A stretch of DNA of 64,000 bases from a virus (Duplodnaviria; Heunggongvirae; Uroviricota; Caudoviricetes). Made by a program: the position numbers and the translations under genes. Where the stretch lies: the IMG/VR virus record IMGVR_UViG_3300024269_000002; one strand, written 5' to 3'. Positions 1-64,000 of this stretch are shown here, one piece after another (positions within the stretch are counted from its first letter, which is position 1; each line of letters begins with the position of its first letter). Below the pieces are notes generated by a model. It saw nothing but the letters and a program-made list of their open reading frames with translations, was not told where the DNA came from and ran no database searches.

Positions 1-600
1 CAAGTTAGGTATTAGCTGGTGACTGTTACAAACCTTGGAAAGACCAACAAGGAAGTTTGCGTTGATCCCTCAGCAATGAGGAGTATAAGATAAGGTCGGA
101 GGTGCGAGTAGCTCAAACGCAGTCGACTTAAGATGAAAAAATGCTATAAAGAGCTTGTAGATAGTAATAGAAAGTTACTAATATCAAATTTCTGAATGGC
201 GAGTGAAAGTTGCAAGTAATCAGTCTTGTACAGGAATTATAATGGAGAACGGTGAGTGAGCCTTAAGGTCAAGCCGATGGCTCCTCAAGGAAGTTGGAAG
301 GCTTCTGGGGCAAGAAGTTTATAGTGGACGCATTGTAAGCTCAGACTTGTCTCCCTGTTGATCGAATATGGTTGAAGGCTAAACAGTTGGTAAGGCGAAG
401 GCCTGTTGATGAACTTATATATTTTACTATGTGCTTGTCGTGCGTTTTCATTCCTCCTTTCGTGATAACGAGCTTGTCGATTATTCGGCGAGCTCGTTAT
501 TTGTTTGTTTATTTCTACAATAACTGTTTGTTTATAGTTGATAGTTTCTTAGATCTACTATATAATAAGAATGTAAAATATGATATGGAGGCGTATTCAT

Positions 601-870
601 ATGGATGAAATCAAATATGCAAAGTGTTCTTTTAACAAGGCAACAGGTCAAATTGAAGATTCTGATCTGGAATGGCTGGAAGGAACAGAGGAGTCCGCTT
701 GTAAGTCTGTTCGAGATGACAGCACTACTTGTGTCCTATTTTTCCCCAAAGATGTTCCTGGTAAGGGTCATCCGGTTATTCCAGAGGTGTCCAGAGCTAT
801 GTTTGAAGTAGATCCTGCTATCTATGGTGTCTGTTACTACAAGGGGTGGAGTGGCTATGTGTTTGAGTGA
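601..870 (+). CDS. hypothetical protein (89 aa)
   Basis: ORF with GGAGG RBS about 9 nt upstream of the ATG at 601; region is otherwise ORF-poor. Confidence 0.4.
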   Translation: MDEIKYAKCSFNKATGQIEDSDLEWLEGTEESACKSVRDDSTTCVLFFPKDVPGKGHPVIPEVSRAMFEVDPAIYGVCYYKGWSGYVFE

Positions 871-1099
871 TGAGAATGTTAATCTTCGTCATATCTTCAA
901 GATTGAAATTTACAACAGCATTGGTCCTTTTGAACAGGACGAGGTAATTCTTTACAATGCGGATAAGATTGATGAAGAAACTGCCCTTCAAGTTGTAAGT
1001 GCAGGAGCACATAGTAAGTATGTGCTGCACATGAGTAAGCGACATTTTGAAGCTCTATTTTTGAACAAGGAGTGTGACGACAGATGTCTTTTGGTATGA
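854..1099 (+). CDS. hypothetical protein
   Basis: ORF in track (824..1099); internal ATG at 854 preceded by a GGTGGAG RBS-like sequence. Confidence 0.35.
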   Translation, partial: AMCLSDENVNLRHIFKIEIYNSIGPFEQDEVILYNADKIDEETALQVVSAGAHSKYVLHMSKRHFEALFLNKECDDRCLLV

Positions 1100-1521
1100 T
1101 ACAGTACAAGAGTCCTTTTAGACCTGTTCCTCGTGATCGTAATCATGTTTGCGGATTTTGTGGAACGCGTGTTGATGTCAAGTACTCTTACGATGTTGAC
1201 TCGTCCGATAAATATCCTGAAGCGTCAAGGGAGACTGAAACATCTATCTACAGTTGCAGTTCATGCACTCTTAGACGGATGTTTACTTTTCCAAACCATC
1301 AATTTGAATATGATTTCAATATTGCAGATCCGTACAAGTTCATGTCTACTCTTCAGCGCATGTACAAAGATCTAGAAACTCAGAAAACTTTGTTTCACAA
1401 AACTTGGGTATACTGTTACGGCTGTAAAGCTTATGTTAGAGTTGAAGACTCTATTGTGACAAAAGATGAAGATCAGGATGTACTGAAATGCGCTACATGT
1501 GATTCTATCTTGAGGGATTGA
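1084..1521 (+). CDS. zinc-ribbon protein (CxxC...CxxC pairs)
   Basis: 145-aa ORF; CGFCG and CSSC...CYGC...CATC cysteine pairs. Confidence 0.45.
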   Translation: MSFGMIQYKSPFRPVPRDRNHVCGFCGTRVDVKYSYDVDSSDKYPEASRETETSIYSCSSCTLRRMFTFPNHQFEYDFNIADPYKFMSTLQRMYKDLETQKTLFHKTWVYCYGCKAYVRVEDSIVTKDEDQDVLKCATCDSILRD

Positions 1522-1829
1522 GAATGAAAAGAATTCTATTACTGAGTTTGCTGATACTGATTATGATGTTTCTGTGTGCGTGTGATTCTACAATGGATAC
1601 CGTAACAACTGTTACTACTGGAAATATCCATGTGGAAAGACACTATCAAGATAACGGTGACTTGGTCTGCATCAAAGAGACAAACACAGAAACTGGAGTT
1701 ATTGTTACTACATATTTTTACTGGCAACATGATCAACACGGACGCCGTACTCTTTCTGGAACTGAATGTATTACTGTTGATGGTGATGGTAAGATTGTAG
1801 CTCACGAGTTTAGTCCAGGGCATAGTTGA
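1518..1829 (+). CDS. putative lipoprotein
   Basis: N-terminal signal peptide MRMKRILLLSLLILIMMFLCAC with lipobox-like LCAC; ATGA overlap with the upstream ORF. Confidence 0.55.
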   Translation: MRMKRILLLSLLILIMMFLCACDSTMDTVTTVTTGNIHVERHYQDNGDLVCIKETNTETGVIVTTYFYWQHDQHGRRTLSGTECITVDGDGKIVAHEFSPGHS

Positions 1830-1854
1830 TAAAACAGTCCTGTTACTATAATAT
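1826..1854 (+). promoter_or_regulatory. sigma-70-like promoter (TTGATA -N15/17- TATAAT) with AACAG..CTGTT element
   Basis: Matches the recurrent promoter consensus; lies upstream of the flotillin gene. Confidence 0.45.
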
Positions 1855-1891
1855 ATGTAATGTCCAAAATAAATGAACGAAAGGATGATGT

Positions 1892-3391
1892 ATGTTAACT
1901 TATCTTATCCCCGCAGCGGTAGTCGTTGCCTTGCTGATTCTGTTGTTTATTACAGGTTATGTCAAGTCACCCCCTGATACCGCTTATCTTATCAGTGGTG
2001 TTCGGAAGAAAACTGTCATTGGTAAGGCTGCTCTGAAGATTCCCTTCTTTGAGCGAATTGACAAGCTGACTCTAAAGTTGATTCCTATTGATGTGAAGAC
2101 TTCAAGCACAGTTCCTACTGCAGATTACATTGACATCAGTGTTGATGCAATCGTAAACGTCAAGATTTCAAGTAAGCCTGAACTGCTTGCTCTGGCTGCT
2201 GAAAACTTCCTAAATCAGCCGATGGATTACATTGCTCGTGTTGCTAGAGAAGTGCTGGAAGGCAACATGCGTGAAATTGTTGGTCAGATGAAGTTGGAAG
2301 AGATGGTTACTGACCGTCAGCTGTTCTCAGAAAAGGTTAAGCAGAATGCTGCTCCCGATCTGGCTGCAATGGGTCTTGAAATCGTTGCATTCAATGTTCA
2401 GAATTTCGACGATCGCAACGGCGTAATTGAGAATCTGGGTGTTGACAATGTTGAGCAGATTCGTAAAAAGGCTGCTATCGCAAAGGCTGATGCTCACAAG
2501 GAAATTGCAATTGCCGAAGCAAATGCAAGTAAGGATGCAAATGATGCTCAGGTAGCATCCGATCTGGAGATTGCTCGTAAGCGGAATGAGCTTGCTTTGG
2601 AGCAGGCTGAACTTCAGAAGAAGGCTGACATCAAGTGGGCAGAAACCGAAGCTGCAAAGGGCATTCAGGCTGAGGAACAGCGTAAGATTCTTGAGATTTC
2701 TACTGCAAATGCAAATCTGGCTAAGCAGGAGAAGGAGATTGAGCTGAAAGCTCGTGAGGTTGAGATTACTGAGCGTAGACTGGAAGCAGAAGTCAAGAAG
2801 ACTGCTGATGCAAAGAAGTACGCAGCTCAGCAGGAAGCAGATGCTAAGTTGTATGCCACTCAGAAGCAAGCTGATGCAGATCTCTTTAAGCGTCAGCGTG
2901 AAGCAGAAGCTGAGAAGTTCGAAGCAGAACAGAAGGCTGAAGCAACAAAGGCTGCATCTGATGCTCAGAAGGTTGCTATGGAAAATGAGGCAGCAGGTAT
3001 TGCAGCAAAAGGTCGTGCTGAAGCTGAAGCAATTCGAGCAAAAGCCGAAGCCGAAGCAGCTGGTATTCTGAAGAAGGCAGAAGCAATGGAACGCTATGGT
3101 GAAGCTGCAAAGATGGACATGCAGCTCCAGGCTCTCAAGGTTTACTTTGAGCAGCTTCCTGCAATGGCTCAGGCAATCGGTGAAGGCTATCAGGGTGTTG
3201 ACAAGATTGTCATGATGGGATCTGATTCCAATCAGCTGGCAAACAACATCATGAATACTACCACTCAGTTGAGTGAGGGTATGGCAGCAAGCCTCGGAAT
3301 TGATCTGAAGACTCTGCTGGCTGGTGTGCTGGGACACACTATCGGTAGTAAGTCAAGCTGCGACTGCGGCGGCAACTGCCACGAAAAGTAA
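1892..3391 (+). CDS. SPFH/band-7 flotillin-like protein (FloT/YuaG-like)
   Basis: N-terminal TM segment, SPFH core, and a long EA-rich coiled-coil (AEAEAEKFEAEQKAEATKAA...) typical of bacterial flotillins. Confidence 0.8.
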   Translation: MLTYLIPAAVVVALLILLFITGYVKSPPDTAYLISGVRKKTVIGKAALKIPFFERIDKLTLKLIPIDVKTSSTVPTADYIDISVDAIVNVKISSKPELLALAAENFLNQPMDYIARVAREVLEGNMREIVGQMKLEEMVTDRQLFSEKVKQNAAPDLAAMGLEIVAFNVQNFDDRNGVIENLGVDNVEQIRKKAAIAKADAHKEIAIAEANASKDANDAQVASDLEIARKRNELALEQAELQKKADIKWAETEAAKGIQAEEQRKILEISTANANLAKQEKEIELKAREVEITERRLEAEVKKTADAKKYAAQQEADAKLYATQKQADADLFKRQREAEAEKFEAEQKAEATKAASDAQKVAMENEAAGIAAKGRAEAEAIRAKAEAEAAGILKKAEAMERYGEAAKMDMQLQALKVYFEQLPAMAQAIGEGYQGVDKIVMMGSDSNQLANNIMNTTTQLSEGMAASLGIDLKTLLAGVLGHTIGSKSSCDCGGNCHEK

Positions 3392-3411
3392 AGCTCATCT
3401 TACATAGTAAA

Positions 3412-3447
3412 AATAAGCTCGAGATGAAACCTCGAGCTTATTTTTTA
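3412..3447 (+). terminator. rho-independent terminator
   Basis: aagctcgag/ctcgagctt stem followed by a TTTTTT tract. Confidence 0.7.
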
Positions 3448-3450
3448 TAG

Positions 3451-3479
3451 TTGATTAAACAACAGTTTCTAAATATAAT
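3451..3479 (+). promoter_or_regulatory. conserved phage promoter TTGATT-N17-TATAAT with AACAGTT spacer element
   Basis: tagTTGATTaaacAACAGTTtctaaaTATAAT. Confidence 0.6.
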
Positions 3480-3509
3480 GTTAATATAAAAGTAATGGAG
3501 GAGTTCAAT

Positions 3510-3782
3510 ATGCCAACATTTTCTGTCTTCACACCCACTTCAAATTACAAAAATTTAACATTCCTGGAAACTTTGCACACAGTAAATGAGTACATTGCAA
3601 AAACCGGCGACAATGAAATTCCAGTTATAATGTTAGAAGAAACTGGAGAAATGGTAAATCAGTATATTTTCTTCGTGGATAATGTACCTTATCAAATCAC
3701 GGACCTACTTGAATTACTTCCTTATATCCACAGATTTCACGAAATCAAAACTTGCTTCGGAATTCTGTGGTTCAATGATTAA
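3510..3782 (+). CDS. hypothetical protein
   Basis: ORF with GGAGG RBS; first gene after the promoter. Confidence 0.5.
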   Translation: MPTFSVFTPTSNYKNLTFLETLHTVNEYIAKTGDNEIPVIMLEETGEMVNQYIFFVDNVPYQITDLLELLPYIHRFHEIKTCFGILWFND

Positions 3783-3801
3783 CAGTTGGAGGTAGAGTAG
3801 A

Positions 3802-4422
3802 ATGAAACCTGAAGATTTTATCATTGGTTGTGACATGGATGACACTTTGACACATCTTGTCACACCTTGGATTCAGTATCTGAACAATAGATACGGAACA
3901 CATGTTGATCCGTACAAAGAACTTCATTGGGACATGAAAGTTCAATATCCTCAGCTGACATACGAGCAGATTTTTGAACCTCTGTTTGAAAAAGAATTCT
4001 GGAAACACGTTACGCCACTTCCTGGTGCTGTTAACATTGTTAAGAAGCTTATCGATGAGGGATTTCAATTCTATATTGTTACATCTACACACTATCGTAG
4101 TTTAGCTGATAAACTTCCTGATGTACTTTTCAAATATTTTCCGTTCATCGATAGACACAATGTCATCATTACATACAACAAACAGCTGATCAACTGTCAT
4201 GTTCTGATTGATGATGGTACACATAACATTGTTGGTCCGTACAAAGGATTGCTGATGGACGCTCAGCACAACAAGTCTTTCAAAGAAACAGATTTTGACA
4301 ATGTGAAACGAATTTACAGCTGGGCTGAAGCATACGAAGAAGTTCATAAAATCTATAATCAGTATAAGGAGAGTGTCTATGACGATAAGCCAGATTATTC
4401 AGTTATGGATGAAGCACACTGA
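3802..4422 (+). CDS. 5'(3')-deoxyribonucleotidase (NT5C/HAD family)
   Basis: HAD motif I at the N-terminus (GCDMDDTLT) and overall similarity to the phage/bacterial deoxynucleotidase pattern. Confidence 0.7.
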   Translation: MKPEDFIIGCDMDDTLTHLVTPWIQYLNNRYGTHVDPYKELHWDMKVQYPQLTYEQIFEPLFEKEFWKHVTPLPGAVNIVKKLIDEGFQFYIVTSTHYRSLADKLPDVLFKYFPFIDRHNVIITYNKQLINCHVLIDDGTHNIVGPYKGLLMDAQHNKSFKETDFDNVKRIYSWAEAYEEVHKIYNQYKESVYDDKPDYSVMDEAH

Positions 4423-6364
4423 TTATGATCCTGATAGAAAATCTTTCTATCTCGGATCTATGATAAGCGAGGCTCATACTTGCACTAAGCTCATGTCAGA
4501 ACTGAGCAACGAATATGACAATTCAGGTATGCTTGCTGTTCTGTACGCTAAGAGCTGTTATGAAGATATGTTACACGGATTCCGTATCAATCTTGAAGAG
4601 TTTGTTAAGGACAAAACTGTAATTCAAGAATACTGGAATATGTGGGATGCATTCAATTCCCCTGTTGTTAAGGAAGCTGAAGACCATCTGATTCAAATCT
4701 TCAATGCTCTTGTAGCTAAAGTGTCCGGATGTAAGCTTCTTGGAGCTGGTAATCGGGAAGAGGATCTTCAGCTGCTCTACAGCAGTGTTTCTAAAGTAAC
4801 AGAATCCTTGTGTAAATGCAAAGTGGAATCATTCCTGAAGGGCGCACCGTGTCTCGGCGAATTGAATCATGTAAGTGGAATCATTGAGGTGTTCCCTACT
4901 CTTGCACAATGTCTAAGAACTGTTGAGTGCAGAGTTGATGGTGTGTATATTGCTTACATATCTCAGTACAACTCTGCTGGTGGTTATTTTACATTCATTC
5001 TCAAGAGTAACGGCAATATCATTTCTATCAATGATCGTATTGATGAAACATATATCGGTCAGCACGGAAACAGCCGTAACGGTAGATGGACCGAAAAGGC
5101 TCTGTTTGATCTTTTTCCTTATGACGAGATCTTGAAGTTTAGCTCTTACGACTATAAGGGCTATGCCACTAAGTGGGATGTTAAAGAAATTGAGGATGCT
5201 GGTTTCCCGCTGAAAAATCTCACGCAAGAATCTTACATGGCTGTTCTTCTTGCCATCATTCTTATTGTTAAAAAGTATGCAGGAAGAGACATTACCGATA
5301 TTACGAGAAAGTTTGTTGACACACTGTTAACTCCGAATCTGAATCTTCTTGAAGCACATGTTGATACTACTGCACTAGTGCCTGTAACTAACAGCGCTAT
5401 TGTTGCATACACCAATGAATGGAAGCCAACCATTGATACCGCGACTGTAATGAATCCTGATAGCGGAAAGAGATTTGACTACGCCACCAACAAAGATTCA
5501 GGGAAGTCGTATGAAGAGATGGGGTGCTTCAAAGGTTTCAATCAAGAGTTTGTAGACTTGTATGGTGACGATTTTATTCTTGATCCTTCCAAAGTTTTCT
5601 ATACTCCGGATAGATTAGCTATTACCGATGGAGGAGAAACCACAATGCGCTGTGCGGAGTTTGTAGGCACAAGAGAAAAATTTGATCTTGAAGTGTTTCG
5701 TCAAAGTAGAAAACAACTGGCTGATCATATTAACAAGCGTATGGTCGAAGAGTACGAAGCATTCGGTGGTCACGAGGCAGTTATGAAGTGGTTCTATGGT
5801 CTTGTTATCTCAAACAAGGAAAAACTTACACAGCTTGCTCTTGATGAATGGACTGCAATCATGGTTGATAAAACAAAGCATAACTATGAGTCTTCTCCTG
5901 GTTGGATACCTTGTTCTAGAGAACTTCATACAAGCATTCGAGAGACAGGTGAGTTCTACGGCATCATCGGTCGAATGGTGAACGAACCGCAAGACCACAA
6001 AACTCATCACAGATGGGACTGCGAATGGTCGGAACACTGGAAATGTCCTGTTACTGGAACTACTGCAAATGTTTGGTTTACTTTCCTACCTTGCAGTTAC
6101 ACGGAGATTGAGAGAATTTTCGGCGTTGAGGTTCCGAAAGTTATGAAGGGCTATACCATCACAAGTAGCGTTGATGGATTTGCAAAGGGTAACAGTATTC
6201 TGGATTCTACAGATGCAGTTGCTGACGTGGATCACATCTACTCCTCCAGAAGTAAGGCAGCAAGTATGTGCAAAGATCGTCCTAACAGCAGATTTGAGTT
6301 CAGCATCGGCTTCAGTAAGCGTGGATTAAATCGACTGTTGAAAGAACGTCAAAATAACAGTTGA
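4379..6364 (+). CDS. hypothetical protein (about 660 aa)
   Basis: Long ORF; AAGGAG RBS 7 nt upstream of the ATG at 4379; overlaps the end of the previous gene. Confidence 0.6.
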   Translation: MTISQIIQLWMKHTDYDPDRKSFYLGSMISEAHTCTKLMSELSNEYDNSGMLAVLYAKSCYEDMLHGFRINLEEFVKDKTVIQEYWNMWDAFNSPVVKEAEDHLIQIFNALVAKVSGCKLLGAGNREEDLQLLYSSVSKVTESLCKCKVESFLKGAPCLGELNHVSGIIEVFPTLAQCLRTVECRVDGVYIAYISQYNSAGGYFTFILKSNGNIISINDRIDETYIGQHGNSRNGRWTEKALFDLFPYDEILKFSSYDYKGYATKWDVKEIEDAGFPLKNLTQESYMAVLLAIILIVKKYAGRDITDITRKFVDTLLTPNLNLLEAHVDTTALVPVTNSAIVAYTNEWKPTIDTATVMNPDSGKRFDYATNKDSGKSYEEMGCFKGFNQEFVDLYGDDFILDPSKVFYTPDRLAITDGGETTMRCAEFVGTREKFDLEVFRQSRKQLADHINKRMVEEYEAFGGHEAVMKWFYGLVISNKEKLTQLALDEWTAIMVDKTKHNYESSPGWIPCSRELHTSIRETGEFYGIIGRMVNEPQDHKTHHRWDCEWSEHWKCPVTGTTANVWFTFLPCSYTEIERIFGVEVPKVMKGYTITSSVDGFAKGNSILDSTDAVADVDHIYSSRSKAASMCKDRPNSRFEFSIGFSKRGLNRLLKERQNNS

Positions 6365-6389
6365 TTATTCACTTCCAATCCTTTATAAT
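6361..6389 (+). promoter_or_regulatory. conserved phage promoter TTGATT-N17-TATAAT
   Basis: aacagTTGATTattcacttccaatccttTATAAT. Confidence 0.55.
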
Positions 6390-6418
6390 ATAAACATAAA
6401 GGATTGGAGGTTTACATT

Positions 6419-6838
6419 ATGGCAATCAAAGACATCGTGAAGGATACAACTATCCTGACTCAAAAGAGTGTTCCTTTTGTTTTCGGTGAGGATGATGCAA
6501 TCATTCAGGATCTGCAGGACACTGCAACTGCTCATGAAGATAACTGTGCAGGTCTTGCAGCTATTCAGCTCGGTATTCCAAAAAGAGTCATTGTGGTCAA
6601 GGAAGGCAGTAATTTTGTTACATACATAAATCCCGTCATTGTTAAGAGAAGTCGTGAATCCTACATGGCAACGGAAGGCTGCCTCAGCTTGGAAGGTCCT
6701 CGTACTGTTAAGAGATACCGATCTGTCATGGTAAGTTATACTACTGCCAATGGCAAGAAGAGGTCCAAAACATTTAACGGTTTTGTGGCAGAAATTTTGC
6801 AGCACGAGATTGATCATTGTAACGGTGTACTTATTTGA
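6419..6838 (+). CDS. def: peptide deformylase
   Basis: All three PDF motifs present: GLAAIQLG, EGCLS, HEIDHCNG; GGAGG RBS 8 nt upstream. Confidence 0.85.
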   Translation: MAIKDIVKDTTILTQKSVPFVFGEDDAIIQDLQDTATAHEDNCAGLAAIQLGIPKRVIVVKEGSNFVTYINPVIVKRSRESYMATEGCLSLEGPRTVKRYRSVMVSYTTANGKKRSKTFNGFVAEILQHEIDHCNGVLI

Positions 6839-6854
6839 GAGGAGGAACTATTAC

Positions 6855-7196
6855 ATGACGTATGCGGAAGAGACAACAGCTGTTGTTAAGATCTGGATCG
6901 ATGATGTTCGTCCTGCTCCTCCCGGATACAAGTGGATAAAATCCACAAATGAAGCCATTCGATATCTTCAAGAATGTCAGTGGTACGATCGCTATGTTGT
7001 TGATGTCTCTCTGATCATCGATATTGATCATGATGCAGGAGATTATGCAGCTGATGGTGGTGACTACATTAAGATACTCGATTGGATGGAAAGTGAGCGT
7101 CTTGGCGCTACATTCCACATTCACTCTATGAACCCTGTTGGAGTTCAAAATATGAGAAACATCATTCAGAAAAATGGTTGGAGGGAAATGAGATGA
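6855..7196 (+). CDS. receiver-like small protein (cREC-type REC-fold, DHD..G motif)
   Basis: KIWIDDVRP...W...IDIDHDAGD...GGDYIKILDWM pattern, recalled as the cREC / cyclic-phosphate-processing receiver family; GGAGGA RBS. Confidence 0.45.
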   Translation: MTYAEETTAVVKIWIDDVRPAPPGYKWIKSTNEAIRYLQECQWYDRYVVDVSLIIDIDHDAGDYAADGGDYIKILDWMESERLGATFHIHSMNPVGVQNMRNIIQKNGWREMR

Positions 7197-7450
7197 TTAT
7201 TTTCGTCATTGCTTGGCAATTTTTTGGTGCACTTCTACTGGTCTGTATTAGCTGTCTATCGAAGGAAGGCTTCATGCGTGAGTTCACCGGATGGGAATTT
7301 GTAAATCCGTACTGGTGCTACAAATTTAACAAGCATGTGAATGTTTTCGGAGCTCTGATGCTTGCACTGATGTTTACTGCAATCTGTCCTGCTGGCGCAG
7401 TTTGTTACTGGTTCTACAAGCTCTGCACCTTCGGCAGAAGAAAGCAGTAA
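7193..7450 (+). CDS. small membrane protein
   Basis: Two to three hydrophobic TM segments; GGAGGG RBS. Confidence 0.5.
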   Translation: MIIFVIAWQFFGALLLVCISCLSKEGFMREFTGWEFVNPYWCYKFNKHVNVFGALMLALMFTAICPAGAVCYWFYKLCTFGRRKQ

Positions 7451-7488
7451 TCAATACTGAAGATTAAAATTGGAAGGTTGTGGTAAGT

Positions 7489-7671
7489 ATGTTACGAAAG
7501 TATTTTGAGAATACACGACACTATACTTGTCCAGAATGCGGTAAGGATTTCAGTTACAATTTCTTGCAGTGGTTCTGGACAATGATGCATTTTGACATCA
7601 CTCGTCACAGATATGTTAAATGTACACACTGTGGAAAGCGTCACTGGTTGCAAGCAAAGAAGGTGATGTAA
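7489..7671 (+). CDS. small zinc-ribbon protein
   Basis: CPECG...CTHCG cysteine pairs. Confidence 0.5.
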   Translation: MLRKYFENTRHYTCPECGKDFSYNFLQWFWTMMHFDITRHRYVKCTHCGKRHWLQAKKVM

Positions 7672-7674
7672 ACT

Positions 7675-8151
7675 ATGCAGTTGTTTATTTTATTTACTGC
7701 ATTAACAACTCTCAATGTCATTGTAAGCACTATCAAGTCTATTGTGACCATCAAGTCTGGAAAACTTGCTGCTGCACTTGTTAACGCGTTAGCATACGCG
7801 ATAAATACAGTTGCAATCGTCTATACTGTATGTGACTTGCCTCTGTGGTTGAAGATGCTTGTTGTAGCTGTTACAAACTTCATCGGTGTGTTCATTGTAA
7901 AGTGGGCCGAAGAAAAGGCAAGAAAGGACAGACTCTGGAAAGTTGAAGCTACATTCAATCACGATGACAACCTGATCAGAGAGCTCAAAACTTGGTCAGA
8001 AAAATATGACATAAGCACTAAGTATTCAGATATTGTGAAGTACTATGAAGTGGATTTCTATGCTAAAACCAAACACGAAAGCTCGCTCATTCGTGAATTC
8101 ATAAAGACTCACAATGGTAAGTATTTCGTTACAGAGAGTAAAGAGTTATGA
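7675..8151 (+). CDS. membrane protein
   Basis: Three N-terminal TM helices; ATGA overlap with the downstream gene. Confidence 0.5.
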   Translation: MQLFILFTALTTLNVIVSTIKSIVTIKSGKLAAALVNALAYAINTVAIVYTVCDLPLWLKMLVVAVTNFIGVFIVKWAEEKARKDRLWKVEATFNHDDNLIRELKTWSEKYDISTKYSDIVKYYEVDFYAKTKHESSLIREFIKTHNGKYFVTESKEL

Positions 8152-8366
8152 TTGAAATTGGTAAAACTTACAGATACAGTTATGATGATCATCCAACAAA
8201 TAGAAGTGCAGCAATTGTAGAGGTTGTTGGAATGTTGTCAGATGAAGTTGCAGTTGTTAAATTTCATAAGGTTTTGTGTGACCAAACTGGTAACGGTTAT
8301 TTTGAGTACCTGCAACGAAGCGGTCACACAATGAATGTTACTGCAAGTAGATTAAAACAACTGTAA
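8148..8366 (+). CDS. hypothetical small protein
   Basis: ORF translationally coupled to the upstream gene. Confidence 0.45.
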   Translation: MIEIGKTYRYSYDDHPTNRSAAIVEVVGMLSDEVAVVKFHKVLCDQTGNGYFEYLQRSGHTMNVTASRLKQL

Positions 8367-8374
8367 TTTTATAG

Positions 8375-8403
8375 TTGAATGATTCTAACTGTTACTATAT
8401 AAT
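8375..8403 (+). promoter_or_regulatory. conserved phage promoter TTGAAT-N17-TATAAT with AACTGTT
   Basis: atagTTGAATgattctAACTGTTactaTATAAT. Confidence 0.6.
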
Positions 8404-8439
8404 GATAGTATAATAAATAACCTGATGGAGGTAACTATT

Positions 8440-9393
8440 ATGGCACATGAAGTTGAGTCTCTGATGTATACTTCTAACGACAAGAACGGCCGCTTTGTTC
8501 CTTGGCATGGTCTGGGAACTCCTGTTCAGGAATCTCCTACGAGTGCTGATGCACTCAAGATTGCTGGTTTGGACTGGAGAGTTGAGGCTAAGCCGATCTA
8601 TACAAACGATGGAATCAAGATTCCTGGCTATGTTGCAAATACCCGTGACAGCGACAACAGTGTTCTGGGTGTTGTTACTGAAAAGTACAAGATCGTCCAG
8701 AACGAAGATGCTTTCGCGTTTACCGATTCTTTGATCGGTGGCGATGTTCGATACGAGACCGCAGGTAGCCTCCGTAACGGTAAGAGCACATTCCTGTTGG
8801 CTAAGCTGCCTGATACAAAGATTCTGGATGATGCTTTCGGTCAGTACCTTTGCTTTACCAACACTCATGATGGTAGCGGTGCTGTTAAGGTCATGATGAC
8901 TCCTGTTCGAGTTGTGTGCAACAATACGCTGAACCTTGCGCTCAATACTACAAAGCGCATGTGGACTTGTAAGCACATGGGCAGCATGAAAGACAAGCTG
9001 CACGAAGCTGAGGAGACTCTCGGCTTTGCTCACAAGTATATGGACAATCTGGCTGTGGTAGCAGAGCGTCTGGCAAATGTTTCTCTTCGTGATGAAGAGA
9101 TTCAGGCAATTGTTGCTGAGCTCTTTCCGATGGACGAAAACAGCTCTGATCGCACAAAGGCAAACATGCAAAAGGCGAAGCAGGAATTCATGGTGGCTTA
9201 CTACATGCCTGATATCGCGAAGTTCCGCAATACTGCATGGGGCTTGCTCAATGCAACAAGTGACTGGATGAGTCACACTTCTCCTCAGCGTAACACTCCT
9301 ACCTATCAGGAACGTAACTTCGAGCGCATCATTTGCGGTCATCCTATTCTTGATGCTATCATGAAGAAGGTTGGCGCAGGAGTTGAGACCTAA
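8440..9393 (+). CDS. DUF932 family phage/plasmid-related protein
   Basis: N-terminus MAHEVES...PWHGLGT...ADALKIAGLDW is characteristic of DUF932/TIGR03299; GC- and codon-optimised relative to neighbouring genes. Confidence 0.6.
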   Translation: MAHEVESLMYTSNDKNGRFVPWHGLGTPVQESPTSADALKIAGLDWRVEAKPIYTNDGIKIPGYVANTRDSDNSVLGVVTEKYKIVQNEDAFAFTDSLIGGDVRYETAGSLRNGKSTFLLAKLPDTKILDDAFGQYLCFTNTHDGSGAVKVMMTPVRVVCNNTLNLALNTTKRMWTCKHMGSMKDKLHEAEETLGFAHKYMDNLAVVAERLANVSLRDEEIQAIVAELFPMDENSSDRTKANMQKAKQEFMVAYYMPDIAKFRNTAWGLLNATSDWMSHTSPQRNTPTYQERNFERIICGHPILDAIMKKVGAGVET

Positions 9394-9406
9394 TCCAAAT
9401 AAACAG

Positions 9407-9435
9407 TTGATTATCTGTCAACAGGAATCTATAAT
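9407..9435 (+). promoter_or_regulatory. conserved promoter TTGATT-N17-TATAAT embedded in a 10-bp inverted repeat
   Basis: CTGTCAACAG..ctataat..CTGTTGACAG inverted repeat at 9415-9449 overlaps the -10 box. Confidence 0.55.
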
Positions 9436-9474
9436 ATAACTGTTGACAGATATTCTTTGTAAAGGAGAATCATT

Positions 9475-11343
9475 GTGAGTAAGGAATATACTTCCGAATC
9501 AATTCAAGTGCTTGACGACATTGCACACATGCAATTGCGTAGAGGCATGTATATCGGTGAAGCTAATGATCCTCGTCAGCTGTTGTCTGAAGTTTTTGAC
9601 AACGCGATTGATGAAGTGCAGGCAGGCTTCAGCGACGAGCTGGTAGTTACAATTGACACAACTGCAAACAAGTACAGTGTAAGAGACTTCGGTCGAGGTA
9701 TTCCTCACGGCAAGAAGACTCTTGAGAATGGAACTCAGAAAGAAATTCTGGAAATTCTGATTACAAAAGCTAACAGTGGTGGTAAGTTTGATAACTCTTC
9801 TTACAACTACTCCTCTGGCTTGAATGGTCTAGGACTGACGATTACCAATGCGCTTTCAAATGAAATCCATCTTGCATCCTATCGTGATGGTAAGGTTGTA
9901 GAAGCAAGAGCTTATGGCAGTACTGTTGTGGATCTTGCTTATGAGTGCGGCAGCACTGAGCGCAATGGTACGCTGGTTGAGTTCATTCCCAATCCTAAAA
10001 TGTTCCACAGTAAGAAAATTCCGATCGACTTCATTCGTGATCGTTGTCGAGTAGCAAGTGCTCTTGGATTTAGAGCACGACTCGTTGTCGATGGTGTTGA
10101 GCAGAAAACTGATGCAAGTATGTTTGACCTCATCAAAGAAGAGAATGACAAGGTTAGCGTCTATGTTAACATTCAGCCGATCGAAGTCATTGCGAGTACT
10201 GCAGAAAAGATGAAAGTAGCCCTGCGCTATACTTCAGAAACAAATGATCGGTACTTCGGTTATACTAATCTGTTGAGCAACTATCTTGGTGGCACTCATG
10301 TTCAAGAGCTGTCTAAAACAATCATTGCAACTTGGAAGGAATTCATTGATAGTCACAAGAATATCAAGCCTTCCATTGAACTTCATAACAACGACTTCCT
10401 GATTGGTCTCCGTGGCGTATGTGCAGTGTTTATTGCACATCCTGAATTCTCTTCTCAGACAAAAGAAAAGCTCGTTGTTAACAAGAAGTACTTTGAGGAA
10501 TTGATGGGCTTGTTCAAGTCTCAGTTCTCTCGTTATCTTGAAGAGAATGTTCTCATCGCACAGCAGCTTATTAAGCGCTTCGAAGAGTATCGAGTTGCTC
10601 AAAATAATCTATTGTCCAGAAAAGAGATTAGTTCTTTGATCAAAGTGAACAACGATGGTGAAGATAACATCCGTAGACGATCCGTTGTGTCAAAGTTGGT
10701 TGAATGTACTTCTCGTAAGAGAAAGAACACAGAGTTGTTTATCGTTGAGGGTGACTCTGCAAAAGGACCTTATATGTTTACTCGTAACAGAGAACTGCAA
10801 GCTGTGCTGCCTCTGAGAGGTAAGATTCTGAATGTGACTTACAAGTCTATCAAGGATGCAATTAAGAACTCTGAAATTTGTGATATTGCAAACAGTATGG
10901 GTTGTGGTATCGGTGGCGCTTGCGATGCTAACAAGTCACGATATGAGCGAGTGATTATCTCGGCTGATGCTGACCCAGATGGTTTGCAGATCAATTGTCT
11001 GGTTCTATCTGTGTTCATCAATCTATTCCCTGATATGGTAAAGCAAGGTCGAGTGTATGTATCTATGCCTCCTCTGTATTGTTGGGGAGATAATCCTAAG
11101 AATTACGGTTGGTGCAACCGAGTGGAAGATATTCCTGCTGGTGTAAAGAATGTTCATCGCTTCAAGGGCTTGGGCGAAATGAATGATGATCAGCTTGAGT
11201 ACTTCTTAGTTAATCCTGAAACTAGAAACTTGATGCAGATTCAGTACCCTAGTGATGTTGAAGAGTTTAACAGAATTCTTGGAACCTCTGCTGGTAAGAA
11301 TGATCTTCTGAAAGAGCTCGGAATTGTTGAGAAAGGTGAGTAA
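9475..11343 (+). CDS. type II DNA topoisomerase, ATPase/TOPRIM subunit (GyrB-like; T4 gp39/60-like)
   Basis: RRGMYIG and VFDNAIDE GHKL-ATPase motifs, TOPRIM ELFIVEGDSA, KGLGEM; GTG start with AAAGGAG RBS. Confidence 0.85.
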   Translation: MSKEYTSESIQVLDDIAHMQLRRGMYIGEANDPRQLLSEVFDNAIDEVQAGFSDELVVTIDTTANKYSVRDFGRGIPHGKKTLENGTQKEILEILITKANSGGKFDNSSYNYSSGLNGLGLTITNALSNEIHLASYRDGKVVEARAYGSTVVDLAYECGSTERNGTLVEFIPNPKMFHSKKIPIDFIRDRCRVASALGFRARLVVDGVEQKTDASMFDLIKEENDKVSVYVNIQPIEVIASTAEKMKVALRYTSETNDRYFGYTNLLSNYLGGTHVQELSKTIIATWKEFIDSHKNIKPSIELHNNDFLIGLRGVCAVFIAHPEFSSQTKEKLVVNKKYFEELMGLFKSQFSRYLEENVLIAQQLIKRFEEYRVAQNNLLSRKEISSLIKVNNDGEDNIRRRSVVSKLVECTSRKRKNTELFIVEGDSAKGPYMFTRNRELQAVLPLRGKILNVTYKSIKDAIKNSEICDIANSMGCGIGGACDANKSRYERVIISADADPDGLQINCLVLSVFINLFPDMVKQGRVYVSMPPLYCWGDNPKNYGWCNRVEDIPAGVKNVHRFKGLGEMNDDQLEYFLVNPETRNLMQIQYPSDVEEFNRILGTSAGKNDLLKELGIVEKGE

Positions 11344-11344
11344 G

Positions 11345-12733
11345 ATGAAAGAATTTATTTCTATGGATGCTTGTGAACTTGCAAAGACCAACTATACCGA
11401 GTATTCTCAGTATGTTGCTCAAGGTCGTAGTTATCCTTCTATCTATGATGGTGCAAAGAGTAGCTACAAGAGAGCAATCTACGGTATGTATACCAACAAG
11501 ACAAGCAAGACTGTTAAGGTTGCGGAGCTGGCTGCTCATGCACTACCTTATCACCCTCATCCCACTTCCGTGGCAGGAGTCATCATTCAGCTCGGTGATG
11601 GTGGTAACAAGCTCAAGCTGATGGATACTCAAGGTAACTGGGGTAACAGTGCTCGACATATTGAAGCTTCTGCAGAGAGATATATTGGCGGTAAACTGTC
11701 TACTCTGGCGGAACATCTACTGTGTGACTCTATTGAATACTGCAAGTTCGTTCCTGGTGAGATTGATAAGGATGAGCCTCTTGCTCTTCCTGCTCTCATT
11801 CCTCTGTGCTTTATCAATGGTAACAGTGGTATTCCTTCTGGATTGCCTACTTTGAATATTCCAACAATTGACATCATGGGAATGATTGATTACTATCTTG
11901 ATATTCTTGCTCACAAGGATGTTGAGTACAAGCCGAAGAAGTATCCGAAGCCCAATCTGGAAATCAATGTGCTGTCCTCTGTTGAGGATTGGAATAATGT
12001 CTTGGAGACTGGTAAAGGAAGCATCCGCACTGCTCCTATCATGAGCATTGACGCTGCTAATGTAATCACGATTACTGGTTTACCGAAGACTAAAACAGTT
12101 GATCATGTTCGTAAGATTGTCGAGAAGGAAATCTTGCTCGACAAGATCGATATTCGAGATGAGACAGCTGAGACTATTCGTATTGTTATTGAGAAAGTTC
12201 CTCATAAGCAGTGCGATATGAAAGAACTGTTCAAGAGACTGTACACTAAATTGCAGTCCTCCGAGACTTACAACCTTGCATTCTTCGATGAAGATAAGAT
12301 CTATGTACCTTGTAGCTTCCACAAAGTCATTAGAACTAATCTTCAGTATGTCATTGACACTCAGCGCAATCGTCTAGCTAAGGAGCTGGAACAGCTGAAG
12401 ATTCGCCTGCGTGTTCTGGAAATCATTGAGGACATGAAGAAAAAGAACAGTCTGAAGAGCTTGTTTGACCTGGATAGTAAGGCTGCGCTTAGTCACATCT
12501 GTGCCACATATAAATGTGATCAGGATATTGCAAGCAAGGTGTTGCAGAAGCCTATTTCTTACCTGACAAAGGAACATGGTCAGGAGTTGATTGATCTTCG
12601 TAATGATATTGAAGCAAACGAAGCCGATCAGAGTGACATCTATGAGTTCATGACTCGTAAGTACAAAGCTCTGAAGAAGGAGCTAACTCCCGTTCTTAAA
12701 AATAAGTTTGCTCCTACAACTTTCATCAAGTAA
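11345..12733 (+). CDS. type II DNA topoisomerase, breakage-reunion subunit (GyrA-like; T4 gp52-like)
   Basis: RSYPSIYDGAKSSYKRAIYGM matches the GyrA N-terminal winged-helix region; immediately follows the GyrB-like gene. Confidence 0.8.
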   Translation: MKEFISMDACELAKTNYTEYSQYVAQGRSYPSIYDGAKSSYKRAIYGMYTNKTSKTVKVAELAAHALPYHPHPTSVAGVIIQLGDGGNKLKLMDTQGNWGNSARHIEASAERYIGGKLSTLAEHLLCDSIEYCKFVPGEIDKDEPLALPALIPLCFINGNSGIPSGLPTLNIPTIDIMGMIDYYLDILAHKDVEYKPKKYPKPNLEINVLSSVEDWNNVLETGKGSIRTAPIMSIDAANVITITGLPKTKTVDHVRKIVEKEILLDKIDIRDETAETIRIVIEKVPHKQCDMKELFKRLYTKLQSSETYNLAFFDEDKIYVPCSFHKVIRTNLQYVIDTQRNRLAKELEQLKIRLRVLEIIEDMKKKNSLKSLFDLDSKAALSHICATYKCDQDIASKVLQKPISYLTKEHGQELIDLRNDIEANEADQSDIYEFMTRKYKALKKELTPVLKNKFAPTTFIK

Positions 12734-12746
12734 GCGGAGGAGTGTA

Positions 12747-13187
12747 ATGCATAGTATCAACATCCAGAAAGTAAACTTGAATGCAGTAGTACCGACTTAC
12801 GGTAGCGAGGGTGCGGCAGGCGCAGATCTGTATGCTTGCTTAGAGACTCCCGTTCGAATTGATCCAGGTGAGGATGGAATCATTCCTACTGGCATTGCTG
12901 TTGAAATCCCGAAAGGCTTTGCGGGACTTATCTATGCTCGTAGTGGTATGGCTTGTAAGAGAGGTTTAGCTCCTGCAAACAAAGTTGGAGTTATTGACAG
13001 TGACTATCGTGGAGAAATGATTGTGGTGTTGCACAACCACAGCAATGAAACAGAATATATCTATGATAAGGACAGGATTGCGCAGTTTGTGCTAACACCT
13101 GTTTGGACTCCTAGCTTCAATGTTTGTAAAGAACTTTCTGACACAGCCAGAGCTTCTGGAGGATTCGGTTCAACAGGCACACGATAA
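12747..13187 (+). CDS. dut: dUTP diphosphatase
   Basis: dUTPase motifs AGADLYA, ARSGMA, GVIDSDYRGE, RIAQFVL; GGAGG RBS. Confidence 0.9.
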   Translation: MHSINIQKVNLNAVVPTYGSEGAAGADLYACLETPVRIDPGEDGIIPTGIAVEIPKGFAGLIYARSGMACKRGLAPANKVGVIDSDYRGEMIVVLHNHSNETEYIYDKDRIAQFVLTPVWTPSFNVCKELSDTARASGGFGSTGTR

Positions 13188-13188
13188 G

Positions 13189-13217
13189 TTGATTAAATAA
13201 CTGTTATCATATATAAT
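13189..13217 (+). promoter_or_regulatory. conserved promoter TTGATT-N17-TATAAT with AACTGTT
   Basis: aagTTGATTaaatAACTGTTatcataTATAAT. Confidence 0.6.
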
Positions 13218-13246
13218 AAGAGCATAAAGGATAGGAGGTAGCTTAT

Positions 13247-13663
13247 ATGACTATCAAACATGCTCTTGTTGCTGGTGAGATCTGCGCATATGTTGAGGGA
13301 ACTGTTACTCGTATTCCTAACCAGTGGGTTCCCGGCGTAGTAGATATTCAATGGAAGGATCCTCGTGGCGTTACAAATGTTGTTGCTGGTGAGGAGAACT
13401 TCATTCCTGGAGCTTACAATGATCTAGTTGACATGGTCCGTAAAGCTAAAGAAGCTATCGAGCGTGATGTTCGAGTTGTTCTGAATCAGTCTTTCTTCCG
13501 TCCTTCAGATACAGAAAAGGCAATCGTCCGTCTCATGGTGCAAGATGGCGAGGACCTTAACAGCATCACTCCTCGTAGAGTGAAGAAGGTTTGGGAAGGT
13601 ATGCTACGACTCTACGATGTGTGCAACACGATGGAAGAAGCATACATGTGCTACATGCACTAA
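13247..13663 (+). CDS. hypothetical protein
   Basis: ORF with GGAGG RBS. Confidence 0.5.
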   Translation: MTIKHALVAGEICAYVEGTVTRIPNQWVPGVVDIQWKDPRGVTNVVAGEENFIPGAYNDLVDMVRKAKEAIERDVRVVLNQSFFRPSDTEKAIVRLMVQDGEDLNSITPRRVKKVWEGMLRLYDVCNTMEEAYMCYMH

Positions 13664-13670
13664 GATCAAG

Positions 13671-13699
13671 TTGATTATCCAACAGTTATCTATTATAAT
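13671..13699 (+). promoter_or_regulatory. conserved promoter TTGATT-N17-TATAAT with AACAGTT
   Basis: aagTTGATTatccAACAGTTatctatTATAAT. Confidence 0.6.
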
Positions 13700-13728
13700 A
13701 AGCACATAATAGATAAGGAGATGGTTGT

Positions 13729-13908
13729 ATGAAACAGCTCAAAGTTAATATCGTGTGCGATGAAAAAGCACGCACAGTCGCCATTGCAGTTGACGACGGT
13801 GAGTACATGGTCTACAACAATGACAATCCAGTCATTGATCGTCTGCTGAAGTATCTGGATTGGCCCGAACGATATCATACCATCATTGATGTCGTTGATA
13901 ATAAATAA
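13729..13908 (+). CDS. small hypothetical protein (59 aa, below the ORF-track cutoff)
   Basis: ATG preceded by AAGGAG; translates to MKQLKVNIVCDEKARTVAIAVDDGEYMVYNNDNPVIDRLLKYLDWPERYHTIIDVVDNK. Confidence 0.45.
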   Translation: MKQLKVNIVCDEKARTVAIAVDDGEYMVYNNDNPVIDRLLKYLDWPERYHTIIDVVDNK

Positions 13909-13928
13909 ACATACTGGAGGTAAATGTT

Positions 13929-14399
13929 ATGAAGCCTGAGAAGATTCTCGAAGCCATCAAGGCGATTCCTGGTGGCAGATTTTTCCGCGTCCGTTACATG
14001 ACCAAGGTCAAGATGAATGCCGAGTCCGTCAAGAACGGCATTACGGTTATCAAGATCGTGGACACCACCACTCGTACTGGTGTCAAGTACAAGAACATTG
14101 CTGGCGTTGTGCTGAACGAGTACCCCGACAGCTATGTCCCCAAGGTCTCCAACTGGGAGTGGGTTATTCCTCAGCGAGTCAAGCACAACAGCAAGACTGG
14201 TAAGGATTACCTGGTCATCGCTCCCATCGCGAAGGGTCACAACACTCATGTGTCCTATGTCCTGACCGATGGTGACGGCAACAGCCGAGTCATCACGAAG
14301 GAAGAGGCAAAGGAGTACTCTGTTCCCTCCTACTGGAAGGAAGGCGACAAGCCTGCTATCATGAACGTTACTCTGGAGAATGTTCTGATGGTTAAGTAA
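13929..14399 (+). CDS. hypothetical protein, strongly codon-optimised (probably abundant)
   Basis: GGAGG RBS; GC content and C-ending codon usage far above the window average. Confidence 0.55.
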   Translation: MKPEKILEAIKAIPGGRFFRVRYMTKVKMNAESVKNGITVIKIVDTTTRTGVKYKNIAGVVLNEYPDSYVPKVSNWEWVIPQRVKHNSKTGKDYLVIAPIAKGHNTHVSYVLTDGDGNSRVITKEEAKEYSVPSYWKEGDKPAIMNVTLENVLMVK

Positions 14400-14425
14400 C
14401 TTCCAGAGTTACAACTAAAAGTTAT

Positions 14426-14493
14426 AGGCGCTAACGGGAAGATTGGAGCCACTTAATAATAGTGACTAGTTACTAATCAACTCGTTAGCGCCT
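14426..14493 (+). promoter_or_regulatory. large RNA hairpin (11-bp stem AGGCGCTAACG/CGTTAGCGCCT, about 46-nt loop with an inner ACTAGT quasi-palindrome)
   Basis: Perfect inverted repeat directly downstream of the codon-optimised gene; no U-tract follows. Confidence 0.4.
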
Positions 14494-14528
14494 AAAGCAC
14501 AAGGGAGGAATGTTGCGGAGAATCTTGA

Positions 14529-14894
14529 ATGAAAACCGCTTCAGAATACATTATGTCAACAGAAAAAATCTACATAACAGCAGACCAGATCAAGAATACT
14601 TGCACGGATAGAGACTCGCAAGAAACAAATATCAACTGGCTCCGAGATGATGAAATATTGTCGATAGAAACAAGCGACAATACATTCTTAACTAAGATGA
14701 AACACATCATGGAAAGAGATCCAGATAACTACAAATGCTACTACTATGCAAGCAATGTAGATAAAAAGACCGGCAAAGTATGTGCATATGTATTTGAAGT
14801 AAGCAAGAAGCTCCTCAACTTTAGAGTCAACAGCGGCAGAAGAGAATTAACTGAGGATGAAAAAATAGCACTTAAACAACGGTTGAAAAAATAA
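14529..14894 (+). CDS. hypothetical protein
   Basis: ORF with GGAGGA RBS. Confidence 0.5.
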   Translation: MKTASEYIMSTEKIYITADQIKNTCTDRDSQETNINWLRDDEILSIETSDNTFLTKMKHIMERDPDNYKCYYYASNVDKKTGKVCAYVFEVSKKLLNFRVNSGRRELTEDEKIALKQRLKK

Positions 14895-14964
14895 ATCAGA
14901 TCAATAAAACTGTTTGTTTATTGACCATAATTAGTGCTAAATTGTTCGTTCAAAGATACAAAAC

Positions 14965-15004
14965 AAAGCACTACAGCACATAACGCGTTGTAGTGCTTTT
15001 TGTT
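14965..15004 (+). terminator. rho-independent terminator
   Basis: aaagcactaca..tgtagtgcttt stem followed by a T tract. Confidence 0.7.
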
Positions 15005-15069
15005 ATATGCACATGTAGCTCTTGTATATAGTAATGTAAGTTAACTTATAACAAAGAGGTAGATAAGAA

Positions 15070-16596
15070 ATGAGAGATATATTTGTTTATGATACAAGTA
15101 AGAAGGTTCCAAAGGATGTAACACATGTTAGAGTTGCAGATGGCGTTGAGATAATTCCATTCAATGCATTCAAAAATTGCAAACATCTTGAATCAATCGA
15201 GATTCCGTCAAGTGTAAGAGCAATCGGTATAAATGCTTTTGAGGGATGTGGTAACATAACTGATGTGTATGTTACTAACGACTCAGTATGGAACAATATG
15301 AGCTTCATGGGTGGTTGGTGTGATCCTGTTAAAGAGCGTGGAGCTAGTTTGCATATAGTTGACAAGCTAACAGATTGTGAAGTTACAGCTACACAAGATG
15401 ATACAGAGGAAGAAGATGAGCTAGATGATCTTTCTTGGAGCGACATGCTTGATGAACTCGATGGTGATGAGGATTGGATGGATTCCCTCTATCAAGAGTT
15501 TTGTGATGAAGCTTATGCTCTTGTTGAGAAAGAAGGCTTTACTGACGTGTTTACTGAGCCTTCAACACAGATGGGACGTGGTGGTGATTTCTTCTGGGCC
15601 AAGAAAAATGGCGTAAATTATCGTGGTAACTATGATTTTGAATCTGAACAAGATATGTTCTGGAATTGTTGTTATGAAGCGGATTCAAGAGAAGAAGCTA
15701 TTGAACTGTGTGCAAAGAAATATGCAAGTATTATCTTGAGTTCATTGAAGCCTGTAGTTGATGATCTTGATGAAGCTGCTTTCAGTGGCGGTATGGCTGG
15801 TGACAACAGTGCTAGCGGTGGCACTATTCGTGGTAGAGGTGCTTCTACGCAGCCTGGAAAGAACAACTACTTGAACAGAATGAAGAGCAAGAATCCTGAT
15901 CTTGTTGATACTATGGTAATCAAAGTTAGTGACATCAAGCCTGGAATGATTACTCAAGCTGGTCAAGTTAAGGAAGCTGAGGCTCGTAATCATGTTAGCG
16001 GTGGCAAGAAGATGTACATCATGCACACTAATGGTTATGATGGATTCTGGGGTCTTGATGAAACAATGGATGTTATGGTTGATCCTGAGAACAAGTCAAA
16101 GCCCTTTGCTGGTGATTACAGAGCTCTGCTGAAGATGGGCTTAAAGGAATCTAAATCTATCAAAGAGAAAATAGGAGATAATTATTCTAACAATATCGAA
16201 TATTGTCCTAGTTGTGGTGAATACTTAGATGGTAGTGATATCTCCGATGAACGTGACAATTCAGTAAGGTATACTTGTTATCATTGCGGTAACTCATTTG
16301 ACCGCACTAAATACTATAATGAATCTAAATCTATTGATGAAGCTCTTGTTACTGATTACATGGACAGTGAAACACTTCATAGAGCGATGCAACATTTGAT
16401 GTTTGGAACCTTCAATGCATATAATCAAGAAGAGAACATGATTGTTAAGACTACTACAAATCATGGTGCATTTGGAGGCGTAAATCAATTACATAGATAT
16501 TTCAAATTTGTACATGGTGAGGATGGATGGGAAGCATACGAAGTTTCTTCTACAGGTGATAAAGTAGGGGACGCATTCTTGATTGACAACATCTAA
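15070..16596 (+). CDS. BspA-type leucine-rich-repeat protein with acidic linker and C-terminal zinc ribbon
   Basis: N-terminal LRR_5-like repeats (IIPFNAFKNCKHLESIEIPSSVRAIGINAFEGC), D/E-rich segment, CPSCG...CYHCG pairs. Confidence 0.5.
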   Translation: MRDIFVYDTSKKVPKDVTHVRVADGVEIIPFNAFKNCKHLESIEIPSSVRAIGINAFEGCGNITDVYVTNDSVWNNMSFMGGWCDPVKERGASLHIVDKLTDCEVTATQDDTEEEDELDDLSWSDMLDELDGDEDWMDSLYQEFCDEAYALVEKEGFTDVFTEPSTQMGRGGDFFWAKKNGVNYRGNYDFESEQDMFWNCCYEADSREEAIELCAKKYASIILSSLKPVVDDLDEAAFSGGMAGDNSASGGTIRGRGASTQPGKNNYLNRMKSKNPDLVDTMVIKVSDIKPGMITQAGQVKEAEARNHVSGGKKMYIMHTNGYDGFWGLDETMDVMVDPENKSKPFAGDYRALLKMGLKESKSIKEKIGDNYSNNIEYCPSCGEYLDGSDISDERDNSVRYTCYHCGNSFDRTKYYNESKSIDEALVTDYMDSETLHRAMQHLMFGTFNAYNQEENMIVKTTTNHGAFGGVNQLHRYFKFVHGEDGWEAYEVSSTGDKVGDAFLIDNI

Positions 16597-16609
16597 CAAG
16601 ATACTATTC

Positions 16610-16648
16610 ATAGCGCAGTTGCACTTAGTTGTAGCTGCGCTATTTTAG
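16610..16648 (+). terminator. rho-independent terminator
   Basis: agcgcag...ctgcgct stem followed by TATTTTA. Confidence 0.55.
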
Positions 16649-16677
16649 TTGTATGTTTTAACTGTTTATTATATAAT
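16649..16677 (+). promoter_or_regulatory. conserved promoter TTGTAT-N17-TATAAT with AACTGTT
   Basis: tagTTGTATgttttAACTGTTtattaTATAAT. Confidence 0.55.
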
Positions 16678-16707
16678 ATGTATATAATGAGACAGGAGGT
16701 CTTCTAT

Positions 16708-16992
16708 ATGGAAATGTACACACTGAAGGATCTGAATACTGGTACCACCGTTGCAATCATTGATCAAACTGAGATGTCTCTGGAAGAGGCATTTGACTAC
16801 ATACGGAAAGAGAACAAGGAGCTGAATAGACAGTTGGCTACTGCCGTTGAATGTATTGAAATGTTTATCAAGTCTTGTGGTTCTTGTGCTCTTTGTGTCA
16901 AGCAAGATTGTAAGCTTCGTGACAAGCATCGTGAGTGGGGCAGCCCTTGTAAGCCTATCTGGTCTGGTGGTATGGATGCGGCAGCTGGTTGA
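16708..16992 (+). CDS. hypothetical protein with C-terminal Cys cluster
   Basis: GGAGG RBS; CGSCALC motif. Confidence 0.45.
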   Translation: MEMYTLKDLNTGTTVAIIDQTEMSLEEAFDYIRKENKELNRQLATAVECIEMFIKSCGSCALCVKQDCKLRDKHREWGSPCKPIWSGGMDAAAG

Positions 16993-17047
16993 TCTTGTAT
17001 ATACTGTTATGAGCTATTTTGAGAATGAATAGAAAGGTGCTTAGTGT

Positions 17048-17299
17048 ATGAAAGGTTTGATTGAGTTATTGAACAGAGCACATGAACTCGATGAAGCAGC
17101 TAACAAAGAAGTAGTTGGATCTGATGTTGTTATCAGTCAAGACGCAGAAGATTATTTCTGCGAAGGTGAGGATGATTGTGGTTACATTGGTTCATGTGGT
17201 ACGCTGATTTCTCACGATACTACAACAGATATGTGTGAAGTTGAATTCAGTGATGGCTGTATCATAACAATTCCGTTTGAGTACTTAGAATTGAATTGA
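17048..17299 (+). CDS. hypothetical acidic small protein
   Basis: ORF in track. Confidence 0.45.
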   Translation: MKGLIELLNRAHELDEAANKEVVGSDVVISQDAEDYFCEGEDDCGYIGSCGTLISHDTTTDMCEVEFSDGCIITIPFEYLELN

Positions 17300-17351
17300 A
17301 CATGAAATTCAAATGAGAGAATTACAAACAGTATAAGAGGTTTAACTATAT

Positions 17352-20084
17352 ATGAATGAACATGATGTAAAAAGTCTTGTAAGTGATCTATCTAGCATCG
17401 ATGGAATCTTTGTTTCGGAAACATTTCCTGTTCGAACTAGAAAGTATGCTCAAGGATACCGAGTATATGCAAAATACATCTTTGATGATCAACAGTATGC
17501 ACAGAATCTTGAAACTCTTGTTAAGAATGGTTGTGACAAAAACACTGTTCTTGAGGACCGTGGAGAGTGCGTGAAAAAGTTCATGGACAGTGCTATTCGG
17601 TCAATCATTGATAAATATTCTAACTTGAATATTGCTGTTAACCACAAGCTGTGGGGAATAGCTGGTCATGATGTTTGGGATGAAGTTACATTGACTGTCA
17701 AACCTGCTTCAGGCATTGCAGAGGATCTAGAAACTGAACTCGAAATTCCTGCTCCATACAATCAGTACTACGAGTTTTCTCCCAACGAAGTAAACTTTGA
17801 TGAGTTGCCTGATGCTTTTGATCATTACAAAGATCTGAAAGTTATTGCTGAGTTGTATGCAAAAGAGCAGTATGAAGATGCACTTGCTGATAACTGTCTT
17901 GACTTCTGCTGGCTTGTTGAAGATGAGATTGGTAAGCTGTTGTTAGTCACCACAGCTGGTTTGCGTGTGTATCCGATTACACTTGAAGAGATTCAGAATT
18001 GTGTTGGTGATGGATCCAGTGACAACTACTTTGATTTTGATGAGGGGTACACTGGTGAGCCGTCCTCTACTGAGTACGGTGATGCAGTGTCTCGTTACTT
18101 TAGAGAGATGACTGATGCTATCGAAAAGTACAACATCCGTAAAATCGGTCGTAAGCGTTCTATCGAGTATGATGGTGTTGTTAACGGACACAAGTTCTTC
18201 TTTGTTGAAGGTAATACTGGAACAGGACATTATGCTAAAGAACTTTACATTGATGGTAAAGAAGTAAATCTATATCAATCAAAAGAGTCAGAAAGATCTT
18301 TTGCATATCTGAATGAAATGAATCAGTTTGGTATTCTGTCACTTGTTAAGATGTTAGAGAATGATAATCTTAGCGGAATTGTTTATCGTGATGTTGATAC
18401 TCTTGACGACTATGAAGAGGGTCTGGTTGAAGATGTTGAAATGTCTGATGCTCAGAGACTTGCCCTCCAGGAATTGGATTCCTGTTTAGAATGTGGCGAG
18501 CTTACTGCAGAGAAACATGCTCTTGCTTATCAGATTCAGTGGGATATCAACTTTGAGGATGTACTGCTGTTTATCAACGGTATTGATGCTGATTTGAAAG
18601 ATATCAAACATGTGGAGTACGGCGACTGCGATGAAACAAAATTTGATGGTTGCTACTCTGTAACATTCCACAACGGTGATGTTAAGAATTATGGCTGGCA
18701 CGATTTTGATATGACTGGTTCATTGACCTGCATTGATTGTAATGAAGGTATTCTAAGTGCCATTACTGGGATGACTCCAGTTGGTTTGACTGAAGATGTT
18801 GATGACGGTTGGGAGAAGCCTTTTGACTGGACTGAACGTTATGTTAAAGATGGTTTCGTGATCTACAACAATTATCAAGGCGCTTGGCATCTAGAACAAA
18901 CAAGACCTAAGACCAAGCACTTCGGTAACTACAAAACTCTTGAAGCTGCAAAAGCAGCTGGTGACAAAGAGATTGCTGCAAGAGAGAACAAGAATAGAGG
19001 CAAGAAACCTCAGTTTGGCGTTCATCGTTTCTCTACTGATTCAATCATCTTCAGAGGCACTGAAGCAGAGTGTGGTAAATACATTGACGATAGAGAAGAG
19101 CTGTGGGACGACGCAGAAGTTTACATGATGACTCCTTCTGATCCACATTATCTACAAGAGGGAACTGGCTCTGACACTGCTCATGTTATTCGTGATGTAC
19201 TTACTACTGCATCAAAAGAAGATAAGGATGGTTGGACAAAAACTATTGCTGATATCATTGATGTTATTCCCGACCAATACATTGATGATTTGTATGACAT
19301 TACATCCGAGAAGCTGAAGGATGTTAAAGTCACAGACGCAGAAAAGAAAAAGATTCTTGATGCATCTGGCTCCGACATCGACTTGAATAACGACTTTGAC
19401 ACAGTCGGAAAGATTCTTGCACTGTTCGATGTACAGTCTTGGGATGCAGCAACATTGAAGAAGTTTGTTCTTGTTGTTCTGGGAATTGTGGCTGTTATTG
19501 AACCTACTCCGATTTTAGAAATTGTAACAGCGGTTGTTTCTCTGCTTCCTGCTGATATTGTTAAGACTATTCTTTCCATTACAAACACGATCGGCAATCC
19601 TGTAGGTGCAATCGGCACTATTGCAAACCGTGCTTATCAAAGCAGTAAAAATGAAGATTATGCTCGTGTTGATGCAAAAGACTTTGTAAAACATCCTATG
19701 AACTATGATGTGACTAGTATGCTTGAATTTGAAGTTCAGGATGATGTTAAGGTCTACATTCATAGAGGTCCTGGAAGACAGCGTGAGTTCTACATTATTA
19801 TCGGCGACGCATATGTTCAGCACGCATTCAACAAGCTTGAAACTGTTGAGAAGTATCTCAGAAGAAACAATCTTGTTAAAGAAGTTATCTCAGAAAGTTT
19901 CAAGCCAGGTGATGTTGTTTATGTTACCGTTTGTAACAGACAAGGTCGTGTTCGTAAGATGATTTCTCCTGATGTTGTGGAAGTAGAGCTGCATGACAAC
20001 GGCGTCTATCCCGAAAGAATTGATCGGTACTATGTAGACGAAGTGGAACTACAGTACAGTGATGATCTGGACGATGAGTTCTAA
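17352..20084 (+). CDS. large hypothetical protein (910 aa)
   Basis: Long uninterrupted ORF with RBS; no recognisable motifs. Confidence 0.6.
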   Translation: MNEHDVKSLVSDLSSIDGIFVSETFPVRTRKYAQGYRVYAKYIFDDQQYAQNLETLVKNGCDKNTVLEDRGECVKKFMDSAIRSIIDKYSNLNIAVNHKLWGIAGHDVWDEVTLTVKPASGIAEDLETELEIPAPYNQYYEFSPNEVNFDELPDAFDHYKDLKVIAELYAKEQYEDALADNCLDFCWLVEDEIGKLLLVTTAGLRVYPITLEEIQNCVGDGSSDNYFDFDEGYTGEPSSTEYGDAVSRYFREMTDAIEKYNIRKIGRKRSIEYDGVVNGHKFFFVEGNTGTGHYAKELYIDGKEVNLYQSKESERSFAYLNEMNQFGILSLVKMLENDNLSGIVYRDVDTLDDYEEGLVEDVEMSDAQRLALQELDSCLECGELTAEKHALAYQIQWDINFEDVLLFINGIDADLKDIKHVEYGDCDETKFDGCYSVTFHNGDVKNYGWHDFDMTGSLTCIDCNEGILSAITGMTPVGLTEDVDDGWEKPFDWTERYVKDGFVIYNNYQGAWHLEQTRPKTKHFGNYKTLEAAKAAGDKEIAARENKNRGKKPQFGVHRFSTDSIIFRGTEAECGKYIDDREELWDDAEVYMMTPSDPHYLQEGTGSDTAHVIRDVLTTASKEDKDGWTKTIADIIDVIPDQYIDDLYDITSEKLKDVKVTDAEKKKILDASGSDIDLNNDFDTVGKILALFDVQSWDAATLKKFVLVVLGIVAVIEPTPILEIVTAVVSLLPADIVKTILSITNTIGNPVGAIGTIANRAYQSSKNEDYARVDAKDFVKHPMNYDVTSMLEFEVQDDVKVYIHRGPGRQREFYIIIGDAYVQHAFNKLETVEKYLRRNNLVKEVISESFKPGDVVYVTVCNRQGRVRKMISPDVVEVELHDNGVYPERIDRYYVDEVELQYSDDLDDEF

Positions 20085-20108
20085 GCAATAATATATAACA
20101 GTTATAAT

Positions 20109-20142
20109 GAGCTACTGACTTCGGTTGGTAGCTCATTTTTAT
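20109..20142 (+). terminator. rho-independent terminator
   Basis: gagctac-tgacttcggt-tggtagctc stem followed by ATTTTTAT. Confidence 0.7.
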
Positions 20143-20151
20143 GTTTATTAG

Positions 20152-20180
20152 TTGATTAAACTGTTATGTACATATATAAT
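20152..20180 (+). promoter_or_regulatory. conserved promoter TTGATT-N17-TATAAT with AACTGTT
   Basis: tagTTGATTaAACTGTTatgtacataTATAAT. Confidence 0.6.
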
Positions 20181-20196
20181 ATGTATGTAGTTAGTA

Positions 20197-20448
20197 ATGG
20201 ATTGGAGGTGTATTCCAGTGGACTACGGTAAGATCTATATCGCGACGAAGAACTGGCAGACTGGTACAGATATTCTTGATTACAGTGACGGCACTGCATA
20301 TTTCAATCTCTTTGGTGAGAAGTGCAAGTGCAATCTGTTTGAGCGTGTTGTGTATCATGAAGTAAACGGCGAATGGAAGCCTTATGAGAGGGCAGCCGAG
20401 GTTGTTGACGTTCGTACTCCTGAAATCTCTGTTAAGGGAGGCAAGTAA
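20197..20448 (+). CDS. hypothetical small protein
   Basis: ORF in track; start uncertain (in-frame GTG at 20218 after GGAGG). Confidence 0.45.
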   Translation: MDWRCIPVDYGKIYIATKNWQTGTDILDYSDGTAYFNLFGEKCKCNLFERVVYHEVNGEWKPYERAAEVVDVRTPEISVKGGK

Positions 20449-20454
20449 GTACAT

Positions 20455-20739
20455 ATGAAATCATTGATTCGGAGCATCGTTATCAAGATAGCAGTAGCAG
20501 TTATTCTCTGCACAGTGCTATCATTGGTACTAAGTGCAATCATGCCAACATTCGGCAATGATATTGCAATGGGACAGCTGGAACATGATGATGTAAGTTT
20601 CATGCAGATGGAAATGTGGAACCGAATTCAGAATGGTGTTACAACTGTTCAGTACATTATCACAGTCATTTGTGGTGTCTTAGTCGGCACCGATGTATAC
20701 AAACTTATCAAAACAAGAAAGAAGGAAATTGACAAATGA
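20455..20739 (+). CDS. small two-TM membrane protein (possible partner of the downstream SPFH protein)
   Basis: Two hydrophobic helices; ATGA overlap with the SPFH lipoprotein gene. Confidence 0.5.
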   Translation: MKSLIRSIVIKIAVAVILCTVLSLVLSAIMPTFGNDIAMGQLEHDDVSFMQMEMWNRIQNGVTTVQYIITVICGVLVGTDVYKLIKTRKKEIDK

Positions 20740-21686
20740 AGAAGCATATCAAGAAGTTCTTGCTGCTTGCAGTTCTGGTAGTCCTGGTGTGTTCTCTGGC
20801 TGGTTGTCGTAGACCTTATGACACTCCTGAGTTCGTGACCATTGAAGCATCTCAGACTGCATTCCTGATCCCTCTGGTAGGTGACACTACTGATCAGGGT
20901 GTATTTGAATCTGAAGAGTTGCTGTTGCAGGCAAAGGTTGCAACAAAGGAAATTCAGATTCCGCACCGTTGGGTACAGACTGGACGCAGAGATTATACCG
21001 GTGAGTGGCGTCCGAGTGCAACTTTGATTGTTGTCGAACGTAAGCCTGTATCTCGTTCCTGGGAATCTGGTGAGTCTACTGCAACATCTGCAAACAAAGC
21101 AATCTTCGGCGAGACTTCAGATAACATCGGCATCTATGTTGGTATGAACTGCACTGCAATGATTGAAGAAAAGGATGCAGCAAAGTTCTTGTATCGTTAC
21201 AACAACACGCCTCTGGAAACGATTATCGATACTGACATCAAGAAGATGGTGGAAGATCGTTTCAATATTGAGACAGCAAAGTATACTTCTACAGAGCTCG
21301 GTGCAAAGAAGGGTGACATCATGGAAGCCGTCAAGGAGTATGTTGTCACATATTTCAAGGATTATGGCATCACGATTACTGTGCTTGGTCTGAAGGAGGG
21401 TATCAGTTTTGAAAACCCCGCAATTCAGGAAGCTATTGATGCAAAGTTTGCTTCCGAACAAGAACTGGTAATTCAGCAGAACAAGAATGAGGCAAATCTG
21501 GCTAAGGCAGAAGCAGAGGCGAAGGCAATGATCATGCTGGCAGAAGCTGAGGCAGAAGCTAATCGTCTGCTTGCCGAATCTTTGACTGACGAAATTCTGG
21601 CACAGCTCTACTACGAGAAGTGGGATGGTAAGCTGCCTACTTACTACGGTGGTGGCGATGAAGTTCCTGTAATTCAGGTTCCCTGA
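20736..21686 (+). CDS. SPFH/band-7 domain lipoprotein (prohibitin/HflC-like)
   Basis: Signal peptide plus lipobox (LAGC), then an SPFH C-terminal pattern (...AIQEAIDAKFASEQE...AEAEAKAMIMLAEAEAEANRLLAESLTDEILAQLYYEKWDGKLP). Confidence 0.65.
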   Translation: MKKHIKKFLLLAVLVVLVCSLAGCRRPYDTPEFVTIEASQTAFLIPLVGDTTDQGVFESEELLLQAKVATKEIQIPHRWVQTGRRDYTGEWRPSATLIVVERKPVSRSWESGESTATSANKAIFGETSDNIGIYVGMNCTAMIEEKDAAKFLYRYNNTPLETIIDTDIKKMVEDRFNIETAKYTSTELGAKKGDIMEAVKEYVVTYFKDYGITITVLGLKEGISFENPAIQEAIDAKFASEQELVIQQNKNEANLAKAEAEAKAMIMLAEAEAEANRLLAESLTDEILAQLYYEKWDGKLPTYYGGGDEVPVIQVP

Positions 21687-21702
21687 TAACTAACAATTAA
21701 CA

Positions 21703-21746
21703 ATACTAGCGCAGCCGCATAAAGTGGCTGCGCTAGTATTATTTTT
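21703..21746 (+). terminator. rho-independent terminator
   Basis: 14-bp stem atactagcgcagcc/ggctgcgctagtat followed by a T tract. Confidence 0.8.
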
Positions 21747-21750
21747 ACAG

Positions 21751-21779
21751 TTGAATAAAATATCAAACTACTTTATAAT
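21751..21779 (+). promoter_or_regulatory. conserved promoter TTGAAT-N17-TATAAT
   Basis: acagTTGAATaaaatatcaaactacttTATAAT. Confidence 0.55.
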
Positions 21780-21814
21780 ATATGTATAATAAGAGACTTG
21801 TTGAGGTGAGTTCT

Positions 21815-22009
21815 TTGACTAAACAGCAGTTACAATCAGAGCTCGATCGGATGACTGCAGGCAAGTACAGCCCTTACAGTATCTGTGACTTAACTGACAA
21901 GATTTCTTGGATGTGGAAGTGGCGTAAGATTACTGAAGAGGAAAAGAACTCAATGGTTGAACAAGCCATCAGTATTATGCAGTCTGGTGAGTATTCTGTT
22001 TATCGTTGA
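21815..22009 (+). CDS. hypothetical small protein (start uncertain)
   Basis: The ORF-track ATG at 21782 lies inside the promoter; in-frame TTG at 21815 and ATG at 21854 follow GAGGTGAG. Confidence 0.35.
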   Translation: MTKQQLQSELDRMTAGKYSPYSICDLTDKISWMWKWRKITEEEKNSMVEQAISIMQSGEYSVYR

Positions 22010-22024
22010 ATTGGAGGAACAGTT

Positions 22025-22384
22025 ATGAAGAAGTTTGTTACCCTTGTTGATTTCGGTGTGGAGTTTGGTAAGGCTACTTATGGTCACGGCAGTATGCGTC
22101 TGATGTCCATTGGAACTACCAGCGACGGTTACTATACTTTCCGTTGTCGTGATGATGAGGGCAATGAGAAGGTCTTCAAAGTTTCCTGTTGGGACCAGAC
22201 TGCTCCTGCGCTGATTGATCGTGTTGCTATTCTGGAACATGCAATTCAGTATGGTAAGGATGCCGCCGTTGAGCTATTGAAGTGCTACGGTCCTGACAAC
22301 TATCTGCAGACCAAAGATAACTACAATGATCTTCTGTATCTCCTCACTGGTGGCAAGGAAGGTTCTCCTATGGAGGATTTCTGA
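22025..22384 (+). CDS. hypothetical protein
   Basis: GGAGG RBS. Confidence 0.5.
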   Translation: MKKFVTLVDFGVEFGKATYGHGSMRLMSIGTTSDGYYTFRCRDDEGNEKVFKVSCWDQTAPALIDRVAILEHAIQYGKDAAVELLKCYGPDNYLQTKDNYNDLLYLLTGGKEGSPMEDF

Positions 22385-22590
22385 TGTTAACAATCTTGAA
22401 ACCTTGTCCCTTCTGTAAAGGAAAGGCAAAGCGTAAGCACGGCAAGTACAATCTTCTTGGAGCGTATGGTACTCCAGAACAAGATAGAACTTGGTATGCT
22501 GTTTATTGCACAAAGTGTCACATAAGTCAGTGGCCTAAGACTTATCATTCAAGAGAAGAGTCGGACGCCGCTTGGAATGAACGGAGTTGA
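22384..22590 (+). CDS. zinc-ribbon protein
   Basis: CPFC...CTKC cysteine pairs; ATGA overlaps on both sides. Confidence 0.5.
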   Translation: MLTILKPCPFCKGKAKRKHGKYNLLGAYGTPEQDRTWYAVYCTKCHISQWPKTYHSREESDAAWNERS

Positions 22591-22595
22591 TTTTA

Positions 22596-23260
22596 TGGCA
22601 AATGTTGATAAGATGTATACATATTTGAGAGGTTATCTGATTGGTGCAAACATGACTGAGTCTATCAAGGCTCTGAGTTTTGCTCGACAGCAGCATTCTC
22701 TACAAACTCGTAAGGATGGCACACCTTACATTGTTCATCCACTGTCTATGGCTTGTTATGCTGTAGCCCTTGGTTTGCGTGATGACAACATCATTGCAAC
22801 TATCCTACTTCATGATGTTCCTGAGGACTGTGGTGTTCCTGTTGACTACATTCCCGTTAATAGTGTTATTCGTGACGCTGTTAAGCATATGACGATTACA
22901 AAGTTTGACACCGATGTCGATAAGATTGAAACAAAGTGTCGGTATTTCAATGAACTCCTCGAGAGTAGAGAAGCTCTTATTTGTAAAGCTCTGGATCGGT
23001 ATAACAATCTTTCCGATGCACCGTTGTCTCTTTCTCCCGATGCTGTGGCAAAGAACGTTGCTGAAACCGAAGTACTTCTGCTTCCTGTTTTGAAGTCTGC
23101 AAAAGCGATCTATGCTGATCTTGCCGATGCACTTTTCATCATGAGAACTAATCTTGAGGTCCTCGTCGGTATTTTGAAGCAACAGCACTGGGATCAGTAC
23201 ACTAAGTGGAAGTGCATCTATGAGCGGCAAACTTCCGTTACTTCCTTAAATAAGGAATGA
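22596..23260 (+). CDS. RelA/SpoT-family HD-domain hydrolase (small alarmone hydrolase, SAH)
   Basis: YIVHPLSMACYAVALGL...ATILLHDVPEDCG matches the (p)ppGpp-hydrolase HD motif; about 220 aa single-domain protein. Confidence 0.65.
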
Positions 23261-23270
23261 GGTGAGGTAG

Positions 23271-23504
23271 TTGGAACACTGGGTAAAACGTGTTGGAGAC
23301 AGAGTATTCCTTGTTGGTGAACATGCTGACGACGGCTTGTATGAGATTCTGCGTCGTATTGAACAATTAGAGAATGATTTGGATCTTCAAAAAACTATGT
23401 ATCGCAATCTAGAGCGTAAGTATGAGATTGCTAAACAATGGAACAAATGCACAGAGGAGGAAGTAACTGATGCCTTGTTACAAACTATTCAACAAGTGTC
23501 CTGA
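23271..23504 (+). CDS. hypothetical small protein
   Basis: TTG start after GAGGTGAGG. Confidence 0.45.
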   Translation: MEHWVKRVGDRVFLVGEHADDGLYEILRRIEQLENDLDLQKTMYRNLERKYEIAKQWNKCTEEEVTDALLQTIQQVS

Positions 23505-23700
23505 TACTGCAATCAGGTTACGATTTGCTTGGACACCGTTAAGTGACATGAATGGAAAAACAATCTGGCTACAAAGATACTGGGAGTTTGGAGAGTGGTG
23601 GGAATTCGGCTTCTTTGTCCTTCGTGGTAGCAAGAAACAGTTTCCTACTAAACAGTTGTTCTGGGACTACATCAAATATCGAGTTGCATCGATGTACTAA
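23470..23700 (+). CDS. hypothetical Trp-rich small protein
   Basis: GGAGG RBS 10 nt upstream; overlaps the end of the previous ORF. Confidence 0.4.
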   Translation: MPCYKLFNKCPDTAIRLRFAWTPLSDMNGKTIWLQRYWEFGEWWEFGFFVLRGSKKQFPTKQLFWDYIKYRVASMY

Positions 23701-23715
23701 GGGGGAATACATACT

Positions 23716-24318
23716 ATGGATTGGATGCATAACAAAGCATATTACAGATTTGTCTACATCATGATTAACATCTTTTCTGCGTTGATCACAGTTTCTCCTG
23801 CGATTCTTGTTCTGTTGTTACCTGAAAATCTGCAGTGGATCGCATTTATTCTTATTCCGTTCACTATCAGTCAGATCTTCTTTGTTGCAACTCCTGTTCT
23901 CAGTGTGCTGGAAGCTTACAAGAATGCTTCAAGCAAGAGAGGCCTTATTCATGAAAAAGATATCTATGCTTTGTTCAAGGAAGATGGCACTGCAAAACTT
24001 CATGTTGGTGACATTGATACACTGCCTCGTTATAATGTAGAAATTCCTGAAACGAAAGTTACAATGGTACCGACAGAGGGCTTCTGGATTCAAGACAGTG
24101 AGATCTGGCAGCAGACTGGTGAGCCTACTAAACATTTGCTACCCGTCTGTAACAGTTGCGGTAAAGAGTTAGGAATGAAATTCATGGAAGACTCCACATT
24201 CAAGCATTGTCCTGGATGTGGCAAAAGAATCACACTTGCTCGTATTCCGAATAACTGGTTAGAAGAAATGCAAGCACAAGAAGAGTTAAGAACGAAACTG
24301 AAGGATAAAGCTGAATGA
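23716..24318 (+). CDS. membrane protein with C-terminal zinc ribbon
   Basis: Two N-terminal TM helices; CNSCG...CPGCG. Confidence 0.5.
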   Translation: MDWMHNKAYYRFVYIMINIFSALITVSPAILVLLLPENLQWIAFILIPFTISQIFFVATPVLSVLEAYKNASSKRGLIHEKDIYALFKEDGTAKLHVGDIDTLPRYNVEIPETKVTMVPTEGFWIQDSEIWQQTGEPTKHLLPVCNSCGKELGMKFMEDSTFKHCPGCGKRITLARIPNNWLEEMQAQEELRTKLKDKAE

Positions 24319-24584
24319 CGTATGTACATTACTGGCATTTTCAAAAAGCTTGGTATGTAAGACTTACAGACTGCTCGACTCCAGAAAGAGTCTATTGGCA
24401 CGACAGCGCTAGGATTCAAGAGTTCTGGAATCAACATTATCTTATTGCTGGCTCTGAATGGATGACAGAACGAGAAGTCAGAACTAAGTTGAAAGAAGCT
24501 AATCCTGACTTTATAATAATTAAAGATAAGCCCTTCCATGAGGGAAGACGATGGTTCGGTTACAAAGATGGCTCAAGGAGATAA
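24315..24584 (+). CDS. hypothetical protein
   Basis: ATGA-coupled ORF. Confidence 0.45.
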   Translation: MTYVHYWHFQKAWYVRLTDCSTPERVYWHDSARIQEFWNQHYLIAGSEWMTEREVRTKLKEANPDFIIIKDKPFHEGRRWFGYKDGSRR

Positions 24585-24586
24585 CA

Positions 24587-24916
24587 ATGCCAACTATTCA
24601 TGATTGTGAAAGATGTACTCAAGAATGTCCTCAAAGACAACTTGCAAGAGAGAATGCGGAAAAGCGTATGTATGCAACTCATGAATTTGTTGCACTACAG
24701 AAGGAAATTGAAGCAGGAAATCTAACTTACATTGTACATTCCCACTGGATGTGGAATAAGTATAACGGTGAAGTTAGATGTAGGAACTGCAAAGCTCTTA
24801 TCGGTGTGTGTTTTTCTGAAACATCACTAAACGAACTCAAGAACGAACAACACTACTGTTACAACTGCGGTGCAAGGATGGTGGAGGTAACGAATGCCAG
24901 ATCAACTGATTCGTAA
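24587..24916 (+). CDS. zinc-ribbon protein
   Basis: AAGGAG RBS; CERC...CRNC...CYNCG. Confidence 0.5.
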   Translation: MPTIHDCERCTQECPQRQLARENAEKRMYATHEFVALQKEIEAGNLTYIVHSHWMWNKYNGEVRCRNCKALIGVCFSETSLNELKNEQHYCYNCGARMVEVTNARSTDS

Positions 24917-25253
24917 ATGTGATGCACGCAGAGCGGTACTTAGAGAATGTCCTTCTGCAGCTCATGTAATTGATTCTATCAAAACTGTGGATGCTATGCC
25001 AGTAGTTCATGCACATCTTGTTGAAAGAATTGTAGATCATGAAGTTCCCAGTTACACTGTATTTGAATGCAGTGCTTGTTTTAATAGATGCGACAACTGG
25101 GTAAGATACTGCTCTTACTGTGGAGCAAGATTGGATGGTGAAACAGAATTTGTCAGAACTATTACCACACCCGGATTTTCTCTGGACAATCAGCACAACA
25201 AGAATTATGAGGAGAAGAGCAAAGATGTTAACTCTGAGGAGTACATATGGTAG
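24894..25253 (+). CDS. zinc-ribbon protein
   Basis: CSAC...CSYCG. Confidence 0.45.
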   Translation: MPDQLIRKCDARRAVLRECPSAAHVIDSIKTVDAMPVVHAHLVERIVDHEVPSYTVFECSACFNRCDNWVRYCSYCGARLDGETEFVRTITTPGFSLDNQHNKNYEEKSKDVNSEEYIW

Positions 25254-25447
25254 TCGACGAAAAAACATGTAAGTTCGCAAAGAATCGAGAATGCATAATT
25301 ACTGGTCGTCTATGTATTCATTCTGATCCATATGTGTGCGAGTACATTCATAAAGCATATGAGCAGGGCTACAAAGAGGGTTACAATGCTTGTCAAGCAG
25401 ATGATCTATTTGAGGGATCTGGCATAGGAGGTTTTCATGACTACTGA
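25247..25447 (+). CDS. small Cys-rich protein
   Basis: ORF in track. Confidence 0.4.
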   Translation: MVVDEKTCKFAKNRECIITGRLCIHSDPYVCEYIHKAYEQGYKEGYNACQADDLFEGSGIGGFHDY

Positions 25448-25712
25448 TAATGAGAAGAAGTACAAGAGCATTATTCACAAGCCTCCTGTTAGTATTGATG
25501 ATACTTTGTATTTCATCATCAATGGTGATGTATATAAAGCAACAGTTTGTTTAATTTCGTATACTGAATATAGAAATCACATAGTTACGGAGATTCGTGG
25601 AGAGGTACATCCTTTTCACACTGTTAGCGTTACATGGGATGATTGGAAAATCAAAGTATTCCGTACAGAAGAAGAGGCTTATGCCAAACTGTACAACAAA
25701 TGTGGAGAATGA
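25437..25712 (+). CDS. hypothetical protein
   Basis: ORF in track. Confidence 0.45.
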   Translation: MTTDNEKKYKSIIHKPPVSIDDTLYFIINGDVYKATVCLISYTEYRNHIVTEIRGEVHPFHTVSVTWDDWKIKVFRTEEEAYAKLYNKCGE

Positions 25713-25900
25713 ATATGCCTAAGTATGTACTGCTGGATTGCCTGTGGACTTGTAACACTTGTTTGAATCGTGTTAATGGAATGTGTCGTCCTGATGTTTG
25801 GTGTGAGTGTGGAGAAGCATATCGTCCTGCTTATGATAAGTTAACAATTGTGGAAGGCACTATTGTAAAGGATAAACATGAAGACCATCGACAAGATTAG
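25709..25900 (+). CDS. small Cys-rich protein
   Basis: CLWTCNTC...CRPDVWCEC. Confidence 0.4.
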   Translation: MNMPKYVLLDCLWTCNTCLNRVNGMCRPDVWCECGEAYRPAYDKLTIVEGTIVKDKHEDHRQD

Positions 25901-26069
25901 AAATTACATTAGATCCATTTCTTCAACTGAGGATCAATATAACAAACTGTTAGATAAGATTTGGATAAATCCTGAACAAAGAAACAAGGAGTGTAAACAT
26001 CCCGAACAAGAAACATGTGCTGGATGCCCTCTGAACTATTTCAGAAAGGAATCATATGTTCTGGAATAA
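25878..26069 (+). CDS. small hypothetical protein
   Basis: ORF in track; CKHPEQETCAGC. Confidence 0.4.
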   Translation: MKTIDKIRNYIRSISSTEDQYNKLLDKIWINPEQRNKECKHPEQETCAGCPLNYFRKESYVLE

Positions 26070-26418
26070 ACATAAAAATAGTAACAGTTATTCTACTGTT
26101 ACTGTAAATGGTAAGACAATTCGTGTAAAGGGAAACAACATTGCAATTATCGGTGACAAGATAATTGTTGATGGTAAACCACTCGATGAGTCAATGGATG
26201 CTAAAAACATTACTGTTATAGTTGAAGGTAGTTGTAATCAACTTGACGCTTGTGGTAATGTAGAAGTCCACGGAGATTGCAACTATGTGGATTGCGGCGG
26301 CAACTGCACTATCAGAGGATCTGTCATAGGAGATGTTGATGCGGGTGGCGCTGTTAACTGTGGTGATGTTGGAGGCAGTATTGACGCTGGTGGTACTGTT
26401 TGGTCTTTAAGGAGCTAA
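26056..26418 (+). CDS. beta-helix repeat protein (bactofilin-like?)
   Basis: Tandem G-x-V/I-x-G repeats (GNVEVHGDCNYVDCGGNCTIRGSVIGDVDAGGAVNCGDVGGSIDAGG). Confidence 0.4.
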   Translation: MFWNKHKNSNSYSTVTVNGKTIRVKGNNIAIIGDKIIVDGKPLDESMDAKNITVIVEGSCNQLDACGNVEVHGDCNYVDCGGNCTIRGSVIGDVDAGGAVNCGDVGGSIDAGGTVWSLRS

Positions 26419-26422
26419 AAAT

Positions 26423-26743
26423 ATGAAGCAAACTGAAATGACACTCGATGCAGCTCTTAAGATTGTTGATGAGTTTTGTCCCATCAAAGTTATCTTCAAC
26501 AACTGCATTCTATATAACGACTACGATGATGAAATCCCTCGTGGCAAGGATGTGGATGATACTGTTATGTACGGTGAAACTCAACCTCCTATGAAAGTTA
26601 TTCCGCATCGTCTTTACATGTATCATAGCTATGTTGTAACTACAATCAAAGTTGAAATTGTGCAGCATCATCATAGTATTGTAACTATTACTGGTCACTA
26701 TGATCCGAAGGCTGCTGAAAGAGGTACTGATCATGATAGTTGA
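26423..26743 (+). CDS. hypothetical protein
   Basis: ORF in track with RBS. Confidence 0.45.
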   Translation: MKQTEMTLDAALKIVDEFCPIKVIFNNCILYNDYDDEIPRGKDVDDTVMYGETQPPMKVIPHRLYMYHSYVVTTIKVEIVQHHHSIVTITGHYDPKAAERGTDHDS

Positions 26744-27179
26744 TGTTCGTACTAAGCAAGTTCCTGCAAGAACTATTACTGAGACCTGGTATATTGCTTC
26801 AGATGGCAGAGAGTTCTTGAGTCAATCTGCATGTGAGGACTGGGAACGATGGCTCGAGATTCAAGAACAGCCTGTGTTCAAAACATGTATCACAAATGTT
26901 TGGACACTCGATGATGAAGCCGCCATTCTTTACAATATCAGAAACAATGAAGATCATCAAACTTTGATGTCTACTTTCTCAGACAGACAAAAGCGTAACT
27001 TTAGTGACGAGTACATGAAATATGGCCCTGGCTGGTACATCTATTTCAGTATTGATGGTGGAGATGGTCCTGACTTCTATCATCTGTGGCAGTACGATGC
27101 TTACTTGAAAGAGCATGAAGACGACTTCAATCGTTGGAAGAATGAGATGGCATCAAAGATGGCTTCAACTTTCAACTAA
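26733..27179 (+). CDS. hypothetical protein
   Basis: GAAAGAGG RBS. Confidence 0.45.
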   Translation: MIVDVRTKQVPARTITETWYIASDGREFLSQSACEDWERWLEIQEQPVFKTCITNVWTLDDEAAILYNIRNNEDHQTLMSTFSDRQKRNFSDEYMKYGPGWYIYFSIDGGDGPDFYHLWQYDAYLKEHEDDFNRWKNEMASKMASTFN

Positions 27180-27302
27180 GAATGTGAACCGAGTAGAAAT
27201 CTTTATAGCTAGTTTCGTTGTAGATATGAATGCTGATCAGGAATTCTTACTTAGTTTACTGATTGGCAGATGATACAAGAAGATCCAGAATCATATTATT
27301 CC

Positions 27303-27338
27303 TGACGCTGCAGAAATGCAGCGTCATGTTTTGTTTCT
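27303..27338 (+). terminator. hairpin/terminator TGACGCTGCA-gaaa-TGCAGCGTCA followed by a T-rich tract
   Basis: 10-bp stem; its stem sequence is shared with the hairpin at 28882-28915. Confidence 0.55.
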
Positions 27339-27427
27339 CCTGTTGTAAAATTATGATAGAGAATTCTTCACATTTCCGTCATTCTTGTATATAATATAGA
27401 ATAGCAAACACGAAAGGAGAATAATCA

Positions 27428-28411
27428 ATGTATCTGGCTCTACCAACAAGTATCCATGTAGATACAGTAAATCCACCTACAAGGACGAACTGCTTGTGGC
27501 TATGTACAACTCCGATACGAGTGATTCCTGTAACAGGAACATTCATCGAAGAATCTACAATGAATGCTGAATCTTTTACTTCGTTTATTACTAATGACTC
27601 TTTTCAAGTATATGAGTTCAACACATACCCTGTTATCAAATTTTATGTTCAAACAAGTAATAGTTGGGAAGACGTTATTACAAATAATACATACAACATC
27701 ACCATGAATATGTCAGGATGCTTCGGATACTCTACCAACCCAACAGAGATTGATGAAGGCGATAGTGCAACGCTTTACTTCCAGGCAAATGCAGGGTATT
27801 CCTTGCCGACTAGTATCTATGTAAGTGGGGCGGAATATGACTGGAACTGGTCTGTCGGGGAATTGATCCTTCGTAATCCCACAGGCCCGGTGTATGTAAG
27901 TATAAGTTGTGTGGGGAATTGCTGTTTTGCGGCAGGGACACCTGTATTGATGAGTAACGGTACTTTCAAAAACATTGAAAACATTGTAGCTGGCGACATC
28001 GTTATAACATTCAATGAAGAATCCGAGGTATATGAGCCTGGAACGGTTATATACTTCTTTGTTAAGCCAAACACGCAGGATATGGCGAAGCTGATATTTG
28101 AAGACGGCACAGAAATAACTATGAACGCATATCACCCGATGTATACGACTGACGGCTGGAAATCGCTGACAGGAAGCGGAGGTCTGCCGATCCTGACGAA
28201 GGAGGACACAATTCTTTCGACCGACAAGAAGTGGGTGAAAATATCGGACATTGTGCGGTGGTTCAGCGATGAATATATCACAACTTACAACCTTGATGTC
28301 GAGAATAACGACAACTACTTTGTAGGAAAGACACCAGTAATGGCAAGCAATGTCGAATCCTGCTTTGTTCCTTCGCCTGGCATAAAACCTGCACCTGAGA
28401 TAACAGTATGA
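27428..28411 (+). CDS. Hint/bacterial-intein-like (BIL) domain protein
   Basis: CFAAGTPVLMSNGTFKNIENIVAGDIV...YHPMYTTDGW...YNLDVENNDNYFVG...VMASN is a Hint-domain signature lacking a +1 nucleophile (BIL-like); AAAGGAG RBS; GC-rich outlier. Confidence 0.6.
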   Translation: MYLALPTSIHVDTVNPPTRTNCLWLCTTPIRVIPVTGTFIEESTMNAESFTSFITNDSFQVYEFNTYPVIKFYVQTSNSWEDVITNNTYNITMNMSGCFGYSTNPTEIDEGDSATLYFQANAGYSLPTSIYVSGAEYDWNWSVGELILRNPTGPVYVSISCVGNCCFAAGTPVLMSNGTFKNIENIVAGDIVITFNEESEVYEPGTVIYFFVKPNTQDMAKLIFEDGTEITMNAYHPMYTTDGWKSLTGSGGLPILTKEDTILSTDKKWVKISDIVRWFSDEYITTYNLDVENNDNYFVGKTPVMASNVESCFVPSPGIKPAPEITV

Positions 28412-28824
28412 TATTCGATACATCGAATCAAGAATGGGGATATTACAAAAATATCTTGAACGCACCAGACTTGACTGTTCCCGAATACGGAGTATACGGT
28501 AGGATCGTGTATATGACTGCCGAGCAGTATATTCGTGAGTGTGCAAGGATAACGCACACTCAATACGAATCGCATATGCGAATACTGAAACATGAAAAAG
28601 CAGATAGGAATAACATCGAGTATCTGAAAACGCTGGACTTCCCTATTGCCATTCCGGTAATCAACTATTCCTGCCGGGCGCAGGAGGGCAGACACCGGGC
28701 AGTCGCATTCGCGGAACTTCACGGGGATGATGCTACCTTCCCATGTTTGGCGGTGTACTGGATCGATGAACAAAAGAAAGGCCTTAGCTTCTGGCAATGG
28801 ATGCGCAAGCGGAGAAAAGAATAG
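28408..28824 (+). CDS. hypothetical protein coupled to the Hint-domain gene
   Basis: ATGA overlap; GC-rich like its upstream partner. Confidence 0.5.
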   Translation: MIFDTSNQEWGYYKNILNAPDLTVPEYGVYGRIVYMTAEQYIRECARITHTQYESHMRILKHEKADRNNIEYLKTLDFPIAIPVINYSCRAQEGRHRAVAFAELHGDDATFPCLAVYWIDEQKKGLSFWQWMRKRRKE

Positions 28825-28881
28825 CTGGAGCATTCAACGCAATAATGAGCTGAGAGTTAGTTTGAACTAATATACAACCTG

Positions 28882-28915
28882 AATGACGCTGTAATCTTTA
28901 CAGCGTCATTTTTGT
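28882..28915 (+). terminator. rho-independent terminator (ATGACGCTGTAAA / TTTACAGCGTCAT)
   Basis: 13-bp stem followed by TTTTTG; shares the TGACGCTG/CAGCGTCA core with the hairpin at 27303. Confidence 0.7.
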
Positions 28916-28917
28916 AG

Positions 28918-28946
28918 TTGATCAAAGAAGAATTTTACTATATCAT
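28918..28946 (+). promoter_or_regulatory. promoter variant TTGATC-N17-TATCAT
   Basis: gtagTTGATCaaagaagaattttactaTATCAT. Confidence 0.4.
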
Positions 28947-28977
28947 ATTATCGACAAACTATATAAACGGAGTAACT

Positions 28978-29229
28978 ATGAGTAAACAGAAGAAACCAAC
29001 TGATGGTAAGATTTATCTTTACGGCGCACGAGATACTACTACAGGTAAGCTAGTCTCTGATATTACAAATCCTCGTCGTAAGTACTGGGACAAAGAAGGC
29101 AATGCAAGAAGTGCTATTGACTACTATAACCGTAGTTATGCAAACAGACCGCTGAAGCCCTTTGACAACAAAGGCGAACACGGAACTATCGAGCTTGTTA
29201 AGTTTGAGCTTGTAGAGGTGAAAGAATGA
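28978..29229 (+). CDS. hypothetical protein
   Basis: ATG after a GGAG RBS and downstream of the promoter (the ORF-track start at 28918 lies inside the promoter). Confidence 0.5.
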   Translation: MSKQKKPTDGKIYLYGARDTTTGKLVSDITNPRRKYWDKEGNARSAIDYYNRSYANRPLKPFDNKGEHGTIELVKFELVEVKE

Positions 29230-29660
29230 AACATCTGATAGGCTCAAGCTATTTCTTTTCTTGTTATGATGATTTCACTCCGCATGATGTAGATCATATT
29301 GAAATCATTGAAACAAACGAATTCAACCATAAGCGACAAATTACAGGAAGAGGTAGCTGTTTATTTCAGCTAAAGAAAAAAGATTCCTTCAAAGAGTATC
29401 TTGATTGGGACATCACTGAGTCGGTGGGAATGTGTCTTGGTAAATGGCTTATTCCTGAATTCTGTGAAGAAGTTGGTTTTACTGTAGATGATCTTCCTCA
29501 ACTGTTGCCATTTATTGACCTTCTTGATCCTAAACATAGATATGAAGCAATCATCTACAACGCGTATGTTGAGAATGGCTCGCTCACTTTAACGGATAAA
29601 CAGAGACTTGAGGCATACAAGAGCTACCAAGAGTCTCGTAATCTCTCTACAGTTGAATAA
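29226..29660 (+). CDS. hypothetical protein
   Basis: ATGA-coupled ORF. Confidence 0.5.
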   Translation: MKHLIGSSYFFSCYDDFTPHDVDHIEIIETNEFNHKRQITGRGSCLFQLKKKDSFKEYLDWDITESVGMCLGKWLIPEFCEEVGFTVDDLPQLLPFIDLLDPKHRYEAIIYNAYVENGSLTLTDKQRLEAYKSYQESRNLSTVE

Positions 29661-29681
29661 ACTGTTAGTATACATTATAAT
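29653..29681 (+). promoter_or_regulatory. conserved promoter TTGAAT-N17-TATAAT with AACTGTT
   Basis: acagTTGAATaAACTGTTagtatacatTATAAT. Confidence 0.55.
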
Positions 29682-29711
29682 AACAATATAAGATAACTGG
29701 AGGTTGTTACT

Positions 29712-30032
29712 ATGCTGGATTTTGAACTGTTTTCTGAGATGGTTACTCGTTGGAAGAGTGGTCGTGAGGAAGTTGATAAGTTTGAAGAAGCTATGAAGCC
29801 TTTCTTTGATCGTTCTCCCCTCATGACTATGGGACAGGATGTTCGGGATGCATTGTCTGAACTGATCTGTGTGTCCTGTGGACTGGAGAAAGACAGCGAC
29901 CTGCTCTGGTGGTGGGCTTTCGAGAATGTCGACAAGGTTATCGAAGTCAGCGGCGGCAAGAAGTATGACGTAACAACTCTGGAAGGTTTGTATCAATATA
30001 TTCTGGATGGAAATGAGGCGGCTAAGAAATGA
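29712..30032 (+). CDS. hypothetical protein
   Basis: GGAGG RBS. Confidence 0.5.
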   Translation: MLDFELFSEMVTRWKSGREEVDKFEEAMKPFFDRSPLMTMGQDVRDALSELICVSCGLEKDSDLLWWWAFENVDKVIEVSGGKKYDVTTLEGLYQYILDGNEAAKK

Positions 30033-30289
30033 CTTGGGAAAACTGCAGACTCTGTGAGCACTGCTGTGCTTGCTGTGAGAACAGTCAGTACAAATCCGAC
30101 TGTGATCTTTGCTTCGAAAACGATAACTTTGTTCCGAAGAAACATTTCAAGTATTGTCCCGCTAGTGGAGTGCCTCTTAATAGACCGAAACCGAATAGGC
30201 CAGTTGTTATCATGGGAGGTGGTTCTCCTACTAAACAAGAAATGGAACAGGCAGTTGCAAAATATTTCAAGGAGCATAAGTTTCTGTGA
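30029..30289 (+). CDS. Cys-rich zinc-binding protein
   Basis: CRLCEHCCACC...CDLC...C. Confidence 0.45.
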   Translation: MTWENCRLCEHCCACCENSQYKSDCDLCFENDNFVPKKHFKYCPASGVPLNRPKPNRPVVIMGGGSPTKQEMEQAVAKYFKEHKFL

Positions 30290-30558
30290 AACGGATAGAT
30301 TTTGAATACAGTGGCAACAAATATGTTGCATTCATACATAAGAAATACGACGCATTCTGTAAAGCAAATATCTTCTATGTTCGTCCAACAAGGAAGTGGT
30401 ATCAGTTCACACTGATGTATCTTGATACCATTCATTTCTTCTTGGTGGATGTGGAAACAAAAGAAGACATCATTGAGAAGTTTTGTTGGAAGATTCAGCA
30501 GGAGTTAGACAGATGTGACAGAATTGATTCTGCAACAAAGTTATGGAGATCTTTATGA
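30286..30558 (+). CDS. hypothetical protein
   Basis: GTG start coupled to the upstream stop. Confidence 0.4.
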   Translation: MKRIDFEYSGNKYVAFIHKKYDAFCKANIFYVRPTRKWYQFTLMYLDTIHFFLVDVETKEDIIEKFCWKIQQELDRCDRIDSATKLWRSL

Positions 30559-30836
30559 AACAGTTAACAGTGGATCATGCAAGTGAGGAATGGTATGTCA
30601 CTATGACTGTTGATGGTCACGGAGTGTGCGACACGACGATTTACCGTAAACGGAAAACAAAGAAGTGGTGGCAGCCTTATTACGTATTCTTTGCGGACTT
30701 TGTTACATGCCCTGAAAGCATGGAGGAGCAGATGGAGAATATTAGAACCGTCATTGATAAGAAACTCCTAGAAGAGAAAACAAGAAACAACTTTCTTACT
30801 GAATATCAGAAGCTGGAGGATGTTCCTTACATATGA
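30555..30836 (+). CDS. hypothetical protein
   Basis: GGAG RBS before the ATG at 30555. Confidence 0.45.
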   Translation: MKQLTVDHASEEWYVTMTVDGHGVCDTTIYRKRKTKKWWQPYYVFFADFVTCPESMEEQMENIRTVIDKKLLEEKTRNNFLTEYQKLEDVPYI

Positions 30837-31279
30837 GAAGAGTTACAGTATACCGAAAGAAACCAACACGACAGTCTCTTGAAGTAGATCTTGTTGTTCA
30901 CAAGGAGATGCTTGAACAAGCTGAAATTGAGATCTGTCGCCATAAAGACACTATCGACACGCTTCAGAAAGAACTTGTAGAAGCTCATGACAAGCTGCAT
31001 CAACTGGAGAGGGCTGTTGTAACTCAATCTTGTTGTTGGATGTGTGCTAACAATCTAATGTGTCACCAAGGACGAGAGTTGCCTCAAAGTCCAGATGTTG
31101 CTTGTGGTAATTTCAAGTTCGGTTACAAAACATCAGAAAAACACAGTGACACTGTTTGTGATTACAAACATGGAAAAGTATGTTGGGCTCAGAAGGGTGC
31201 CCCTTTGTGTGATCCGGTGTTCTGTCCAGTAAAGGAGAAACGTCCAAGTGAAAACATTAACTTCGTGGCTACAAAATGA
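30833..31279 (+). CDS. Cys-rich protein with N-terminal coiled-coil
   Basis: CCWMCANNLMCH...C..C..C cluster. Confidence 0.45.
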   Translation: MRRVTVYRKKPTRQSLEVDLVVHKEMLEQAEIEICRHKDTIDTLQKELVEAHDKLHQLERAVVTQSCCWMCANNLMCHQGRELPQSPDVACGNFKFGYKTSEKHSDTVCDYKHGKVCWAQKGAPLCDPVFCPVKEKRPSENINFVATK

Positions 31280-31511
31280 CGCAAAAGATTGTGGTTTGTG
31301 CGACCCTCCGATGAAAGCTCAAGAAGCTGTTGACTTCCTAAAGAACTATCTTCTCGGAGAGAACTGGTATGTTACAATGCCACAGAATGCAGAACAGTGT
31401 AATACTGCAATTGTAATTGAAATCTTATGCAAGTATTCTCCGAAATTCCGTAAGGAATTGAAAGAGGCAAAGAAGGAGAAGAAACGTCGTGAGAAGAATA
31501 AGCACATATAA
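31248..31511 (+). CDS. hypothetical protein with basic KKEKKRREKNK tail
   Basis: ORF in track. Confidence 0.4.
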   Translation: MKTLTSWLQNDAKDCGLCDPPMKAQEAVDFLKNYLLGENWYVTMPQNAEQCNTAIVIEILCKYSPKFRKELKEAKKEKKRREKNKHI

Positions 31512-31746
31512 GAGCTGGGTCTATGTGGCTGTAACAAAAGATGGTCTTATTGAGTGTATGTTTGAAGAACTTTCTGATGCGGAAGAATACATTTTTAGTA
31601 TCTGGGAAGCTGAAGCATATGAAATCTTCTGTAGAAGAGGCTGCAATGAGCTTGGACCCGATATGCGTCCGTTAACTTATCTCGACTACATGCACAAAGT
31701 TCCGAGCTGTTTGTTGCCTCATATTGAGCCTTACAGAGTGTGGTGA
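31489..31746 (+). CDS. hypothetical protein
   Basis: GTG start after AAGGAG. Confidence 0.4.
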   Translation: MRRISTYKSWVYVAVTKDGLIECMFEELSDAEEYIFSIWEAEAYEIFCRRGCNELGPDMRPLTYLDYMHKVPSCLLPHIEPYRVW

Positions 31747-31749
31747 GTT

Positions 31750-31965
31750 ATGAAACTGTACATAAAAGAAGTCAAGTACGACTTGTGGGAGGCAGTACCA
31801 GCTTACGGATTCAACTGCGACGGATATGATGATAGAATTGTTGACACCACAGGCTGGATAACGGAAGAGGAAGAAAACTTCAGATATAAATTCGATGGTC
31901 CATTCAGAGTAAGCAAGGGTCAGTGGATTTCTAGACAAGAACGTTACATACAATTCATAGATTAA
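31750..31965 (+). CDS. hypothetical protein
   Basis: ORF in track. Confidence 0.4.
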   Translation: MKLYIKEVKYDLWEAVPAYGFNCDGYDDRIVDTTGWITEEEENFRYKFDGPFRVSKGQWISRQERYIQFID

Positions 31966-31979
31966 AAGAGGAATGATAT

Positions 31980-32131
31980 ATGCAAGACAAGCAAACTATT
32001 ATCATTGAGCTTGTTAAAAGCTTGAATGCTGGAAACACTAGCTACTCTCAAGATAGAGTGAAGATAGCTATTCAGCAATACAACCAGTTGGTTGATTACG
32101 AAATTGTGAAAGGACCGAAGGTGAAAGTATG
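31980..32131 (+). CDS. small hypothetical protein (50 aa, below the track cutoff)
   Basis: ATG after AAGAGGAATGA; fills the gap between neighbouring genes; ends in an ATGA overlap with the next ORF. Confidence 0.3.
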
Positions 32132-32599
32132 ACAATTGAAATCCTAAACAGAGACATGATCATGTGCTGGAAGCAAGGTGACATCTTTATGAAGAATGTT
32201 CTTGCAAACATGATTGATGCAGTTAAGAAAGCAAGTATGACTGCAAAGGGTCGTGTAGAGATTACTGAGCAGTTAGTAAATGAAACCCTACAGAAGTATC
32301 AGAAGACTGTTCAGGAACAGTATGATTCTTGCCCTGACTCTGCAGCTGATCCTGATCGTGATGCAGAGCTGAAGCAGCGTAAAGCTGATTACTTGAGAGA
32401 GCTGCGCATTGTTAAGGAGTATACTCCTCAGCTGTTAACTGATCCTGAGGAGATCAAGAAGACAATCATGTCACTTGTTGGTGACTTGCCTCTTGTTAAA
32501 TCCAATAGAGGTAACATCATGAAGCTGATTGCTCCTGAGTTCAAGGGCAAGGCTGATATGAGCGTCGTCAATAAAGTTGTTGGAGAATTGCTGGCATGA
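32129..32599 (+). CDS. hypothetical protein
   Basis: ORF in track. Confidence 0.5.
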   Translation: MTIEILNRDMIMCWKQGDIFMKNVLANMIDAVKKASMTAKGRVEITEQLVNETLQKYQKTVQEQYDSCPDSAADPDRDAELKQRKADYLRELRIVKEYTPQLLTDPEEIKKTIMSLVGDLPLVKSNRGNIMKLIAPEFKGKADMSVVNKVVGELLA

Positions 32600-32895
32600 T
32601 GATTCATGGAATTACAAATTCAGATCTTCTAGCTGCTTACATTGATAAGTATCATCGTAACATGAATGTTATGGTTGTTTATATCAATGTTACAAGTGGA
32701 TGTCAGAGACTCCTTGGTGACATCAAAGATCAGCTGTTGTTGCCTATTCCAGATAGAATTGAACTTGACTCCGATTATATCATGATTGGTTCTCATAGAG
32801 AAGAGTTAACCAAGTTCATCAACGCACACGATCATCTAATCTACGATACTAGATTAGAGCTGTATATTGATGGTTGTCTGTACATGACCAACTAA
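32596..32895 (+). CDS. hypothetical protein
   Basis: ATGA-coupled ORF. Confidence 0.45.
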   Translation: MMIHGITNSDLLAAYIDKYHRNMNVMVVYINVTSGCQRLLGDIKDQLLLPIPDRIELDSDYIMIGSHREELTKFINAHDHLIYDTRLELYIDGCLYMTN

Positions 32896-32896
32896 G

Positions 32897-32925
32897 TTGA
32901 TATGTTTCAACAGTTACTATATAAT
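32897..32925 (+). promoter_or_regulatory. conserved promoter TTGATA-N17-TATAAT with AACAGTT
   Basis: aagTTGATAtgtttcAACAGTTactaTATAAT. Confidence 0.6.
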
Positions 32926-32954
32926 ATATGTATAACGTGTAGGAGGTAGTTACA

Positions 32955-33155
32955 ATGTTGAATGATCTGAAGGTTTTCTTGGATAACAAGCTGAAGCAGT
33001 GCGAGGGGATCTATGACAGATATCAACTGCAGCTCATCAAAAGTGAAGCTTTTGGAGCATGTAACTTTCTCCTCACTGTAACTAAAGATAATTCTGTTGT
33101 TGAACTGTGGGAAGAATATAGACCGAAGTTCGATGACTGCATGGAGGGCTTTTGA
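32955..33155 (+). CDS. hypothetical small protein
   Basis: GGAGG RBS. Confidence 0.45.
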   Translation: MLNDLKVFLDNKLKQCEGIYDRYQLQLIKSEAFGACNFLLTVTKDNSVVELWEEYRPKFDDCMEGF

Positions 33156-33535
33156 TGTTTGACAGTAAAACTACTGGTGAAGAATATACTCTCACCATTG
33201 CGAACGAAACTATTCTAATCGGTTGTAATGTACATGCATACGGCAATGAAGTTGTTGTGAAGATTCCTGAAGGTGTCAAAGAAATTGCAGGGTATGCAAT
33301 GCAGGGTTGTTCTGGTGTGAAGAGAATCATTCTTCCGAAGTCACTGAGAAAAATCGGACAAGCTGCTTTTATCAGCTGTACTGATCTGGAAGCAGTTTAC
33401 ATTCCGGACACTGTAACTGAAATTGGTGTTGGAGTCTTCCGGAATTGTCCTAAACTGAAACGAGTACATGTCCCTCCAAAGATCATGGAAAGTGCATTTG
33501 CAAAAGATCGTGGTTTACCGAGTTATATGTGGTAA
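33152..33535 (+). CDS. BspA-type leucine-rich-repeat protein
   Basis: IPEGVKEIAGYAMQGCSGVKRIILPKSLRKIGQAAFISCTDLEAVYIPDTVTEIGVGVFRNCPKLKRVHVP (LRR_5-like repeats). Confidence 0.5.
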   Translation: MMFDSKTTGEEYTLTIANETILIGCNVHAYGNEVVVKIPEGVKEIAGYAMQGCSGVKRIILPKSLRKIGQAAFISCTDLEAVYIPDTVTEIGVGVFRNCPKLKRVHVPPKIMESAFAKDRGLPSYMW

Positions 33536-33546
33536 ATAAAATATGT

Positions 33547-33590
33547 CGAGAGCAGCCAGAAGGAACTGGCTGCTCTCTTTTTATGTTTTT
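33547..33590 (+). terminator. rho-independent terminator
   Basis: gagagcagcc/ggctgctctc stem followed by TTTTTAT. Confidence 0.75.
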
Positions 33591-33655
33591 ACTATCTTGT
33601 ATAATTATTATATAGAATTATTATCTAAACTTCTTTCAAAGGAGATTACATATCT

Positions 33656-34192
33656 ATGGCTTATGATTATATTCGACAAGTAGAACTTACAGACGGAACT
33701 ACCAAACCAGTAGGACCTGAAACTTTCTTTAAGAGAACAGTTACCACAAGCAATCTGCTTGTAATCGGTATCAAAGCAAATGAGTCAGGAATAGTACATA
33801 TGTATACAACTTGTGACTCTGAAACTAATGAGTATGCATTCAAGTATCTTCATGAATCAGCCAGTGTACAACCTACATTTGTTGCAGGTAATCCTCACAC
33901 AAGTATGAAGATGGTTGTGAGTATACCGAACGCTTCAACAGCTCAACTGTTTCCTGATTTTGATTTCTACACAGTACAATTCGGCACGTCTGTCGATGTT
34001 GTTGAGTTGAGAACTCTTCTCCCTAACGTTGATATTGTTTGTTTGAACGATACTTACTCTAAGGCACAGCTGAACACAATGTTCACAGCTGGTTATGAGG
34101 CTTATCCCCAAACCTTGCTTAACGTGAAGGATTTCGGTGACACGTTACCCAGTGCAGGCACTCCTGGTCGCATATTCTTCAAGAAAATATGA
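33656..34192 (+). CDS. hypothetical protein (possibly structural)
   Basis: AAGGAG RBS. Confidence 0.5.
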   Translation: MAYDYIRQVELTDGTTKPVGPETFFKRTVTTSNLLVIGIKANESGIVHMYTTCDSETNEYAFKYLHESASVQPTFVAGNPHTSMKMVVSIPNASTAQLFPDFDFYTVQFGTSVDVVELRTLLPNVDIVCLNDTYSKAQLNTMFTAGYEAYPQTLLNVKDFGDTLPSAGTPGRIFFKKI

Positions 34193-34228
34193 TAATCATG
34201 ATACACTCTTGAGGAAGGAGATTGATCC

Positions 34229-35653
34229 ATGTCACAACAAACATTTAACGCGGCGATGCGATATGGTGGACTACGTAATGGAGCTTCATACGAGTCTTGG
34301 CCTACCAATGCCGTGGCTTATCAAGGATGTTACAATGGTCTACACTACCCTAACGTTGAAGAGGCAGGCTACATAGGTGGAACTCGTTACGGTATCATTC
34401 AATTTGATGGCATAAGTGAACTGTGTAGTACAAAAAAGATTACTGCTCTTGAAATGACGATTGATTTTCCTACAGCTGGTAACAACACTAAGAAAACAAT
34501 CAAATTCTGGAAGTCAAATTATACTTCAGTTGATACAAGTAAAAATCCAAGTTCCTACATTGGTGCATCACTGGGTGACTATGCAACAACTGTTGTTGCA
34601 TACAACAAGTCAGAAACTATAACTCTGAACGAGACAACAAACTCAGAGTTATTCAACTCTTTTGTTAACTACTTTTCTACATCTGGTAATGATCTAATTT
34701 GTATCTATAATGGTGAAGATACCGACGATCTTATTGGAAAAGGTAATGAATCTACTAGTACACAGTGTTACAGCCCAAACTATCTTCAGTTCAAAACATG
34801 CACACTAAAAGTTACTTACAAAGAAAAGTATACAGTAACTTACGTTGCTAATGGAGGCTCAGGAGCTCCTGCAGCACAAGCAAAGATAGAGGGTGAAGAT
34901 TTAACTCTAAGCTCAACTGTTCCAACTTACACTGGAAGAACTTTTAAGGGCTGGGGAACTTCAGCAACTGATACAACTGTAGATTATGCAGCTGGCGGAA
35001 CATATAGTACGGATGGAAACATCACACTGTATGCAATCTGGGAACTCAATGAATACACAATCTCCTACAATCGTAACGGATATACAGTTGCTTCAGGATT
35101 TCCTAGTCCCTCCACGCAAACCAAAACTTACGGAACAGCATTAACTCTATCCTCTAGCAAACCTGTTTTAGACCCCACACAATTGACTGCGTATACAGTC
35201 ACATTGAACGCGAATGGGGGAACTTGTACATCAAGTAGTTTAACAGCAGCTCGAACAAAAACAAATACATTTACGAGCTGGAATACAAAAGCTGATGGCA
35301 CTGGAGTAAACTACAATGTAGGAGCATCCTACACAGCAGAATCCAATGCAACACTATATATAAAAGCAGATAGCTCAACTGTTACAAACAACGTTGACCT
35401 ACCTACTGCAACAAAAACAGGTTACAAGTTTTTAGGCTGGGCAACTAGCCCTACAGCAATCGGTGGAACAACAGGAAGTTACACACCTACAGGAAATGTA
35501 ACGTTGTACGCAATCTGGGAAGCTCAGGGTCTTGTTTATATTGACAATGGAACAACTCTTGAACCTTATTCTATCTGGATCGACAACGGCACAAGCTGGG
35601 ACCAGTACATGGCATACGTGGATAACGGCACAAGTTGGGATCCTTGTGGTTAA
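34229..35653 (+). CDS. surface/receptor-binding-like protein with Listeria-Bacteroides repeats
   Basis: Three repeats of the form F.GW.T...DTTVDY..GGTY...GNITLYAIWE (Flg_new / InlB-B-type repeat). Confidence 0.65.
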   Translation: MSQQTFNAAMRYGGLRNGASYESWPTNAVAYQGCYNGLHYPNVEEAGYIGGTRYGIIQFDGISELCSTKKITALEMTIDFPTAGNNTKKTIKFWKSNYTSVDTSKNPSSYIGASLGDYATTVVAYNKSETITLNETTNSELFNSFVNYFSTSGNDLICIYNGEDTDDLIGKGNESTSTQCYSPNYLQFKTCTLKVTYKEKYTVTYVANGGSGAPAAQAKIEGEDLTLSSTVPTYTGRTFKGWGTSATDTTVDYAAGGTYSTDGNITLYAIWELNEYTISYNRNGYTVASGFPSPSTQTKTYGTALTLSSSKPVLDPTQLTAYTVTLNANGGTCTSSSLTAARTKTNTFTSWNTKADGTGVNYNVGASYTAESNATLYIKADSSTVTNNVDLPTATKTGYKFLGWATSPTAIGGTTGSYTPTGNVTLYAIWEAQGLVYIDNGTTLEPYSIWIDNGTSWDQYMAYVDNGTSWDPCG

Positions 35654-35673
35654 CTGAATACACGTTGAACTAA

Positions 35674-35707
35674 TAAGCTACCGATTCTTCGGTAGCTTAT
35701 TTTTGTA
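35674..35707 (+). terminator. rho-independent terminator
   Basis: aagctaccg-attcttc-ggtagctt stem followed by ATTTTTG. Confidence 0.75.
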
Positions 35708-35708
35708 G

Positions 35709-35737
35709 TTGATAGTTACTTAACTGTTTATTATAAT
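35709..35737 (+). promoter_or_regulatory. conserved promoter TTGATA-N17-TATAAT with AACTGTT
   Basis: gtagTTGATAgttacttAACTGTTtatTATAAT. Confidence 0.6.
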
Positions 35738-35773
35738 ATGTATGTAAACTAACTAAACTGAAGGAGGCATCAG

Positions 35774-36127
35774 ATGGCAGGATATACTCAGACGTATGTT
35801 TCTCTCGTCGATAAAGAAATTCCTAGCACTTATGAAGTGGAAAAGTGCAAACTCCTAAACAAGATTGAAACCGAACTTGGGCAGCACTACATGATCAGCT
35901 ACAGTAAGGAGCCGATTGACAGTTATCCTTACATCATCAACACGTTGCTGGATCACTTCAAACGTGAGGATGGGGAATATTCTTACAGAGGAAATCTTGT
36001 CGATCGAGAAAAAGTTCTATCCACTATTAAAGAACGCTACTATGCCCTTGTGCTAACGTGTGTAACAATGGAAACCGTTCCAGCTAGTTACAAAGTATTG
36101 GAGTTCGGTAAGGAGACAGATGAATGA
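35774..36127 (+). CDS. hypothetical protein
   Basis: GGAGG RBS. Confidence 0.5.
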   Translation: MAGYTQTYVSLVDKEIPSTYEVEKCKLLNKIETELGQHYMISYSKEPIDSYPYIINTLLDHFKREDGEYSYRGNLVDREKVLSTIKERYYALVLTCVTMETVPASYKVLEFGKETDE

Positions 36128-36462
36128 AAAAGAATATCAAGAATCTAAATCATGTGTGGATGATCTATCTGTATGATGTTGTTGTAGTCCTTGCATTTGT
36201 AGGACTTGCTATCTCGTTCACTAAGTGGTGGATTGCTCTTTTCGGGTTGCTGTTCATTATGACACCTTCCTATAAGAAAACAGAGTACTATCGTCTATGT
36301 GACAACTGTGGTAAGCGCAGCCCTGGTGCAGAAACTTACAATGATGCAATCGACAAGGCTGTTAGTTCTGGATGGCTTCATAGACCGAAAAAGCGCATTG
36401 ATGGTTCAGATAATTTCGAAGACTTCTGTCCGGACTGTAGACGAAAGTTGGGGTTATACTAA
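36124..36462 (+). CDS. membrane protein with C-terminal zinc ribbon
   Basis: Two TM helices; CDNCG...CPDC. Confidence 0.5.
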   Translation: MKKNIKNLNHVWMIYLYDVVVVLAFVGLAISFTKWWIALFGLLFIMTPSYKKTEYYRLCDNCGKRSPGAETYNDAIDKAVSSGWLHRPKKRIDGSDNFEDFCPDCRRKLGLY

Positions 36463-36665
36463 TGAAATCAGCTCGAGTAAGAAGTGACTACAGCACATCA
36501 AAGCTCAACATGCTACAAACAGACGATGGAGACATCATTCTGCAAGTTTACGGTAAGGATGAATTCCGTATTGCAACTTCTGGTGGTCAATATCATGGAG
36601 AACAACTAGCTAAGATTTGTAACAAGTTTAGTGAACTGATTGATTTGTTGAATGGAGATGCATAA
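36462..36665 (+). CDS. hypothetical small protein
   Basis: ATGA-coupled ORF. Confidence 0.4.
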   Translation: MKSARVRSDYSTSKLNMLQTDDGDIILQVYGKDEFRIATSGGQYHGEQLAKICNKFSELIDLLNGDA

Positions 36666-36893
36666 ATGGACAGAATAAGAGACATCACAGTTAGGGGCAG
36701 ATTTCATCCTGAGTGTCAAGGTTGTAAGAAACTTGTTCTAGAGCGAAACGGTTACGATGATGTCTGGAACTGTTGTTTTTATTTCCAGTGTGGTAATCAG
36801 TTAGCTCATTCTGGAAAATGCATCGGAACTGATAATCATGAAGAACCATTACCGCTGTTAAAGCAGGAGAGTGAATATGTCGGACACGCATGA
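36666..36893 (+). CDS. small Cys-rich protein
   Basis: CQGC...CCFYFQC. Confidence 0.4.
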   Translation: MDRIRDITVRGRFHPECQGCKKLVLERNGYDDVWNCCFYFQCGNQLAHSGKCIGTDNHEEPLPLLKQESEYVGHA

Positions 36894-37143
36894 ATTGAAA
36901 ATACTACCGCAATACTTTCAAGCTGTTTGGGATGGTAACAAAAACTTTGAATTACGAAAGAACGATCGAGATTACAAAGTTGGTGATTATCTTGTTCTAC
37001 GAGAGTATTCAGGCGCTGGATATACGGGTTCATTCCTGAAAGTGGTTATTACATACATCTTGAAAGATTGTCCTGAATATGGATTAAACAAGGATTACTG
37101 TATACTTGGTATCAGACGTACTAGTGGGTATGTAGTTGATTAA
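36886..37143 (+). CDS. ASCH-superfamily protein (DUF3850-like)
   Basis: HELKILPQYFQAVWDGNKNFELRKNDRDYKVGDYLVLRE matches the DUF3850/ASCH beta-barrel signature. Confidence 0.5.
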   Translation, partial: THELKILPQYFQAVWDGNKNFELRKNDRDYKVGDYLVLREYSGAGYTGSFLKVVITYILKDCPEYGLNKDYCILGIRRTSGYVVD

Positions 37144-37164
37144 ACAACAGTTATCTATTATAAT
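37136..37164 (+). promoter_or_regulatory. conserved promoter TTGATT-N17-TATAAT with AACAGTT
   Basis: gtagTTGATTaaacAACAGTTatctatTATAAT (near-identical to the promoter at 3451). Confidence 0.6.
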
Positions 37165-37196
37165 GTAAGTATAATAAATGACTGGAGGCACTACAT

Positions 37197-37379
37197 ATGC
37201 AACGCAGTGACATCATCTACCTCAGCATTCTGGACGGAACATGGCTCCTCCTTCTGTTGGAACACATTGTCCTCAATCTCGAGCTTGCTCTCCCTCTAGC
37301 AATCATCTGGGGCATCGGAACAATGCTATTCAACATCAAGGTCATTGCTAAGTATGCAATATCAGTTACATATGAATAA
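37197..37379 (+). CDS. small membrane protein
   Basis: GGAGG RBS; hydrophobic. Confidence 0.45.
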   Translation: MQRSDIIYLSILDGTWLLLLLEHIVLNLELALPLAIIWGIGTMLFNIKVIAKYAISVTYE

Positions 37380-37394
37380 ACAACAGTAAGATAA

Positions 37395-37430
37395 GAAGGC
37401 TGCAGTACAAGTTGCTGCAGCCTTTAACTG
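37395..37430 (+). terminator. terminator-like hairpin
   Basis: aaggctgcag/ctgcagcctt stem; weak U-tract. Confidence 0.45.
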
Positions 37431-37470
37431 TATATAAAATTATCAATAGAAAATAAAGAGGATTAAGAAG

Positions 37471-38088
37471 ATGAAAAAATTACAGTTTGAATCTACTGTA
37501 CATAAACAAAGATTCAGTCTTGGAATACTGTGTGGATTACTTCCAATACTTTGTGTGCTGTTCGGTTTCATGTCTTGCACTTGGGGAGGAAATCCTTGGG
37601 AGCTCCTGAACTCAATTTCTGAAACATACTATAGTAACCACAATGCCATTATGTTGATTGCTCTAGGACTTTGTGGATTCTTTCTATTTACATATGAAGG
37701 ATACGATCTTGGAGACAGAGTTCTAACAATCATTGCTGGAGCTGGAGCTCTCGGAGTTGCTTTCTTTCCTTGTGAATCCGTGGTGTCATCAACTCATGTT
37801 GGATTGTTAAGTTTACCTCTTTCTATCTCCAACATTCTCCACTTTACAAGTGCAGGAATGGTGTTCGGTGGATTTGCTCTAATGACTCTCACACAGTTTA
37901 CAAAAGGTAAAGATAGTAAAAGAAACAACCTCTATGTGATTTGTGGTGTCGTGATGTTGATTGCACTAATACTAGTTCCCATTAAGAGTATATTCAACTG
38001 GCCGGATTGGACTATGATGCTACTAGAGTTCTTCATGTTAGAAGCTTTCAGTGTTGCTTGGATTGTTAAGAGTAAAGTTAATCTGTAA
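37471..38088 (+). CDS. polytopic membrane protein
   Basis: At least five hydrophobic helices; AAAGAGGA RBS. Confidence 0.55.
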   Translation: MKKLQFESTVHKQRFSLGILCGLLPILCVLFGFMSCTWGGNPWELLNSISETYYSNHNAIMLIALGLCGFFLFTYEGYDLGDRVLTIIAGAGALGVAFFPCESVVSSTHVGLLSLPLSISNILHFTSAGMVFGGFALMTLTQFTKGKDSKRNNLYVICGVVMLIALILVPIKSIFNWPDWTMMLLEFFMLEAFSVAWIVKSKVNL

Positions 38089-38107
38089 AATTGATTTTGA
38101 ATAATAG

Positions 38108-38146
38108 GATGCACTCTCTGTTTCGAGAGTGCATTTTTTATTTTAC
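38108..38146 (+). terminator. rho-independent terminator
   Basis: gcactctc-tgtttc-gagagtgc stem followed by ATTTTTTATTTT. Confidence 0.8.
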
Positions 38147-38148
38147 AG

Positions 38149-38177
38149 TTGAATAATCTTACCTCATCATTTATAAT
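38149..38177 (+). promoter_or_regulatory. conserved promoter TTGAAT-N17-TATAAT
   Basis: acagTTGAATaatcttacctcatcattTATAAT. Confidence 0.55.
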
Positions 38178-38206
38178 AACAGTATAAATAAGAGGAGGTT
38201 ATGATC

Positions 38207-39406
38207 ATGACCTACACTATTCACTCTGTTCTTCTTGAGCGTTTCGAGAATAAGCTGAAGAGCTTCCAGCGTAAGTTCGCCAAGTATGGAGACGGAAAGC
38301 TCGTGTACTCCGTTTCCGAGCCATACATCTACGAGTTCGATGCTAACGTTGATGGCTCTATTGAGGCATTTGATGGCCGTGAAGTTATCGACATTACTGT
38401 CGAGGGTGAATACAAGATCAACGATTATGAGTTCGTTGCAGCTCTTCAGTTTGATTCTGAGTCTGGTCGTAACATCGTCAATGGCGGCAACGTTCCTGAG
38501 GAGTTCCTGACTCGGTGCGCTTGTGATCATTGTAAGACGAGTCGTGCTCGAGTTCGGACAATCATTCTTCGCAATGGCGATGAATACATCCAGGTCGGTA
38601 ATTCCTGTGTGAAGGATTACCTCGGTGTCAACATTGAGCGATATGCAAGTTATCTGAGCTTCTGGCATGATCTGGAGGAGTTGGAAGAGGACAACAAGAT
38701 GATGATTGTCTCCGCTCGTCCTGCTTATCTTGTTGAAGATGTGCTGTTGGAAACTGCGTGGCGTGTTGCTAAGTCTGGCTATGTCAGTAAGGAGAAGGCC
38801 TGGGAGTGGGAAGTTGATGCAACTTCTAGCGCTGTTTGGAATGCTCTCCATTCTCATATCAATCATGAGTACACCGATGAGCACAGAGCCGCTGTTGCAG
38901 CTGTTGTTGAATTTGTCAACAGTCAGGATGAAGACTTCGGTTATGTTTCTAATCTGAAGTCTCTGATCAACAACAAGTATGTTACTAACAAGAACTTCGG
39001 ATTGCTGGTTAGTTCCTTTGGATACTATGCTGCAGAGATGCGTAAACTGGAAAGAGAAAAGGCTGAACAAGTTACTGCTAATAGCCAGTGGATTAAATCT
39101 GTTGGTGAAAAGATTAAATTTGTTGCACAGCCTACTCTGATCTTCTCTATGGAAACTCAGTGGGGTTACTCTTACTTGTATAGATTCATCTTGGATGGCA
39201 ACGAGCTGATTTGGAAAACCGGAACTTGGCTGGACACTGACATCGAGTATGAAGTTTCTGGAACCATCAAAGCTCACAATGAATATCGTGGCAAGAAGCA
39301 GACTGAACTCACTCGTTGCAGAGTTAAAGAAATTGCTCGCAAGTTCAAGGAAGAGAAAGTTGACACTGATGTTTCTGAAACTCCTGATTGGTGGAACATG
39401 ATTTAA
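38207..39406 (+). CDS. hypothetical protein (about 400 aa), strongly codon-optimised
   Basis: GGAGG RBS 8 nt upstream of the ATG at 38207; high GC3/C-ending codons; an antisense 465-aa ORF was judged an artefact. Confidence 0.6.
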   Translation: MTYTIHSVLLERFENKLKSFQRKFAKYGDGKLVYSVSEPYIYEFDANVDGSIEAFDGREVIDITVEGEYKINDYEFVAALQFDSESGRNIVNGGNVPEEFLTRCACDHCKTSRARVRTIILRNGDEYIQVGNSCVKDYLGVNIERYASYLSFWHDLEELEEDNKMMIVSARPAYLVEDVLLETAWRVAKSGYVSKEKAWEWEVDATSSAVWNALHSHINHEYTDEHRAAVAAVVEFVNSQDEDFGYVSNLKSLINNKYVTNKNFGLLVSSFGYYAAEMRKLEREKAEQVTANSQWIKSVGEKIKFVAQPTLIFSMETQWGYSYLYRFILDGNELIWKTGTWLDTDIEYEVSGTIKAHNEYRGKKQTELTRCRVKEIARKFKEEKVDTDVSETPDWWNMI

Positions 39407-39469
39407 GTTGAACTTTCTTTCAGGATAAACAATAATTATATTGATAACATACTTAGGAGGCAACAAATC

Positions 39470-39820
39470 ATGTACGTTGACACTGACGGAATTGCGGAGC
39501 TCTTTATCGGATTTATCATAATTCTCGTAGTTGCATTCGTGATAGGCATTGTTCTCGGGATCGTTCAATGGGTTGGAAGCTATCCTTTAGAAGACACGAT
39601 GTTACAATGTGAAGTTGTACATCTCAACATTGTAGAGAACCGTTATGTTGTTACAATGTTGTGCGATGGTAACGGACTGAAAATCTACACTGACCTAGAT
39701 ACATATGCAAAGTTACATGTTGGTGATATGTGTGAAGTCTTACGAACTGGAAAGTATGTACCGCTTCAAGGTAATGTGTACAATTACAAGATTATGACAA
39801 TGAGGGAGGATAATGAATGA
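39470..39820 (+). CDS. small membrane protein
   Basis: N-terminal TM helix; GGAGG RBS. Confidence 0.5.
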   Translation: MYVDTDGIAELFIGFIIILVVAFVIGIVLGIVQWVGSYPLEDTMLQCEVVHLNIVENRYVVTMLCDGNGLKIYTDLDTYAKLHVGDMCEVLRTGKYVPLQGNVYNYKIMTMREDNE

Positions 39821-40056
39821 TGTTTATCGGAAGGGCTGTTCAGAAGGTTTTGAAAGAGTGGCGCAGTGAGTCAAGAAATCCTCACTTGTGTCTATACAAA
39901 GGTGATGGTGATACAATCATCATCTATACTGATCGACCGGGCTACATGATTGGTAAAGGTGGACAGCTTGTTGACAAGTATCGCAAGAAAATTTCAGAGG
40001 CATCTTTCGGCACTATCAAGAATGTCTCCTTTGTTGAAACTTACGGAATCTTCTAA
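39817..40056 (+). CDS. KH-domain RNA-binding protein
   Basis: GXXG loop in context RPGYMIGKGGQLVDKYRKKI (type-II KH / KH_4-like). Confidence 0.45.
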   Translation: MMFIGRAVQKVLKEWRSESRNPHLCLYKGDGDTIIIYTDRPGYMIGKGGQLVDKYRKKISEASFGTIKNVSFVETYGIF

Positions 40057-40065
40057 GGAGACAAG

Positions 40066-40191
40066 ATGGAAGCACTTATTTGGTGTTTAATATTCTTATC
40101 AATACTTTCAACACTTACAGTGCTCTCCTGTATGAAAGTTTCAGGAAAGTGCAGTGATGCGGAAGAAAAGAAGAAACAGGAGAAAGCATGA
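40066..40191 (+). CDS. small hydrophobic peptide (41 aa, below the track cutoff)
   Basis: ATG after AAGGAG; MEALIWCLIFLSILSTLTVLSCMKVS...; ATGA overlap with the next gene. Confidence 0.35.
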   Translation: MEALIWCLIFLSILSTLTVLSCMKVSGKCSDAEEKKKQEKA

Positions 40192-40937
40192 ACTGTCCAA
40201 TATGTAACAAAGAGTTGACTCTTATTGAGGGTCGAGACATTTTAGGAAACCCCAGATTTAACTATGTTTGTGAGTCCGAAGGAGCTCCTCACTTCATGAC
40301 GGATTCATATGCACGAAAGGAGGATGCTATGGCTGAGGTTGAGAGCGGAAACAGCTATTCAAAAACAAGTAATGAAGCGTACTGGAAGCACGGGAATAAT
40401 GACACTATATACTGTTCGCACTGCGCTGTAATTGTAGGAAAGGCTCCTACAGATGCAATGTATCGCAGTATTCTGGAAAATAACAAATTCTGTAAAAACT
40501 GCGGAAGATCTATGAAAGCGGAAGTAACTCCTCCGATCCGTGCTGAAGAAATTCCCAAAACAATCACTGTTGCAGAATATAACAAGATCTGGCACAAGAA
40601 GCACTCAAATGCTGAATCTTTCATAAAGCTGCTTGATAGTTCTGTTGCTAAATCGGGAGCTTATGATATTGTTATGCATCAGCTGAAGTGTATCGGCTGG
40701 CCCGAAGTTCAGCCTACACTACTTGCTGCCCTTGAAATGTATAAACAGATCATGAAATCGAAATGTGCAGGAAAAACTTGTCACACAGAATACCGTCAAG
40801 TGACTTTGTGTGAGAACTGTGGTAAGTGTTTAATGATTACCGATGATGGATGCATCTGCAAGGACCGGGGCGTAATGCCCATTGACGGATTCTGTAGCTA
40901 TGGTTACCCGAAGGAGCAAGATGGTTCAGCTAACTAA
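40188..40937 (+). CDS. multi-zinc-ribbon protein
   Basis: At least five CxxC pairs spread along 249 aa. Confidence 0.5.
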   Translation: MNCPICNKELTLIEGRDILGNPRFNYVCESEGAPHFMTDSYARKEDAMAEVESGNSYSKTSNEAYWKHGNNDTIYCSHCAVIVGKAPTDAMYRSILENNKFCKNCGRSMKAEVTPPIRAEEIPKTITVAEYNKIWHKKHSNAESFIKLLDSSVAKSGAYDIVMHQLKCIGWPEVQPTLLAALEMYKQIMKSKCAGKTCHTEYRQVTLCENCGKCLMITDDGCICKDRGVMPIDGFCSYGYPKEQDGSAN

Positions 40938-41238
40938 GGAAGAAACAATTCAGCAGCTTGCATGTGGGATATGCTCAGTTACAGCTAACCGAGGTGAGTG
41001 TACTGGCTGCTCTTTTGCAAAAAACAGCTCTTGTGAACATTTTAGAGCAGCTGAAATCTTGTACGCAAGAGGATTTCGTAAAACTGAAGAGTCTGTTACA
41101 GGAGAGTGGATCCGATGCAATGGACCAACATATTCGTACTTTCGATGTTCAATCTGCAATGATTGGCAGATGACACAGTTGCCTCGGTGTATGAAATGTA
41201 TGACAAAGATGCGAAATATAACGGAGTTTGAACTATGA
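40921..41238 (+). CDS. zinc-ribbon protein
   Basis: CGIC...CTGC...C..C...CSIC...C.KC. Confidence 0.45.
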   Translation: MVQLTKEETIQQLACGICSVTANRGECTGCSFAKNSSCEHFRAAEILYARGFRKTEESVTGEWIRCNGPTYSYFRCSICNDWQMTQLPRCMKCMTKMRNITEFEL

Positions 41239-41852
41239 TCAAGATAAGCACACGACTTGAAAAGATCAGCAAGTTCCTTGCACTTATTCTGAGACATAAG
41301 CCCGATGCAGCTGGCATAACGCTTGATAAACATGGGTGGGCGGATGTCAACGAACTCGTTCGAGGAATTCGAAGCACAAAAGATCCGACATTCACACACG
41401 ACGATTTGACACTCATTGTTGTCACTGACTCAAAAGGAAGATACTCCTTTGATGAGTCTGGAAAACGGATAAGAGCGAATCAAGGGCATTCAGTTGAAGT
41501 TGATGTTGAGTTAGAAGAGATTGAACCTCCGACATTATTGTATCATGGAACAGCCACAAAGTACATTGACTCCATTGAAGCTGAAGGCATCGTCTCAAAA
41601 TCTAGACTGTATGTACATCTTTCGGAAACAGTTAGTACTGCAACTGAAGTTGGTAAACGGCACGGCAAGCCTGTAGTTTACACAATCCACGCAAAAAAGA
41701 TGTTTGATCATGGTTACAAGTTCTATAAGTCTGTCAATGGTGTGTGGCTAACAGAAACAGTACCTACTGAATATTTTGGATACAAAATCTTTGATTGGAC
41801 AGGTGTTGAGGAAACAGATGAGATATACAACAAAAATCAGACTTCCAGTTGA
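41235..41852 (+). CDS. kptA: RNA 2'-phosphotransferase Tpt1/KptA
   Basis: SKFLALILRHKP...GWADV; KGRYSF...RIRANQGHS; LYHGT; VHLS; NGVWLTETVP. These are canonical Tpt1 motifs. Confidence 0.85.
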   Translation: MIKISTRLEKISKFLALILRHKPDAAGITLDKHGWADVNELVRGIRSTKDPTFTHDDLTLIVVTDSKGRYSFDESGKRIRANQGHSVEVDVELEEIEPPTLLYHGTATKYIDSIEAEGIVSKSRLYVHLSETVSTATEVGKRHGKPVVYTIHAKKMFDHGYKFYKSVNGVWLTETVPTEYFGYKIFDWTGVEETDEIYNKNQTSS

Positions 41853-42069
41853 AAAAAGCAACTTTCATTCCTACACGCTGAGCCACAATGTTGTTCAACA
41901 ACTACTTGAAATGCTGAGCAAAGAATCAAACATCGTTTCAGTTGAGTGGGAAAACGGTGATTGTATAGCTACAGTTGAGATACTGAGTCCTGTCACTCTT
42001 GAGCCAACTTATAGCTCTTTAGAACTATTTGTAAGGGATATTATCAACCAGAATTCTGGTAAAAACTGA
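41818..42069 (+). CDS. hypothetical small protein
   Basis: ATG inside the end of the kptA gene; ORF in track from 41776. Confidence 0.4.
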   Translation: MRYTTKIRLPVEKSNFHSYTLSHNVVQQLLEMLSKESNIVSVEWENGDCIATVEILSPVTLEPTYSSLELFVRDIINQNSGKN

Positions 42070-42153
42070 TACCTTGCTTATAGCACATTATCCTAACTAA
42101 TATAAATTATATATTGAATATTGCTCCTTGCACAACTTAAAGCACAAGGTAAC

Positions 42154-42188
42154 AAAGAGGTAGTTAACAGCTACCTCTTATTTTATAG
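42154..42188 (+). terminator. rho-independent terminator
   Basis: aagaggtag-ttaacag-ctacctctt stem followed by ATTTTAT. Confidence 0.75.
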
Positions 42189-42217
42189 TTGAATGATTAC
42201 AACTGTTATTTTATAAT
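42189..42217 (+). promoter_or_regulatory. conserved promoter TTGAAT-N17-TATAAT with AACTGTT
   Basis: atagTTGAATgattacAACTGTTattttTATAAT (near-identical to the promoter at 8375). Confidence 0.6.
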
Positions 42218-42245
42218 ATCAGTATAAAGATCAGGAGGTAACTTT

Positions 42246-42887
42246 ATGAAGTGGAACGTTATGGTCTGTGTTTTTGTTGTGAAACACGAAGGATGGGATC
42301 CTACAGCTACAAACATTTCTGACATGCTGTATGACTATCCTGGAATCACCGATTCATGGTTCACCTCTAAGCAGTCTGTCGATGAAGTTCATGAATGTAT
42401 GAACTTCACTGTTGTCGCAGATGAGATGCCGGTTGCTAAAAATCTGTTTGATGAGCTCAATCAACATTTCGATGTTAATCAGCTCGAGATTACTCGTGAA
42501 TGTTGGCACCTGAAACCGAACACACAGTTTCAGTGGACTAATCGAGGAGTCATTGTTTACTATGATGGTTCAGTGTATCATGAGGACTTCTGGGAATTCC
42601 GCATCAAGGGCTGTTCTGTATTCAACATTCTGTATATTCCCTCTTACACAAAGGGCTGGACGAAGGGCAAACGGGAGAAAGCTTTCGGCTCTGCATTGTA
42701 CTGTTGGGTAGGTCCTGCAGGTGGCAAAACTCCTTTAAGAGCACATTGCATTGATGACGCTCTGAAGGAATTTGAAGAGCTTTTTGAAAACATGACTCGT
42801 AACTCCATTCAGCAAACTGAAAGAAAACTTTCTGATCTAAAAACTGAGCTGGAAGATCTCACTAAGTGGAGAAGCAAGAAGGAGTGA
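42246..42887 (+). CDS. hypothetical protein upstream of dCMP deaminase
   Basis: GGAGG RBS; no recognisable motifs. Confidence 0.5.
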   Translation: MKWNVMVCVFVVKHEGWDPTATNISDMLYDYPGITDSWFTSKQSVDEVHECMNFTVVADEMPVAKNLFDELNQHFDVNQLEITRECWHLKPNTQFQWTNRGVIVYYDGSVYHEDFWEFRIKGCSVFNILYIPSYTKGWTKGKREKAFGSALYCWVGPAGGKTPLRAHCIDDALKEFEELFENMTRNSIQQTERKLSDLKTELEDLTKWRSKKE

Positions 42888-42890
42888 TTC

Positions 42891-43367
42891 TTGAAACGTA
42901 ACAACTACATCAACTGGGATGAATACTTCATGGGGATTGCGCTCTTAGCTGCAAACAGAAGTAAAGATCCAAACACACAAGTAGGCGCATGTATTGTATC
43001 TACTGATAACATCATTCTATCAACTGGATACAACGGTATGCCGAAGGGCTGCTCAGATGATGACTTTCCTTGGTCTCGAGAGGGCACAGAAACAAAGTAT
43101 CCTTATGTGGTACATGCTGAGCTGAACGCAATACTTAACTCGAATGGCAGAGACTTAACCAACAGTAGAATCTATGTTGCTCTCTTCCCTTGCAATGAAT
43201 GTGCAAAAGCAATCATCCAGAGTGGCATAAAAGAGGTAATCTACCTATCCGATAAATATGCTGACACTCCTGCGACAATCGCATCAAAGAGAATGCTAAC
43301 ATCTGCGGGTGTAACTTTCCGCCAGCTGGAATCAACTGTATCAAGTATAACTCTGAACTTCATGTAA
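42891..43367 (+). CDS. dCMP deaminase (ComEB-like)
   Basis: Zn-binding HAE (YVVHAELNAI) and PCNEC motifs; DWDEYFMGIA...RSKDP N-terminus; TTG start after AAGGAG. Confidence 0.85.
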   Translation: MKRNNYINWDEYFMGIALLAANRSKDPNTQVGACIVSTDNIILSTGYNGMPKGCSDDDFPWSREGTETKYPYVVHAELNAILNSNGRDLTNSRIYVALFPCNECAKAIIQSGIKEVIYLSDKYADTPATIASKRMLTSAGVTFRQLESTVSSITLNFM

Positions 43368-43371
43368 AACA

Positions 43372-43408
43372 AAAGTGAGTGACAGTAGCTTGTCACTCAC
43401 TTTTCTAG
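43372..43408 (+). terminator. rho-independent terminator
   Basis: agtgagtgacag/tgtcactcact stem followed by TTTTCT. Confidence 0.7.
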
Positions 43409-43411
43409 TAG

Positions 43412-43440
43412 TTGATAAAACAATTTGAACATAATACAAT
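43412..43440 (+). promoter_or_regulatory. promoter TTGATA-N17-TACAAT
   Basis: gtagTTGATAaaacaatttgaacataaTACAAT. Confidence 0.45.
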
Positions 43441-43512
43441 ATTGAGGCTGAACTATCAGTAAATTGTATATGTTAATATATGTATGTGTATTTTTACAGA
43501 TAAGAGGGATGA

Positions 43513-43875
43513 ATGAGTAACGCTGTAATTATTCGAGCTGAAAAGCGAACAAACTATTCTATCATGAATAATCAGATTGGACAGACTACAAATATTTCTT
43601 GTAGAGCTATTGGTCTTTATCATAAGTTAATGACGCTTCCGCCTCAATGGAACTATTCGATAAGTGGACTTGCTAAGATTTGCAAAGAGAGTGAAGCTAC
43701 TGTTCAATCAATGTTAAAAGAGTTACAAGAATTCGGATACATCGAAATCAACAAGAAGTACCCATCAAAAGAGACAGGTGGGCGTATTCAGTTCGAGTAC
43801 ATCATTCATGAAACTTCTATAGCGCCTGACAAGCTTGAGACATTTGTTGACTGGTCAAAGATAGCAAAAGACTGA
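43513..43875 (+). CDS. putative winged-helix DNA-binding protein (replication-initiator or regulator-like N-terminal domain)
   Basis: YSIMNNQIGQTTNISCRAIGLYHKLMTL resembles phage/plasmid Rep/DnaD-like N-terminal HTH domains; followed by a palindrome-rich AT tract. Confidence 0.4.
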   Translation: MSNAVIIRAEKRTNYSIMNNQIGQTTNISCRAIGLYHKLMTLPPQWNYSISGLAKICKESEATVQSMLKELQEFGYIEINKKYPSKETGGRIQFEYIIHETSIAPDKLETFVDWSKIAKD

Positions 43876-43967
43876 AATACAATCCCCCGAAAAACAATGG
43901 CTTGTATTACAACCGTTTGTATTTCTAGGGCAATATATTATATAATGATAAACTAAATAATATAAAT

Positions 43968-43996
43968 ATAATGTTATTATTACATAATAACATTAT
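43968..43996 (+). promoter_or_regulatory. perfect palindrome, 13-bp arms plus 3-nt spacer (ATAATGTTATTAT-tac-ATAATAACATTAT): operator or origin-like site
   Basis: Verified reverse-complement symmetry; sits in an AT-rich tract upstream of the 44031 and 44230 genes. Confidence 0.5.
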
Positions 43997-44030
43997 AGAG
44001 AGGGATGAACCCTCTCGAGGAGATAACTGA

Positions 44031-44252
44031 ATGTTTGATAAAATTGTTGAATCAATGTTACAGTTTAGTAATACATTCTGGATGTTGCTCTGTGTTCTTA
44101 TCTTTGCAATGACAGGTTCTTTTGAGGGTATGCTGATCAGTGGCGTGTTTGCTGTTGTAGTACTCATCATGGAGCTATTCAGTTGCATTCAGAGAGCAAA
44201 GAAAAATAAACGACGTAAGGAACGGACTCATGGAAATCAGAAAGTTACATGA
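44031..44252 (+). CDS. small membrane protein with basic tail
   Basis: GAGGAG RBS; two TM helices; KKNKRRKER tail. Confidence 0.5.
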   Translation: MFDKIVESMLQFSNTFWMLLCVLIFAMTGSFEGMLISGVFAVVVLIMELFSCIQRAKKNKRRKERTHGNQKVT

Positions 44253-47200
44253 ATCAGATGAGCTTCAAGATAGAGCTAAGAAACACAAGAAAAACAACAA
44301 AGGACTCAGTTTTTACTGTACTCTAAATCCGGATGCAGGAAATGTTGAGCATAATGTTGCAATGTTTAATCATATGAATACTCCAGCCGAAAGTCCTTCT
44401 GTTAATCCTTGTGGTCCGATGGCTGAAGCTATGAATACAGATGAGGTTTCACATCTATTCAAGTTGCATGTTGGAGATATTGTTGAATATGAAGGTCAAG
44501 AGTTTACTGTTGACGCTATACGCAATGATCCTGATCATACAGAGCTTGTTCCTTCGATGCTGAAACTTGGAGATGACTGGGTTCCTGAAGAATGGGTTGC
44601 CCTGAATTTTGATCATAAACTAAGAGAGGATAATAGTAAGATGGATTCACAGATTGAATTGAATTACACCGATCTTGAAGTGACCATTGTTACAAGACCT
44701 CGCAGACCTTCCAGTTATCATTTTGAGTATGATCGAGATGAAGCACAGACAGTTGAAGAGACGATTGATTACGAGTTTGCTGTTCCGAGATCTGATATTG
44801 TGGATTTCATCTATGAAAACATGACTGAAAATGATTTTGCAGATATCGATACTGCAACTGAGGCTGAGGTACTTGAATTCATTAACAAGAATTTTGACAC
44901 ATTGTTTGCCAAATATGAGTCAATGATTTTGGACGCTTATAGAGATCGAGCAAGAGAAGACGCAGAGGAACATATGAACGAATCATTAACAAATAAAGAG
45001 CTCGGTGAAGCTACTTGTGGCGTAGAGAAGTTTGTTTCATCACTCGGAAAAGATCTACATGAAGCTTTTTTGAGTAAGTTGATTGATAGTAATACTTCTG
45101 AAGAGCTTCTCAGATTAGAAGCTCTGTATGAGAAGTATGCTCGAGCACACGATGATATGCATACACAGAAGATTGTTGAAAAGGTTAGATCTGCAATTGC
45201 TTCATGCGCAGAAAATACTCAACCCTTAGCTGAGTCGGTGAATGAATACGTTATCATGGCAGTATGTAGCGATGGTAAAAAACAGTATTACAATGTTTCT
45301 TCAGCACCACACTGGGTAGCTAAAGCCAAGGATGCAACAATCTTTGATGACATGGACGAGGCAAGAGCTGTCTGGTTCAAGTTGGATAAGAAATCTTTCA
45401 AGAGAGTATTCATTCCTAACTACGATCATGAAAAAATGAACGAGGCTGTTGACATTGACAAACAGTATCAGCTTGACCTTCTGCTTGACCGCATCGAAGA
45501 AGTTATGGACTGGAAACTCAACAAGAAGTGTAAGACAAGAACTCTTGGCAATAATACTTATCGTGTTGTTCATACTTCTGGAAACACTTCAATGATTGTT
45601 AGATTTGATGTTTCCGACCCTGTCAAGCCACTCACTTTCATGATTGATAAGAAAGGTCCATTCACTGCAAAGAATGAGTCAGAAGCGGCTAATATCATCT
45701 TACGTGAGCTTCAGAACAAACACTCTGACTCATTTGATATGTTTAAGAATGAGGGTTTGAGTGATAGAATTCGTAAGAACGACTTGAACTATGATGATGA
45801 GCTTGATGCTTATCTTGCATCTGAGGGTGATACAGAAGTGCAGTTCCAAGATCGTGAAACTCATACACATGAATTCCGCACAAAGAAAAATCAGTGGGGA
45901 AGAAGTTATGTTGATGGGCAGTACAATACACAACCCAAAGTAGCTTCTCATACTTGGGGTCGTGTTTGGAAAGATGGTAAACTTGTAAAACAGTCTGAAG
46001 GTCCAAAGTATCAAGTAAGAGCTGATATTGCAAAATATCTTGATTCTGAAGGTAACTTGGATGAGTCTAAAATCCCTGACAACTGGACTAAGTATCGTGG
46101 AGCTTGGATGTATCCAGTTTATGGTGGATGGGAAGCAAATCTTGATGGCTTACATTATGAAGCTGAAACTGAAGATGAATTGAAGTTAAAGATTGATTCT
46201 GCAGTTCGTGATGGGTATACAAAGGATAACAAACTAGCACCGTTGTATCGAGATACACTACCAGCTTATGGTGGTATGCTCGATGAGGCTTGGAGTCCCG
46301 ATTACATTGATTGCCCTGTTTGTGGCGATATTTCATTTGACGCAAAGAGGGGCAGATGCACTCAGTGTGCATATCGTGAATCTGTTGAGGACGATACTGA
46401 CGATTTAGAGCATCCTGATCAAGAGTTTGATTCTGCAAAGACCTCTATAAATTCTACTAAGTTACCTGCGGTTTACAGAATGGTTAAGATTCCTCAAGGA
46501 ACTACTGGTGTTGACTTCGGTGGTGGATCTTTTGATAATGCAGTAGAGCACATCCGTGATCTTGGAGCAACTCTATGCGTCTATGATCCTTATAATCGTT
46601 CCGCAGAGCATAATCGAGAAGTTATCAAGACATTGAAAGGTAACGGCGGTGCTGACTGGGCTATCAACTCAAATGTTTTGAACGTTATCAAGGAACCTGA
46701 AGCTCGTAAAGCTGTTTTACAGAATATTTCAAAGATTACAAAATCTGGCGCTCCTGTTTACATTACTGTCTACGAGGGTCGTGGAGATGGTAAAGAAGGA
46801 GCTACTAAGTCAGGTTATCAGTTGAATCGTAGAACTCAAGATTACCTTGCTGAAATTCAAGAAGTATTTCCTGATGCAGTACGTAAGGGTAAGTTGATTA
46901 TTGCTCATAACGGCAGAGGACATGTTAACGAAAGTAACAATGCCTATAGTTACAAAGATTACACAATCATCGATGCTGGTTCTGGTTGGAAAGTTAAGGA
47001 TGCTTCTCAGAAGTGGGTTGGCAACGAATTTGCAACCGATAGAGACGCAGAGGAGTTTGTTGACTCTCTGAATGAGTCCTTTTTGGACAGCGATGATAAC
47101 TACGAGTATGTAGCTAGTAAGTCAGTACTTGATTCAGATGGTTTCTATACTGATTACACTTGGTACAAGAACATTGATGGTGTGAATGTATTCGTGTTTG

Positions 47201-49119
47201 GTGACAATGATATCTACAAGCCTGCTGATGGTTACATTGATCATGAAGAGGAAGATGATACCGCTGCTCAGGAATGGTTTGATTCTTACAACGGATTTGA
47301 AGAAGATATTGTTGACGAGAACTTAGATACAAGCAATGATGTCTTCTGTGTCGATGACCAGTTGGAATGGACTGACTTGTCTGGTGTGAAGTTCCGAGCA
47401 CTTGTAACTGATGTCAATGATGATGTTGTAGTTCTCGATATGATGCCCGTAAGCGGAGCTCCTGTTACCAGAACTTTTGAGCTAACTTGTGACTCTAATG
47501 GCAAGGAATGTATCATTGTTGATATGGCCTCCGATAAGAGTGATGCTGTTTATGTTTATCCTCCATATGAAGATCTTGAAGAGAGCACTGCTTCAAACAA
47601 AGTAGTATATCCTAACGGTGAACCTGTTACAGATATTGATCTGAATCGTGCACTTGATTATATGTACGGTACTGATAGAAATCCTGAGTGGACATACACT
47701 GATGCAGAGATGCAGCGGGCAATTTACTACTGGATGGATAAGACTGATCCACATCCATCAGGAAAGTCTTACATGAGCTTACAAGAATCCTACAACATCA
47801 AGTTCTATCAAATTTTCCAAGCCCCATCTAAGCCTACAGAAAATGGTAAGATGATTGGCCAGAGAGATACTCTGAGTGCTGCCATTGACTTCGGAGAGGA
47901 TCGTTGTGGTCCTGGAAAGTTCTTTATCAAGGGTGTTTGCGATGATGGCAAAACTAGATACGTAGATTTCTTTAGAAAAGCAAGGGGTTATGTTCCTTTT
48001 GCCAACTACAAAGATGACGTAACAGAATCTTTTGAAGATGATGGACCAGTTTATGTTGCATCTTCAGTTGAGAGTCTGAACAACTACTGTGCTGGTTTAG
48101 GTGACGCTTGTAAAAGATTACGTGATGGAAACATGTGTTCTTATCGTGGTTATGAAGTAGAATTTGTCGATGGTGAGTACAATGTGTTCTTGCTGGAATC
48201 AATGAACGAATCCTTTGATGACTATCATTATGCAGTTTACAACAATGATGCTCTTTTGAGAGACAAGCTCTGGAGTGTCTCTGACGCACTTGAGTTCATT
48301 CATGCAAATGGTGGCAACATTATCAAACTTTCAAAAGATGGTGTTGATACTGTTATCTGGAAAGATGGTAAGGCAGTTGGAAGCGGATTTATCGGTAAGG
48401 GCATAGATGCTGATGGAAACGATGTTCACTTTGAAGATGGTGAAGATGTTCCAACTCATGCAGCTCCAGAACCTTTCAATCCTAGAAAGTGGTTGTACGG
48501 TGAGTCAAAAGAAAACCGACCTCTGTACATTATCAGAGACAGTCACGGAAATCAACTATCTGCTCCTAATCCTGACGACGAAGAGCTGTGGGATAGAGTT
48601 GCTTCTATGGAAGCAAGAGGAAGACGTGGACTGTGTGTAGTTGCTTATACCGGCAAGAAAGAATCACTGAAAGAGTGGAATGAATTCAGTGATGACGATG
48701 TTGAAGATGATTTGACTCATGCAGCTGTTTACGGCGGCGATAGCAAGTACTGCAAAGAATGCGGTGCTGTAAAGAAATATGATGAGGACGGCTTTTCATA
48801 TTGTCCTGAGTGCTGTGGTGAACTTGACGAGTCCTACTGGTACAATGATCCTGAACTTCGTCAGAAACAAGATCAGCTAATTTCTGAATTAGAAGCTGAT
48901 GGATTTGAAGAAACAGATGGTCAATCATATGGCACTAAGCATTGGACATTCTTCCGCAAGAGAGTTGATGGTAAGGGAGTCTGGAAAGCAATCTTTGTTG
49001 ATACTGGATCAAAAGAAGCTGCAATAATTGATGTAACTTATGGTCAAGTTCGTGGTTATGAGCCACTTGATAGTTTCGATGCTCTAAGAAGAGATCTTGG
49101 AAACAAGTTATTGCCATAA
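44230..49119 (+). CDS. giant protein (1629 aa) with central Rossmann/SAM-methyltransferase-like segment and zinc ribbons
   Basis: Uninterrupted 4.9-kb ORF; VDFGGGSFDNAVEH...CVYDPY resembles MTase motifs I and II; CPVCG...CTQC and CKECG...CPECCG ribbons. Confidence 0.6.
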   Translation: MEIRKLHESDELQDRAKKHKKNNKGLSFYCTLNPDAGNVEHNVAMFNHMNTPAESPSVNPCGPMAEAMNTDEVSHLFKLHVGDIVEYEGQEFTVDAIRNDPDHTELVPSMLKLGDDWVPEEWVALNFDHKLREDNSKMDSQIELNYTDLEVTIVTRPRRPSSYHFEYDRDEAQTVEETIDYEFAVPRSDIVDFIYENMTENDFADIDTATEAEVLEFINKNFDTLFAKYESMILDAYRDRAREDAEEHMNESLTNKELGEATCGVEKFVSSLGKDLHEAFLSKLIDSNTSEELLRLEALYEKYARAHDDMHTQKIVEKVRSAIASCAENTQPLAESVNEYVIMAVCSDGKKQYYNVSSAPHWVAKAKDATIFDDMDEARAVWFKLDKKSFKRVFIPNYDHEKMNEAVDIDKQYQLDLLLDRIEEVMDWKLNKKCKTRTLGNNTYRVVHTSGNTSMIVRFDVSDPVKPLTFMIDKKGPFTAKNESEAANIILRELQNKHSDSFDMFKNEGLSDRIRKNDLNYDDELDAYLASEGDTEVQFQDRETHTHEFRTKKNQWGRSYVDGQYNTQPKVASHTWGRVWKDGKLVKQSEGPKYQVRADIAKYLDSEGNLDESKIPDNWTKYRGAWMYPVYGGWEANLDGLHYEAETEDELKLKIDSAVRDGYTKDNKLAPLYRDTLPAYGGMLDEAWSPDYIDCPVCGDISFDAKRGRCTQCAYRESVEDDTDDLEHPDQEFDSAKTSINSTKLPAVYRMVKIPQGTTGVDFGGGSFDNAVEHIRDLGATLCVYDPYNRSAEHNREVIKTLKGNGGADWAINSNVLNVIKEPEARKAVLQNISKITKSGAPVYITVYEGRGDGKEGATKSGYQLNRRTQDYLAEIQEVFPDAVRKGKLIIAHNGRGHVNESNNAYSYKDYTIIDAGSGWKVKDASQKWVGNEFATDRDAEEFVDSLNESFLDSDDNYEYVASKSVLDSDGFYTDYTWYKNIDGVNVFVFGDNDIYKPADGYIDHEEEDDTAAQEWFDSYNGFEEDIVDENLDTSNDVFCVDDQLEWTDLSGVKFRALVTDVNDDVVVLDMMPVSGAPVTRTFELTCDSNGKECIIVDMASDKSDAVYVYPPYEDLEESTASNKVVYPNGEPVTDIDLNRALDYMYGTDRNPEWTYTDAEMQRAIYYWMDKTDPHPSGKSYMSLQESYNIKFYQIFQAPSKPTENGKMIGQRDTLSAAIDFGEDRCGPGKFFIKGVCDDGKTRYVDFFRKARGYVPFANYKDDVTESFEDDGPVYVASSVESLNNYCAGLGDACKRLRDGNMCSYRGYEVEFVDGEYNVFLLESMNESFDDYHYAVYNNDALLRDKLWSVSDALEFIHANGGNIIKLSKDGVDTVIWKDGKAVGSGFIGKGIDADGNDVHFEDGEDVPTHAAPEPFNPRKWLYGESKENRPLYIIRDSHGNQLSAPNPDDEELWDRVASMEARGRRGLCVVAYTGKKESLKEWNEFSDDDVEDDLTHAAVYGGDSKYCKECGAVKKYDEDGFSYCPECCGELDESYWYNDPELRQKQDQLISELEADGFEETDGQSYGTKHWTFFRKRVDGKGVWKAIFVDTGSKEAAIIDVTYGQVRGYEPLDSFDALRRDLGNKLLP

Positions 49120-49214
49120 ATCTTAATATAGAATCTTGTAGCCGGTGCTGTTGATTTCAGCACCGGCTACAATTGTATATCACTATGTACTATTATATGT
49201 GAAGGAGATATACA

Positions 49215-52037
49215 ATGGCATTTACTGCAAGTAAACTACTAGAAATTGCTATTGCCGAGCTTGGCTACAAAGAAAAAGCTTCTAACTTTCAGCTCGATGA
49301 TAAAGAAGCCAATGCTGGTAGTGGCAACTGGACGAAATATGCTCGTGATCTTCACACCGCAGGATATTATCAAGCAGCTAAGAACGGTTATGCATGGTGT
49401 GACATGTTTGTTGACTGGTGCTTCTTACAGCTTGGTGGCAGCAAAGAAAAAGGCGAATGGCTCGAATGCCAAACAGGACTTTATGGTGCAGGATGCGAAT
49501 GGTCATCTAACTGTTATCGTTGGGCAGATCGTTGCGGAACTGAGCCGAAAGTCGGTGCACAAATCTTCTTTGCTAAAAACGGTAAAGGATCTGAAGAGCA
49601 TACAGGTATTGTAGAAAAGTTTGACAGTAACTATGTTTACACAATTGAGGGTAACGCAAGTAACATGGTAAAGCGTAAAACATACGCTCGTAATTCTGAT
49701 TACATCCTGTGTTATGGATATCCAAGATTTGATGAGACTACAAATGAGACGCAAGCAACAACTTCAACAATTGCTGCTGATCATTTTGACAAAGGGGATG
49801 TCGTTAAGATTGTTTCTGGCGCTAACTGGTTAAGTGGATCTGCTGTTCCTACATGGGTGATCAAGAAGGAATGGATTATTAAAGAAGTTTCTACTTCTGA
49901 TGGTAGAGTTGTTGTCAATGAATCAGTTGATGGAGCAAACAAGATCAATAGTCCTATTCACTATTCTTCTCTAGTTCTTGTTAAGGCTGCTAATCCGAAA
50001 GAGGATAAAGTTGAAACAGAGCTGGACGGAGGAAACAAGGAAACTGAGGTTGCTCAAAGTAGTTTGAAGTATTCTACTGCAAATCCGCCGCTTGTTTGTA
50101 TGCAGACTCAGAGCACTTGTTATAAGGGCACAACCGAAATGACTGTTCTTGGTGTGCTGTGGCATAGTACAGGTGCAAACAACAAGACTATCAAGCGCTA
50201 TGTTCAGCCTAGTGACAATGATCCAAACAAAGATGCTCTGCTTAAGTTAATCGGTAAGAATCAGTATAACAATGACTGGAACCATATTGACAGACAAGCT
50301 GGTTTGAATGCTTGGATTGGTACATTAGCTGATGGCACAGTTACGACCGTTCAGACAATGCCCTGGAACTTTAGACCTTGGGGCTGTGGAAGTGGTAAGA
50401 ATGGTTCTTGTAACAGTGGCTGGATTCAGTTTGAGATCTGTGAGGATAACTTACAAGACGCTGACTATTTCAACAAGGCATACACAGAAGCTTGCGAGCT
50501 AACTGCGTATCTTTGTAAGATGTTTAATCTTGATCCTCATGGAACCATTAACTATAATGGAGTTAAAGTTCCCGTTATCCTTTGTCATGCAGATTCTTAT
50601 GATCTTGGTTTCGGATCAAATCATGGTGACATTGATCACTGGTTCCCGAAGCATGGTAAGTCAATGGTAACAGTAAGAAATGATGTTGCAAAGTTACTCC
50701 AGAATTCAACACAAGCTGCTCCAGTAGAAGGTGTATACCAGAAGGGTGTTGCAACTCAGCTTTCTAAGAATTTCAAATCAACTGAATTTGATTGTCATGG
50801 AGATGGCTGTTGCACTACAACAGAAGTAGATCCAAAACTTGTTACTTATTTACAAACAATTCGTGATCATTTTGGCAAGGCTGTTAATATTAGCAGCGGA
50901 TATAGATGTGCAACACACAACAAGAGTGTTGGAGGAGCTGTTGGTTCAAGACATACAAAAGGTCAAGCAGCTGATATCTATATTAACGGTGTAACTCCTT
51001 TGGAGATTGCTCGTTACGCAGAACAACTTGGCATCTTAGGAATTGGTTTATATGAAACTGATGAAGATGGTCATTTTGTACATGTTGACACAAGAGCGAC
51101 AAAGTCATTCTGGTATGGACAAGCACAAGCTAAGAGAGATACATTCCAAGAGCCTGTTAAAATTGATATATCAAAAGTTAACACAGCAAAAGCTGATCCG
51201 AAGCATGTTTGGGACTTCTTGAAAGCAAAAGCATTGAATGATTTTGCAGTGGCTGGTTTGATGGGCAATTTGCTTGCTGAGTCAAACATGTTACCAATCA
51301 ACTTGCAAAACACTTATGAGAAGAAGCTCGGTATGACAGACGCTGAGTATACAGCAGCAGTTGACCAGGGAATCTACAAAGATTTCGTCAAAGATAGCGC
51401 AGGCTATGGTCTAGCTCAGTGGACATACTACAGCCGTAAGGAAGACTTGTTGGAGTATGCTACTTCTCAGAAGAAATCAATCGGTGATTTAGATATGCAG
51501 CTGGAATTCTTGTGGACTGAGCTTCAAAGATACAAGGCTGTTATGAAGCAGTTGAATGAAGCAACTTCAGTTAGGGAAGCTTCTGATGTAATTCTTCATG
51601 ACTATGAAGCTCCTGCTGATCAAAGCGAGGCTGTTGAAATCAAGCGTGCTGAATTTGGACAGAAGTATTTTGATGACTATGCCGTATGTATGCACAAGTC
51701 AACAGAAATTCAGAACCAGAAAGATGCAACTTGTACAGAAGCTGGATATACAGGTGATAAGGTATGCTCTGAATGTAACTTTGTAGTAGAAGTGGGGTCA
51801 CTTATTCCTCCTATTCAGCACAACTATAGCTTGACAGGAAAGCTTGAGCCTACAATTGAAACAGAAGGCTACACTGGAGATCAAGTTTGTTCAAGATGCA
51901 ATCATACAATCAAGGGAGAAGCAATCAAGAAGTTGAGTCCGATTGTTGTTACTCCTGAAGATGATGAGGTTAAGATTACTATCAAGAAGAGCTGGATCCA
52001 GAAGTTGATTGAGTGGTTGCTCAGCTTGTTAAAATAA
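49215..52037 (+). CDS. polyvalent peptidoglycan hydrolase (CHAP + amidase_2-like + M15 peptidase + tail-lysozyme domain + Cys-rich repeats)
   Basis: CHAP: AWCDMFVDWC...EEHTGIV...TIEGN. Amidase_2-like: VLGVLWHSTGANN...GWIQFEICED. M15: SGYRCATHNKSVGGAVGSRHTKGQAADI...DGHFVHVD. Lysozyme: AGLMGNLLAESN...GYGLAQWTY. Confidence 0.75.
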   Translation: MAFTASKLLEIAIAELGYKEKASNFQLDDKEANAGSGNWTKYARDLHTAGYYQAAKNGYAWCDMFVDWCFLQLGGSKEKGEWLECQTGLYGAGCEWSSNCYRWADRCGTEPKVGAQIFFAKNGKGSEEHTGIVEKFDSNYVYTIEGNASNMVKRKTYARNSDYILCYGYPRFDETTNETQATTSTIAADHFDKGDVVKIVSGANWLSGSAVPTWVIKKEWIIKEVSTSDGRVVVNESVDGANKINSPIHYSSLVLVKAANPKEDKVETELDGGNKETEVAQSSLKYSTANPPLVCMQTQSTCYKGTTEMTVLGVLWHSTGANNKTIKRYVQPSDNDPNKDALLKLIGKNQYNNDWNHIDRQAGLNAWIGTLADGTVTTVQTMPWNFRPWGCGSGKNGSCNSGWIQFEICEDNLQDADYFNKAYTEACELTAYLCKMFNLDPHGTINYNGVKVPVILCHADSYDLGFGSNHGDIDHWFPKHGKSMVTVRNDVAKLLQNSTQAAPVEGVYQKGVATQLSKNFKSTEFDCHGDGCCTTTEVDPKLVTYLQTIRDHFGKAVNISSGYRCATHNKSVGGAVGSRHTKGQAADIYINGVTPLEIARYAEQLGILGIGLYETDEDGHFVHVDTRATKSFWYGQAQAKRDTFQEPVKIDISKVNTAKADPKHVWDFLKAKALNDFAVAGLMGNLLAESNMLPINLQNTYEKKLGMTDAEYTAAVDQGIYKDFVKDSAGYGLAQWTYYSRKEDLLEYATSQKKSIGDLDMQLEFLWTELQRYKAVMKQLNEATSVREASDVILHDYEAPADQSEAVEIKRAEFGQKYFDDYAVCMHKSTEIQNQKDATCTEAGYTGDKVCSECNFVVEVGSLIPPIQHNYSLTGKLEPTIETEGYTGDQVCSRCNHTIKGEAIKKLSPIVVTPEDDEVKITIKKSWIQKLIEWLLSLLK

Positions 52038-52057
52038 CGGTTATTTCACATACAAAG

Positions 52058-52095
52058 AATGAGGTGCTATTCGCGTAGCACCTCATTTCTTGTAT
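52058..52095 (+). terminator. terminator-like hairpin
   Basis: aatgaggtgcta/tagcacctcatt 12-bp stem followed by TCTTGTAT. Confidence 0.5.
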
Positions 52096-52137
52096 ATAAA
52101 GTATATAGATCAAACTTTGAGGAAGGATGTTGATAGT

Positions 52138-54648
52138 ATGGCGTTACGTTTGAATGTTGTTGCCATCGCTGATGGTGGTGGTAAGCCTGCCTCTCAGACC
52201 GAAGTTGTTCATTCCTATACAGTTGATGCTCTGCTTGCAATTGCTCTAGCAGAGAAGGGCTACAAAGAGAAGAGTAGTAATTCAAGTTTAGATAGTAAGA
52301 CAGCTAACGCAGGAAGTAACAACTACACAAAGTATGCAAGAGATCTTCATAATGCTGGTTATTACCAAGCAAGCAAGCAAGGATTTGCTTGGTGTGATAT
52401 GTTCGTTGATTGGTGTTTCTATAAGCTTGTTTGTAATGTAACAGGTAAGACTGGAAAAGATGCTCGGTTGATAGCTAACGAGTTGATCTGCGTGAATGAA
52501 AATCAACTATATGGAGCAGGATGTGCTGAGTCTCGTGGTTACTACAAGGAAAAAGGACGTTTAGGAAATCTACCAGTAAAGGGCGCTCAAATATTTTTCT
52601 GGGAAGCCGGTGAAGTTTCTCACACAGGTATTGTTACAGGATTTGATGCTAATCAAGTTTATACCATTGAGGGTAATACAAATAATCAAGTTAATGAGCG
52701 AGCATACAAGCGGAATGATAGCAGTATTGTTGGCTATGGCTATCCGAAGTTAACAGGACTGAAAGTACCAACCGGATCTACTGTTCCTCCTGACCCTCCA
52801 AGCTCTTATGGCGAGGATACCAGTACTGAAAATACAGACAGTTATAACGGTGGTAACAGTGTCGGCGGAAGCGGCTCAGTCATCTCCTATACATTTGATG
52901 GGCTGAAATATTCAGATGATAACCCACCCTTGTACTGCCCGCAAACTCAAAGCACTTGTTGGAGAGGCACCAGTAAGAATATGACTATTCGCGGAGTGTT
53001 GTGGCACGATACTGGTGCTGGAAACCCTGAGATTCGTAGATATGTTCAACCCGATGACAATGCCAATGATCGAGAGTACTGGATAAACCTACTTGGTAAG
53101 AATCAGTATAACAATGACTGGAATCATGCTGAACGACAAGCAGGAATGAATTGCTGGATAGGTAAACTAGCGGATGGATCTGTTACAACTGTTCAGACAA
53201 TGCCTTGGAATTATAAACCTTGGGGTTGTGGCGGCGCATGTAATGACGGCTGGATTCAGTTTGAAATCTGTGATGATGTTGACCACGGCGATGATCCCGA
53301 CTACTTCCATGCTGCTTATGAAGAAGCTTGCCAGATAACGGCATACTTGTGTGCAAAGTTTAATCTAGACCCTCTTGGAACTGTGGAGTTCAAAGGAAAA
53401 CAAGTTCCTGTTATACTTGATCATCGAACTTCTTGTAAACTTGGACTCGGAAGTAACCACGGTGATGTTAGAGGTTGGTTCAAGAAATATGGTAAATATG
53501 CTGACGAAGATGGCATGCAGATTGTTCGTCAAGATGTTGCAGCACTTTTAAGTAAGGGCGGTAACTATATTCCAAATGTTAGGATTGACGATATTGTTAC
53601 TGTTGATCCCGGAGCAACAGCAAAAGATGGTTCAGTTGCTGCGCCATGGATTACATCTAAGCGTTGGAAAGTTTCTAATACATCCTCAGAGGATGAGTAT
53701 GCGATTCTTGGCCAGCGCGAGGATACCGCATCTGTTGTACTGAATAGGGCTTACAAGAAATCAAATCTGACTGTAGTTACTGCTAATGGATCTGTAACTC
53801 CTTCTCCTAACACAGGCAACTTAACTAACAAAGAAAGAATTTGGAACATTCTTTCTAGCAAAGTTAAGGATAGTAATGGACAAACAAACTATTTCGGAGT
53901 TGCTGGAATCATGGGTAACATGATGGCAGAGTCTGGTCTTAGACCAAACAATCTTCAGAATACATATGAAAAAAGTTTAGGTTACAGTGATGAAAGTTAC
54001 ACTGCTGCTGTTGATAACGGAACATATACAAACTTTGTACGAGACAGCGCAGGTTATGGACTAGTTCAGTGGACATACTGGTCTTTGAAGGAAGAACTAC
54101 TTAAATACGCTCAAGAACATAACAAATCCATTGGTGATCTAGATATGCAAGTAACATTCTTGTGTCATCAGTTGTCAACGGGATATACATCTGTTTGGAA
54201 TACTTGTTGTAACGCTAAAACTGTTAAAGAAGCCTCTGATAAGATGCTACATGGTTTCGAACGACCTTACGGACATGATGGCGTCAACAAAGAGTCACAA
54301 GAAAGTAAGAGAGCTCAGTTTGGTACTGATATTTACAACGAGCTAGTCAACGGTTGTTCTCATTCGGAAACAGTAACACGAGATAATTGCGCTGCAACTT
54401 GTTCCTCTGATGGATACACAGGTGATGAGGTTTGTTCTTCCTGTGGCTTAACTGTTAGATTCGGTGACATTATTCCTGCAACTGGTCATAACTATCAGTA
54501 TGGTGTATGTACTATTTGTGGGGCAACTCCAGAGCAAGATAATGGTGGAGGAGGATCTGTTCCAAACATCACAAATGGTATTGTTACTCGAGATGATTTG
54601 ATTCAGATTCTTTCTGTTTTGAAAGATATGCTAAGTAGAGAAAGTTGA
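52138..54648 (+). CDS. polyvalent peptidoglycan hydrolase paralog (CHAP + amidase_2-like + tail-lysozyme domain + Cys-rich repeat)
   Basis: Same domain order as 49215 minus the M15 domain; FAWCDMFVDWC, VLWHDTGAGN...GWIQFEICDD, AGIMGNMMAESG...GYGLVQWTY; GAGGAAGGA RBS before the ATG at 52138. Confidence 0.7.
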   Translation: MALRLNVVAIADGGGKPASQTEVVHSYTVDALLAIALAEKGYKEKSSNSSLDSKTANAGSNNYTKYARDLHNAGYYQASKQGFAWCDMFVDWCFYKLVCNVTGKTGKDARLIANELICVNENQLYGAGCAESRGYYKEKGRLGNLPVKGAQIFFWEAGEVSHTGIVTGFDANQVYTIEGNTNNQVNERAYKRNDSSIVGYGYPKLTGLKVPTGSTVPPDPPSSYGEDTSTENTDSYNGGNSVGGSGSVISYTFDGLKYSDDNPPLYCPQTQSTCWRGTSKNMTIRGVLWHDTGAGNPEIRRYVQPDDNANDREYWINLLGKNQYNNDWNHAERQAGMNCWIGKLADGSVTTVQTMPWNYKPWGCGGACNDGWIQFEICDDVDHGDDPDYFHAAYEEACQITAYLCAKFNLDPLGTVEFKGKQVPVILDHRTSCKLGLGSNHGDVRGWFKKYGKYADEDGMQIVRQDVAALLSKGGNYIPNVRIDDIVTVDPGATAKDGSVAAPWITSKRWKVSNTSSEDEYAILGQREDTASVVLNRAYKKSNLTVVTANGSVTPSPNTGNLTNKERIWNILSSKVKDSNGQTNYFGVAGIMGNMMAESGLRPNNLQNTYEKSLGYSDESYTAAVDNGTYTNFVRDSAGYGLVQWTYWSLKEELLKYAQEHNKSIGDLDMQVTFLCHQLSTGYTSVWNTCCNAKTVKEASDKMLHGFERPYGHDGVNKESQESKRAQFGTDIYNELVNGCSHSETVTRDNCAATCSSDGYTGDEVCSSCGLTVRFGDIIPATGHNYQYGVCTICGATPEQDNGGGGSVPNITNGIVTRDDLIQILSVLKDMLSRES

Positions 54649-56594
54649 GTGATTGGATGGCTGAAGAAAGATTTGTATACCAAGTAGGAGATCTAATTCA
54701 GATCGATCCTACAGCAACACGCATTGATGGATCCTCAATTGATGCTGACTTGAAGGGAAATAACTACAACTGGTTTGTTACGGATGTTGATCCTACAAAC
54801 TTTACTTTGACTCTCGGAGCATACAGAGCATTTGGATTGAGATATAGATGGAATCCTCCGATTGTAATTCATGAGGATTTTGTGTCTAAGATAGTTAAAC
54901 TTGTTTGTAGACACGCAAACGCAGTTGTTGACTCAAAAGTTGAACCTACTTGCTTGGAAGATGGTCTAACTGAAGGCAGGCACTGTCCTGACTGTGGTGA
55001 AGTTCTTCTAGCACAGCATAAGATTCCTAAACTGGAACACGAATATGTGTACGATATGGATCAAGGTGTTAAAACTTGTACAAAGTGTAAACATCAGATA
55101 TTTGACTCAGAACGATCCATTGATCTTACAGGAGACGACATCAGAAAGATGATTCAGATAATTGAGGCTATGCTTTCATATGATTCATCTTCACCAGTTC
55201 CCCCTGAAGTTATTCCTGAGGTAGATCCTCCTGTGGAGCCAGTATTTAGTTCCGATATTACATTTACAAGCGAGTGGAAAACAGATCTGGATCTTCCTTA
55301 CTTGTTTTATACTCCTTCAAGTGCAACAACCGACGGAACAACTCCGCTCATTGTTTGGCTACACGGTTCAGATGAGTGCGGTGCAAGCGAGAGCATATTC
55401 CGCGACAGAGGCTTGCCTGCTGTTTTGAAAAGCTGGTCATTGAAAGGTTTCAACGCATACATACTTTGCCCCAGACTTCCTGGAGGTATCAAATGGACTC
55501 AACGATCCGATTCTGTTTTCAGTATGATTTCTAACATTGTTAGTAAGTACAAAGTTGATACACGAAAGATCATACTTATGGGCCACTCTCTTGGTGGTAT
55601 TGGAACTGAGTACATTGCGTTCCAGAAACCTGGTTATTTCTCGTGTCAGATTATAATGAGCGGTTACAGTTCTGGAGTAGATCTATCTCAGTTAAAAGAT
55701 CTACCAACAAGGGTGTATGCTGAAAATTCAGAGTATTCAGCTCATTACAACACACTGAAAAATACATTTGGGCAGGAGGCTTGTACGGTTCTCAACTGTG
55801 GTCATGGTGAAGTTCCTGGTAAGGCATTAACTATTGAAAAGTCAGACGCTGCCGGTGTATCTGATCTTCTGTACTGGGCAATCTCTCAAACAAATGAACA
55901 ACTTGATGATACAGAGAGTGAGCCTAAATTACAAGTTCCCTTTACAACTGTTGTTACAGCTGATGGTGTAAATCTTAGAACTGGACCTGGAACAGAGTAT
56001 GACGTTGCGGATAGCAATAACAAGGCTTATGCTGGACAACAGCTGACTATAGTTGAAATTGTACAATCCGGTAATCATAATTGGGGTAAGCTAGATCCGA
56101 ATATCTGGAAAACCTCAAAGACAAGTAGTTGTATCGGAAAATCTGATCGCTGGATAGCACTAGAGTACACAACTGCTTTTAACTCGGAAACATTTAAGAC
56201 TCCTACATGGATATATCCATTATCATATCAAAGGCTATCAAGCCCTTATGGTTATAGAATACATCCTATCAGTGGAGAATGGAAAATGCACTGGGGTGTA
56301 GATCTTGGAGCATACTGGGGAACTCCGATATATGCAACAAAAGCAGGAACTGTTTCAACAGTGGCTTATCAAGAGGATGGGGCCGGAAATTATATCTGTA
56401 TAAAACATGAAGATGGAACTCAGTCTGATTATTTCCATCTTGAAGAGCAACTTGTTTCTGTTGGTGACAAAGTTGAAGCCGGACAGCATATCGGTAGATG
56501 TGGCAGCACTGGCGGATCAACAGGCCCTCATTTGCATTTCCAGATATGGGAGAACGGCTCTAGACAAGATCCGGCAGAGTACATTGATTTCTAA
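54645..56594 (+). CDS. alpha/beta-hydrolase (esterase) plus M23 peptidase fusion with N-terminal Cys-rich module
   Basis: GHSLGG nucleophile elbow. M23: HWGVDLGA...GNYICIKHEDG...GPHLHFQI. Start could be the ATG at 54657. Confidence 0.75.
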   Translation: MSDWMAEERFVYQVGDLIQIDPTATRIDGSSIDADLKGNNYNWFVTDVDPTNFTLTLGAYRAFGLRYRWNPPIVIHEDFVSKIVKLVCRHANAVVDSKVEPTCLEDGLTEGRHCPDCGEVLLAQHKIPKLEHEYVYDMDQGVKTCTKCKHQIFDSERSIDLTGDDIRKMIQIIEAMLSYDSSSPVPPEVIPEVDPPVEPVFSSDITFTSEWKTDLDLPYLFYTPSSATTDGTTPLIVWLHGSDECGASESIFRDRGLPAVLKSWSLKGFNAYILCPRLPGGIKWTQRSDSVFSMISNIVSKYKVDTRKIILMGHSLGGIGTEYIAFQKPGYFSCQIIMSGYSSGVDLSQLKDLPTRVYAENSEYSAHYNTLKNTFGQEACTVLNCGHGEVPGKALTIEKSDAAGVSDLLYWAISQTNEQLDDTESEPKLQVPFTTVVTADGVNLRTGPGTEYDVADSNNKAYAGQQLTIVEIVQSGNHNWGKLDPNIWKTSKTSSCIGKSDRWIALEYTTAFNSETFKTPTWIYPLSYQRLSSPYGYRIHPISGEWKMHWGVDLGAYWGTPIYATKAGTVSTVAYQEDGAGNYICIKHEDGTQSDYFHLEEQLVSVGDKVEAGQHIGRCGSTGGSTGPHLHFQIWENGSRQDPAEYIDF

Positions 56595-56651
56595 ACAAGG
56601 AGTCATGTATATAAGATAATACATCATGACGAAGGAAAGGTAGATATTTTT

Positions 56652-57260
56652 ATGGCTGAGTTCTGCAAGGACTGCTTCAAGAAGATTGAGTCATCTGTTA
56701 GTGAACAAGATCTCGTACTTAGTTCTGATGCAGAGTTATGTGAAGGCTGTGGTGAGATGAAGCCAGTCGTTCTTGAAGTAAAAACTTCCGAACCTTCAAT
56801 GACTGTTGCAGAGTGTCAAGTAGAGACTCAAAAACACATTGAAATGGTTCGTAAATATATTAGATTCATGATTGATAAAATTGAGATGCGCGGTGTAAAA
56901 CATGATGCTTCAAAATTAGAATCTCCAGAGGTTGAACTATTCACACAGTTCACTCCTAAGCTTGCATCTACTACTTACGGTAGTGATGAATATAAAAGTT
57001 ATCTTGAAGGCTTAAAACCTGCTCTTGATCATCACTATGCAAGTAACAGACATCATCCTGAGCACTTTGTTAACGGCGTTAACGACATGACTCTGATTGA
57101 CATTATCGAGATGTTTTGTGATTGGAAAGCAAGTACTCACAGAATGAACGATGGAAATCTCTTAAAGAGCATTGATGTTAACACAGACAGATTTCACATC
57201 GAAGAGCAGCTAAAACAAATCTTTGTTAATACTGCTAGAATGATTGATGAGCATGAATAA
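56652..57260 (+). CDS. hypothetical His-rich protein (possible metal-dependent hydrolase)
   Basis: CKDC...CEGCG N-terminal ribbon; HDASK...HHYASNRHHPEH motif. Confidence 0.45.
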   Translation: MAEFCKDCFKKIESSVSEQDLVLSSDAELCEGCGEMKPVVLEVKTSEPSMTVAECQVETQKHIEMVRKYIRFMIDKIEMRGVKHDASKLESPEVELFTQFTPKLASTTYGSDEYKSYLEGLKPALDHHYASNRHHPEHFVNGVNDMTLIDIIEMFCDWKASTHRMNDGNLLKSIDVNTDRFHIEEQLKQIFVNTARMIDEHE

Positions 57261-57308
57261 CACATTCATGTATATACAACTGTAATCTTACATAAAGGAG
57301 ATATGTTT

Positions 57309-57626
57309 ATGAATTGGGAAATTCTACTAACTGTTCTTGCAAGTATTTGTACAGTTGTTGCTCTATTTATCAGCTACTATTTCTACATCAAGAGAAAGAT
57401 TGAGGCTGAAGTTCCTGGAGCGATCAACGGTGCAGAAGACACTGGCATGAGCGGTGCAGAAAAGTTTGAAGAGGCTGTAGATACAATCTACGCGCTTATT
57501 CCTGTTGCAGTAAGGCCTTTCATTACAAGAAGTCTTGTGGAAACACTTGTTCAAGAAGTGTTTGATAAGATGGAAGAATATGCAAGAAAGCAGCTTGACA
57601 AGGAAGCAGAGCCGACTGAAGCTTAA
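57309..57626 (+). CDS. holin candidate (LL-H-type)
   Basis: Single N-terminal TM (WEILLTVLASICTVVALFISYYFYI) followed by a charged tail; lies directly downstream of the three PG hydrolases; AAAGGAG RBS. Confidence 0.5.
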   Translation: MNWEILLTVLASICTVVALFISYYFYIKRKIEAEVPGAINGAEDTGMSGAEKFEEAVDTIYALIPVAVRPFITRSLVETLVQEVFDKMEEYARKQLDKEAEPTEA

Positions 57627-57641
57627 GTAATAGCATTTCAA

Positions 57642-57682
57642 ATAAACTGCGTATGATGAGTTCATACGCAGTTTATTAGTTT
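57642..57682 (+). terminator. rho-independent terminator
   Basis: aaactgcgtatga/tcatacgcagttt 13-bp stem followed by ATTAGTTT. Confidence 0.7.
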
Positions 57683-57710
57683 ACACTTGACTTTCATGTA
57701 TAAACATTAT

Positions 57711-57730
57711 ATAATGTTTATGATAAATAA
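57711..57730 (+). promoter_or_regulatory. 20-bp perfect palindrome TAAACATTAT|ATAATGTTTA containing a TATAAT box
   Basis: Verified self-complementary; shares the ATAATGTT/AACATTAT half-site with the palindrome at 43968. Confidence 0.5.
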
Positions 57731-57786
57731 GCATTCGTCTAATAATTTCTAGAATTCAATATATAATAAGTATAGAGGAAGACTTA

Positions 57787-59085
57787 ATGAGAGAGCTAAT
57801 CGTCGTAACATACAAGTTGCCTGCGGATCCTCTCACTCGTAAAATTTACGGTGATGACTTAGAGAACATGTATGATTGTACAGCTTTCTGGAACGATGAA
57901 TTATCCGCTCCAGAAATCAAAAAATTACAAAGAAAATATGATGAGGTTGAATCTTTTGTTTGCAACTTTGCTGCTTACAATGACTGGGTGGATAATGAGG
58001 CTGCTTGGGCTGAGTTTGTGAAAACTGGAGCTTGTCCGTTGAAGCCAGTTGCGGAGTCAGTTGATGTTGGAACAGATTCCAGAACTATCAACATTGAATG
58101 CGCGGTTCGTATTCAGCGAGAAAATCCGGAAGCAACATTTGAGTACAATGTTGACATTGATGATGTAGGTCAGATTGTGTTCACGCCATATGACGCTGGA
58201 ACAAGATTTTGTCATGAAGGTGAAGATGCTGTGGAGGGCGAGGATGTTAAGTTTGAGACTGTTCATTTAACAGCTCAGATGATTTCAGATTGTGATAACT
58301 ATGATTACTTTATGGGAACAGATGAGATTGGTCAATTTGTTATCACTCCGGATGTTCAGGATTCCTCTTTCTTAACTGTTTCAGTTGAAGATTCACTCAA
58401 CCTTGTTACGGAAGGAGCTGATAGCATTGTTGTTGATCCTGATTACGTTCCTGAATTTGATATCGGAGATCGAGTTGTTGTTCACCTCAATGGAAATGAT
58501 CGTCCTGGTGTGATCGTAGATTATGTAGATACTGATCCAATGGATGATGCTACTGGTGCTGATTCTGGTGAATTTGAAGCTTGGGTTGTTAGCTTTGACG
58601 ACAGCACTCAAGAGATGATCGGAACATGTTATATGACACATGAGAATGAGATTGCAGAATGTGAGGAAACTGATTCTATGAAAGTACTGAAAGAATCTAA
58701 TAAGTATAGAGATTTTGATTGGAATGACGATCTTTATGCTGTTATCAAAAACGATGGAACCTATGCTGGAGTTCCTTGCCGTAGTTATGCGGAAGCTAGC
58801 CAGTTAGCATATCATCCTGGCTCAAAGATTTTCAAGCTTGTTCTAGAGGATGATGCTACTGAGGAACCACTGGAAGAGGATCTTTCTGAGCTTGACCGTA
58901 TGGATGTCGTTAACAAAGTTATGCGTGGTGAACTAAGTGTGTTCAGTGGAGACGGTGAGCCTGAAGAAAGTTACATTCCTATTCCAGAGTTGAATACCAC
59001 TCACGGAAAGTTGGATTTTGAATACTATTATGACGAAGCAACAGGTGAAGTTATTTCTTATTCAAAACCAAGAAGAGATTTCTAA
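57787..59085 (+). CDS. highly acidic protein (432 aa)
   Basis: D/E-rich throughout; GAGGAAGA RBS. Confidence 0.55.
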   Translation: MRELIVVTYKLPADPLTRKIYGDDLENMYDCTAFWNDELSAPEIKKLQRKYDEVESFVCNFAAYNDWVDNEAAWAEFVKTGACPLKPVAESVDVGTDSRTINIECAVRIQRENPEATFEYNVDIDDVGQIVFTPYDAGTRFCHEGEDAVEGEDVKFETVHLTAQMISDCDNYDYFMGTDEIGQFVITPDVQDSSFLTVSVEDSLNLVTEGADSIVVDPDYVPEFDIGDRVVVHLNGNDRPGVIVDYVDTDPMDDATGADSGEFEAWVVSFDDSTQEMIGTCYMTHENEIAECEETDSMKVLKESNKYRDFDWNDDLYAVIKNDGTYAGVPCRSYAEASQLAYHPGSKIFKLVLEDDATEEPLEEDLSELDRMDVVNKVMRGELSVFSGDGEPEESYIPIPELNTTHGKLDFEYYYDEATGEVISYSKPRRDF

Positions 59086-59378
59086 TGAGCATATACGATA
59101 ACTTATTTACCATTGCGCCAAAACCACAGTTGCGATATAGTGTCATTCGTGAGGGTGAGGAAGAGTCAGGAGTTGACTGGTTAGTTCAGTTTGAACTAGA
59201 ACCTTCCGAATTTGATGACTCTTTTGATTCAAACTATCGAGAAGAAATTGTCATCACAGCCGCAGACTTTGATACTGCTCACAAGTATGCACAACAGTAC
59301 ATTAGAACTATGCAGCTTAAATCTGAAACAAGCGATCAATGGAAGAACGCTGAGATTGTTTCAGTTGATAAAATCTAA
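59085..59378 (+). CDS. acidic small protein
   Basis: ATGA-coupled ORF. Confidence 0.45.
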   Translation: MSIYDNLFTIAPKPQLRYSVIREGEEESGVDWLVQFELEPSEFDDSFDSNYREEIVITAADFDTAHKYAQQYIRTMQLKSETSDQWKNAEIVSVDKI

Positions 59379-59393
59379 CAGTTATTATATAAT
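59365..59393 (+). promoter_or_regulatory. conserved promoter TTGATA-N17-TATAAT with AACAGTT
   Basis: cagTTGATAaaatctAACAGTTattaTATAAT. Confidence 0.55.
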
Positions 59394-59414
59394 ATATGTA
59401 TAAAAGGATAAGAC

Positions 59415-59915
59415 ATGAAGTTCAGTAAGTTGTTTCTTGATGAATCCTTGTTTGATAGTACATCAATGAAGTACGATGATGATTTCAGTGAGGCTGAACT
59501 TCCTCCTGAGAGTTTGCAGGGACCGACCTCTGGGTCCGATTCTGGTGTAACAGATTTAGTCATAACTGCAATAAACGACGAGTGGGAAGCAATTCGGACT
59601 TATAATTCTATCATCGAGACTTTGAAGTATGAAGCTCCTAACAATGAAGATTATGTAAGATTTATTCAGATTCTGAATGATATCAATGCAGAAGAAAACA
59701 AACATGTGGGACAGCTTCAAGAAATTCTACAGAGATTATCACCAAACGCGAAATTCATCGACAAAGGACGTGATGAAGGAAGATCACAGTTTAATTTTGC
59801 GAACGGTTTGTTACAAGTTCAGGCCTGGGAGCCGAAACAAACAACTGCCACAGTAACTCCAGATGTTTCTGGTGAAGATGTGTGCACATTAACTGACATT
59901 GATGACGATATGTGA
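59415..59915 (+). CDS. acidic protein (166 aa)
   Basis: ORF in track; D/E-rich. Confidence 0.5.
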   Translation: MKFSKLFLDESLFDSTSMKYDDDFSEAELPPESLQGPTSGSDSGVTDLVITAINDEWEAIRTYNSIIETLKYEAPNNEDYVRFIQILNDINAEENKHVGQLQEILQRLSPNAKFIDKGRDEGRSQFNFANGLLQVQAWEPKQTTATVTPDVSGEDVCTLTDIDDDM

Positions 59916-59927
59916 GGATTGATACAT

Positions 59928-60941
59928 ATGGCAAAACGTAGATTAAAAAATGAATCAATTGATAATCTGCAGAGAGTTGTAGACGCAGAAGCTCCTGCAG
60001 TAGTTGGACAGATGGATGTTGTCATGGCAGACGCTGTTCAGGAGAGCGCTAAGAATGACGAACATGCAGAGGAAGTTGCTACTCAGCTGCAGAAGACTGC
60101 TGATGTAGTTATTCCTGAAGATCCGAAAGAGGAGAAACCTGCTGTTGATAACAAGTTTACAGCAAAGTTAGTTCTGGATGAATCTCTGGAAGATTTCTCC
60201 CTTGTAACAGAGGATGCTACTCCTAAGGATGGTAGAGCAAGAAAAGTTTATGACGATGACGACGAAGATGAATATCTGGATTACGATATGTTTGACTTCG
60301 TCTATGGTCTTGTAACAGACTGCTGGCCTAAGCCCTTGAACCCTCTTGGACACAAGATGCGTAAGTTCATGTACATTGGTTCTGATAAGTACATGGATTC
60401 TCCTGATGCGGACACTCGTGATTCTTCTGATGGTCATGCTCAGGTTGCAAGCTATGGCGACTCCATTGAAGTTTATTCCAACAATCCTGCAGACTTCAAA
60501 GACATTGAGGATGTCTGTAAGCTGTATAAGCTGAGCTACTCTGGTCCTCACCGCAGACGCAGCAAGAGTACTTACTGGGAGTATTCATTCCGTGTAAATG
60601 TTCCTTGTGTGAGCAGTGGTTATCCTTACATGGTTGAGGAGTACTTCGAGACTCTTGGAATGACTATGGAAGATGTGATGCCTGCTGATTTCTGCAAACA
60701 GTATCGCAAGAGACAAGCAACAGTTGAGAAAGAAGCAAAGAAGTATATCAATCAGGCTGAAGTTGATAAGCTGATCGATAAAGCAATCACTGCTGCAGCT
60801 CAGGACAACACTGAGCCCTTGGAAGCACATCTTAAGAGACTTTATGTAGATTTAGATGCCGCTGGTTTAACTTACCAGAAATCCAAAGTTAAGAAAACCT
60901 TCATGGACGCTTTTGATGATCCTGAGGAAGACGACGAATAA
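59928..60941 (+). CDS. highly acidic protein (about 337 aa) with DDDDEDEYLDYDMFDF segment
   Basis: GAGGA RBS 9 nt upstream of the ATG at 59928. Confidence 0.55.
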   Translation: MAKRRLKNESIDNLQRVVDAEAPAVVGQMDVVMADAVQESAKNDEHAEEVATQLQKTADVVIPEDPKEEKPAVDNKFTAKLVLDESLEDFSLVTEDATPKDGRARKVYDDDDEDEYLDYDMFDFVYGLVTDCWPKPLNPLGHKMRKFMYIGSDKYMDSPDADTRDSSDGHAQVASYGDSIEVYSNNPADFKDIEDVCKLYKLSYSGPHRRRSKSTYWEYSFRVNVPCVSSGYPYMVEEYFETLGMTMEDVMPADFCKQYRKRQATVEKEAKKYINQAEVDKLIDKAITAAAQDNTEPLEAHLKRLYVDLDAAGLTYQKSKVKKTFMDAFDDPEEDDE

Positions 60942-60955
60942 TACTTACATAATGA

Positions 60956-60998
60956 ATAAAGCTCCGTCACGTAACCTGTGACGGAGCTTTTGTTGTTA
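60956..60998 (+). terminator. rho-independent terminator
   Basis: aaagctccgtcac/gtgacggagcttt 13-bp stem followed by TGTTGTT. Confidence 0.75.
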
Positions 60999-61058
60999 GA
61001 AAGATAACTGTTTAATCTTGTATATACATCTATAGTAAAACTATGAAGGAGACAAACT

Positions 61059-61739
61059 ATGGGAATGTTTACAAACTATCAACAAGAGCTTGTTAAGGCA
61101 TATCAGCCGAATAACTTGTCTCAATCCTTTCCCGCTCCTCTTACTGATAGTAGCTTGAATCCTCAGTCTGCAAGTAGACCTTACGAACTCTACAATGCAA
61201 AGAATGAACTTGTTGGATATACTTGGCATTATGGAGAAACATTAAATCTCGATTTTGAGATTGAGGGTGGAATTACCGTTGAACCGGATGCTTTGATTCA
61301 CACAGCTGAGAACGAGGATCCGAATAAGATACAGCTCATTGCAGATGTTGACACACGACTTTATAACATCACAGACCTAACATCATGGACCTGTTTAGGA
61401 AAGATTCCTGATGACAATGGTGTTGTTAGATATGTTTGGGTGCAAGACTCAGAGTTTACATATCCAGAAACAGCTGAGGGTGTTGCTCTGAAGTATATGT
61501 ACATGCCAACATCAAAATATCTGCAAGAAAAAACAGCTGTCGTCACACTATACAACTTCCGTATGGAGCCTGTTCATACTTGGAGTGTTCCTGCAGCTAG
61601 AAATGTTAGATGTTTTATCAACAAAGAGCTGTCTGCAAAGTTAGTAAAGGGAACTTATAGATGCTCTGTTCTTGTTGAGGGAGATGGAGTTAACTTCATG
61701 GTGTTCAGTCCAACTGATTGTGAACTACTAGTTAAGTGA
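61059..61739 (+). CDS. hypothetical protein (possibly virion structural)
   Basis: AAGGAGA RBS. Confidence 0.5.
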   Translation: MGMFTNYQQELVKAYQPNNLSQSFPAPLTDSSLNPQSASRPYELYNAKNELVGYTWHYGETLNLDFEIEGGITVEPDALIHTAENEDPNKIQLIADVDTRLYNITDLTSWTCLGKIPDDNGVVRYVWVQDSEFTYPETAEGVALKYMYMPTSKYLQEKTAVVTLYNFRMEPVHTWSVPAARNVRCFINKELSAKLVKGTYRCSVLVEGDGVNFMVFSPTDCELLVK

Positions 61740-61749
61740 GGAGAACAAC

Positions 61750-61974
61750 ATGAATATTAAACTTAGAGCTAGATTAGCAGCTTATGCAAAAGTAGAAACA
61801 TTACAGCCTAGTTCATCAACACCTGGTGTTGATGAAGGTTGTGATCTTATAACTGCAGGGCCAGTTCGTGGGGAGCGTATTGACACATTGTTTTCAGCCA
61901 AACAGTCAGAAGAGCAAACATCACAGAAGGCTGCTGGCGCTGCAATTATTGACGCTCTATTTCAGAAGGGATAA
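61750..61974 (+). CDS. hypothetical small protein
   Basis: GAGGAGAA RBS. Confidence 0.45.
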   Translation: MNIKLRARLAAYAKVETLQPSSSTPGVDEGCDLITAGPVRGERIDTLFSAKQSEEQTSQKAAGAAIIDALFQKG

Positions 61975-61977
61975 GTT

Positions 61978-62403
61978 ATGTTCAATATTGCATTCAATGG
62001 TATCATAACTGTTAACAGAGGAGACTCTTTTAGATTTCCATTAACTATCAATTTCGGAAGCTCCCTTGAGCCGAACACTTACGGCTTGAATGAACATGAT
62101 AAAGTGTACTTTGCTGTTATGGAACCGAATCAGCCCTTTGAAACTGCTCTTATAAAGAAAGTTTTTGATAAGTCTCATGAAAAAACAGATAAGGACACAG
62201 GTGTCAGATATCTTGAGATCAGTTTCAAACCACAAGATACTGAATGTGTTCTTCCTGGAAAATATTACTATCAGATAAAACTTCAAAGATTCCATAAGAT
62301 GCTTGACTCTGAAGGCGAGCTTGTTCAGCCTGAACAGTGGGATCTTGTCAACTATGATGTTGACACTGTTATTGATAAGACACAATTCTTTATTCTGGAG
62401 TGA
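61978..62403 (+). CDS. hypothetical protein
   Basis: ORF in track. Confidence 0.45.
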   Translation: MFNIAFNGIITVNRGDSFRFPLTINFGSSLEPNTYGLNEHDKVYFAVMEPNQPFETALIKKVFDKSHEKTDKDTGVRYLEISFKPQDTECVLPGKYYYQIKLQRFHKMLDSEGELVQPEQWDLVNYDVDTVIDKTQFFILE

Positions 62404-62409
62404 TGTATT

Positions 62410-63762
62410 ATGGCAACAAAAGGATTAGTTGGTGGTGTCAATACCACCTCAACAGTTGTTACGTCTTCAAGTAATACATCAAGCACTAATCTACAAGGAA
62501 CTGCGACTGGAACACAAGAGACAGTAACAGCATCTGTTGGAAGTAGTCAAGCATACAATGCTCGCATTCTCGCTAACTCAAACACTCCTGTGGAGTATGT
62601 TGGTGCTGAATCAGATTCTATGTACATAAATGTTGACAATTCTAACAGAACAATTAGTGGTGAAGTAAAATGGCGCAGCATGATTGCCACTAGTGAGGAA
62701 CAGGAAGATGCATATCATGCATATCCGGCTAACAAAGCTAGAATAAACTTTGCAGATTTATCCAAGTCTCTGTCAACAATTCAGAGTACTGTCGGAGTGC
62801 TTGAAGACTCTTGCAAGAAGTCAACAACAAACATCAATAAGTATATTGATGATCTAGCAAAAATACAGAGTGCACTAACTGATTGTCAGCAATTCTGTAC
62901 AGCTTTGAAAGATAGTTTGGATGCTGAAGTTGCAGCTCGAGAGCTGGACCATGTTAAATTGAGAAAAACTGATGCTGAAAACTTCAACACACTTAAAACT
63001 GATTTCAGTACATTAACAACTCAAACTATTACTCGTATGGATGCTCAAGATGCAGAAATCAAGAGCATCAAGGATGCGGTTGCAAGCGAGGAATTCCGTG
63101 CAAAATATGAGGAAGGAAGAATTGAGGAGAGTCTTCAGGCAACAACTAGAATGCTTCTCGATACTTCTCGTAATCTTGGAACACTTGAATCACAAACTCA
63201 GGAGTTAACAAATAGATTTAACAGTTTAGAAACTTCTGAACAGCTAACAACCATTGCTGATCACACAGCTCAAATTGAATCTCTAGATCAAGAAATGGAG
63301 AACTTAGACTTGAGATTGACCTCTCAAGTTAGTGAAGCAACGCGTGAAACTGCAAAACTAAGAGACATCGCGTACAAGCATAGTGCAGATATTACCACTG
63401 TTACCGCGACAGTTAAACAAGCTGAAAATGATCTTGAGGATCTTTCACAGGCTCATGAAGTTCTTGAAACTGTTGTTGATAACATGCACAGAACGCTTGA
63501 GGCAGATATTCAAGACAGAGAGAAACAGTACTTGCATCTGTCCACAAGAATTTCTGACGAAGGAACAATTCGAAGAGAGACCGACACTTTCCATGAAGAA
63601 GAGCTTGCCAGATTAGAGCTTCGTATTTCAATGCTACAAAGTGAGCTTGTGCTGGTTATCCAAAATCTGGCAGACGAGTTGAGACTTCGTGACAGTGAGC
63701 TTGAATCGGGCATGAACAGTATTACATATGATTTTATTGATGCAGGTACTGCACCAATCTAA
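62410..63762 (+). CDS. coiled-coil protein with S/T-rich N-terminus (possible scaffold or fibre-like)
   Basis: Long heptad-like regions rich in L/E/Q/T. Confidence 0.5.
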   Translation: MATKGLVGGVNTTSTVVTSSSNTSSTNLQGTATGTQETVTASVGSSQAYNARILANSNTPVEYVGAESDSMYINVDNSNRTISGEVKWRSMIATSEEQEDAYHAYPANKARINFADLSKSLSTIQSTVGVLEDSCKKSTTNINKYIDDLAKIQSALTDCQQFCTALKDSLDAEVAARELDHVKLRKTDAENFNTLKTDFSTLTTQTITRMDAQDAEIKSIKDAVASEEFRAKYEEGRIEESLQATTRMLLDTSRNLGTLESQTQELTNRFNSLETSEQLTTIADHTAQIESLDQEMENLDLRLTSQVSEATRETAKLRDIAYKHSADITTVTATVKQAENDLEDLSQAHEVLETVVDNMHRTLEADIQDREKQYLHLSTRISDEGTIRRETDTFHEEELARLELRISMLQSELVLVIQNLADELRLRDSELESGMNSITYDFIDAGTAPI

Positions 63763-63776
63763 GGAGATAGCTAGTA

Positions 63777-64000
63777 ATGAGTGATAATCCTATTCTTCAA
63801 GAGCTAGAACAATATGTAGACTGGCTCAGCTTAGAATACTATGATAAACGCATCAAGGATTACATTGATGTTCGTTGTACTGAGGATCTAAGAATTGGTG
63901 GTGAAGTTTCCGCTGCTTGGTTAAGTATTGCACCCGTTGCAGAAAATCAGAACAACCTTTACATTGTAAATGAAGCTTTTACAACTGGTGCAACATTCTC
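63777..64000 (+). CDS. hypothetical protein (5' partial; continues beyond the window)
   Basis: AAGGAGATAG RBS; ORF open to the window end. Confidence 0.45.
   Translation, partial: MSDNPILQELEQYVDWLSLEYYDKRIKDYIDVRCTEDLRIGGEVSAAWLSIAPVAENQNNLYIVNEAFTTGATF

Follow-up and report, generated by a model that had tools for sequence, protein, structure and literature searches.

A predicted small alarmone hydrolase of the RelA/SpoT type in a mosaic accessory region of a metagenome-derived jumbo phage

The gene studied here lies in a 64,000-nucleotide stretch of viral DNA (hereafter the window) and encodes a small alarmone hydrolase (SAH), which is an HD hydrolase of the RelA/SpoT type made up of a single domain, an assignment that the initial annotation had made from the letters alone and that is confirmed here by sequence motifs, profile searches and a predicted fold that are all of the RelA/SpoT-type (RSH) kind. 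The same sequence and modelling evidence, together with the analogy to phage enzymes characterized previously, makes it likely that the protein is a catalytically competent Mn2+-dependent hydrolase that would remove what host RelA/SpoT-family enzymes produce, so that no alarmone-mediated growth arrest would follow.

Gene model and family assignment

The gene is described by the following features:
22577-23260, plus strand: open reading frame of 227 amino acids from the first ATG, as given in the ORF list
22595-23260, plus strand: SAH coding sequence of 221 amino acids, with the stop codon TGA at 23258-23260
22583-22586, plus strand: candidate ribosome-binding site GGAG, read from the sequence, 8 nt 5' of the ATG at 22595

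The true start is likely to be the ATG at 22595, because the GGAG is found 8 nt upstream of it, the preceding gene ends with its stop at 22590, the first Met of the 221-amino acid form (MANVDK) is invariant in 62 homologues, and the gene calls on metagenome contigs independently use this ATG and yield the same 221-amino acid protein; the alternative ATG at 22577 would add six residues to the N terminus. The start at 22596 and the length of 220 amino acids proposed earlier are one base off, the frame from 22596 being full of stops, and are best replaced by 22595 and 221 amino acids. Both peptides quoted with that earlier gene model are present in the protein, YIVHPLSMACYAVALGL at residues 45-61 (nt 22727-22777) and ATILLHDVPEDCG at residues 68-80 (nt 22796-22834). 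The reading frame is not a chance one, because the identical protein is encoded on at least 14 metagenome contigs and 1278 protein clusters match it at E<=1e-3; among 50%-identity representatives, the matches number 5255. An antisense ORF at 22805-23230 (141 amino acids) was taken as non-coding, the plus-strand frame being the one with thousands of homologues.

Pfam HD_4 matches the protein with 32.4 bits against a cut-off of 27.2, the aligned part comprising only the first 54 of the 156 profile positions, and the general HD family gives a sub-threshold match. These two HD-type families are the sole Pfam matches, and the Pfam scan of the 221-amino acid protein revealed no synthetase domain, as had been claimed at the outset. 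The NCBIfam model TIGR00691 (spoT_relA) is matched at 8.5e-14 over its first 120 positions, with 50.8 bits against a cut-off of 499.2, a value that is out of reach for a single domain in this 687-position model of long RSH proteins. The PHROGs matches are phrog_15275 (unknown function) and phrog_990 (metal-dependent phosphohydrolase). A single-sequence search of the PDB recovered RelA/SpoT-family hydrolases only, namely A. baumannii SpoT (7e-13), MESH1 (1.6e-8), mycobacterial Rel, T. thermophilus Rel, RelH, and Aph1. With a family profile built from 55 distant homologues, all 23 PDB matches were RSH proteins, including B. subtilis Rel (6e-31), S. aureus Rel (2.5e-29), MESH1 (1e-21) and, as the weakest, Aph1 (6e-12), and the profile alignment spans residues 1 to ~178 of Rel, which is the entire hydrolase domain.

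The AlphaFold2 model computed from the 55-sequence alignment has a mean pLDDT of 94.9 and a pTM of 0.91 and consists of 11 helices, of which the N-terminal one (MYTYLRGY) is strongly conserved and three at the C terminus are long. The 44 best PDB structural matches to this model are all RSH hydrolase domains and comprise those of long Rel/SpoT, MESH1 (including its complexes with NADPH and PAPS), P. aeruginosa SAH, RelH, T. denticola SAH, and Aph1, whereas the first non-RSH HD proteins, YqeK and YpgQ, appear at E=1.2 and E=2.0 as compared with 1e-4 for Rel/SpoT. In a viral structure library, the matches are jumbo-phage and giant-virus HD proteins described as "(p)ppGpp hydrolase." The initial annotation had allowed for a better match to non-alarmone HD phosphohydrolases, and none was found among the profile or structural matches. 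An HD nucleotidase of the YfbR, YqeK, or YpgQ type was therefore rejected, these proteins being absent from the PDB sequence matches and YqeK and YpgQ having structural E values above 1.

The active site of RSH hydrolases is defined by six HD motifs, R / H / HD / ED / D(K/R) / N (PMC9293644), and all six are found in the SAH (R39-K40, H48, H73-D74, E77-D78, D134-R135, and N138), at the following positions:
22709-22714, plus strand: HD1, R39-K40, aligned with the base-stacking R43-R44 of T. thermophilus Rel (7ohg/6s2t)
22736-22738, plus strand: HD2, His48, predicted metal ligand, invariant in both alignments described below and aligned with the HP of SpoT/Rel
22811-22828, plus strand: HD3/HD4, H73-D74-V-P-E77-D78, predicted metal ligands and catalytic Glu-Asp, aligned with LLHDxxED of SpoT/Rel
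22994-23008, plus strand: HD5/HD6, D134-R135-Y-N-N138, predicted metal-ligand Asp and base-contacting Asn, with N138 equivalent to N150 of T. thermophilus Rel

The residue roles at HD1 are those described for T. thermophilus Rel (PMC9293644, PMC10083569). Conservation was assessed in two alignments, one of 55 distant homologues (A1) and one of 62 close homologues (A2). R39, H48, H73, D74, E77, and D134 are invariant in A1, where R135 and N138 are at least 90% conserved, and all ten HD-motif residues are invariant in A2. Alignment to SpoT, Rel, and T. thermophilus Rel shows that every one of the metal-binding HD residues on which the first reading of the gene had been made to depend is in place and conserved, as are the catalytic Glu-Asp and the base-contacting Arg and Asn.

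Phage carrier and gene neighbourhood

The phage origin of the gene, assumed from the beginning, is borne out by topoisomerase II subunits, virion-type lysins, an array of genes on one strand, and the large IMG/VR and metagenome contigs on which the SAH or its relatives are found. The genes concerned are as follows:
9475-12733: topoisomerase II large and small subunits
49215-56594: three very large multi-domain peptidoglycan-hydrolase proteins

Nearly all genes of the window are on the same strand, with a coding density of ~92%; a dUTPase and a dCMP deaminase are encoded, and no tRNA genes were found in the 64 kb. The sequence of the window is also present on a 222,986-bp JGI contig, the identical SAH occurs on contigs of up to 254 kb, and a scan with the A2 alignment identified relatives of the SAH on IMG/VR viral contigs of 177-402 kb. 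A megablast search of 20-26 kb against 50,697 phage records gave no match, i.e. no cultured relative at the DNA level. Together, these sequence data support the view that the window belongs to a jumbo phage known from metagenomes only (contigs of 223-254 kb), with no close relative in culture. The topoisomerase is closest (41-45%) to that of phages of Bacillus, Listeria, and Streptococcus and points to phages of Bacillota; related contigs have been binned into both Bacteroidales and Clostridia MAGs.

The following features surround the SAH gene:
21702-21740, plus strand: terminator-like hairpin with a 17-bp stem, from a consensus scan
21751-21779, plus strand: putative sigma-70-like promoter, TTGAAT-17-TATAAT, by consensus match only
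22384-22590, plus strand: Lar-like gene (resembling restriction-alleviation proteins), 68 amino acids, Pfam Lar_restr_allev at 25.3 bits, below the cut-off of 28.6, with CxxC at residues 8 and 42
27303-27326, plus strand: strong terminator-like hairpin from a consensus scan, the next strong one 3' of the promoter
31248-31511, plus strand: homologue of Tad8 (type II Thoeris inhibitor), Pfam PF25189 at 93.2 bits against a cut-off of 27, 8 kb from the SAH gene
32129-32599: YqeY-like gene

The stretch from the promoter at 21751-21779 to the hairpin at 27303-27326 is probably one transcription unit of ~17 small genes including that of the SAH, as judged from these predicted signals. The neighbourhood had been described as a run of small zinc-ribbon genes, and this description was overstated; paired CxxC motifs do occur in four of the ~12 neighbouring ORFs (22384, 23716, 24551, and 24894), but none of the neighbours reaches the Pfam threshold for a zinc ribbon, all such matches being sub-threshold. 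Neither the neighbours at 21782-25447 nor any other scanned protein of the 64-kb window gave a match to the RelA_SpoT synthetase domain. A Tpt1/KptA 2'-phosphotransferase and a cREC_REC protein are also encoded in the window.

The surroundings of the gene vary between related phage contigs. For example, the locus L009, whose SAH is 85% identical, retains the adjacent Lar-like gene (84%) and three downstream genes; in L004 and L010, a Tad8 gene is located within 1.5 kb upstream of the SAH gene and a YqeY homologue also lies just upstream; and five IMG/VR contigs share with the window no recognisable gene within 4 kb on either side except the SAH (64-71% identical). The SAH remains 64-85% identical in these related contigs while the flanking genes change; it is far better conserved than its surroundings and, from these sequence comparisons, moves within a mosaic accessory region. 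Because this level of identity is kept amid otherwise unrecognisable flanks, the SAH appears to be under strong purifying selection. Taken together, the gene is probably part of an accessory operon in a region with a counter-defence flavour, as suggested by the Lar-like and Tad8 genes, and such neighbours would fit a counter-defence role of the SAH itself.

Substrate clues and proposed function

In the model that we propose for the metal, the substrate, the timing, and the benefit to the phage, the SAH would be expressed from a host-type promoter within the phage accessory operon and would bind Mn2+ via H48, H73, D74, and D134 (by homology), with R39 and N138 holding the base while E77-D78 cleave the 3'-pyrophosphate off (p)ppGpp-type nucleotides. 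Erasing the products of host RelA/SpoT-family enzymes in this way would keep the infected cell out of alarmone-mediated growth arrest. The main target would be the (p)ppGpp made by host Rel/SAS enzymes, and if the SAH is as promiscuous as the phage SAHs tested previously, toxSAS products, namely (pp)pApp and 3'-pyrophosphorylated tRNA, would also be cancelled. Host (p)ppGpp is favoured as the target because no other domain is as close to the protein family as the (p)ppGpp hydrolase domain of long Rel, because the guanine-stacking Arg is kept, and because conservation across many phage lineages would be easier to reconcile with a universal target than with a defence system of sporadic occurrence.

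The residues around the base give a mixed picture. In T. thermophilus Rel, the guanine is contacted by R43, R44, S45, N150, and T153 (PMC10083569). In the SAH, R39, K40, and N138 correspond to R43, R44, and N150, whereas S45 and T153 are replaced by D41 and D141, and because these two Asp residues stand in place of the guanine-contacting Ser and Thr, the base preference is not readable from the SAH sequence. It is of note that the (p)ppApp-specific Aph1 has an Asp at the position of the first base-stacking Arg (PMC10083569), a signature that is absent here because R39 is invariant in the SAH family.

A plausible, if tentative, alternative is that the SAH is dedicated to counter-defence and disarms abortive-infection toxins of the toxSAS type (CapRel, PhRel, FaRel2, and FaRel) by degrading (pp)pApp and removing the 3'-pyrophosphate from the CCA end of tRNA, instead of acting on the housekeeping stringent response. 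Such a role would have experimental precedent in stand-alone phage SAHs (PMC7229694, Table 1), and tRNA de-pyrophosphorylation by SAHs is on record (10.1101/2021.04.30.441581; PMC11245113). It would also be in agreement with the genomic setting, in which the Lar-like gene adjoins the SAH gene, Tad8 is found in the same region (and close by in L004 and L010), and Tpt1/KptA and the cREC_REC protein add further RNA-end enzymes to the same genome. On the other hand, toxSAS are sporadic, whereas many divergent phage lineages have kept the SAH, so that a universal target fits better, and the closest match of the family profile is to long Rel of Firmicutes, in its (p)ppGpp hydrolase domain. The two roles, on host (p)ppGpp and against toxSAS, are inseparable from sequence data. 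A more specific version, in which the clade would be a previously unclassified SAH lineage acting on 3'-pyrophosphorylated tRNA and forming, with Tpt1/KptA and the cREC_REC protein, an RNA-end repair and counter-defence kit against tRNA-targeting abortive-infection toxins, seems to us unlikely.

Action on host alarmones, the reading that we favour, has also to be weighed against the use of the same fold on a non-alarmone substrate, as in a MESH1-like NADPH phosphatase or a hydrolase of some other 3'-phosphorylated nucleotide or signal. Human MESH1 has been reported as an NADPH phosphatase (cited in 10.1101/2021.04.30.441581), MESH1 complexes with NADPH and PAPS are among the structural matches, and a P. 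aeruginosa SAH is reported to be metabolically promiscuous (PMC9765508). Bacterial relatives of the SAH are encoded amid ADP-ribose-processing enzymes or are fused to NUDIX or histidine-phosphatase domains, and D41 and D141 depart from the guanine-contacting residues of Rel. However, all residues for 3'-pyrophosphate hydrolysis are conserved, the nearest profile homologues are bona fide (p)ppGpp hydrolase domains, and nothing in the window suggests NADP(H) metabolism, which together make a non-alarmone substrate quite improbable.

Still less probable, and indeed very unlikely in our view, is a (p)ppApp-specific immunity protein or type IV antitoxin guarding the phage against a toxin of its own (Apk/Tas1-like or toxSAS), as described for Aph1 and ATfaRel. 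In favour of this reading, the Aph1 gene of a temperate phage follows that of a (p)ppApp synthetase toxin (PMC10083569), the SAH ATfaRel serves as an antitoxin (PMC7229694), and homology between Aph1 (7smg) and the present SAH is detectable. An antitoxin of an adjacent toxSAS was nevertheless rejected, the synthetase gene that it would neutralise being absent from the neighbours and from the 64-kb window, as was a (p)ppApp-specific enzyme of the Aph1 type, the Arg that Aph1 swaps for Asp (R39 here) being retained and invariant in the SAH family. Moreover, Aph1 is the weakest RSH match and is devoid of two helices (PMC10083569), whereas the SAH model has its 11 helices and aligns over the full long-Rel domain. 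Finally, an HD-like domain that is catalytically dead and serves in binding or regulation, as the RelA pseudo-hydrolase domain does, can be dismissed as extremely improbable, since the catalytic residues are all intact and invariant in the 62 close homologues, even though the wider family does include degenerate copies (for example, LLHEVLKK in the second domain of P0137, a tandem protein).

Comparison with known systems

Phage-encoded SAHs are already established and are routinely annotated in new phage genomes (PMC12846349). The stand-alone SAHs of phages PVP-SE1 (PbcSpo) and SSU5 (PaSpo) neutralise all tested toxSAS, namely CapRel, PhRel, PhRel2, FaRel2, and FaRel (PMC7229694), and SAHs restore tRNA that has been 3'-pyrophosphorylated by FaRel2 (10.1101/2021.04.30.441581; PMC11245113). 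Jimmy et al. (2020), who tested these two, put forward that incoming phages could bypass alarmone-mediated defence via encoded hydrolases (PMC7229694), and the anti-toxSAS hypothesis raised for the present gene restates that work. The value of the present analysis is incremental, because both the idea and its experimental proof have been published, and the SAH described here is, by sequence, a divergent member of the known phage SAHs. It is set apart by resembling long-Rel hydrolase domains more closely than it resembles the solved SAHs, by its N- and C-terminal helices, and by being abundant among jumbo phages that are not in culture and among Clostridia.

The best matches in both sequence and structure are the HD domains of long Rel/SpoT proteins, i.e. 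B. subtilis Rel (6yxa/8acu), S. aureus Rel (7oiw), A. baumannii SpoT (7qpr), T. thermophilus Rel (6s2t), and RelSeq (1vj7). The SAH has all six HD motifs in common with them, including DR (not DK) in HD5, at an identity of ~22-26%, but is without their synthetase, TGS, and ACT domains, so that the intramolecular regulation of long RSHs cannot apply to it. The lineage thus looks like a detached long-Rel hydrolase domain. The solved cellular SAHs, which include MESH1 (3nr1, 5vxa), P. aeruginosa SAH (6yvc), T. denticola SAH (7p1y), Lmo0812 (4yf1), and RelH of C. glutamicum and L. levettii (7qod, 7qoe), are likewise single-domain proteins and agree with the SAH in fold (target-normalised TM 0.62-0.78) and in active-site residues (PMC9293644), whereas the profile matches to them (1e-12 to 1e-21) are weaker than those to long Rel (1e-27 to 1e-31), and the present protein is ~30-40 residues longer. 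Aph1 of a Bacteroides caccae prophage (7smg) resembles it in being a phage-associated HD hydrolase of the same superfamily and acts on a 3'-pyrophosphorylated purine nucleotide (PMC10083569). In Aph1, however, the base-stacking Arg is replaced by Asp, two helices are missing and the gene adjoins that of the cognate toxin, whereas in the SAH the Arg never varies, the alignment takes in the full hydrolase domain of long Rel and no toxin gene is adjacent.

Among cultured phages, 320 records of the collection match the SAH at E<=10; those listed that cover most of the protein have 22-33% identity, and all listed are below 60%. Salmonella phage SSE121 and Escherichia phage 4MG, which we take to be relatives of PVP-SE1, encode proteins with ~30-32% identity to the SAH over residues 26-138 only, and the SSU5 protein is absent among the cultured-phage matches listed. 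The SAHs of PVP-SE1 and SSU5 share with the present protein the organization as a phage-encoded single-domain RSH hydrolase with no adjacent synthetase toxin. The protein described here differs in being longer, with its conserved N-terminal helix and three long C-terminal helices, and in its carrier, an uncultured jumbo phage of a gut anaerobe as opposed to enterobacterial phages. By analogy, the same logic would be expected, in which RSH products are erased so that the host cannot arrest its growth (PMC7229694; PMC11245113). Our sequence analyses thereby suggest that the alarmone-erasing strategy, demonstrated earlier for two enterobacterial phages, may extend to a large uncultured group of animal-gut jumbo phages, and the retention of the SAH amid reshuffled surroundings suggests a broad importance, for these phages, of shutting off host responses of the RelA/SpoT type. 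The SAH is a well-defined and highly conserved candidate for a comparison of substrate range across (p)ppGpp, (p)ppApp, and pyrophosphorylated tRNA.

Domain fusions and gene neighborhoods of SAH relatives

In the wider family of the small alarmone hydrolase (SAH), the SAH domain is found in fusions (NUDIX + histidine phosphatase + SAH, XRE-type HTH + SAH, and GyrI-like + SAH), and tandem SAH-SAH proteins also occur, in which the catalytic and metal-binding HD/ED residues have been lost from the second copy (LLHEVLKK); examples among the family search matches are P0155, P0161, P0249, and the tandem protein P0137. Relatives with 46-48% identity to the SAH are present on MAG contigs from a roe deer colon member of the Clostridia (L006, 2969-9408) and from an Acutalibacteraceae (L005, 45-3963). 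Their neighbors are ADP-ribose and nucleotide-processing enzymes, with a NADAR+Macro fusion, an ADP-ribosylglycohydrolase, a calcineurin-like phosphoesterase, and DUF1810 encoded around them, and no synthetase was found near the SAH relatives at these two loci. It is possible that the loci constitute a "modification-erasing" island.

Other proteins encoded in the window

Two window proteins suggest, on the basis of their domain matches, that the phage carries out RNA-end repair or modification.

41235-41852, Tpt1/KptA-family RNA 2'-phosphotransferase (152.7 bits)
6750-7196, protein with a cREC_REC domain ("cyclic-phosphate processing receiver"; 57.2 bits)

Probable virion-associated lysins and proteins with surface-type repeats are also encoded.

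49215-56594, very large proteins encoded by three successive genes (940, 852, and 649 aa), with PHROG/Pfam matches to endolysin, amidase, and M23 peptidase
15070-16596, 33152-33535, and 34229-35653, BspA-type leucine-rich repeat and Listeria-Bacteroides repeat proteins

Each of the three large proteins combines several peptidoglycan-hydrolase modules, an unusual redundancy, and they are probably virion-associated lysins. Both repeat types are typical for gut-bacterial surface proteins, and the repeat proteins of the phage may be host-adhesion or receptor-binding components.

Further open reading frames are as follows.

1892-3391 and 20736-21686, a pair of SPFH/Band 7 (flotillin-like) proteins within a single phage segment
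27428-28411, 327-aa protein with a Hint-type domain
44230-49119, 1629-aa ORF
17352-20084, 910-aa ORF

The first SPFH/Band 7 protein carries a long coiled-coil tail rich in Ala, Glu, and Lys. The Hint-type protein, which barely reaches the Pfam cut-off for Pretoxin-HINT (28.0 versus 27.7 bits) and whose Vint match lies under its own cut-off, may represent a module of the intein-like or polymorphic-toxin type. Searches of the two long ORFs returned no Pfam match and no PHROG of assigned function; two weak matches to PHROGs of unknown function were obtained for the 1629-aa ORF. Conservation of the 910-aa protein in the related contig L009 is 61%.

Tad8, YqeY-like, and Lar-like neighbors of the SAH gene

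31248-31511, Tad8 homolog (PF25189, 93 bits); Tad8 is an inhibitor of type II Thoeris
32129-32599, YqeY-like gene
22384-22590, Lar-like 68-aa protein with two CxxC pairs

In the window, 8-9 kb separate the SAH gene from the Tad8 homolog and the YqeY-like gene downstream of it. In two related contigs (L010, 3228-4306; L004, 4551-5640), homologs of these two genes are found immediately upstream of the SAH gene. The association of Tad8, YqeY-like, and SAH genes is recurrent, with a rearranged gene order. The Lar-like gene is 84% conserved in L009, where it adjoins the SAH gene, and its predicted product resembles Lar restriction-alleviation proteins, with a sub-threshold match (25.3 bits; cut-off, 28.6).

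Follow-up and report, generated by a model that had tools for sequence, protein, structure and literature searches.

The window analysed here is a 64,000-nucleotide stretch of DNA from a virus of the Caudoviricetes, and the locus under study is a pair of overlapping genes, A and B, enclosed by two hairpins (Table 1). Twenty-one contigs carry the identical unit, and 19 of these are 0.2-1 Mb long, one example being a 223-kb JGI contig. The phage is about 220-250 kb in size and has many small terminator-promoter-gene-terminator units, of which this is one. Topoisomerase II and giant lysin-like genes are encoded within the window, and the unit itself is surrounded by small genes of unknown function with no recognisable tail module. 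A blastn search with 7.5 kb around the unit gave no match among GenBank phages. In IMG/VR the upstream 159-aa protein found nothing, and the downstream 144-aa protein found one distant, non-syntenic contig (L010).

Table 1. Positions of the genes, protein segments and putative signals at the locus within the window.
Feature	Position	Strand	Basis or remark
Hairpin 1	27303..27336	+	Stem-loop 27303-27326 (10-bp stem, GAAA loop) and U-rich tail; intrinsic-terminator-like
Promoter-like site TTCACA-17-TATAAT	27367..27395	+	11/12 matches; sequence prediction; inside the L014-homologous region
Shine-Dalgarno AAAGGAG	27413..27419	+	8 nt 5' of the gene A ATG
Gene A, chimeric Ig-like/Hint protein, 327 aa	27428..28411	+	Same start in the JGI gene call (327 aa)
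Gene A residues 1-86, orphan A+T-rich N-terminal part	27428..27685	+	Outside the block shared with L001
Horizontally shared block	27686..28815	+	blastn 90% nucleotide identity to contig L001; sliding identity; GC3
Gene A residues 87-165, Ig-like β-sandwich repeat and short linker	27686..27922	+	Homologues, predicted structure
Gene A residues 166-308, BIL-type Hint domain	27923..28351	+	Pfam PT-HINT, TIGR01445, PDB profile and Foldseek matches
Gene A residues 309-327, 19-aa Pro-rich tail (VESCFVPSPGIKPAPEITV) and stop	28352..28411	+	Last codons overlap the gene B start (ATGA)
Gene B, 138 aa	28408..28824	+	ATGA overlap with gene A; QEGRHR motif
Hairpin 2	28882..28916	+	13-bp stem 28882-28910 and T-tract; intrinsic-terminator-like
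Promoter-like site TTGATC-17-TATCAT	28918..28946	+	Predicted, for the next unit (83-aa gene from 28978)

Both hairpins fold stably in front of a T-rich tail, in keeping with the terminator-like character that the sequence-only reading had given them. Hairpin 1 (TGACGCTGCA-GAAA-TGCAGCGTCA, then TGTTTTGTTT) has a folding energy of -18.1 kcal/mol (z -5.5), and hairpin 2 (AATGACGCTGTAA-TCT-TTACAGCGTCATT, then TTTGTAG) one of -19.1 kcal/mol (z -7.6). Hairpin 1 would close the upstream operon, which ends in a 148/159-aa gene (stop at 27179), and hairpin 2 is the predicted terminator of the gene A-gene B unit. The common stem core noticed earlier is real: GACGCTG...CAGCGTC occurs at two sites in the 64 kb, namely hairpins 1 and 2, where shuffled sequences give an expectation of 0. 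The description of the hairpins as matching nevertheless holds for the core and less so for the outer stem, AATGA(G/C)...(C/G)TCATT, which is common to further terminators of the window at 20106, 35672 and 52058; the likeness is therefore partly a genome-wide habit and not specific to the unit. The outer stem and tail of hairpin 2 (AATGA..TCATT TTTGTAGTTGAT) match the terminator-promoter module at 35672-35712 as well as a hairpin in the relative L014, and the tail together with the promoter that follows it is also found in the unit at 35672.

Contig L014, the sole useful relative found in a metagenome scan, is syntenic with the window and 75-87% identical to it across positions 18343-27161. 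It has an orthologous hairpin (AATGACGCCAC..GTGGCGTCATT) 3' of its orthologous 148-aa gene, and it retains the promoter region and the ribosome-binding site as well, here upstream of an unrelated ORF that spans 339 codons or more. Within the promoter region, which corresponds to L014 positions 7785-7908, the elements GTCATT..TGTATAT(A/C)AATAT and CGAAAGGA..ATCAATG are conserved. Since hairpin 1, promoter and ribosome-binding site precede a different ORF in L014, the hairpins would be intrinsic terminators native to the phage, with a variable slot between them. For hairpin 2, ancestry is judged from the look-alike terminators, because L014 stops short of the right-hand border. Another block of 1 kb (25700-26730) is missing from L014, a sign of flux in this region. 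When the two flanking genes were looked up by exact protein, no empty site between the hairpins came to light, the unit being present with identical flanks in 21 of 21 contigs; the expectation that related phages would lack the block between the hairpins was thus not borne out, and in L014 hairpin 1 is followed by another gene.

Outside the Hint domain, the protein encoded by gene A is made of parts with different histories. Its first 86 residues are probably resident sequence. No other coding stretch is as rich in A+T as their 258 nt (GC 35%, GC3 27%), whose identity to L001 is at random level only. The residues are predicted with a pLDDT below 30; they had no covering homologue and no PHROG match, and tblastn detected no similarity to the rest of the window. 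The N-termini of gene A and of the L014 ORF, compared by eye, have nothing in common. The Ig-like repeat that follows (NTYNIT...STNPTEIDEG...VSGAEYDW...LRNPTGPVYVSISC) is modelled as seven β-strands with a pLDDT of 66-83; the model of the whole protein is poor (pLDDT 56), and only its Hint and Ig-like parts were used. Other phages carry the repeat in fibre-like proteins, with homologues in P0002, P0004, P0005, P0007-P0009 and a 270-aa protein of locus L006. Ig-like homologues with and without a Hint domain share the same junction, ...VSISC, after which comes either the Hint domain or another Ig repeat. The N-terminal domains present in all of the Hint-bearing homologues are missing from gene A. 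We considered the Pro-rich tail as a conserved C-extein and rejected this, since its conservation (..P-E-[LIV]..) tracks the presence of gene B, and the tails of Hint proteins that gene B does not follow are unrelated and 4-6 aa long; the conservation probably reflects the coupling or the Shine-Dalgarno region. Among GenBank phages, tblastn with gene A retrieved only distant Hint matches of 25-30% identity.

The Hint domain claimed for the 327-aa protein was recovered by two HMMs above threshold: Pfam PT-HINT (PF07591) scored 30.5 bits against a gathering score of 27.7 over residues 179-301, and NCBIfam TIGR01445 (intein_Nterm) scored 28.3 against a cutoff of 24.5 over residues 166-240. Its landmarks are Cys166 (CFAAGTPV), the block-B His (NAYHP), block F (YNLDVENNDNYFVG) and the terminal Ser-Asn308. 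The best solved matches in a PDB profile search were BIL domains, with E values of 3e-14 for 6y75/6tmm (Tetrahymena BUBL BIL2) and 5e-13 for 2lwy (Clostridium thermocellum BIL), compared with 1e-3 or weaker for inteins. The top 40 Foldseek matches to the Hint model were all HINT-fold structures, again with the BIL domains 6y75/6tmm and 2lwy first; Hedgehog/Hog (1at0) came at rank 23. Cys1 (Cys166), the block-B His (His236, domain position 71), block F and the terminal Asn are invariant in four homologues. The block-B Thr is replaced by Asn in gene A, and the penultimate residue is Ser in the window protein and P0002 and His (His-Asn) in P0003 and P0006. Asn308 is followed by Val in the window protein, and the homologues have Ala, Gly or Lys at this position, so that there is no +1 nucleophile. 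With about 143 aa, the domain is of mini-intein size, and no homing endonuclease domain was found in the Hint region, where a PADLOC match to a homing endonuclease is confined to the 29 residues of the splicing motif at its start. A canonical intein is ruled out by the +1 Val, the terminal position in a variable Ig-repeat protein and the absent endonuclease domain. The earlier call of a BIL-like domain, as opposed to a canonical splicing or homing intein, agrees with these sequence features and is the assignment we predict.

Gene B belongs to a family with an invariant QEGxHR motif (QEGRHR in the window protein) and at least 328 distant relatives. The family is uncharacterised and unannotated, and it likely adopts a ParB/sulfiredoxin (Srx) fold. 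This probable assignment draws on an invariant strand-loop-(Q)EG(R/L)HR-helix-G-x-x-PVL pattern, which lines up with the GHHR box of ParB_N, and on a BFVD structure search in which matches were weak and enriched in ParB/Srx and GmrSD-N; profile searches of Pfam, PHROGs, NCBIfam, PADLOC and the PDB, with a narrow and a broad alignment, returned nothing significant and no ParB/Srx member. Among GenBank phages tblastn gave no match, IMG/VR held only remote relatives (29-35% identity), and the representative genomes yielded a single 30% match on a 1.7-kb MAG contig and no prophage or host. The ATGA-coupled second ORF reported earlier is real, and its arrangement recurs: homologues of gene B lie directly 3' of the upstream gene in L001, L006/7, L008 and L009, with a 1-4 nt overlap in three of them. 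At four loci (L006/L007, L008 and L009) homologues of 70-83% identity follow Ig-like/LRR fibre-like proteins that lack a Hint domain. Next to the Hint-bearing P0003 and P0006 gene B was not seen: the next gene in L002 encodes a Stealth_CR2 protein, and the L004 contig ends soon after. A remote homologue, P0025, is located in a structural module near a portal gene. A programmed frameshift fusion of A and B was rejected, as there is no slippery sequence at ACAGTATGA and gene B has its own ATG.

Comparison with L001, an otherwise unrelated contig and the one close comparator for the mosaic, places the exchanged DNA within the unit. The shared block runs from codon 87 of gene A to 9 nt before the gene B stop; outside it, identity is at random level, and neither the two hairpins nor the promoter, the ribosome-binding site or codons 1-86 are common to both contigs. 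By this comparison, positions 27686-28815 would be the true foreign segment, one that starts inside gene A. The claim of a recently acquired block fits this segment, which has foreign GC3, and does not extend to the regulatory shell or the first 86 codons. Identity to L001 is uneven along the block. The Ig-like part is 64.6% identical at the nucleotide level (dS 1.6, dN/dS 0.15), the tail 76.8% with one 2-codon indel, and gene B 94.6% (dN/dS 0.17); the dN/dS values, averaged over both lineages, indicate purifying selection. The Hint tract is 98.8% identical, with 346 nt free of mismatches, and the first mismatch 3' of it lies in the first codon after Asn308. Because its flanks are only 65-77% identical, the Hint module appears to have been exchanged recently on its own. 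In base composition, the G/C-rich block at 27428-28824 proved to have a modest excess (43.5% G+C vs 40.4% for the window, the 95th percentile of sliding windows of equal length), one that is uneven, given the A+T-rich 5' end of gene A, and surpassed elsewhere in the window, for example near position 2000 (about 47%). At 49-53%, the GC3 of 27686-28821 lies in the 95th-97th percentile of ORFs; the mean over the window is 38%.

The imported module was apparently derived from fibre-like adhesin modules of other phages, apparently of Firmicutes. In L006 the tail module closes with the homologous pair, which lies between tape-measure/tail proteins and holin/amidase genes, and the fibre-like protein of L009 carries BspA-type LRRs. 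The tail-fibre families in PHROG and Pfam gave no match, and the proposed fibre-like character is taken from position and from Ig-like and LRR content only. A breakpoint inside a fibre gene, with an imported 3' end and downstream gene, is the classic pattern of fibre and chaperone swaps.

We consider it on balance probable that the locus holds a swapped-in module, encoding a self-cleaving accessory adhesin and its partner, within a resident regulatory shell. The shell would comprise hairpin 1 with the promoter and the ribosome-binding site, hairpin 2 together with the promoter that follows it, and probably codons 1-86 of gene A. Recombination would have replaced the coding sequence inside the shell, importing a 1.13-kb module composed of the Ig-like repeat, the BIL/PT-HINT Hint domain with its 19-residue tail, and the coupled 138-aa protein. 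After translation, an N-to-S acyl shift at Cys166 would turn the Cys165-Cys166 bond into a thioester, and cyclisation of Asn308 would free the 19-aa tail. The thioester could then be hydrolysed or attacked by an amine, whether that of another molecule or, in the manner of type-A BIL ligation, that of the released tail, and the 165-residue Ig-like fragment would be freed from the Hint domain. The penultimate Ser, where type-A BILs have His, and the Asn in place of the block-B Thr count against such autoprocessing. Gene B would be a dedicated companion of this class of Ig-like proteins, whether or not they carry a Hint domain, and most likely a factor that depends on nucleotides and serves assembly or modification of the upstream protein.

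The sequence-only reading envisaged a "moron" or selfish cassette inserted between matching hairpins; as a model this means a self-contained mobile unit whose ends the hairpins mark, arising for example through duplication of a terminator at insertion. An 8-bp stem core of both hairpins that is found nowhere else in the window, promoter-like and terminator-like signals in the unit, foreign composition and a content unlike that of L014 all favour it, but the hairpins do not bound the acquired DNA: L001 homology begins 360 nt inside hairpin 1 and stops 67 nt before hairpin 2. Moreover, hairpin 1, the promoter and the ribosome-binding site are orthologous to those that serve another gene in L014, hairpin 2 is similar to other resident terminator-promoter modules, neither the unit nor its immediate surroundings contain an integrase, transposase or homing endonuclease, and there are no flanking direct repeats besides the hairpin similarity. 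Insertion between the hairpins is thus extremely improbable. What stands of the moron interpretation is the promoter-like site, the terminator hairpins, the elevated GC3 and the different gene in L014, with the qualification that the signals are predicted and are resident rather than imported. The same reading raised a polymorphic-toxin-like protein, in which case a pre-toxin HINT domain would free a C-terminal effector and gene B would be a split ParB-type toxin or an immunity protein. PT-HINT is the best Pfam family, a Hint profile search finds PT-HINT proteins with EndoU, AHH and LHH toxin domains, P0244 has PT-HINT fused to ParB_N, HINT-processed Tox-ParB toxins have been described (PMC3482391), and gene B probably has the ParB/Srx fold. 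However, only 19 residues follow Asn308, so gene A has no toxin domain, and it has no secretion or trafficking domain either. Gene B homologues follow Hint-less proteins, and the Hint-bearing P0003 and P0006 have no demonstrated gene B downstream. No conserved, immunity-like gene follows gene B, there being a terminator directly 3' in the window and different downstream genes in L001, L006 and L009. PADLOC yielded no toxin or defence match. We consider a toxin cassette very unlikely.

It is conceivable that gene A is recombination debris, a non-functional fibre fragment on a resident 5' end, recent or neutral, with only gene B or neither gene mattering. The chimera could be non-functional because the N-terminal domains of every Hint-bearing homologue are missing and its own N-terminus is an orphan of very low predicted order; the region is in flux, as the block absent from L014 attests, and the near-identity of all 21 contigs, which makes selection within the lineage not measurable, also counts for debris. 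Against this, both ORFs are intact, with a strong Shine-Dalgarno sequence and conserved coupling, all catalytic Hint residues are kept, dN/dS averaged over both lineages lies far under 1 in the Ig-like part and in gene B, and phages with the unit are present in many samples; we regard debris as unlikely. The Hint segment might alternatively be a selfish intein-like element that spreads among fibre-like genes without benefit to the phage, as could be read from its near-identity to L001 between more divergent flanks, the 3' end of the identical tract at the codon after Asn308, and the shared ...VSISC junction. That pattern, however, comes from a single sequence pair, and it is accounted for just as well by the usual shuffling of domains through homologous recombination, which is frequent in fibre genes. 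The domain is of mini-intein size and has no homing endonuclease, and it replaces a C-terminal repeat rather than interrupting a conserved site. With no +1 nucleophile clean splicing is unlikely, so insertion would damage the host protein unless cleavage were useful. A selfish Hint element therefore strikes us as unlikely.

Under the favoured swapped-in module, the locus provides a concrete case of a very large phage acquiring a module from small temperate phages. The look-alike hairpins had hinted at a mobile cassette; comparison instead gave a resident slot with swapped content and a breakpoint inside a gene. A Hint domain that recently moved as a discrete unit, with no cargo behind it, bears on the purpose and spread of BIL domains. 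The gene B family recurs beside fibre-like or structural phage genes, and a morphogenetic or protein-modifying role for the ParB/Srx fold would be new. More speculatively, and with little expectation that it will prove correct, the cargo-less BIL/Hint domain may be a mobile "warhead" of phage adhesins, its thioester serving to ligate the Ig-like C-terminus covalently to the Pro-rich tail, a virion protein or an amine of the cell wall rather than simply to shed the domain, with the adjacent ParB/Srx-fold QEGRHR protein as a nucleotide-dependent factor controlling or completing the reaction or fibre assembly. If so, it would represent a new two-component system of phage surface-protein maturation, exchanged between small temperate and very large phages. 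Literature searches combining Hint with tail fibre, or PT-HINT with bacteriophage, returned terminase, helicase or other inteins and surveys of toxins, and none with the architecture of gene A. To our knowledge, there is hardly any record of BIL-type Hint domains in the surface or fibre-like proteins of phages.

The closest parallel to gene A is the type-A BIL domain, reportedly described by Amitai and colleagues in 2003 and by Dassa and colleagues in 2004. Both have the HINT fold with N-terminal Cys, block-B His, block F and C-terminal Asn, lack a +1 nucleophile and an endonuclease domain, and are hosted by a variable, repeat-containing, non-housekeeping protein. Type-A BILs are defined by a C-terminal His-Asn and have a known ligation mechanism (PMC4031507). 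The gene A domain differs from them in its penultimate Ser, although close relatives have His-Asn, in its position at the extreme C-terminus with a 19-aa flank, and in being phage-encoded within an Ig-like fibre-type protein, its processing being a prediction. As in Hedgehog/Hog (PDB 1at0), the Hint domain comes last, and an N-terminal thioester followed by release of the N-terminal signalling or adhesin part would be expected; unlike Hedgehog/Hog, gene A has a C-terminal Asn as in inteins and BILs and no sterol-recognition region, and its identity to Hedgehog/Hog is far below that to BILs. With the PT-HINT (PF07591) domains of polymorphic toxin systems (Zhang et al. 2012, PMC3482391) it shares the best-scoring Pfam family, and among its profile relatives are proteins with toxin domains, including the ParB_N fusion. 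It differs from them in having no C-terminal toxin, immunity gene or secretion-associated N-terminal domain, and in a downstream gene that also occurs without Hint.

Proteins of the ParB-CTPase fold (Srx, the ParB N-domain, SerK, SbnI, PadC, KorB and Osa) have been surveyed (PMC12704722). In contrast to these, gene B has no significant sequence match and no HTH or DNA-binding domain, and it sits by fibre-like or structural genes rather than in the contexts of partition, DNA modification or defence. At the level of the whole unit, an independent promoter-like site, a terminator and foreign composition are shared with phage morons and tail-fibre mosaicism, and a breakpoint in a fibre-like gene that joins a resident 5' end to an imported 3' end and downstream gene is shared with tail-fibre mosaicism. 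The unit departs from both in that its signals are resident, the locus lies among unknown small genes of a very large phage, and the imported protein ends in a Hint domain.

Nucleotide comparison shows that the transcription unit of genes A and B is resident and that its coding content is chimeric, with an imported module joined to a resident 5' end. Against L001, an otherwise unrelated contig that shares the block, blastn identity is 90% over window positions 27686-28815 with no match beyond, and the level changes from segment to segment as listed in the table. Within the Hint domain there is a mismatch-free run of 346 nt (28007-28352), and the next mismatch (28353) lies in the first codon past Asn308. 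Nei-Gojobori estimates against L001 are dS 1.63 and dN/dS 0.15 for the Ig-like part, dS 0.04 for the Hint domain, and dS 0.20 and dN/dS 0.17 for gene B; both the Ig-like part and gene B show purifying selection. By simple calculation, the chance of a mismatch-free tract of this length at the divergence of gene B is roughly 5e-9 (0.946^346), so the Hint tract has a separate, more recent history. The identity profile thus indicates that the acquired DNA starts inside gene A and stops just short of the end of gene B, that the hairpins are not its ends, and that the Hint-coding segment was itself exchanged as a module whose borders are protein domain borders.

Coordinates of the gene A-gene B locus in the window, with nucleotide identity to L001, and the proteins encoded upstream of gene B homologues on other contigs
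Feature	Position	Strand	Properties
Hairpin 1	27303-27326		stem TGACGCTGCA-GAAA-TGCAGCGTCA, then TGTTTTGTTT
Gene A (chimeric Ig-like/Hint protein)	27428-28411	+	327 aa
Upstream of block	before 27686		random-level identity
Ig-like repeat	27686-27880		64.6% identity
Linker	27881-27922		88% identity
Hint domain	27923-28351	+	Cys166 to Asn308; 98.8% identity
19-aa tail	28352-28407		76.8% identity, 2-codon indel
Gene B	28408-28824	+	138 aa; overlaps gene A by ATGA
Gene B, segment compared	28408-28815		94.6% identity
Downstream of block	after 28815		random-level identity
Hairpin 2	28882-28910		stem AATGACGCTGTAA-TCT-TTACAGCGTCATT, then TTTGTAG
L001			467-aa Hint protein P0002; 4-nt overlap
L008			308-aa P0007, without Hint
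L009			protein of at least 700 aa with BspA-type LRRs, without Hint
L006/L007			270-aa protein, without Hint

The sequence-only reading had described the block as GC-rich. An overall excess exists (43.5% G+C versus 40.4% for the window, the 95th percentile of equal-sized windows), but it is modest and heterogeneous, and other regions reach 47%. GC3 is 27% in codons 1-86 of gene A, below every one of the 74 window ORFs compared, and rises to 49% in the remainder of gene A and 53% in gene B, at the 95th-97th percentile of ORFs. Elsewhere, a 156-aa ORF (13929-14399, +) has by far the highest GC3 of the window (0.69; mean 0.38) and may be another foreign gene.

The matching hairpins reported around the gene pair are real. 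Both have perfect stems, score as intrinsic-terminator-like, fold far more stably than shuffled sequences (hairpin 1, -18.1 kcal/mol, z -5.5; hairpin 2, -19.1 kcal/mol, z -7.6) and share a core, GACGCTG..CAGCGTC, that is found nowhere else in the window, where 0 are expected. The sole syntenic relative found, the 8.9-kb contig L014 (75-87% identical to window 18343-27161), has one hairpin after the orthologous 148-aa gene (AATGACGCCAC-ATTCCA-GTGGCGTCATT plus TTTATAG, -19.6 kcal/mol) and a region that aligns with the putative promoter and the RBS of the window (GTCATT..TGTATAT[A/C]AATAT ... CGAAAGGA..ATCAATG). Next comes an unrelated ORF, cut by the contig end after no fewer than 339 codons. 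L014 thus keeps hairpin 1, promoter and RBS ahead of a different gene, which marks these signals as resident. The outer stem and T-tail of hairpin 2 (AATGA..TCATT TTTGTAGTTGAT) are present also in the L014 hairpin and in a terminator-promoter module at 35672-35746, and the terminators at 20106 and 52058 have the same AATGAG..CTCATT frame. The most fitting reading of the likeness between the hairpins is thus paralogy, or a family trait of the terminators that this phage has, and not an insertion signature; hairpin 2 may have arisen from hairpin 1 by duplication, and L014 stops before the right border of the locus.

Terminator-promoter modules with an outer stem AATGA(G/C)..(C/G)TCATT recur at 20106-20189, 28882-28946, 35672-35746 and 52058-87. 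Directly 3' of the hairpins at 28882 and 35672 lies TTTGTAGTTGAT, and the extended -10-like 15-mer TATAATATGTATGTA has identical copies at 20175 and 35732 and, with up to three mismatches, 17 sites in the window versus 3 expected; the modules may represent a phage-specific promoter class. Such modules break up the + strand array of short genes in the 20-36 kb neighbourhood, where precomputed Pfam matches include Band_7 on a 316-aa ORF (20736-21686), HD_4 on a 221-aa ORF (22577-23260) and Tad8 on an 87-aa ORF (31248-31511), with YqeY, DUF3850 and Flg_new further downstream. About 1 kb of the window (25700-26730; ORFs 25878-26069, 26056-26418 and 26423-26743) is absent from L014, as compared with L014 7080-7337; content has thus been swapped at a second place in this gene array, a region in flux. 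The window is part of a very large phage: the identical gene A-gene B unit is on 21 public contigs, 19 of which span 0.2-1 Mb, and the 21 include a JGI contig of 223 kb. Other products encoded in the window are a topoisomerase II large subunit and a trio of giant proteins from adjacent genes (940, 852 and 649 aa; 49215-56594, +), each with several endolysin/amidase/M23-type peptidase PHROG matches; a 1629-aa protein upstream of this trio has no match. No tRNA genes were found in the window, and no nucleotide match was found among GenBank phages.

The gene A product is a Hint protein by profile and a bacterial-intein-like (BIL) protein by its nearest relatives. Pfam PT-HINT scores 30.5 bits against a gathering cut-off of 27.7, with weaker matches to Vint, Hom_end_hint, Hint and Intein_splicing; NCBIfam intein_Nterm is above its cutoff (residues 166-240) and intein_Cterm narrowly below (286-308), and the limits of these matches define the domain. 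Cys1, the block-B His (NAYHP), block F (YNLDVE.NDN.FVG) and the terminal Asn are invariant among gene A and three Hint-bearing homologues, and in the four proteins the Asn is followed by V, A, G or K, never by a nucleophile. A profile of these four sequences matches BUBL BIL2 of Tetrahymena (6y75/6tmm; E 3e-14) and the Clostridium thermocellum BIL domain (2lwy; E 5e-13) among solved structures, with inteins far behind, and Foldseek with the moderately confident AF2 model (pLDDT 56 overall, about 55-85 in the Hint part) returns BIL domains first, then mini-inteins and the Hedgehog C-terminal domain. The description of the domain as BIL-like rather than a splicing intein was therefore correct. 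Ahead of it, residues 87-165 are modelled as a seven-stranded β-sandwich with an Ig-like signature (NTYNIT..STNPTEIDEG..VSGAEYDW..LRNPTGPVYVSISC), a repeat that recurs, often twice, in a small metagenomic protein family with and without Hint. Residues 1-86 have no homologue anywhere in the homology searches and a pLDDT below 30, and the tail beyond Asn308 is only 19 residues long (VESCFVPSPGIKPAPEITV).

The coupled 138-aa ORF is present as the sequence-only reading had it. Gene B has no sequence match in Pfam, PHROG, NCBIfam, PADLOC or PDB. Its tight family comprises ten clusters with 68-83% identity, and a profile run against 1.8 billion representatives added 328 distant relatives, mostly phage-type proteins of 250-1600 aa in which the gene B-like region makes up one domain; no Pfam family covers any of these regions. 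Among 28 diverse members Q92, G94, H96 and R97 never vary and E93 hardly does, forming a QEGxHR box. AF2 gives a good model (pLDDT 87), ParB/sulfiredoxin (ParB/Srx) and GmrSD-N proteins are enriched in the weak tail of a BFVD search, and hhalign aligns the QEGRHR box to that of a ParB_N domain, GHHR (E 0.06); a ParB/Srx fold is probable.

In four other contexts (table), gene B homologues come directly after genes for proteins that share the Ig-like repeat of gene A. Because they also follow Hint-less Ig-like proteins, the partner goes with the fibre-like class and not with Hint; after the Hint-bearing P0003 the next gene encodes a Stealth_CR2 protein and not gene B, and the contig of the Hint-bearing P0006 ends 78 nt past the gene, with the downstream neighbour outside it. 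That 4.35-kb ENA contig, on which P0006 (438 aa) has an N-terminal hydrophobic helix, also has a gene for a Rep_OBD plus RNA_helicase replication protein, which would suit a small plasmid or an ssDNA element. In the temperate-looking 43.7-kb phage L006 the pair is at the very end of the tail module, preceded by tail proteins and a 1233-aa protein whose size and position suggest the tape measure, and followed by small ORFs, an Amidase_3 endolysin, and then a serine recombinase and repressors. The Prp protease cleaves an N-terminal motif of Firmicutes ribosomal protein L27 and of some phage structural proteins. The L006 Ig-like protein (9163-9975) starts MLKLDLQFFAGG, which we take to resemble that motif, a hint that it may be a processed virion protein and the host a Firmicutes bacterium. 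The remote homologue P0025 (L015 6001-6774), a QEGRHR domain with an acidic C-terminal half, is encoded among the structural genes of a 122-kb phage, between large-protein genes without assigned function and a T4-type portal gene, with an S77 prohead protease gene nearby.

Both ORFs of the unit are intact, a strong SD precedes gene A and the ATGA overlap couples translation of the two, and we infer that gene A may process itself at Cys166 and Asn308. On established BIL domain chemistry (PMC4031507), Cys166 would link to the Cys165 carbonyl as a thioester, cyclisation of Asn308 would free the 19-aa tail, and the thioester would be hydrolysed or attacked by the new amino group of the tail or by another amine, with the Ig-like fragment either ligated or parted from the Hint domain as the outcome. 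Two substitutions, Ser for the penultimate His and Asn for the block-B Thr, may make these steps slower. A candidate role for the product is a surface adhesin of the large phage. The constant place of gene B 3' of Ig-like proteins and its likely nucleotide-binding fold suggest a factor acting on assembly or modification of the upstream protein, the least secure step of the scheme.

A hairpin-bounded mobile cassette, as first proposed, is contradicted by both the boundary and the synteny data. The suggestion of a polymorphic toxin, PT-HINT with a ParB-like partner, fits the Pfam name and relatives in which PT-HINT is fused to EndoU, AHH, LHH or, in P0244, ParB_N, and Tox-ParB toxins with HINT processing have been described (PMC3482391); nevertheless gene A has no toxin domain, the unit has no immunity gene and gene B is independent of Hint, and this reading is unlikely. 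P0244 itself, on a 1269-bp ENA contig, is one polypeptide with PT-HINT (36-164) followed by ParB_N (219-282), a fused counterpart of the Hint plus ParB-like combination and of a type usual in polymorphic toxins. The identity pattern would also fit a selfish, intein-like spread of the Hint module, but an endonuclease is lacking, the domain takes the place of a terminal repeat and interrupts no conserved site, and ordinary shuffling of fibre genes accounts for the data equally well. Gene A may also be recombination debris, as it has none of the N-terminal domains of its homologues.

We found no description in the literature of Hint/BIL domains in phage fibre-like proteins or of the gene A-gene B pair. 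The unit, whose functions are all inferred, does not overturn current understanding; its most original elements are a Hint module exchanged as a discrete unit and an uncharacterised QEGxHR family tied to fibre-like genes. The defining features of polymorphic toxins are missing from the unit and those of canonical inteins from its Hint domain. This domain is closest in predicted function to type-A BIL domains and resembles Hedgehog-type autoprocessing domains in its terminal position.

What the first reader, a model, noticed from the sequence alone, without database searches (positions are those of the whole stretch)
38149..42188. Operon ending in a phage-encoded Tpt1/KptA RNA 2'-phosphotransferase, with KH-domain and multi-zinc-ribbon proteins
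One promoter-to-terminator unit (promoter 38149, terminator 42154) carries eight genes: a codon-optimised 400-aa unknown protein, a membrane protein, a KH-domain (IGKGG) RNA-binding protein, a 41-aa hydrophobic peptide, two multi-CxxC zinc-ribbon proteins, and a clear Tpt1/KptA, followed by a small ORF overlapping its 3' end. Tpt1 removes 2'-phosphates from RNA junctions using NAD+, and can ADP-ribosylate 5'-phosphorylated nucleic acid ends. It is uncommon in phages and has no obvious role in a canonical phage cycle. Its pairing with RNA-binding and zinc-ribbon proteins suggests either an RNA-repair pathway that counters host anticodon-nuclease or RNA-targeting defence (a partner ligase may lie elsewhere), or an NAD+-dependent nucleic-acid-modification activity. 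Either reading may be undescribed.
Basis: partly seen in the sequence, partly recalled or inferred. Interest (0 to 1): 0.75.

Follow-up and report, generated by a model that had tools for sequence, protein, structure and literature searches.

The report
Jumbo-phage operon carrying a Tpt1 enzyme
A real eight-gene early operon of a ~223-kb gut/rumen jumbo phage ends in an intact NAD+-dependent RNA 2'-phosphotransferase (Tpt1/KptA), but this enzyme type is already catalogued in jumbo phages as a presumed RNA-repair accessory, and its KH and zinc-ribbon neighbours show no link to it outside this phage lineage.

Summary
A sigma-70-type promoter (38149-38177) and a terminator (42155-42179) bracket eight tightly packed + strand genes, each preceded by a Shine-Dalgarno motif. 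The Tpt1 call is solid: Pfam PF01885 E=9e-46, full length; catalytic tetrad R20-H21-R69-R124 invariant; dN/dS about 0.11-0.14.

Phage Tpt1 is uncommon (98 of 50,697 phage records) but already annotated (PHROG 5470). Iyer et al. 2021/2022 already describe it in jumbo phages and propose an RNA-repair role.

The KH protein and the Cys-rich proteins are confined to this phage lineage. The 399-aa first gene belongs to a huge uncharacterised phage family with a C-terminal OB fold, and that family is far more widespread than Tpt1. Outside the lineage no neighbour travels with Tpt1.

The genome does invest in translation and NAD+-linked conflict: at least 22 tRNAs, a cREC cyclic-phosphate domain protein and a Tad8 Thoeris inhibitor. 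I found no RNA ligase, kinase, 2H or Macro gene in the 84 of 223 kb I could read. The closest annotated phage Tpt1 (phiCD211) does share its genome with RtcB.

Verdict: a new member of a known kind, of modest interest. The substrate of phage Tpt1 is still untested.

The parts
38106..38137 (+). Intrinsic terminator of the upstream unit (13-bp stem, T run)
   Evidence: sequence read
38149..38177 (+). Sigma-70-type promoter TTGAAT-N17-TATAAT, one of 15 copies of a phage promoter cassette. It lacks the AACWGTT spacer element present in most of the others.
   Evidence: (15 found vs 0.85 expected, all + strand)
38207..39406 (+). Gene 1, 399 aa: member of a very large uncharacterised phage family (phrog_2319). 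Invariant C106-x-H108-C109...R115...G131..C134 motif and a C-terminal OB fold (about residues 300-378). Highest codon adaptation and strongest purifying selection in the operon. Probably a nucleic-acid-binding protein.
39470..39820 (+). Gene 2, 116 aa, a single-pass membrane protein. Absent from relatives L003, L017 and L018.
   Evidence: Kyte-Doolittle peak 3.4
39817..40056 (+). Gene 3, 79 aa, a type-II KH-like domain protein (GKGG at 46-49). Restricted to this phage lineage.
   Evidence: KH_2 E=4e-5, 23.8 vs cut-off 22; weak hits to the ribosomal protein S3 KH region; 19 clusters only; dN/dS 0.05-0.13
40066..40191 (+). Gene 4, 41-aa hydrophobic peptide. Doubtful: it has an SD motif and a weak L003 homologue, but no codon-usage signal.
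40188..40937 (+). Gene 5, 249-aa Cys-rich protein: N-terminal CxxC, a central C76xxC79...C102xxC105 zinc ribbon and a C-terminal Cys cluster. Lineage-restricted and fast-evolving. Its end abuts or overlaps the Tpt1 start in relatives.
   Evidence: 8 clusters; AF2 pLDDT 62, uninformative
40921..41238 (+). Gene 6, 105-aa protein with 10 Cys, in a ~300-nt segment absent from L003/L017/L018. Its frame is favoured over the JGI 69-aa call (40964-41173). Its stop overlaps the Tpt1 start (ATGA).
41235..41852 (+). Gene 7, Tpt1/KptA RNA 2'-phosphotransferase, 205 aa. Catalytic tetrad R20, H21, R69, R124, with a 24-residue C-terminal tail beyond the canonical domain.
   Evidence: PF01885 E=9e-46, 2-176/177; 7kw8 E=1e-50; phrog_5470 E=9e-73; tetrad invariant in 34 sequences; dN/dS 0.11-0.14; published numbering
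41818..42069 (+). Gene 8, 83 aa, unknown function. It overlaps the Tpt1 3' end by 35 nt, and the overlap is conserved in relatives (17-23 nt).
42155..42179 (+). Intrinsic terminator ending the unit (11-bp stem, T run). The next promoter cassette starts at 42189.
6855..7196 (+). Context, not part of the operon: cREC (cyclic-phosphate-processing receiver) domain protein. It is the only other candidate RNA-end/ADPr>P-processing enzyme seen in this genome.
   Evidence: PF20274 E=6e-17

Best explanation
The region is one early-type transcription unit of a ~223-kb jumbo phage whose host is probably a Lachnospiraceae/Oscillospiraceae-type Clostridium from gut or rumen. Host RNA polymerase reads it from one of many near-identical sigma-70-like promoter cassettes.

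Its seventh gene encodes a catalytically competent Tpt1/KptA. [quoted passage not shown]

Most likely (inferred, not shown) it is a stand-alone accessory enzyme of the phage's translation-protection toolkit. That toolkit includes at least 22 phage tRNAs, peptide deformylase and cREC. On this reading host metal-independent RNases cut tRNA or mRNA and leave 2',3'-cyclic phosphate ends. A cyclic phosphodiesterase (cREC or a host 2H enzyme) opens these to 2'-phosphates. Tpt1 then clears the 2'-phosphate, either at the end or at a ligated junction, so the RNA becomes usable again.

The co-transcribed OB-fold/Zn protein, KH protein and Cys-rich proteins are lineage-specific neighbours. They are plausibly nucleic-acid binders, but nothing shows that they work with Tpt1.

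Confidence by part: about 0.95 that this is an active Tpt1 in a real operon, and about 0.45 that its role is RNA-damage repair.
For: Identity: full-length PF01885 match. E=1e-50 to solved Tpt1 7kw8 over 175 residues. The tetrad equivalent to Runella R16-H17-R64-R119 (PMC6097658) is R20-H21-R69-R124, invariant in 34 homologues. dN/dS is 0.11-0.14 against three related phages.

Expression unit: recurrent promoter cassette, flanking terminators, SD motifs and overlapping start/stop codons.

Retention: a distinct Tpt1 clade 70-98% identical sits on contigs of ~217-254 kb.

Repair context: an array of at least 22 tRNA genes next to the window start. cREC at 6855-7196. The closest annotated phage Tpt1 (phiCD211, 52% identity) shares a strand and 13 kb with RtcB and a peptidyl-tRNA hydrolase. 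The published comparative analysis assigns jumbo-phage KptA to RNA repair. A clostridial Tpt1 (C. thermocellum) removes terminal 2'- and 3'-phosphates in vitro (PMC6573784).

Solo status: no shared neighbour outside the lineage. KH and Zn249 are lineage-restricted. The 399-aa family occurs in 299 phage records against 98 for Tpt1, including T4-like phages that lack Tpt1.
Against: No RNA ligase, polynucleotide kinase, 2H or Macro gene was found in the 84 kb examined (precomputed Pfam; tblastn with phiCD211 RtcB and Pth; PHROG/Pfam on large unknown proteins).

cREC is 34 kb away, and its activity is itself only predicted.

RtcB-type ligation leaves no 2'-phosphate, so even the phiCD211 co-occurrence does not define a need for Tpt1.

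No 2'-phosphate-generating ligase is known in bacteria or phages, and the natural substrate of bacterial Tpt1 is unknown (PMC6097658, PMC6573784).

Rnl2-bearing phages (1,394 records) are overwhelmingly not Tpt1 carriers.

No phage Tpt1 has been tested experimentally in the literature searched.
Confidence: 0.5

Rival explanations
1. ADP-ribose capping. The phage Tpt1 mainly transfers ADP-ribose from NAD+ to 5'-monophosphate ends of RNA or DNA. This could shield phage RNAs or tRNA fragments from 5'-phosphate-dependent decay (RNase J-type enzymes in Firmicutes), or it could block host nucleic-acid ends.
For: The activity is established in vitro for Tpt1/KptA enzymes and the Streptomyces homologue SCO3953 (reviewed in PMC11833690). 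Nothing in the sequence excludes it, because the same active site is used. The absence of a visible ligase partner fits a role that needs no ligase.
Against: The physiological relevance of 5'-phosphate ADP-ribosylation is itself unclear, and it may be a side reaction. No Macro/PARG-type reversing enzyme was seen nearby. There is no phage-specific evidence.
Confidence: 0.15
2. Dedicated RNA-processing module. The core conserved in the lineage (399-aa OB/Zn protein, KH protein, Cys-rich protein, Tpt1, 83-aa protein) forms a complex in which the nucleic-acid-binding partners deliver a specific RNA to Tpt1.
For: Co-transcription and translational coupling. The five genes stay adjacent in three relatives whose Tpt1 is 73-79% identical while other genes come and go around them. 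Three of the partners have nucleic-acid-binding features: OB fold, KH and zinc ribbon.
Against: All these relatives are syntenic over tens of kb, so the adjacency is uninformative. KH and Zn249 exist nowhere else. The 399-aa family is about three times more widespread in phages than Tpt1 and occurs without it. Tpt1 elsewhere has unrelated neighbours. Tpt1 enzymes act as monomers without partners in published biochemistry (established knowledge).
Confidence: 0.1
3. Erasure of internal 2'-phosphate marks, or action on small NAD+-linked molecules. The enzyme might remove 2'-phosphate modifications from tRNA (as archaeal KptA erases 2'-phosphouridine-47 written by the ArkI kinase; recalled from Ohira et al. 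2022, not checked here). Alternatively it might act on phosphorylated nucleotides or defence signals as part of the phage's NAD+-centred counter-defence.
For: The genome carries other NAD+/ADPr-conflict genes: Tad8, a type II Thoeris inhibitor (PF25189 E=8e-29), and cREC. Authors of the Tpt1 biochemistry explicitly raise non-RNA substrates for bacterial Tpt1 (PMC6097658).
Against: No kinase 'writer' or known 2'-phosphorylated signal is implicated. Tad8 and cREC are 10 and 34 kb away in other transcription units. This is pure inference.
Confidence: 0.1
4. Recently captured host gene with no role for the phage (a passenger or remnant).
For: The closest cellular homologues are in the presumed host group, at 53-58% identity. 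Its GC3 (0.36) is lower than that of most operon neighbours (0.40-0.47; only the 83-aa gene, at 0.34, is lower).
Against: It forms a distinct clade retained across a family of ~217-254-kb phages at 70-98% identity. pN is far below pS, the active site is invariant, and it is translationally coupled on both sides.
Confidence: 0.03

Closest known systems
KptA/Tpt1 of jumbo phages as catalogued by Iyer, Anantharaman, Krishnan, Burroughs and Aravind (Viruses 2021, PMC7824862; Viruses 2022, PMC9503650); PHROG phrog_5470
   Same: Same enzyme family in the same kind of genome (jumbo caudovirus), accompanied by many tRNAs and a cREC domain protein. The same proposed role applies: NAD+-dependent clearing of 2'-phosphates in RNA repair.
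   Different: A new lineage: no DNA match in 50,697 phage records, and the best phage protein match is 54%. The host group is Clostridia rather than Proteobacteria. No ligase, 2H or Macro partner has been seen so far.
KptA of Clostridioides difficile phages phiCD211 / phiCDIF1296T / phiCD5763 (LN681537.2 CEK40506.1)
   Same: Closest annotated phage homologue (52-54% identity over 87% of the protein). A Firmicute host, a large genome and a DUF3850/ASCH gene upstream in both.
   Different: phiCD211 is a 131-kb temperate/plasmidial siphovirus carrying RtcB and a peptidyl-tRNA hydrolase 11-13 kb from kptA. No such genes were found here. No KH, Zn-ribbon or 399-aa homologues lie next to its kptA.
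Runella slithyformis Tpt1 (PDB 7KW8/7KW9) and Clostridium thermocellum Tpt1 (6E3A/6EDE)
   Same: Best solved relatives (E=1e-50 and 5e-34), with an identical catalytic tetrad and motif set. [quoted passage not shown]
   Different: These are cellular enzymes. Runella's cluster contains HD-Pnk and a ligase, which this operon lacks. The two enzymes differ in terminal-phosphate activity, and sequence alone cannot say which this protein resembles.
Bacteriophage T4 Pnkp + Rnl1 tRNA repair against PrrC
   Same: It works like this in outline: a phage enzyme heals RNA ends damaged by a host nuclease so that translation can continue.
   Different: The chemistry and family are unrelated. T4 uses a kinase-phosphatase and leaves a clean junction with no NAD+ and no 2'-phosphate. 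T4-like phages carry Rnl2 (1,394 records) but not Tpt1.
Fungal/plant tRNA splicing: Trl1 ligase + Tpt1
   Same: The defining Tpt1 reaction, removal of the junction 2'-phosphate.
   Different: It needs a ligase that requires and retains a 2'-phosphate. None is known in bacteria or phages and none was found here. No short-intron tRNAs were found in the phage tRNA array.

Membership tests
Tpt1/KptA RNA 2'-phosphotransferase (PF01885) | Full-length match to the family profile above the curated threshold | tested here: met
   Pfam 156.6 bits vs 26, profile positions 2-176 of 177. PHROG 5470 E=9e-73.
Tpt1/KptA RNA 2'-phosphotransferase (PF01885) | Catalytic Arg-His-Arg-Arg tetrad (Runella R16-H17-R64-R119; E. 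coli R21-H22-R69-R125) | tested here: met
   R20, H21, R69 and R124, mapped on the 7kw8 alignment with the published numbering. All are invariant in 34 sequences.
Tpt1/KptA RNA 2'-phosphotransferase (PF01885) | Two-lobe architecture alignable end to end with solved Tpt1 structures | tested here: met
   Residues 7-181 align to 3-176 of the 178-residue 7kw8 chain at E=1e-50, plus 12 further Tpt1 chains. This is by sequence only; no model of this protein was built.
Tpt1/KptA RNA 2'-phosphotransferase (PF01885) | NCBIfam equivalog threshold (NF002014) | tested here: inconclusive
   237.8 bits against a cut-off of 239, missed by about 1 bit.
Tpt1/KptA RNA 2'-phosphotransferase (PF01885) | NAD+-dependent removal of RNA 2'-phosphate (enzyme activity) | not testable with these tools
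   Needs recombinant protein or yeast tpt1-delta complementation.
Phage NAD+-dependent RNA-repair system (KptA + cyclic phosphodiesterase + RNA ligase, Iyer et al.) | A 2H or cREC cyclic-phosphate phosphoesterase in the same genome | tested here: met
   cREC PF20274 E=6e-17 at 6855-7196. It is 34 kb away in another transcription unit, and its activity is only predicted.
Phage NAD+-dependent RNA-repair system (KptA + cyclic phosphodiesterase + RNA ligase, Iyer et al.) | An RNA ligase (Rnl1/Rnl2/RtcB) in the same genome | tested here: inconclusive
   None in 84 of 223 kb. The remaining 139 kb could not be fetched.
Phage NAD+-dependent RNA-repair system (KptA + cyclic phosphodiesterase + RNA ligase, Iyer et al.) | Enzymes that dispose of ADPr>P / ADPr-1''P (2H, Macro, Nudix) | tested here: inconclusive
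   No Macro, 2H, NADAR or Nudix domain among the precomputed Pfam calls for the 84 kb.
   A single promoter and terminator, SD motifs and overlapping reading frames. This is a prediction only, with no transcript data.
   No shared neighbour in IMG/VR loci, 19 Clostridia genomes, phiCD211 or Alexandravirus. KH and Zn249 are found only in this lineage.
KH domain (type II, PF07650) | Profile match above threshold, with a GxxG loop between two helices | tested here: met
   23.8 bits vs 22, covering only 28 residues. GKGG at 46-49. Weak hits to the KH region of ribosomal protein S3. This is a marginal call, and no structure was predicted.

The most novel reading that the evidence does not exclude
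The core conserved within the lineage (OB/Zn 399-aa protein, KH protein, Cys-rich protein, Tpt1, 83-aa protein) is a dedicated RNA-end-processing complex. Its RNA-binding subunits would target Tpt1 to a particular substrate, for example phage tRNAs or the adjacent ROOL RNA. The result would be a new, ligase-independent use of NAD+-dependent 2'-phosphate removal or 5'-phosphate ADP-ribose capping in phage infection.
Probability: 0.08. Interest if true: 0.65.

Novelty: new member of a known kind. Interest (0 to 1): 0.27.

Why it matters
The natural substrate of bacterial and phage Tpt1 is a long-standing open question: the enzyme is widespread in organisms that have no known way of making RNA 2'-phosphates. 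This finding does not answer it.

It adds a well-delimited example that is under purifying selection and is predicted to be expressed early. The example comes from a gut/rumen jumbo phage that also carries a large tRNA array, a cREC domain protein and a Thoeris inhibitor. It also shows that Tpt1 travels as a solo gene, not as part of a fixed operon.

For annotation, the operon can be labelled with confidence. For discovery, cultivable Tpt1 phages (phiCD211-like, Alexandravirus) are better experimental entry points than this uncultured one.

Tried and rejected
1. ASCH/DUF3850-Tpt1 linkage. A DUF3850 gene lies 3-4 kb upstream of Tpt1 here and 0.4 kb upstream in phiCD211. But DUF3850 occurs in 580 phage records, including small phages without Tpt1, and it is absent next to Tpt1 in the other loci. 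I judged it a coincidence.

2. cREC-Tpt1 co-occurrence across phages. tblastn with the window's cREC found only 4 records and none carries Tpt1. The search was too insensitive to settle the question.

3. Linkage of the 399-aa family to RNA ligase. In Aeromonas phage Aeh1 the homologue lies 3 kb from rnlB. Klebsiella and Vibrio T4-like phages have rnlB without it. Rejected.

5. Structure of Zn249. The model has pLDDT 62 and pTM 0.33, so no fold search was run.

6. Reaching the unseen 139 kb. The contig is not in IMG/VR. Look-ups are limited to 10 kb around window genes. Scans with a promoter-cassette pattern returned only fragments of relatives, encoding thymidylate synthase/DHFR, a PurA-like enzyme and a metallophosphoesterase but no ligase.

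7. tRNA splicing. No short-intron tRNAs were found in the array; one ARAGORN 'intron' call lies inside a protein ORF.

8. Defence-system membership. PADLOC gave no match.

9. The antisense 465-aa ORF is a shadow ORF.

10. My own first assignment of the third catalytic Arg to R80 was wrong. It is R69. Both residues are invariant.

Full report
**What is there**

The window is the first ~64 kb of a 222,986-bp metagenomic contig (JGI 3300024272, Ga0257077_10000181). Near-identical, circularly permuted copies of ~223 kb, and a ~252-254-kb variant, occur in other samples. Almost all genes are on the + strand. The gene content is that of a jumbo caudovirus: type II topoisomerase subunits, dUTPase, dCMP deaminase and giant lysin-domain proteins. 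No phage record matches at the DNA level.

The finding's coordinates are accurate. A strong terminator (38106-38137) closes the preceding unit. A TTGAAT-N17-TATAAT promoter follows at 38149-38177. The next + strand terminator of comparable quality is at 42155-42179, and a further promoter follows at once at 42189.

The generic promoter scan is barely above background (29 found against 22 +/- 4 expected). This particular motif is not a chance match, however. With at most one mismatch it occurs 15 times, always on the + strand and always intergenic, against 0.85 expected. The copies share flanking elements: an upstream terminator, YAG before the -35 box, RTATAA after the -10 box, then GGAGG and ATG.

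**Genes of the operon**

Between the promoter and the terminator lie eight ORFs. Gaps are 0-63 nt, and four junctions have overlapping start and stop codons. Each best start is preceded by a Shine-Dalgarno motif.

I adjusted three starts: 38207 for gene 1, 40921 for gene 6 and 41818 for gene 8.

Gene 6 is the one real ambiguity. JGI calls a 69-aa ORF in another frame and codon statistics do not discriminate between the two. All ten cysteines are kept and substitutions are conservative among natural variants, while variants in the other frame include charge-changing replacements. There is an SD motif before ATG 40921 and none before the JGI GTG start. The stop overlaps the Tpt1 start as ATGA.

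The 41-aa ORF is doubtful because it has no coding signal.

A 465-aa antisense ORF across gene 1 is a shadow ORF.

**Tpt1**

The 205-aa product of 41235-41852 matches PF01885 over the whole profile (E=9e-46). It also matches the PHROG family annotated as RNA 2'-phosphotransferase (E=9e-73) and thirteen solved Tpt1 chains, the best being 7kw8 at E=1e-50. It misses the NCBIfam equivalog cut-off by about one bit.

I counted along the 7kw8 alignment using the published numbering for Runella Tpt1, in which R16, H17, R64 and R119 are each essential (PMC6097658). The tetrad here is R20, H21, R69 and R124. All four are invariant in an alignment of 34 homologues spanning 43-98% identity.

Against three related phages pN is far below pS, giving dN/dS of 0.11-0.14. 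dS is close to saturation, so the ratio is rough.

**How unusual is it?**

tblastn finds Tpt1 in 98 of 50,697 phage records. Most are Erwinia/Dickeya Alexandravirus jumbo phages, followed by Klebsiella and Serratia phages, the ~131-kb C. difficile phiCD211 group, and Bacillus and Listeria phages. Many of these records already annotate the gene.

Two comparative-genomics surveys state explicitly that some jumbo phages encode KptA. They propose that it removes 2'-phosphates left after 2H/cREC enzymes open the 2',3'-cyclic ends made by host RNases, feeding ATP-grasp RNA ligases, with Macro/2H enzymes disposing of ADPr>P (PMC7824862 and PMC9503650).

So the gene is uncommon, but both the gene and the RNA-repair reading are described. 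I found no experimental study of a phage Tpt1.

**Do the neighbours belong with it?**

Within the phage's own lineage the block is stable: DUF3850, a 61-aa protein, the 399-aa protein, KH, the Cys-rich protein, Tpt1, the 83-aa protein and HTH_36. The lineage here means Tpt1 73-98% identical on contigs up to ~254 kb. The two membrane proteins, gene 6, the 213-aa protein and the dCMP deaminase come and go. These genomes are syntenic over tens of kb, so this stability says little about function.

Outside the lineage nothing is shared. IMG/VR contigs place Tpt1 beside integrase, ParB/DUF262-like and HicAB-like genes. Alexandravirus places it between a 351-aa unknown protein and a radical-SAM protein. 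Nineteen Lachnospiraceae/Oscillospiraceae genomes show various contexts.

The KH protein and the 249-aa Cys-rich protein exist only in this lineage, with 19 and 8 clusters among 5.8 billion proteins.

**Genome context relevant to function**

Directly upstream of the window start the genome carries at least 22 tRNA genes, a drum RNA and a complete ROOL RNA. The 3' part of that ROOL RNA is window 1-424.

The window also encodes a cREC domain protein (PF20274, E=6e-17), a family predicted to process cyclic phosphates. It further encodes a Tad8 type II Thoeris inhibitor (E=8e-29), a peptide deformylase and an HD-domain hydrolase. These fit a phage that protects translation and fights NAD+-based immunity.

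I could read only 84 of the 223 kb: the window, 10 kb upstream and 10 kb downstream. That stretch contains no recognisable RNA ligase, polynucleotide kinase, 2H, Macro, NADAR or Nudix gene. Attempts to reach the rest failed.

In phiCD211, which carries the closest annotated phage Tpt1, RtcB and a peptidyl-tRNA hydrolase lie on the same strand within 13 kb of kptA. This is genome-level support for an RNA-repair association in a clostridial phage. RtcB chemistry does not itself create a need for Tpt1, though.

Rnl2-type ligases are concentrated in T4-like phages that lack Tpt1.

**Most likely mechanism**

Shown: the gene encodes an intact Tpt1 under selection, in a predicted early operon.

[quoted passage not shown] Some family members, including one from Clostridium thermocellum, also remove terminal 2'- and 3'-phosphates.

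Inferred: in this phage the enzyme heals RNA, most plausibly tRNA, damaged by host nucleases, with cREC or host enzymes opening the cyclic ends. I put this at about 0.45.

Rivals are 5'-phosphate ADP-ribose capping (0.15), a dedicated complex with the neighbours (0.1), and erasure of 2'-phosphate marks or action on small molecules (0.1). A functionless passenger gene is effectively excluded.

**Verdict**

This is a new member of a known kind, a jumbo-phage KptA, in a previously unsampled phage lineage probably infecting Clostridia. The closest cellular homologues are in Lachnospiraceae/Oscillospiraceae at 53-58% identity.

Interest is modest. What would matter is the real substrate of phage Tpt1, and that remains open. 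This locus offers no special handle on it beyond a clean operon definition.

Noticed in passing
window 1-424 (full copy at L011 9142-9823): The window starts inside a ROOL RNA (Rfam RF03087). Window 1-424 matches model positions 240-574 at 183 bits, and the complete copy in a permuted contig scores 287 bits. It sits at the end of the phage tRNA array.
   Followed up: partly
L011 2335-9119 (immediately upstream of the window start in the circular genome): An array of at least 22 tRNA genes covering most amino acids, with a 'drum' RNA (RF02958, 64 bits) at L011 4263-4394 embedded in it. A variant genome (L010, 252 kb) has a different, 12-tRNA version. The window itself has no tRNA.
   Followed up: partly
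L011 3387-3481 and 2882-2979: Two odd tRNA calls. One is a 95-nt tRNA-Ile(UAU), with a long extra arm or insertion. The other is a 98-nt stretch that Rfam scores as a full tRNA (37.5 bits) but ARAGORN does not call. No short intron was called.
   Followed up: partly
window, 15 sites from 3451 to 57687, + strand: A phage promoter cassette YAG-TTGAWT-N17-TATAAT-RTATAA occurs 15 times against 0.85 expected. Nine copies (3451, 8375, 13189, 13671, 16649, 20152, 29653, 37136, 42189) carry AACWGTT(A) inside the spacer, which may be an operator. The Tpt1 operon's promoter lacks this element.
   Followed up: partly
window 31248-31511: An 87-aa protein matches Pfam PF25189, the type II Thoeris inhibitor Tad8, over its full length (E=8e-29, 99.7 bits).
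   Followed up: partly
window 6855-7196: A 113-aa cREC (cyclic-phosphate-processing receiver) domain protein (PF20274, E=6e-17) lies next to a peptide deformylase gene (~6419-6838).
   Followed up: partly
window 38207-39406: The 399-aa protein belongs to a very large uncharacterised phage family (7,627 clusters at 50% identity; 299 phage records from T4-like to actinophages). It has an invariant C-x-H-C...R...G..C motif, a novel N-terminal/middle region and a C-terminal OB fold. It is highly codon-adapted, with dN/dS of 0.03-0.06. It may deserve study in its own right.
   Followed up: partly
proteins P0035, P0044, P0050, P0072, P0077, P0105 (Tpt1 homologues): Some Tpt1 homologues (59-66% identical) are 313-333 aa long. 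They carry a conserved C-terminal helical domain of ~130 aa that has no Pfam assignment.
   Followed up: no
window 36877-37143; L002 7395-7817: A DUF3850/ASCH (PUA-like, 'RNA-binding protein' PHROG 986) gene lies upstream of Tpt1 both in this lineage and in phiCD211. It is probably a coincidence, since DUF3850 occurs in 580 phage records.
   Followed up: yes
window 38171-39568, - strand: A 465-aa open reading frame lies antisense to the 399-aa gene. Its coding score is negative and it is interrupted in relatives L003 and L017, so it is a shadow ORF caused by codon bias.
   Followed up: yes
window 44230-56594: A run of giant proteins (1,629, 940, 852 and 649 aa). The last three carry multiple cell-wall hydrolase domains (Amidase_2, Peptidase_M15, M23, CHAP, Phage_lysozyme2). 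They are presumably virion-associated or ejection proteins. The 1,629-aa protein is mosaic between relatives.
   Followed up: no
window 27428-28411 and 22595-23260: A 327-aa protein has weak Hint/intein-like hits (PT-HINT, Vint). A 221-aa HD-domain protein (HD_4 weak; PHROG metal-dependent phosphohydrolase) may be a RelA/SpoT-type hydrolase.
   Followed up: no
L050 457-1686; L047; L049 (fragments of related phages from the promoter-pattern scan): Fragments of related phages carrying the same promoter cassette encode a PurA-like adenylosuccinate-synthetase homologue, thymidylate synthase plus DHFR, and a calcineurin-like metallophosphoesterase. Whether the window's own genome has these genes is unknown.
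   Followed up: no
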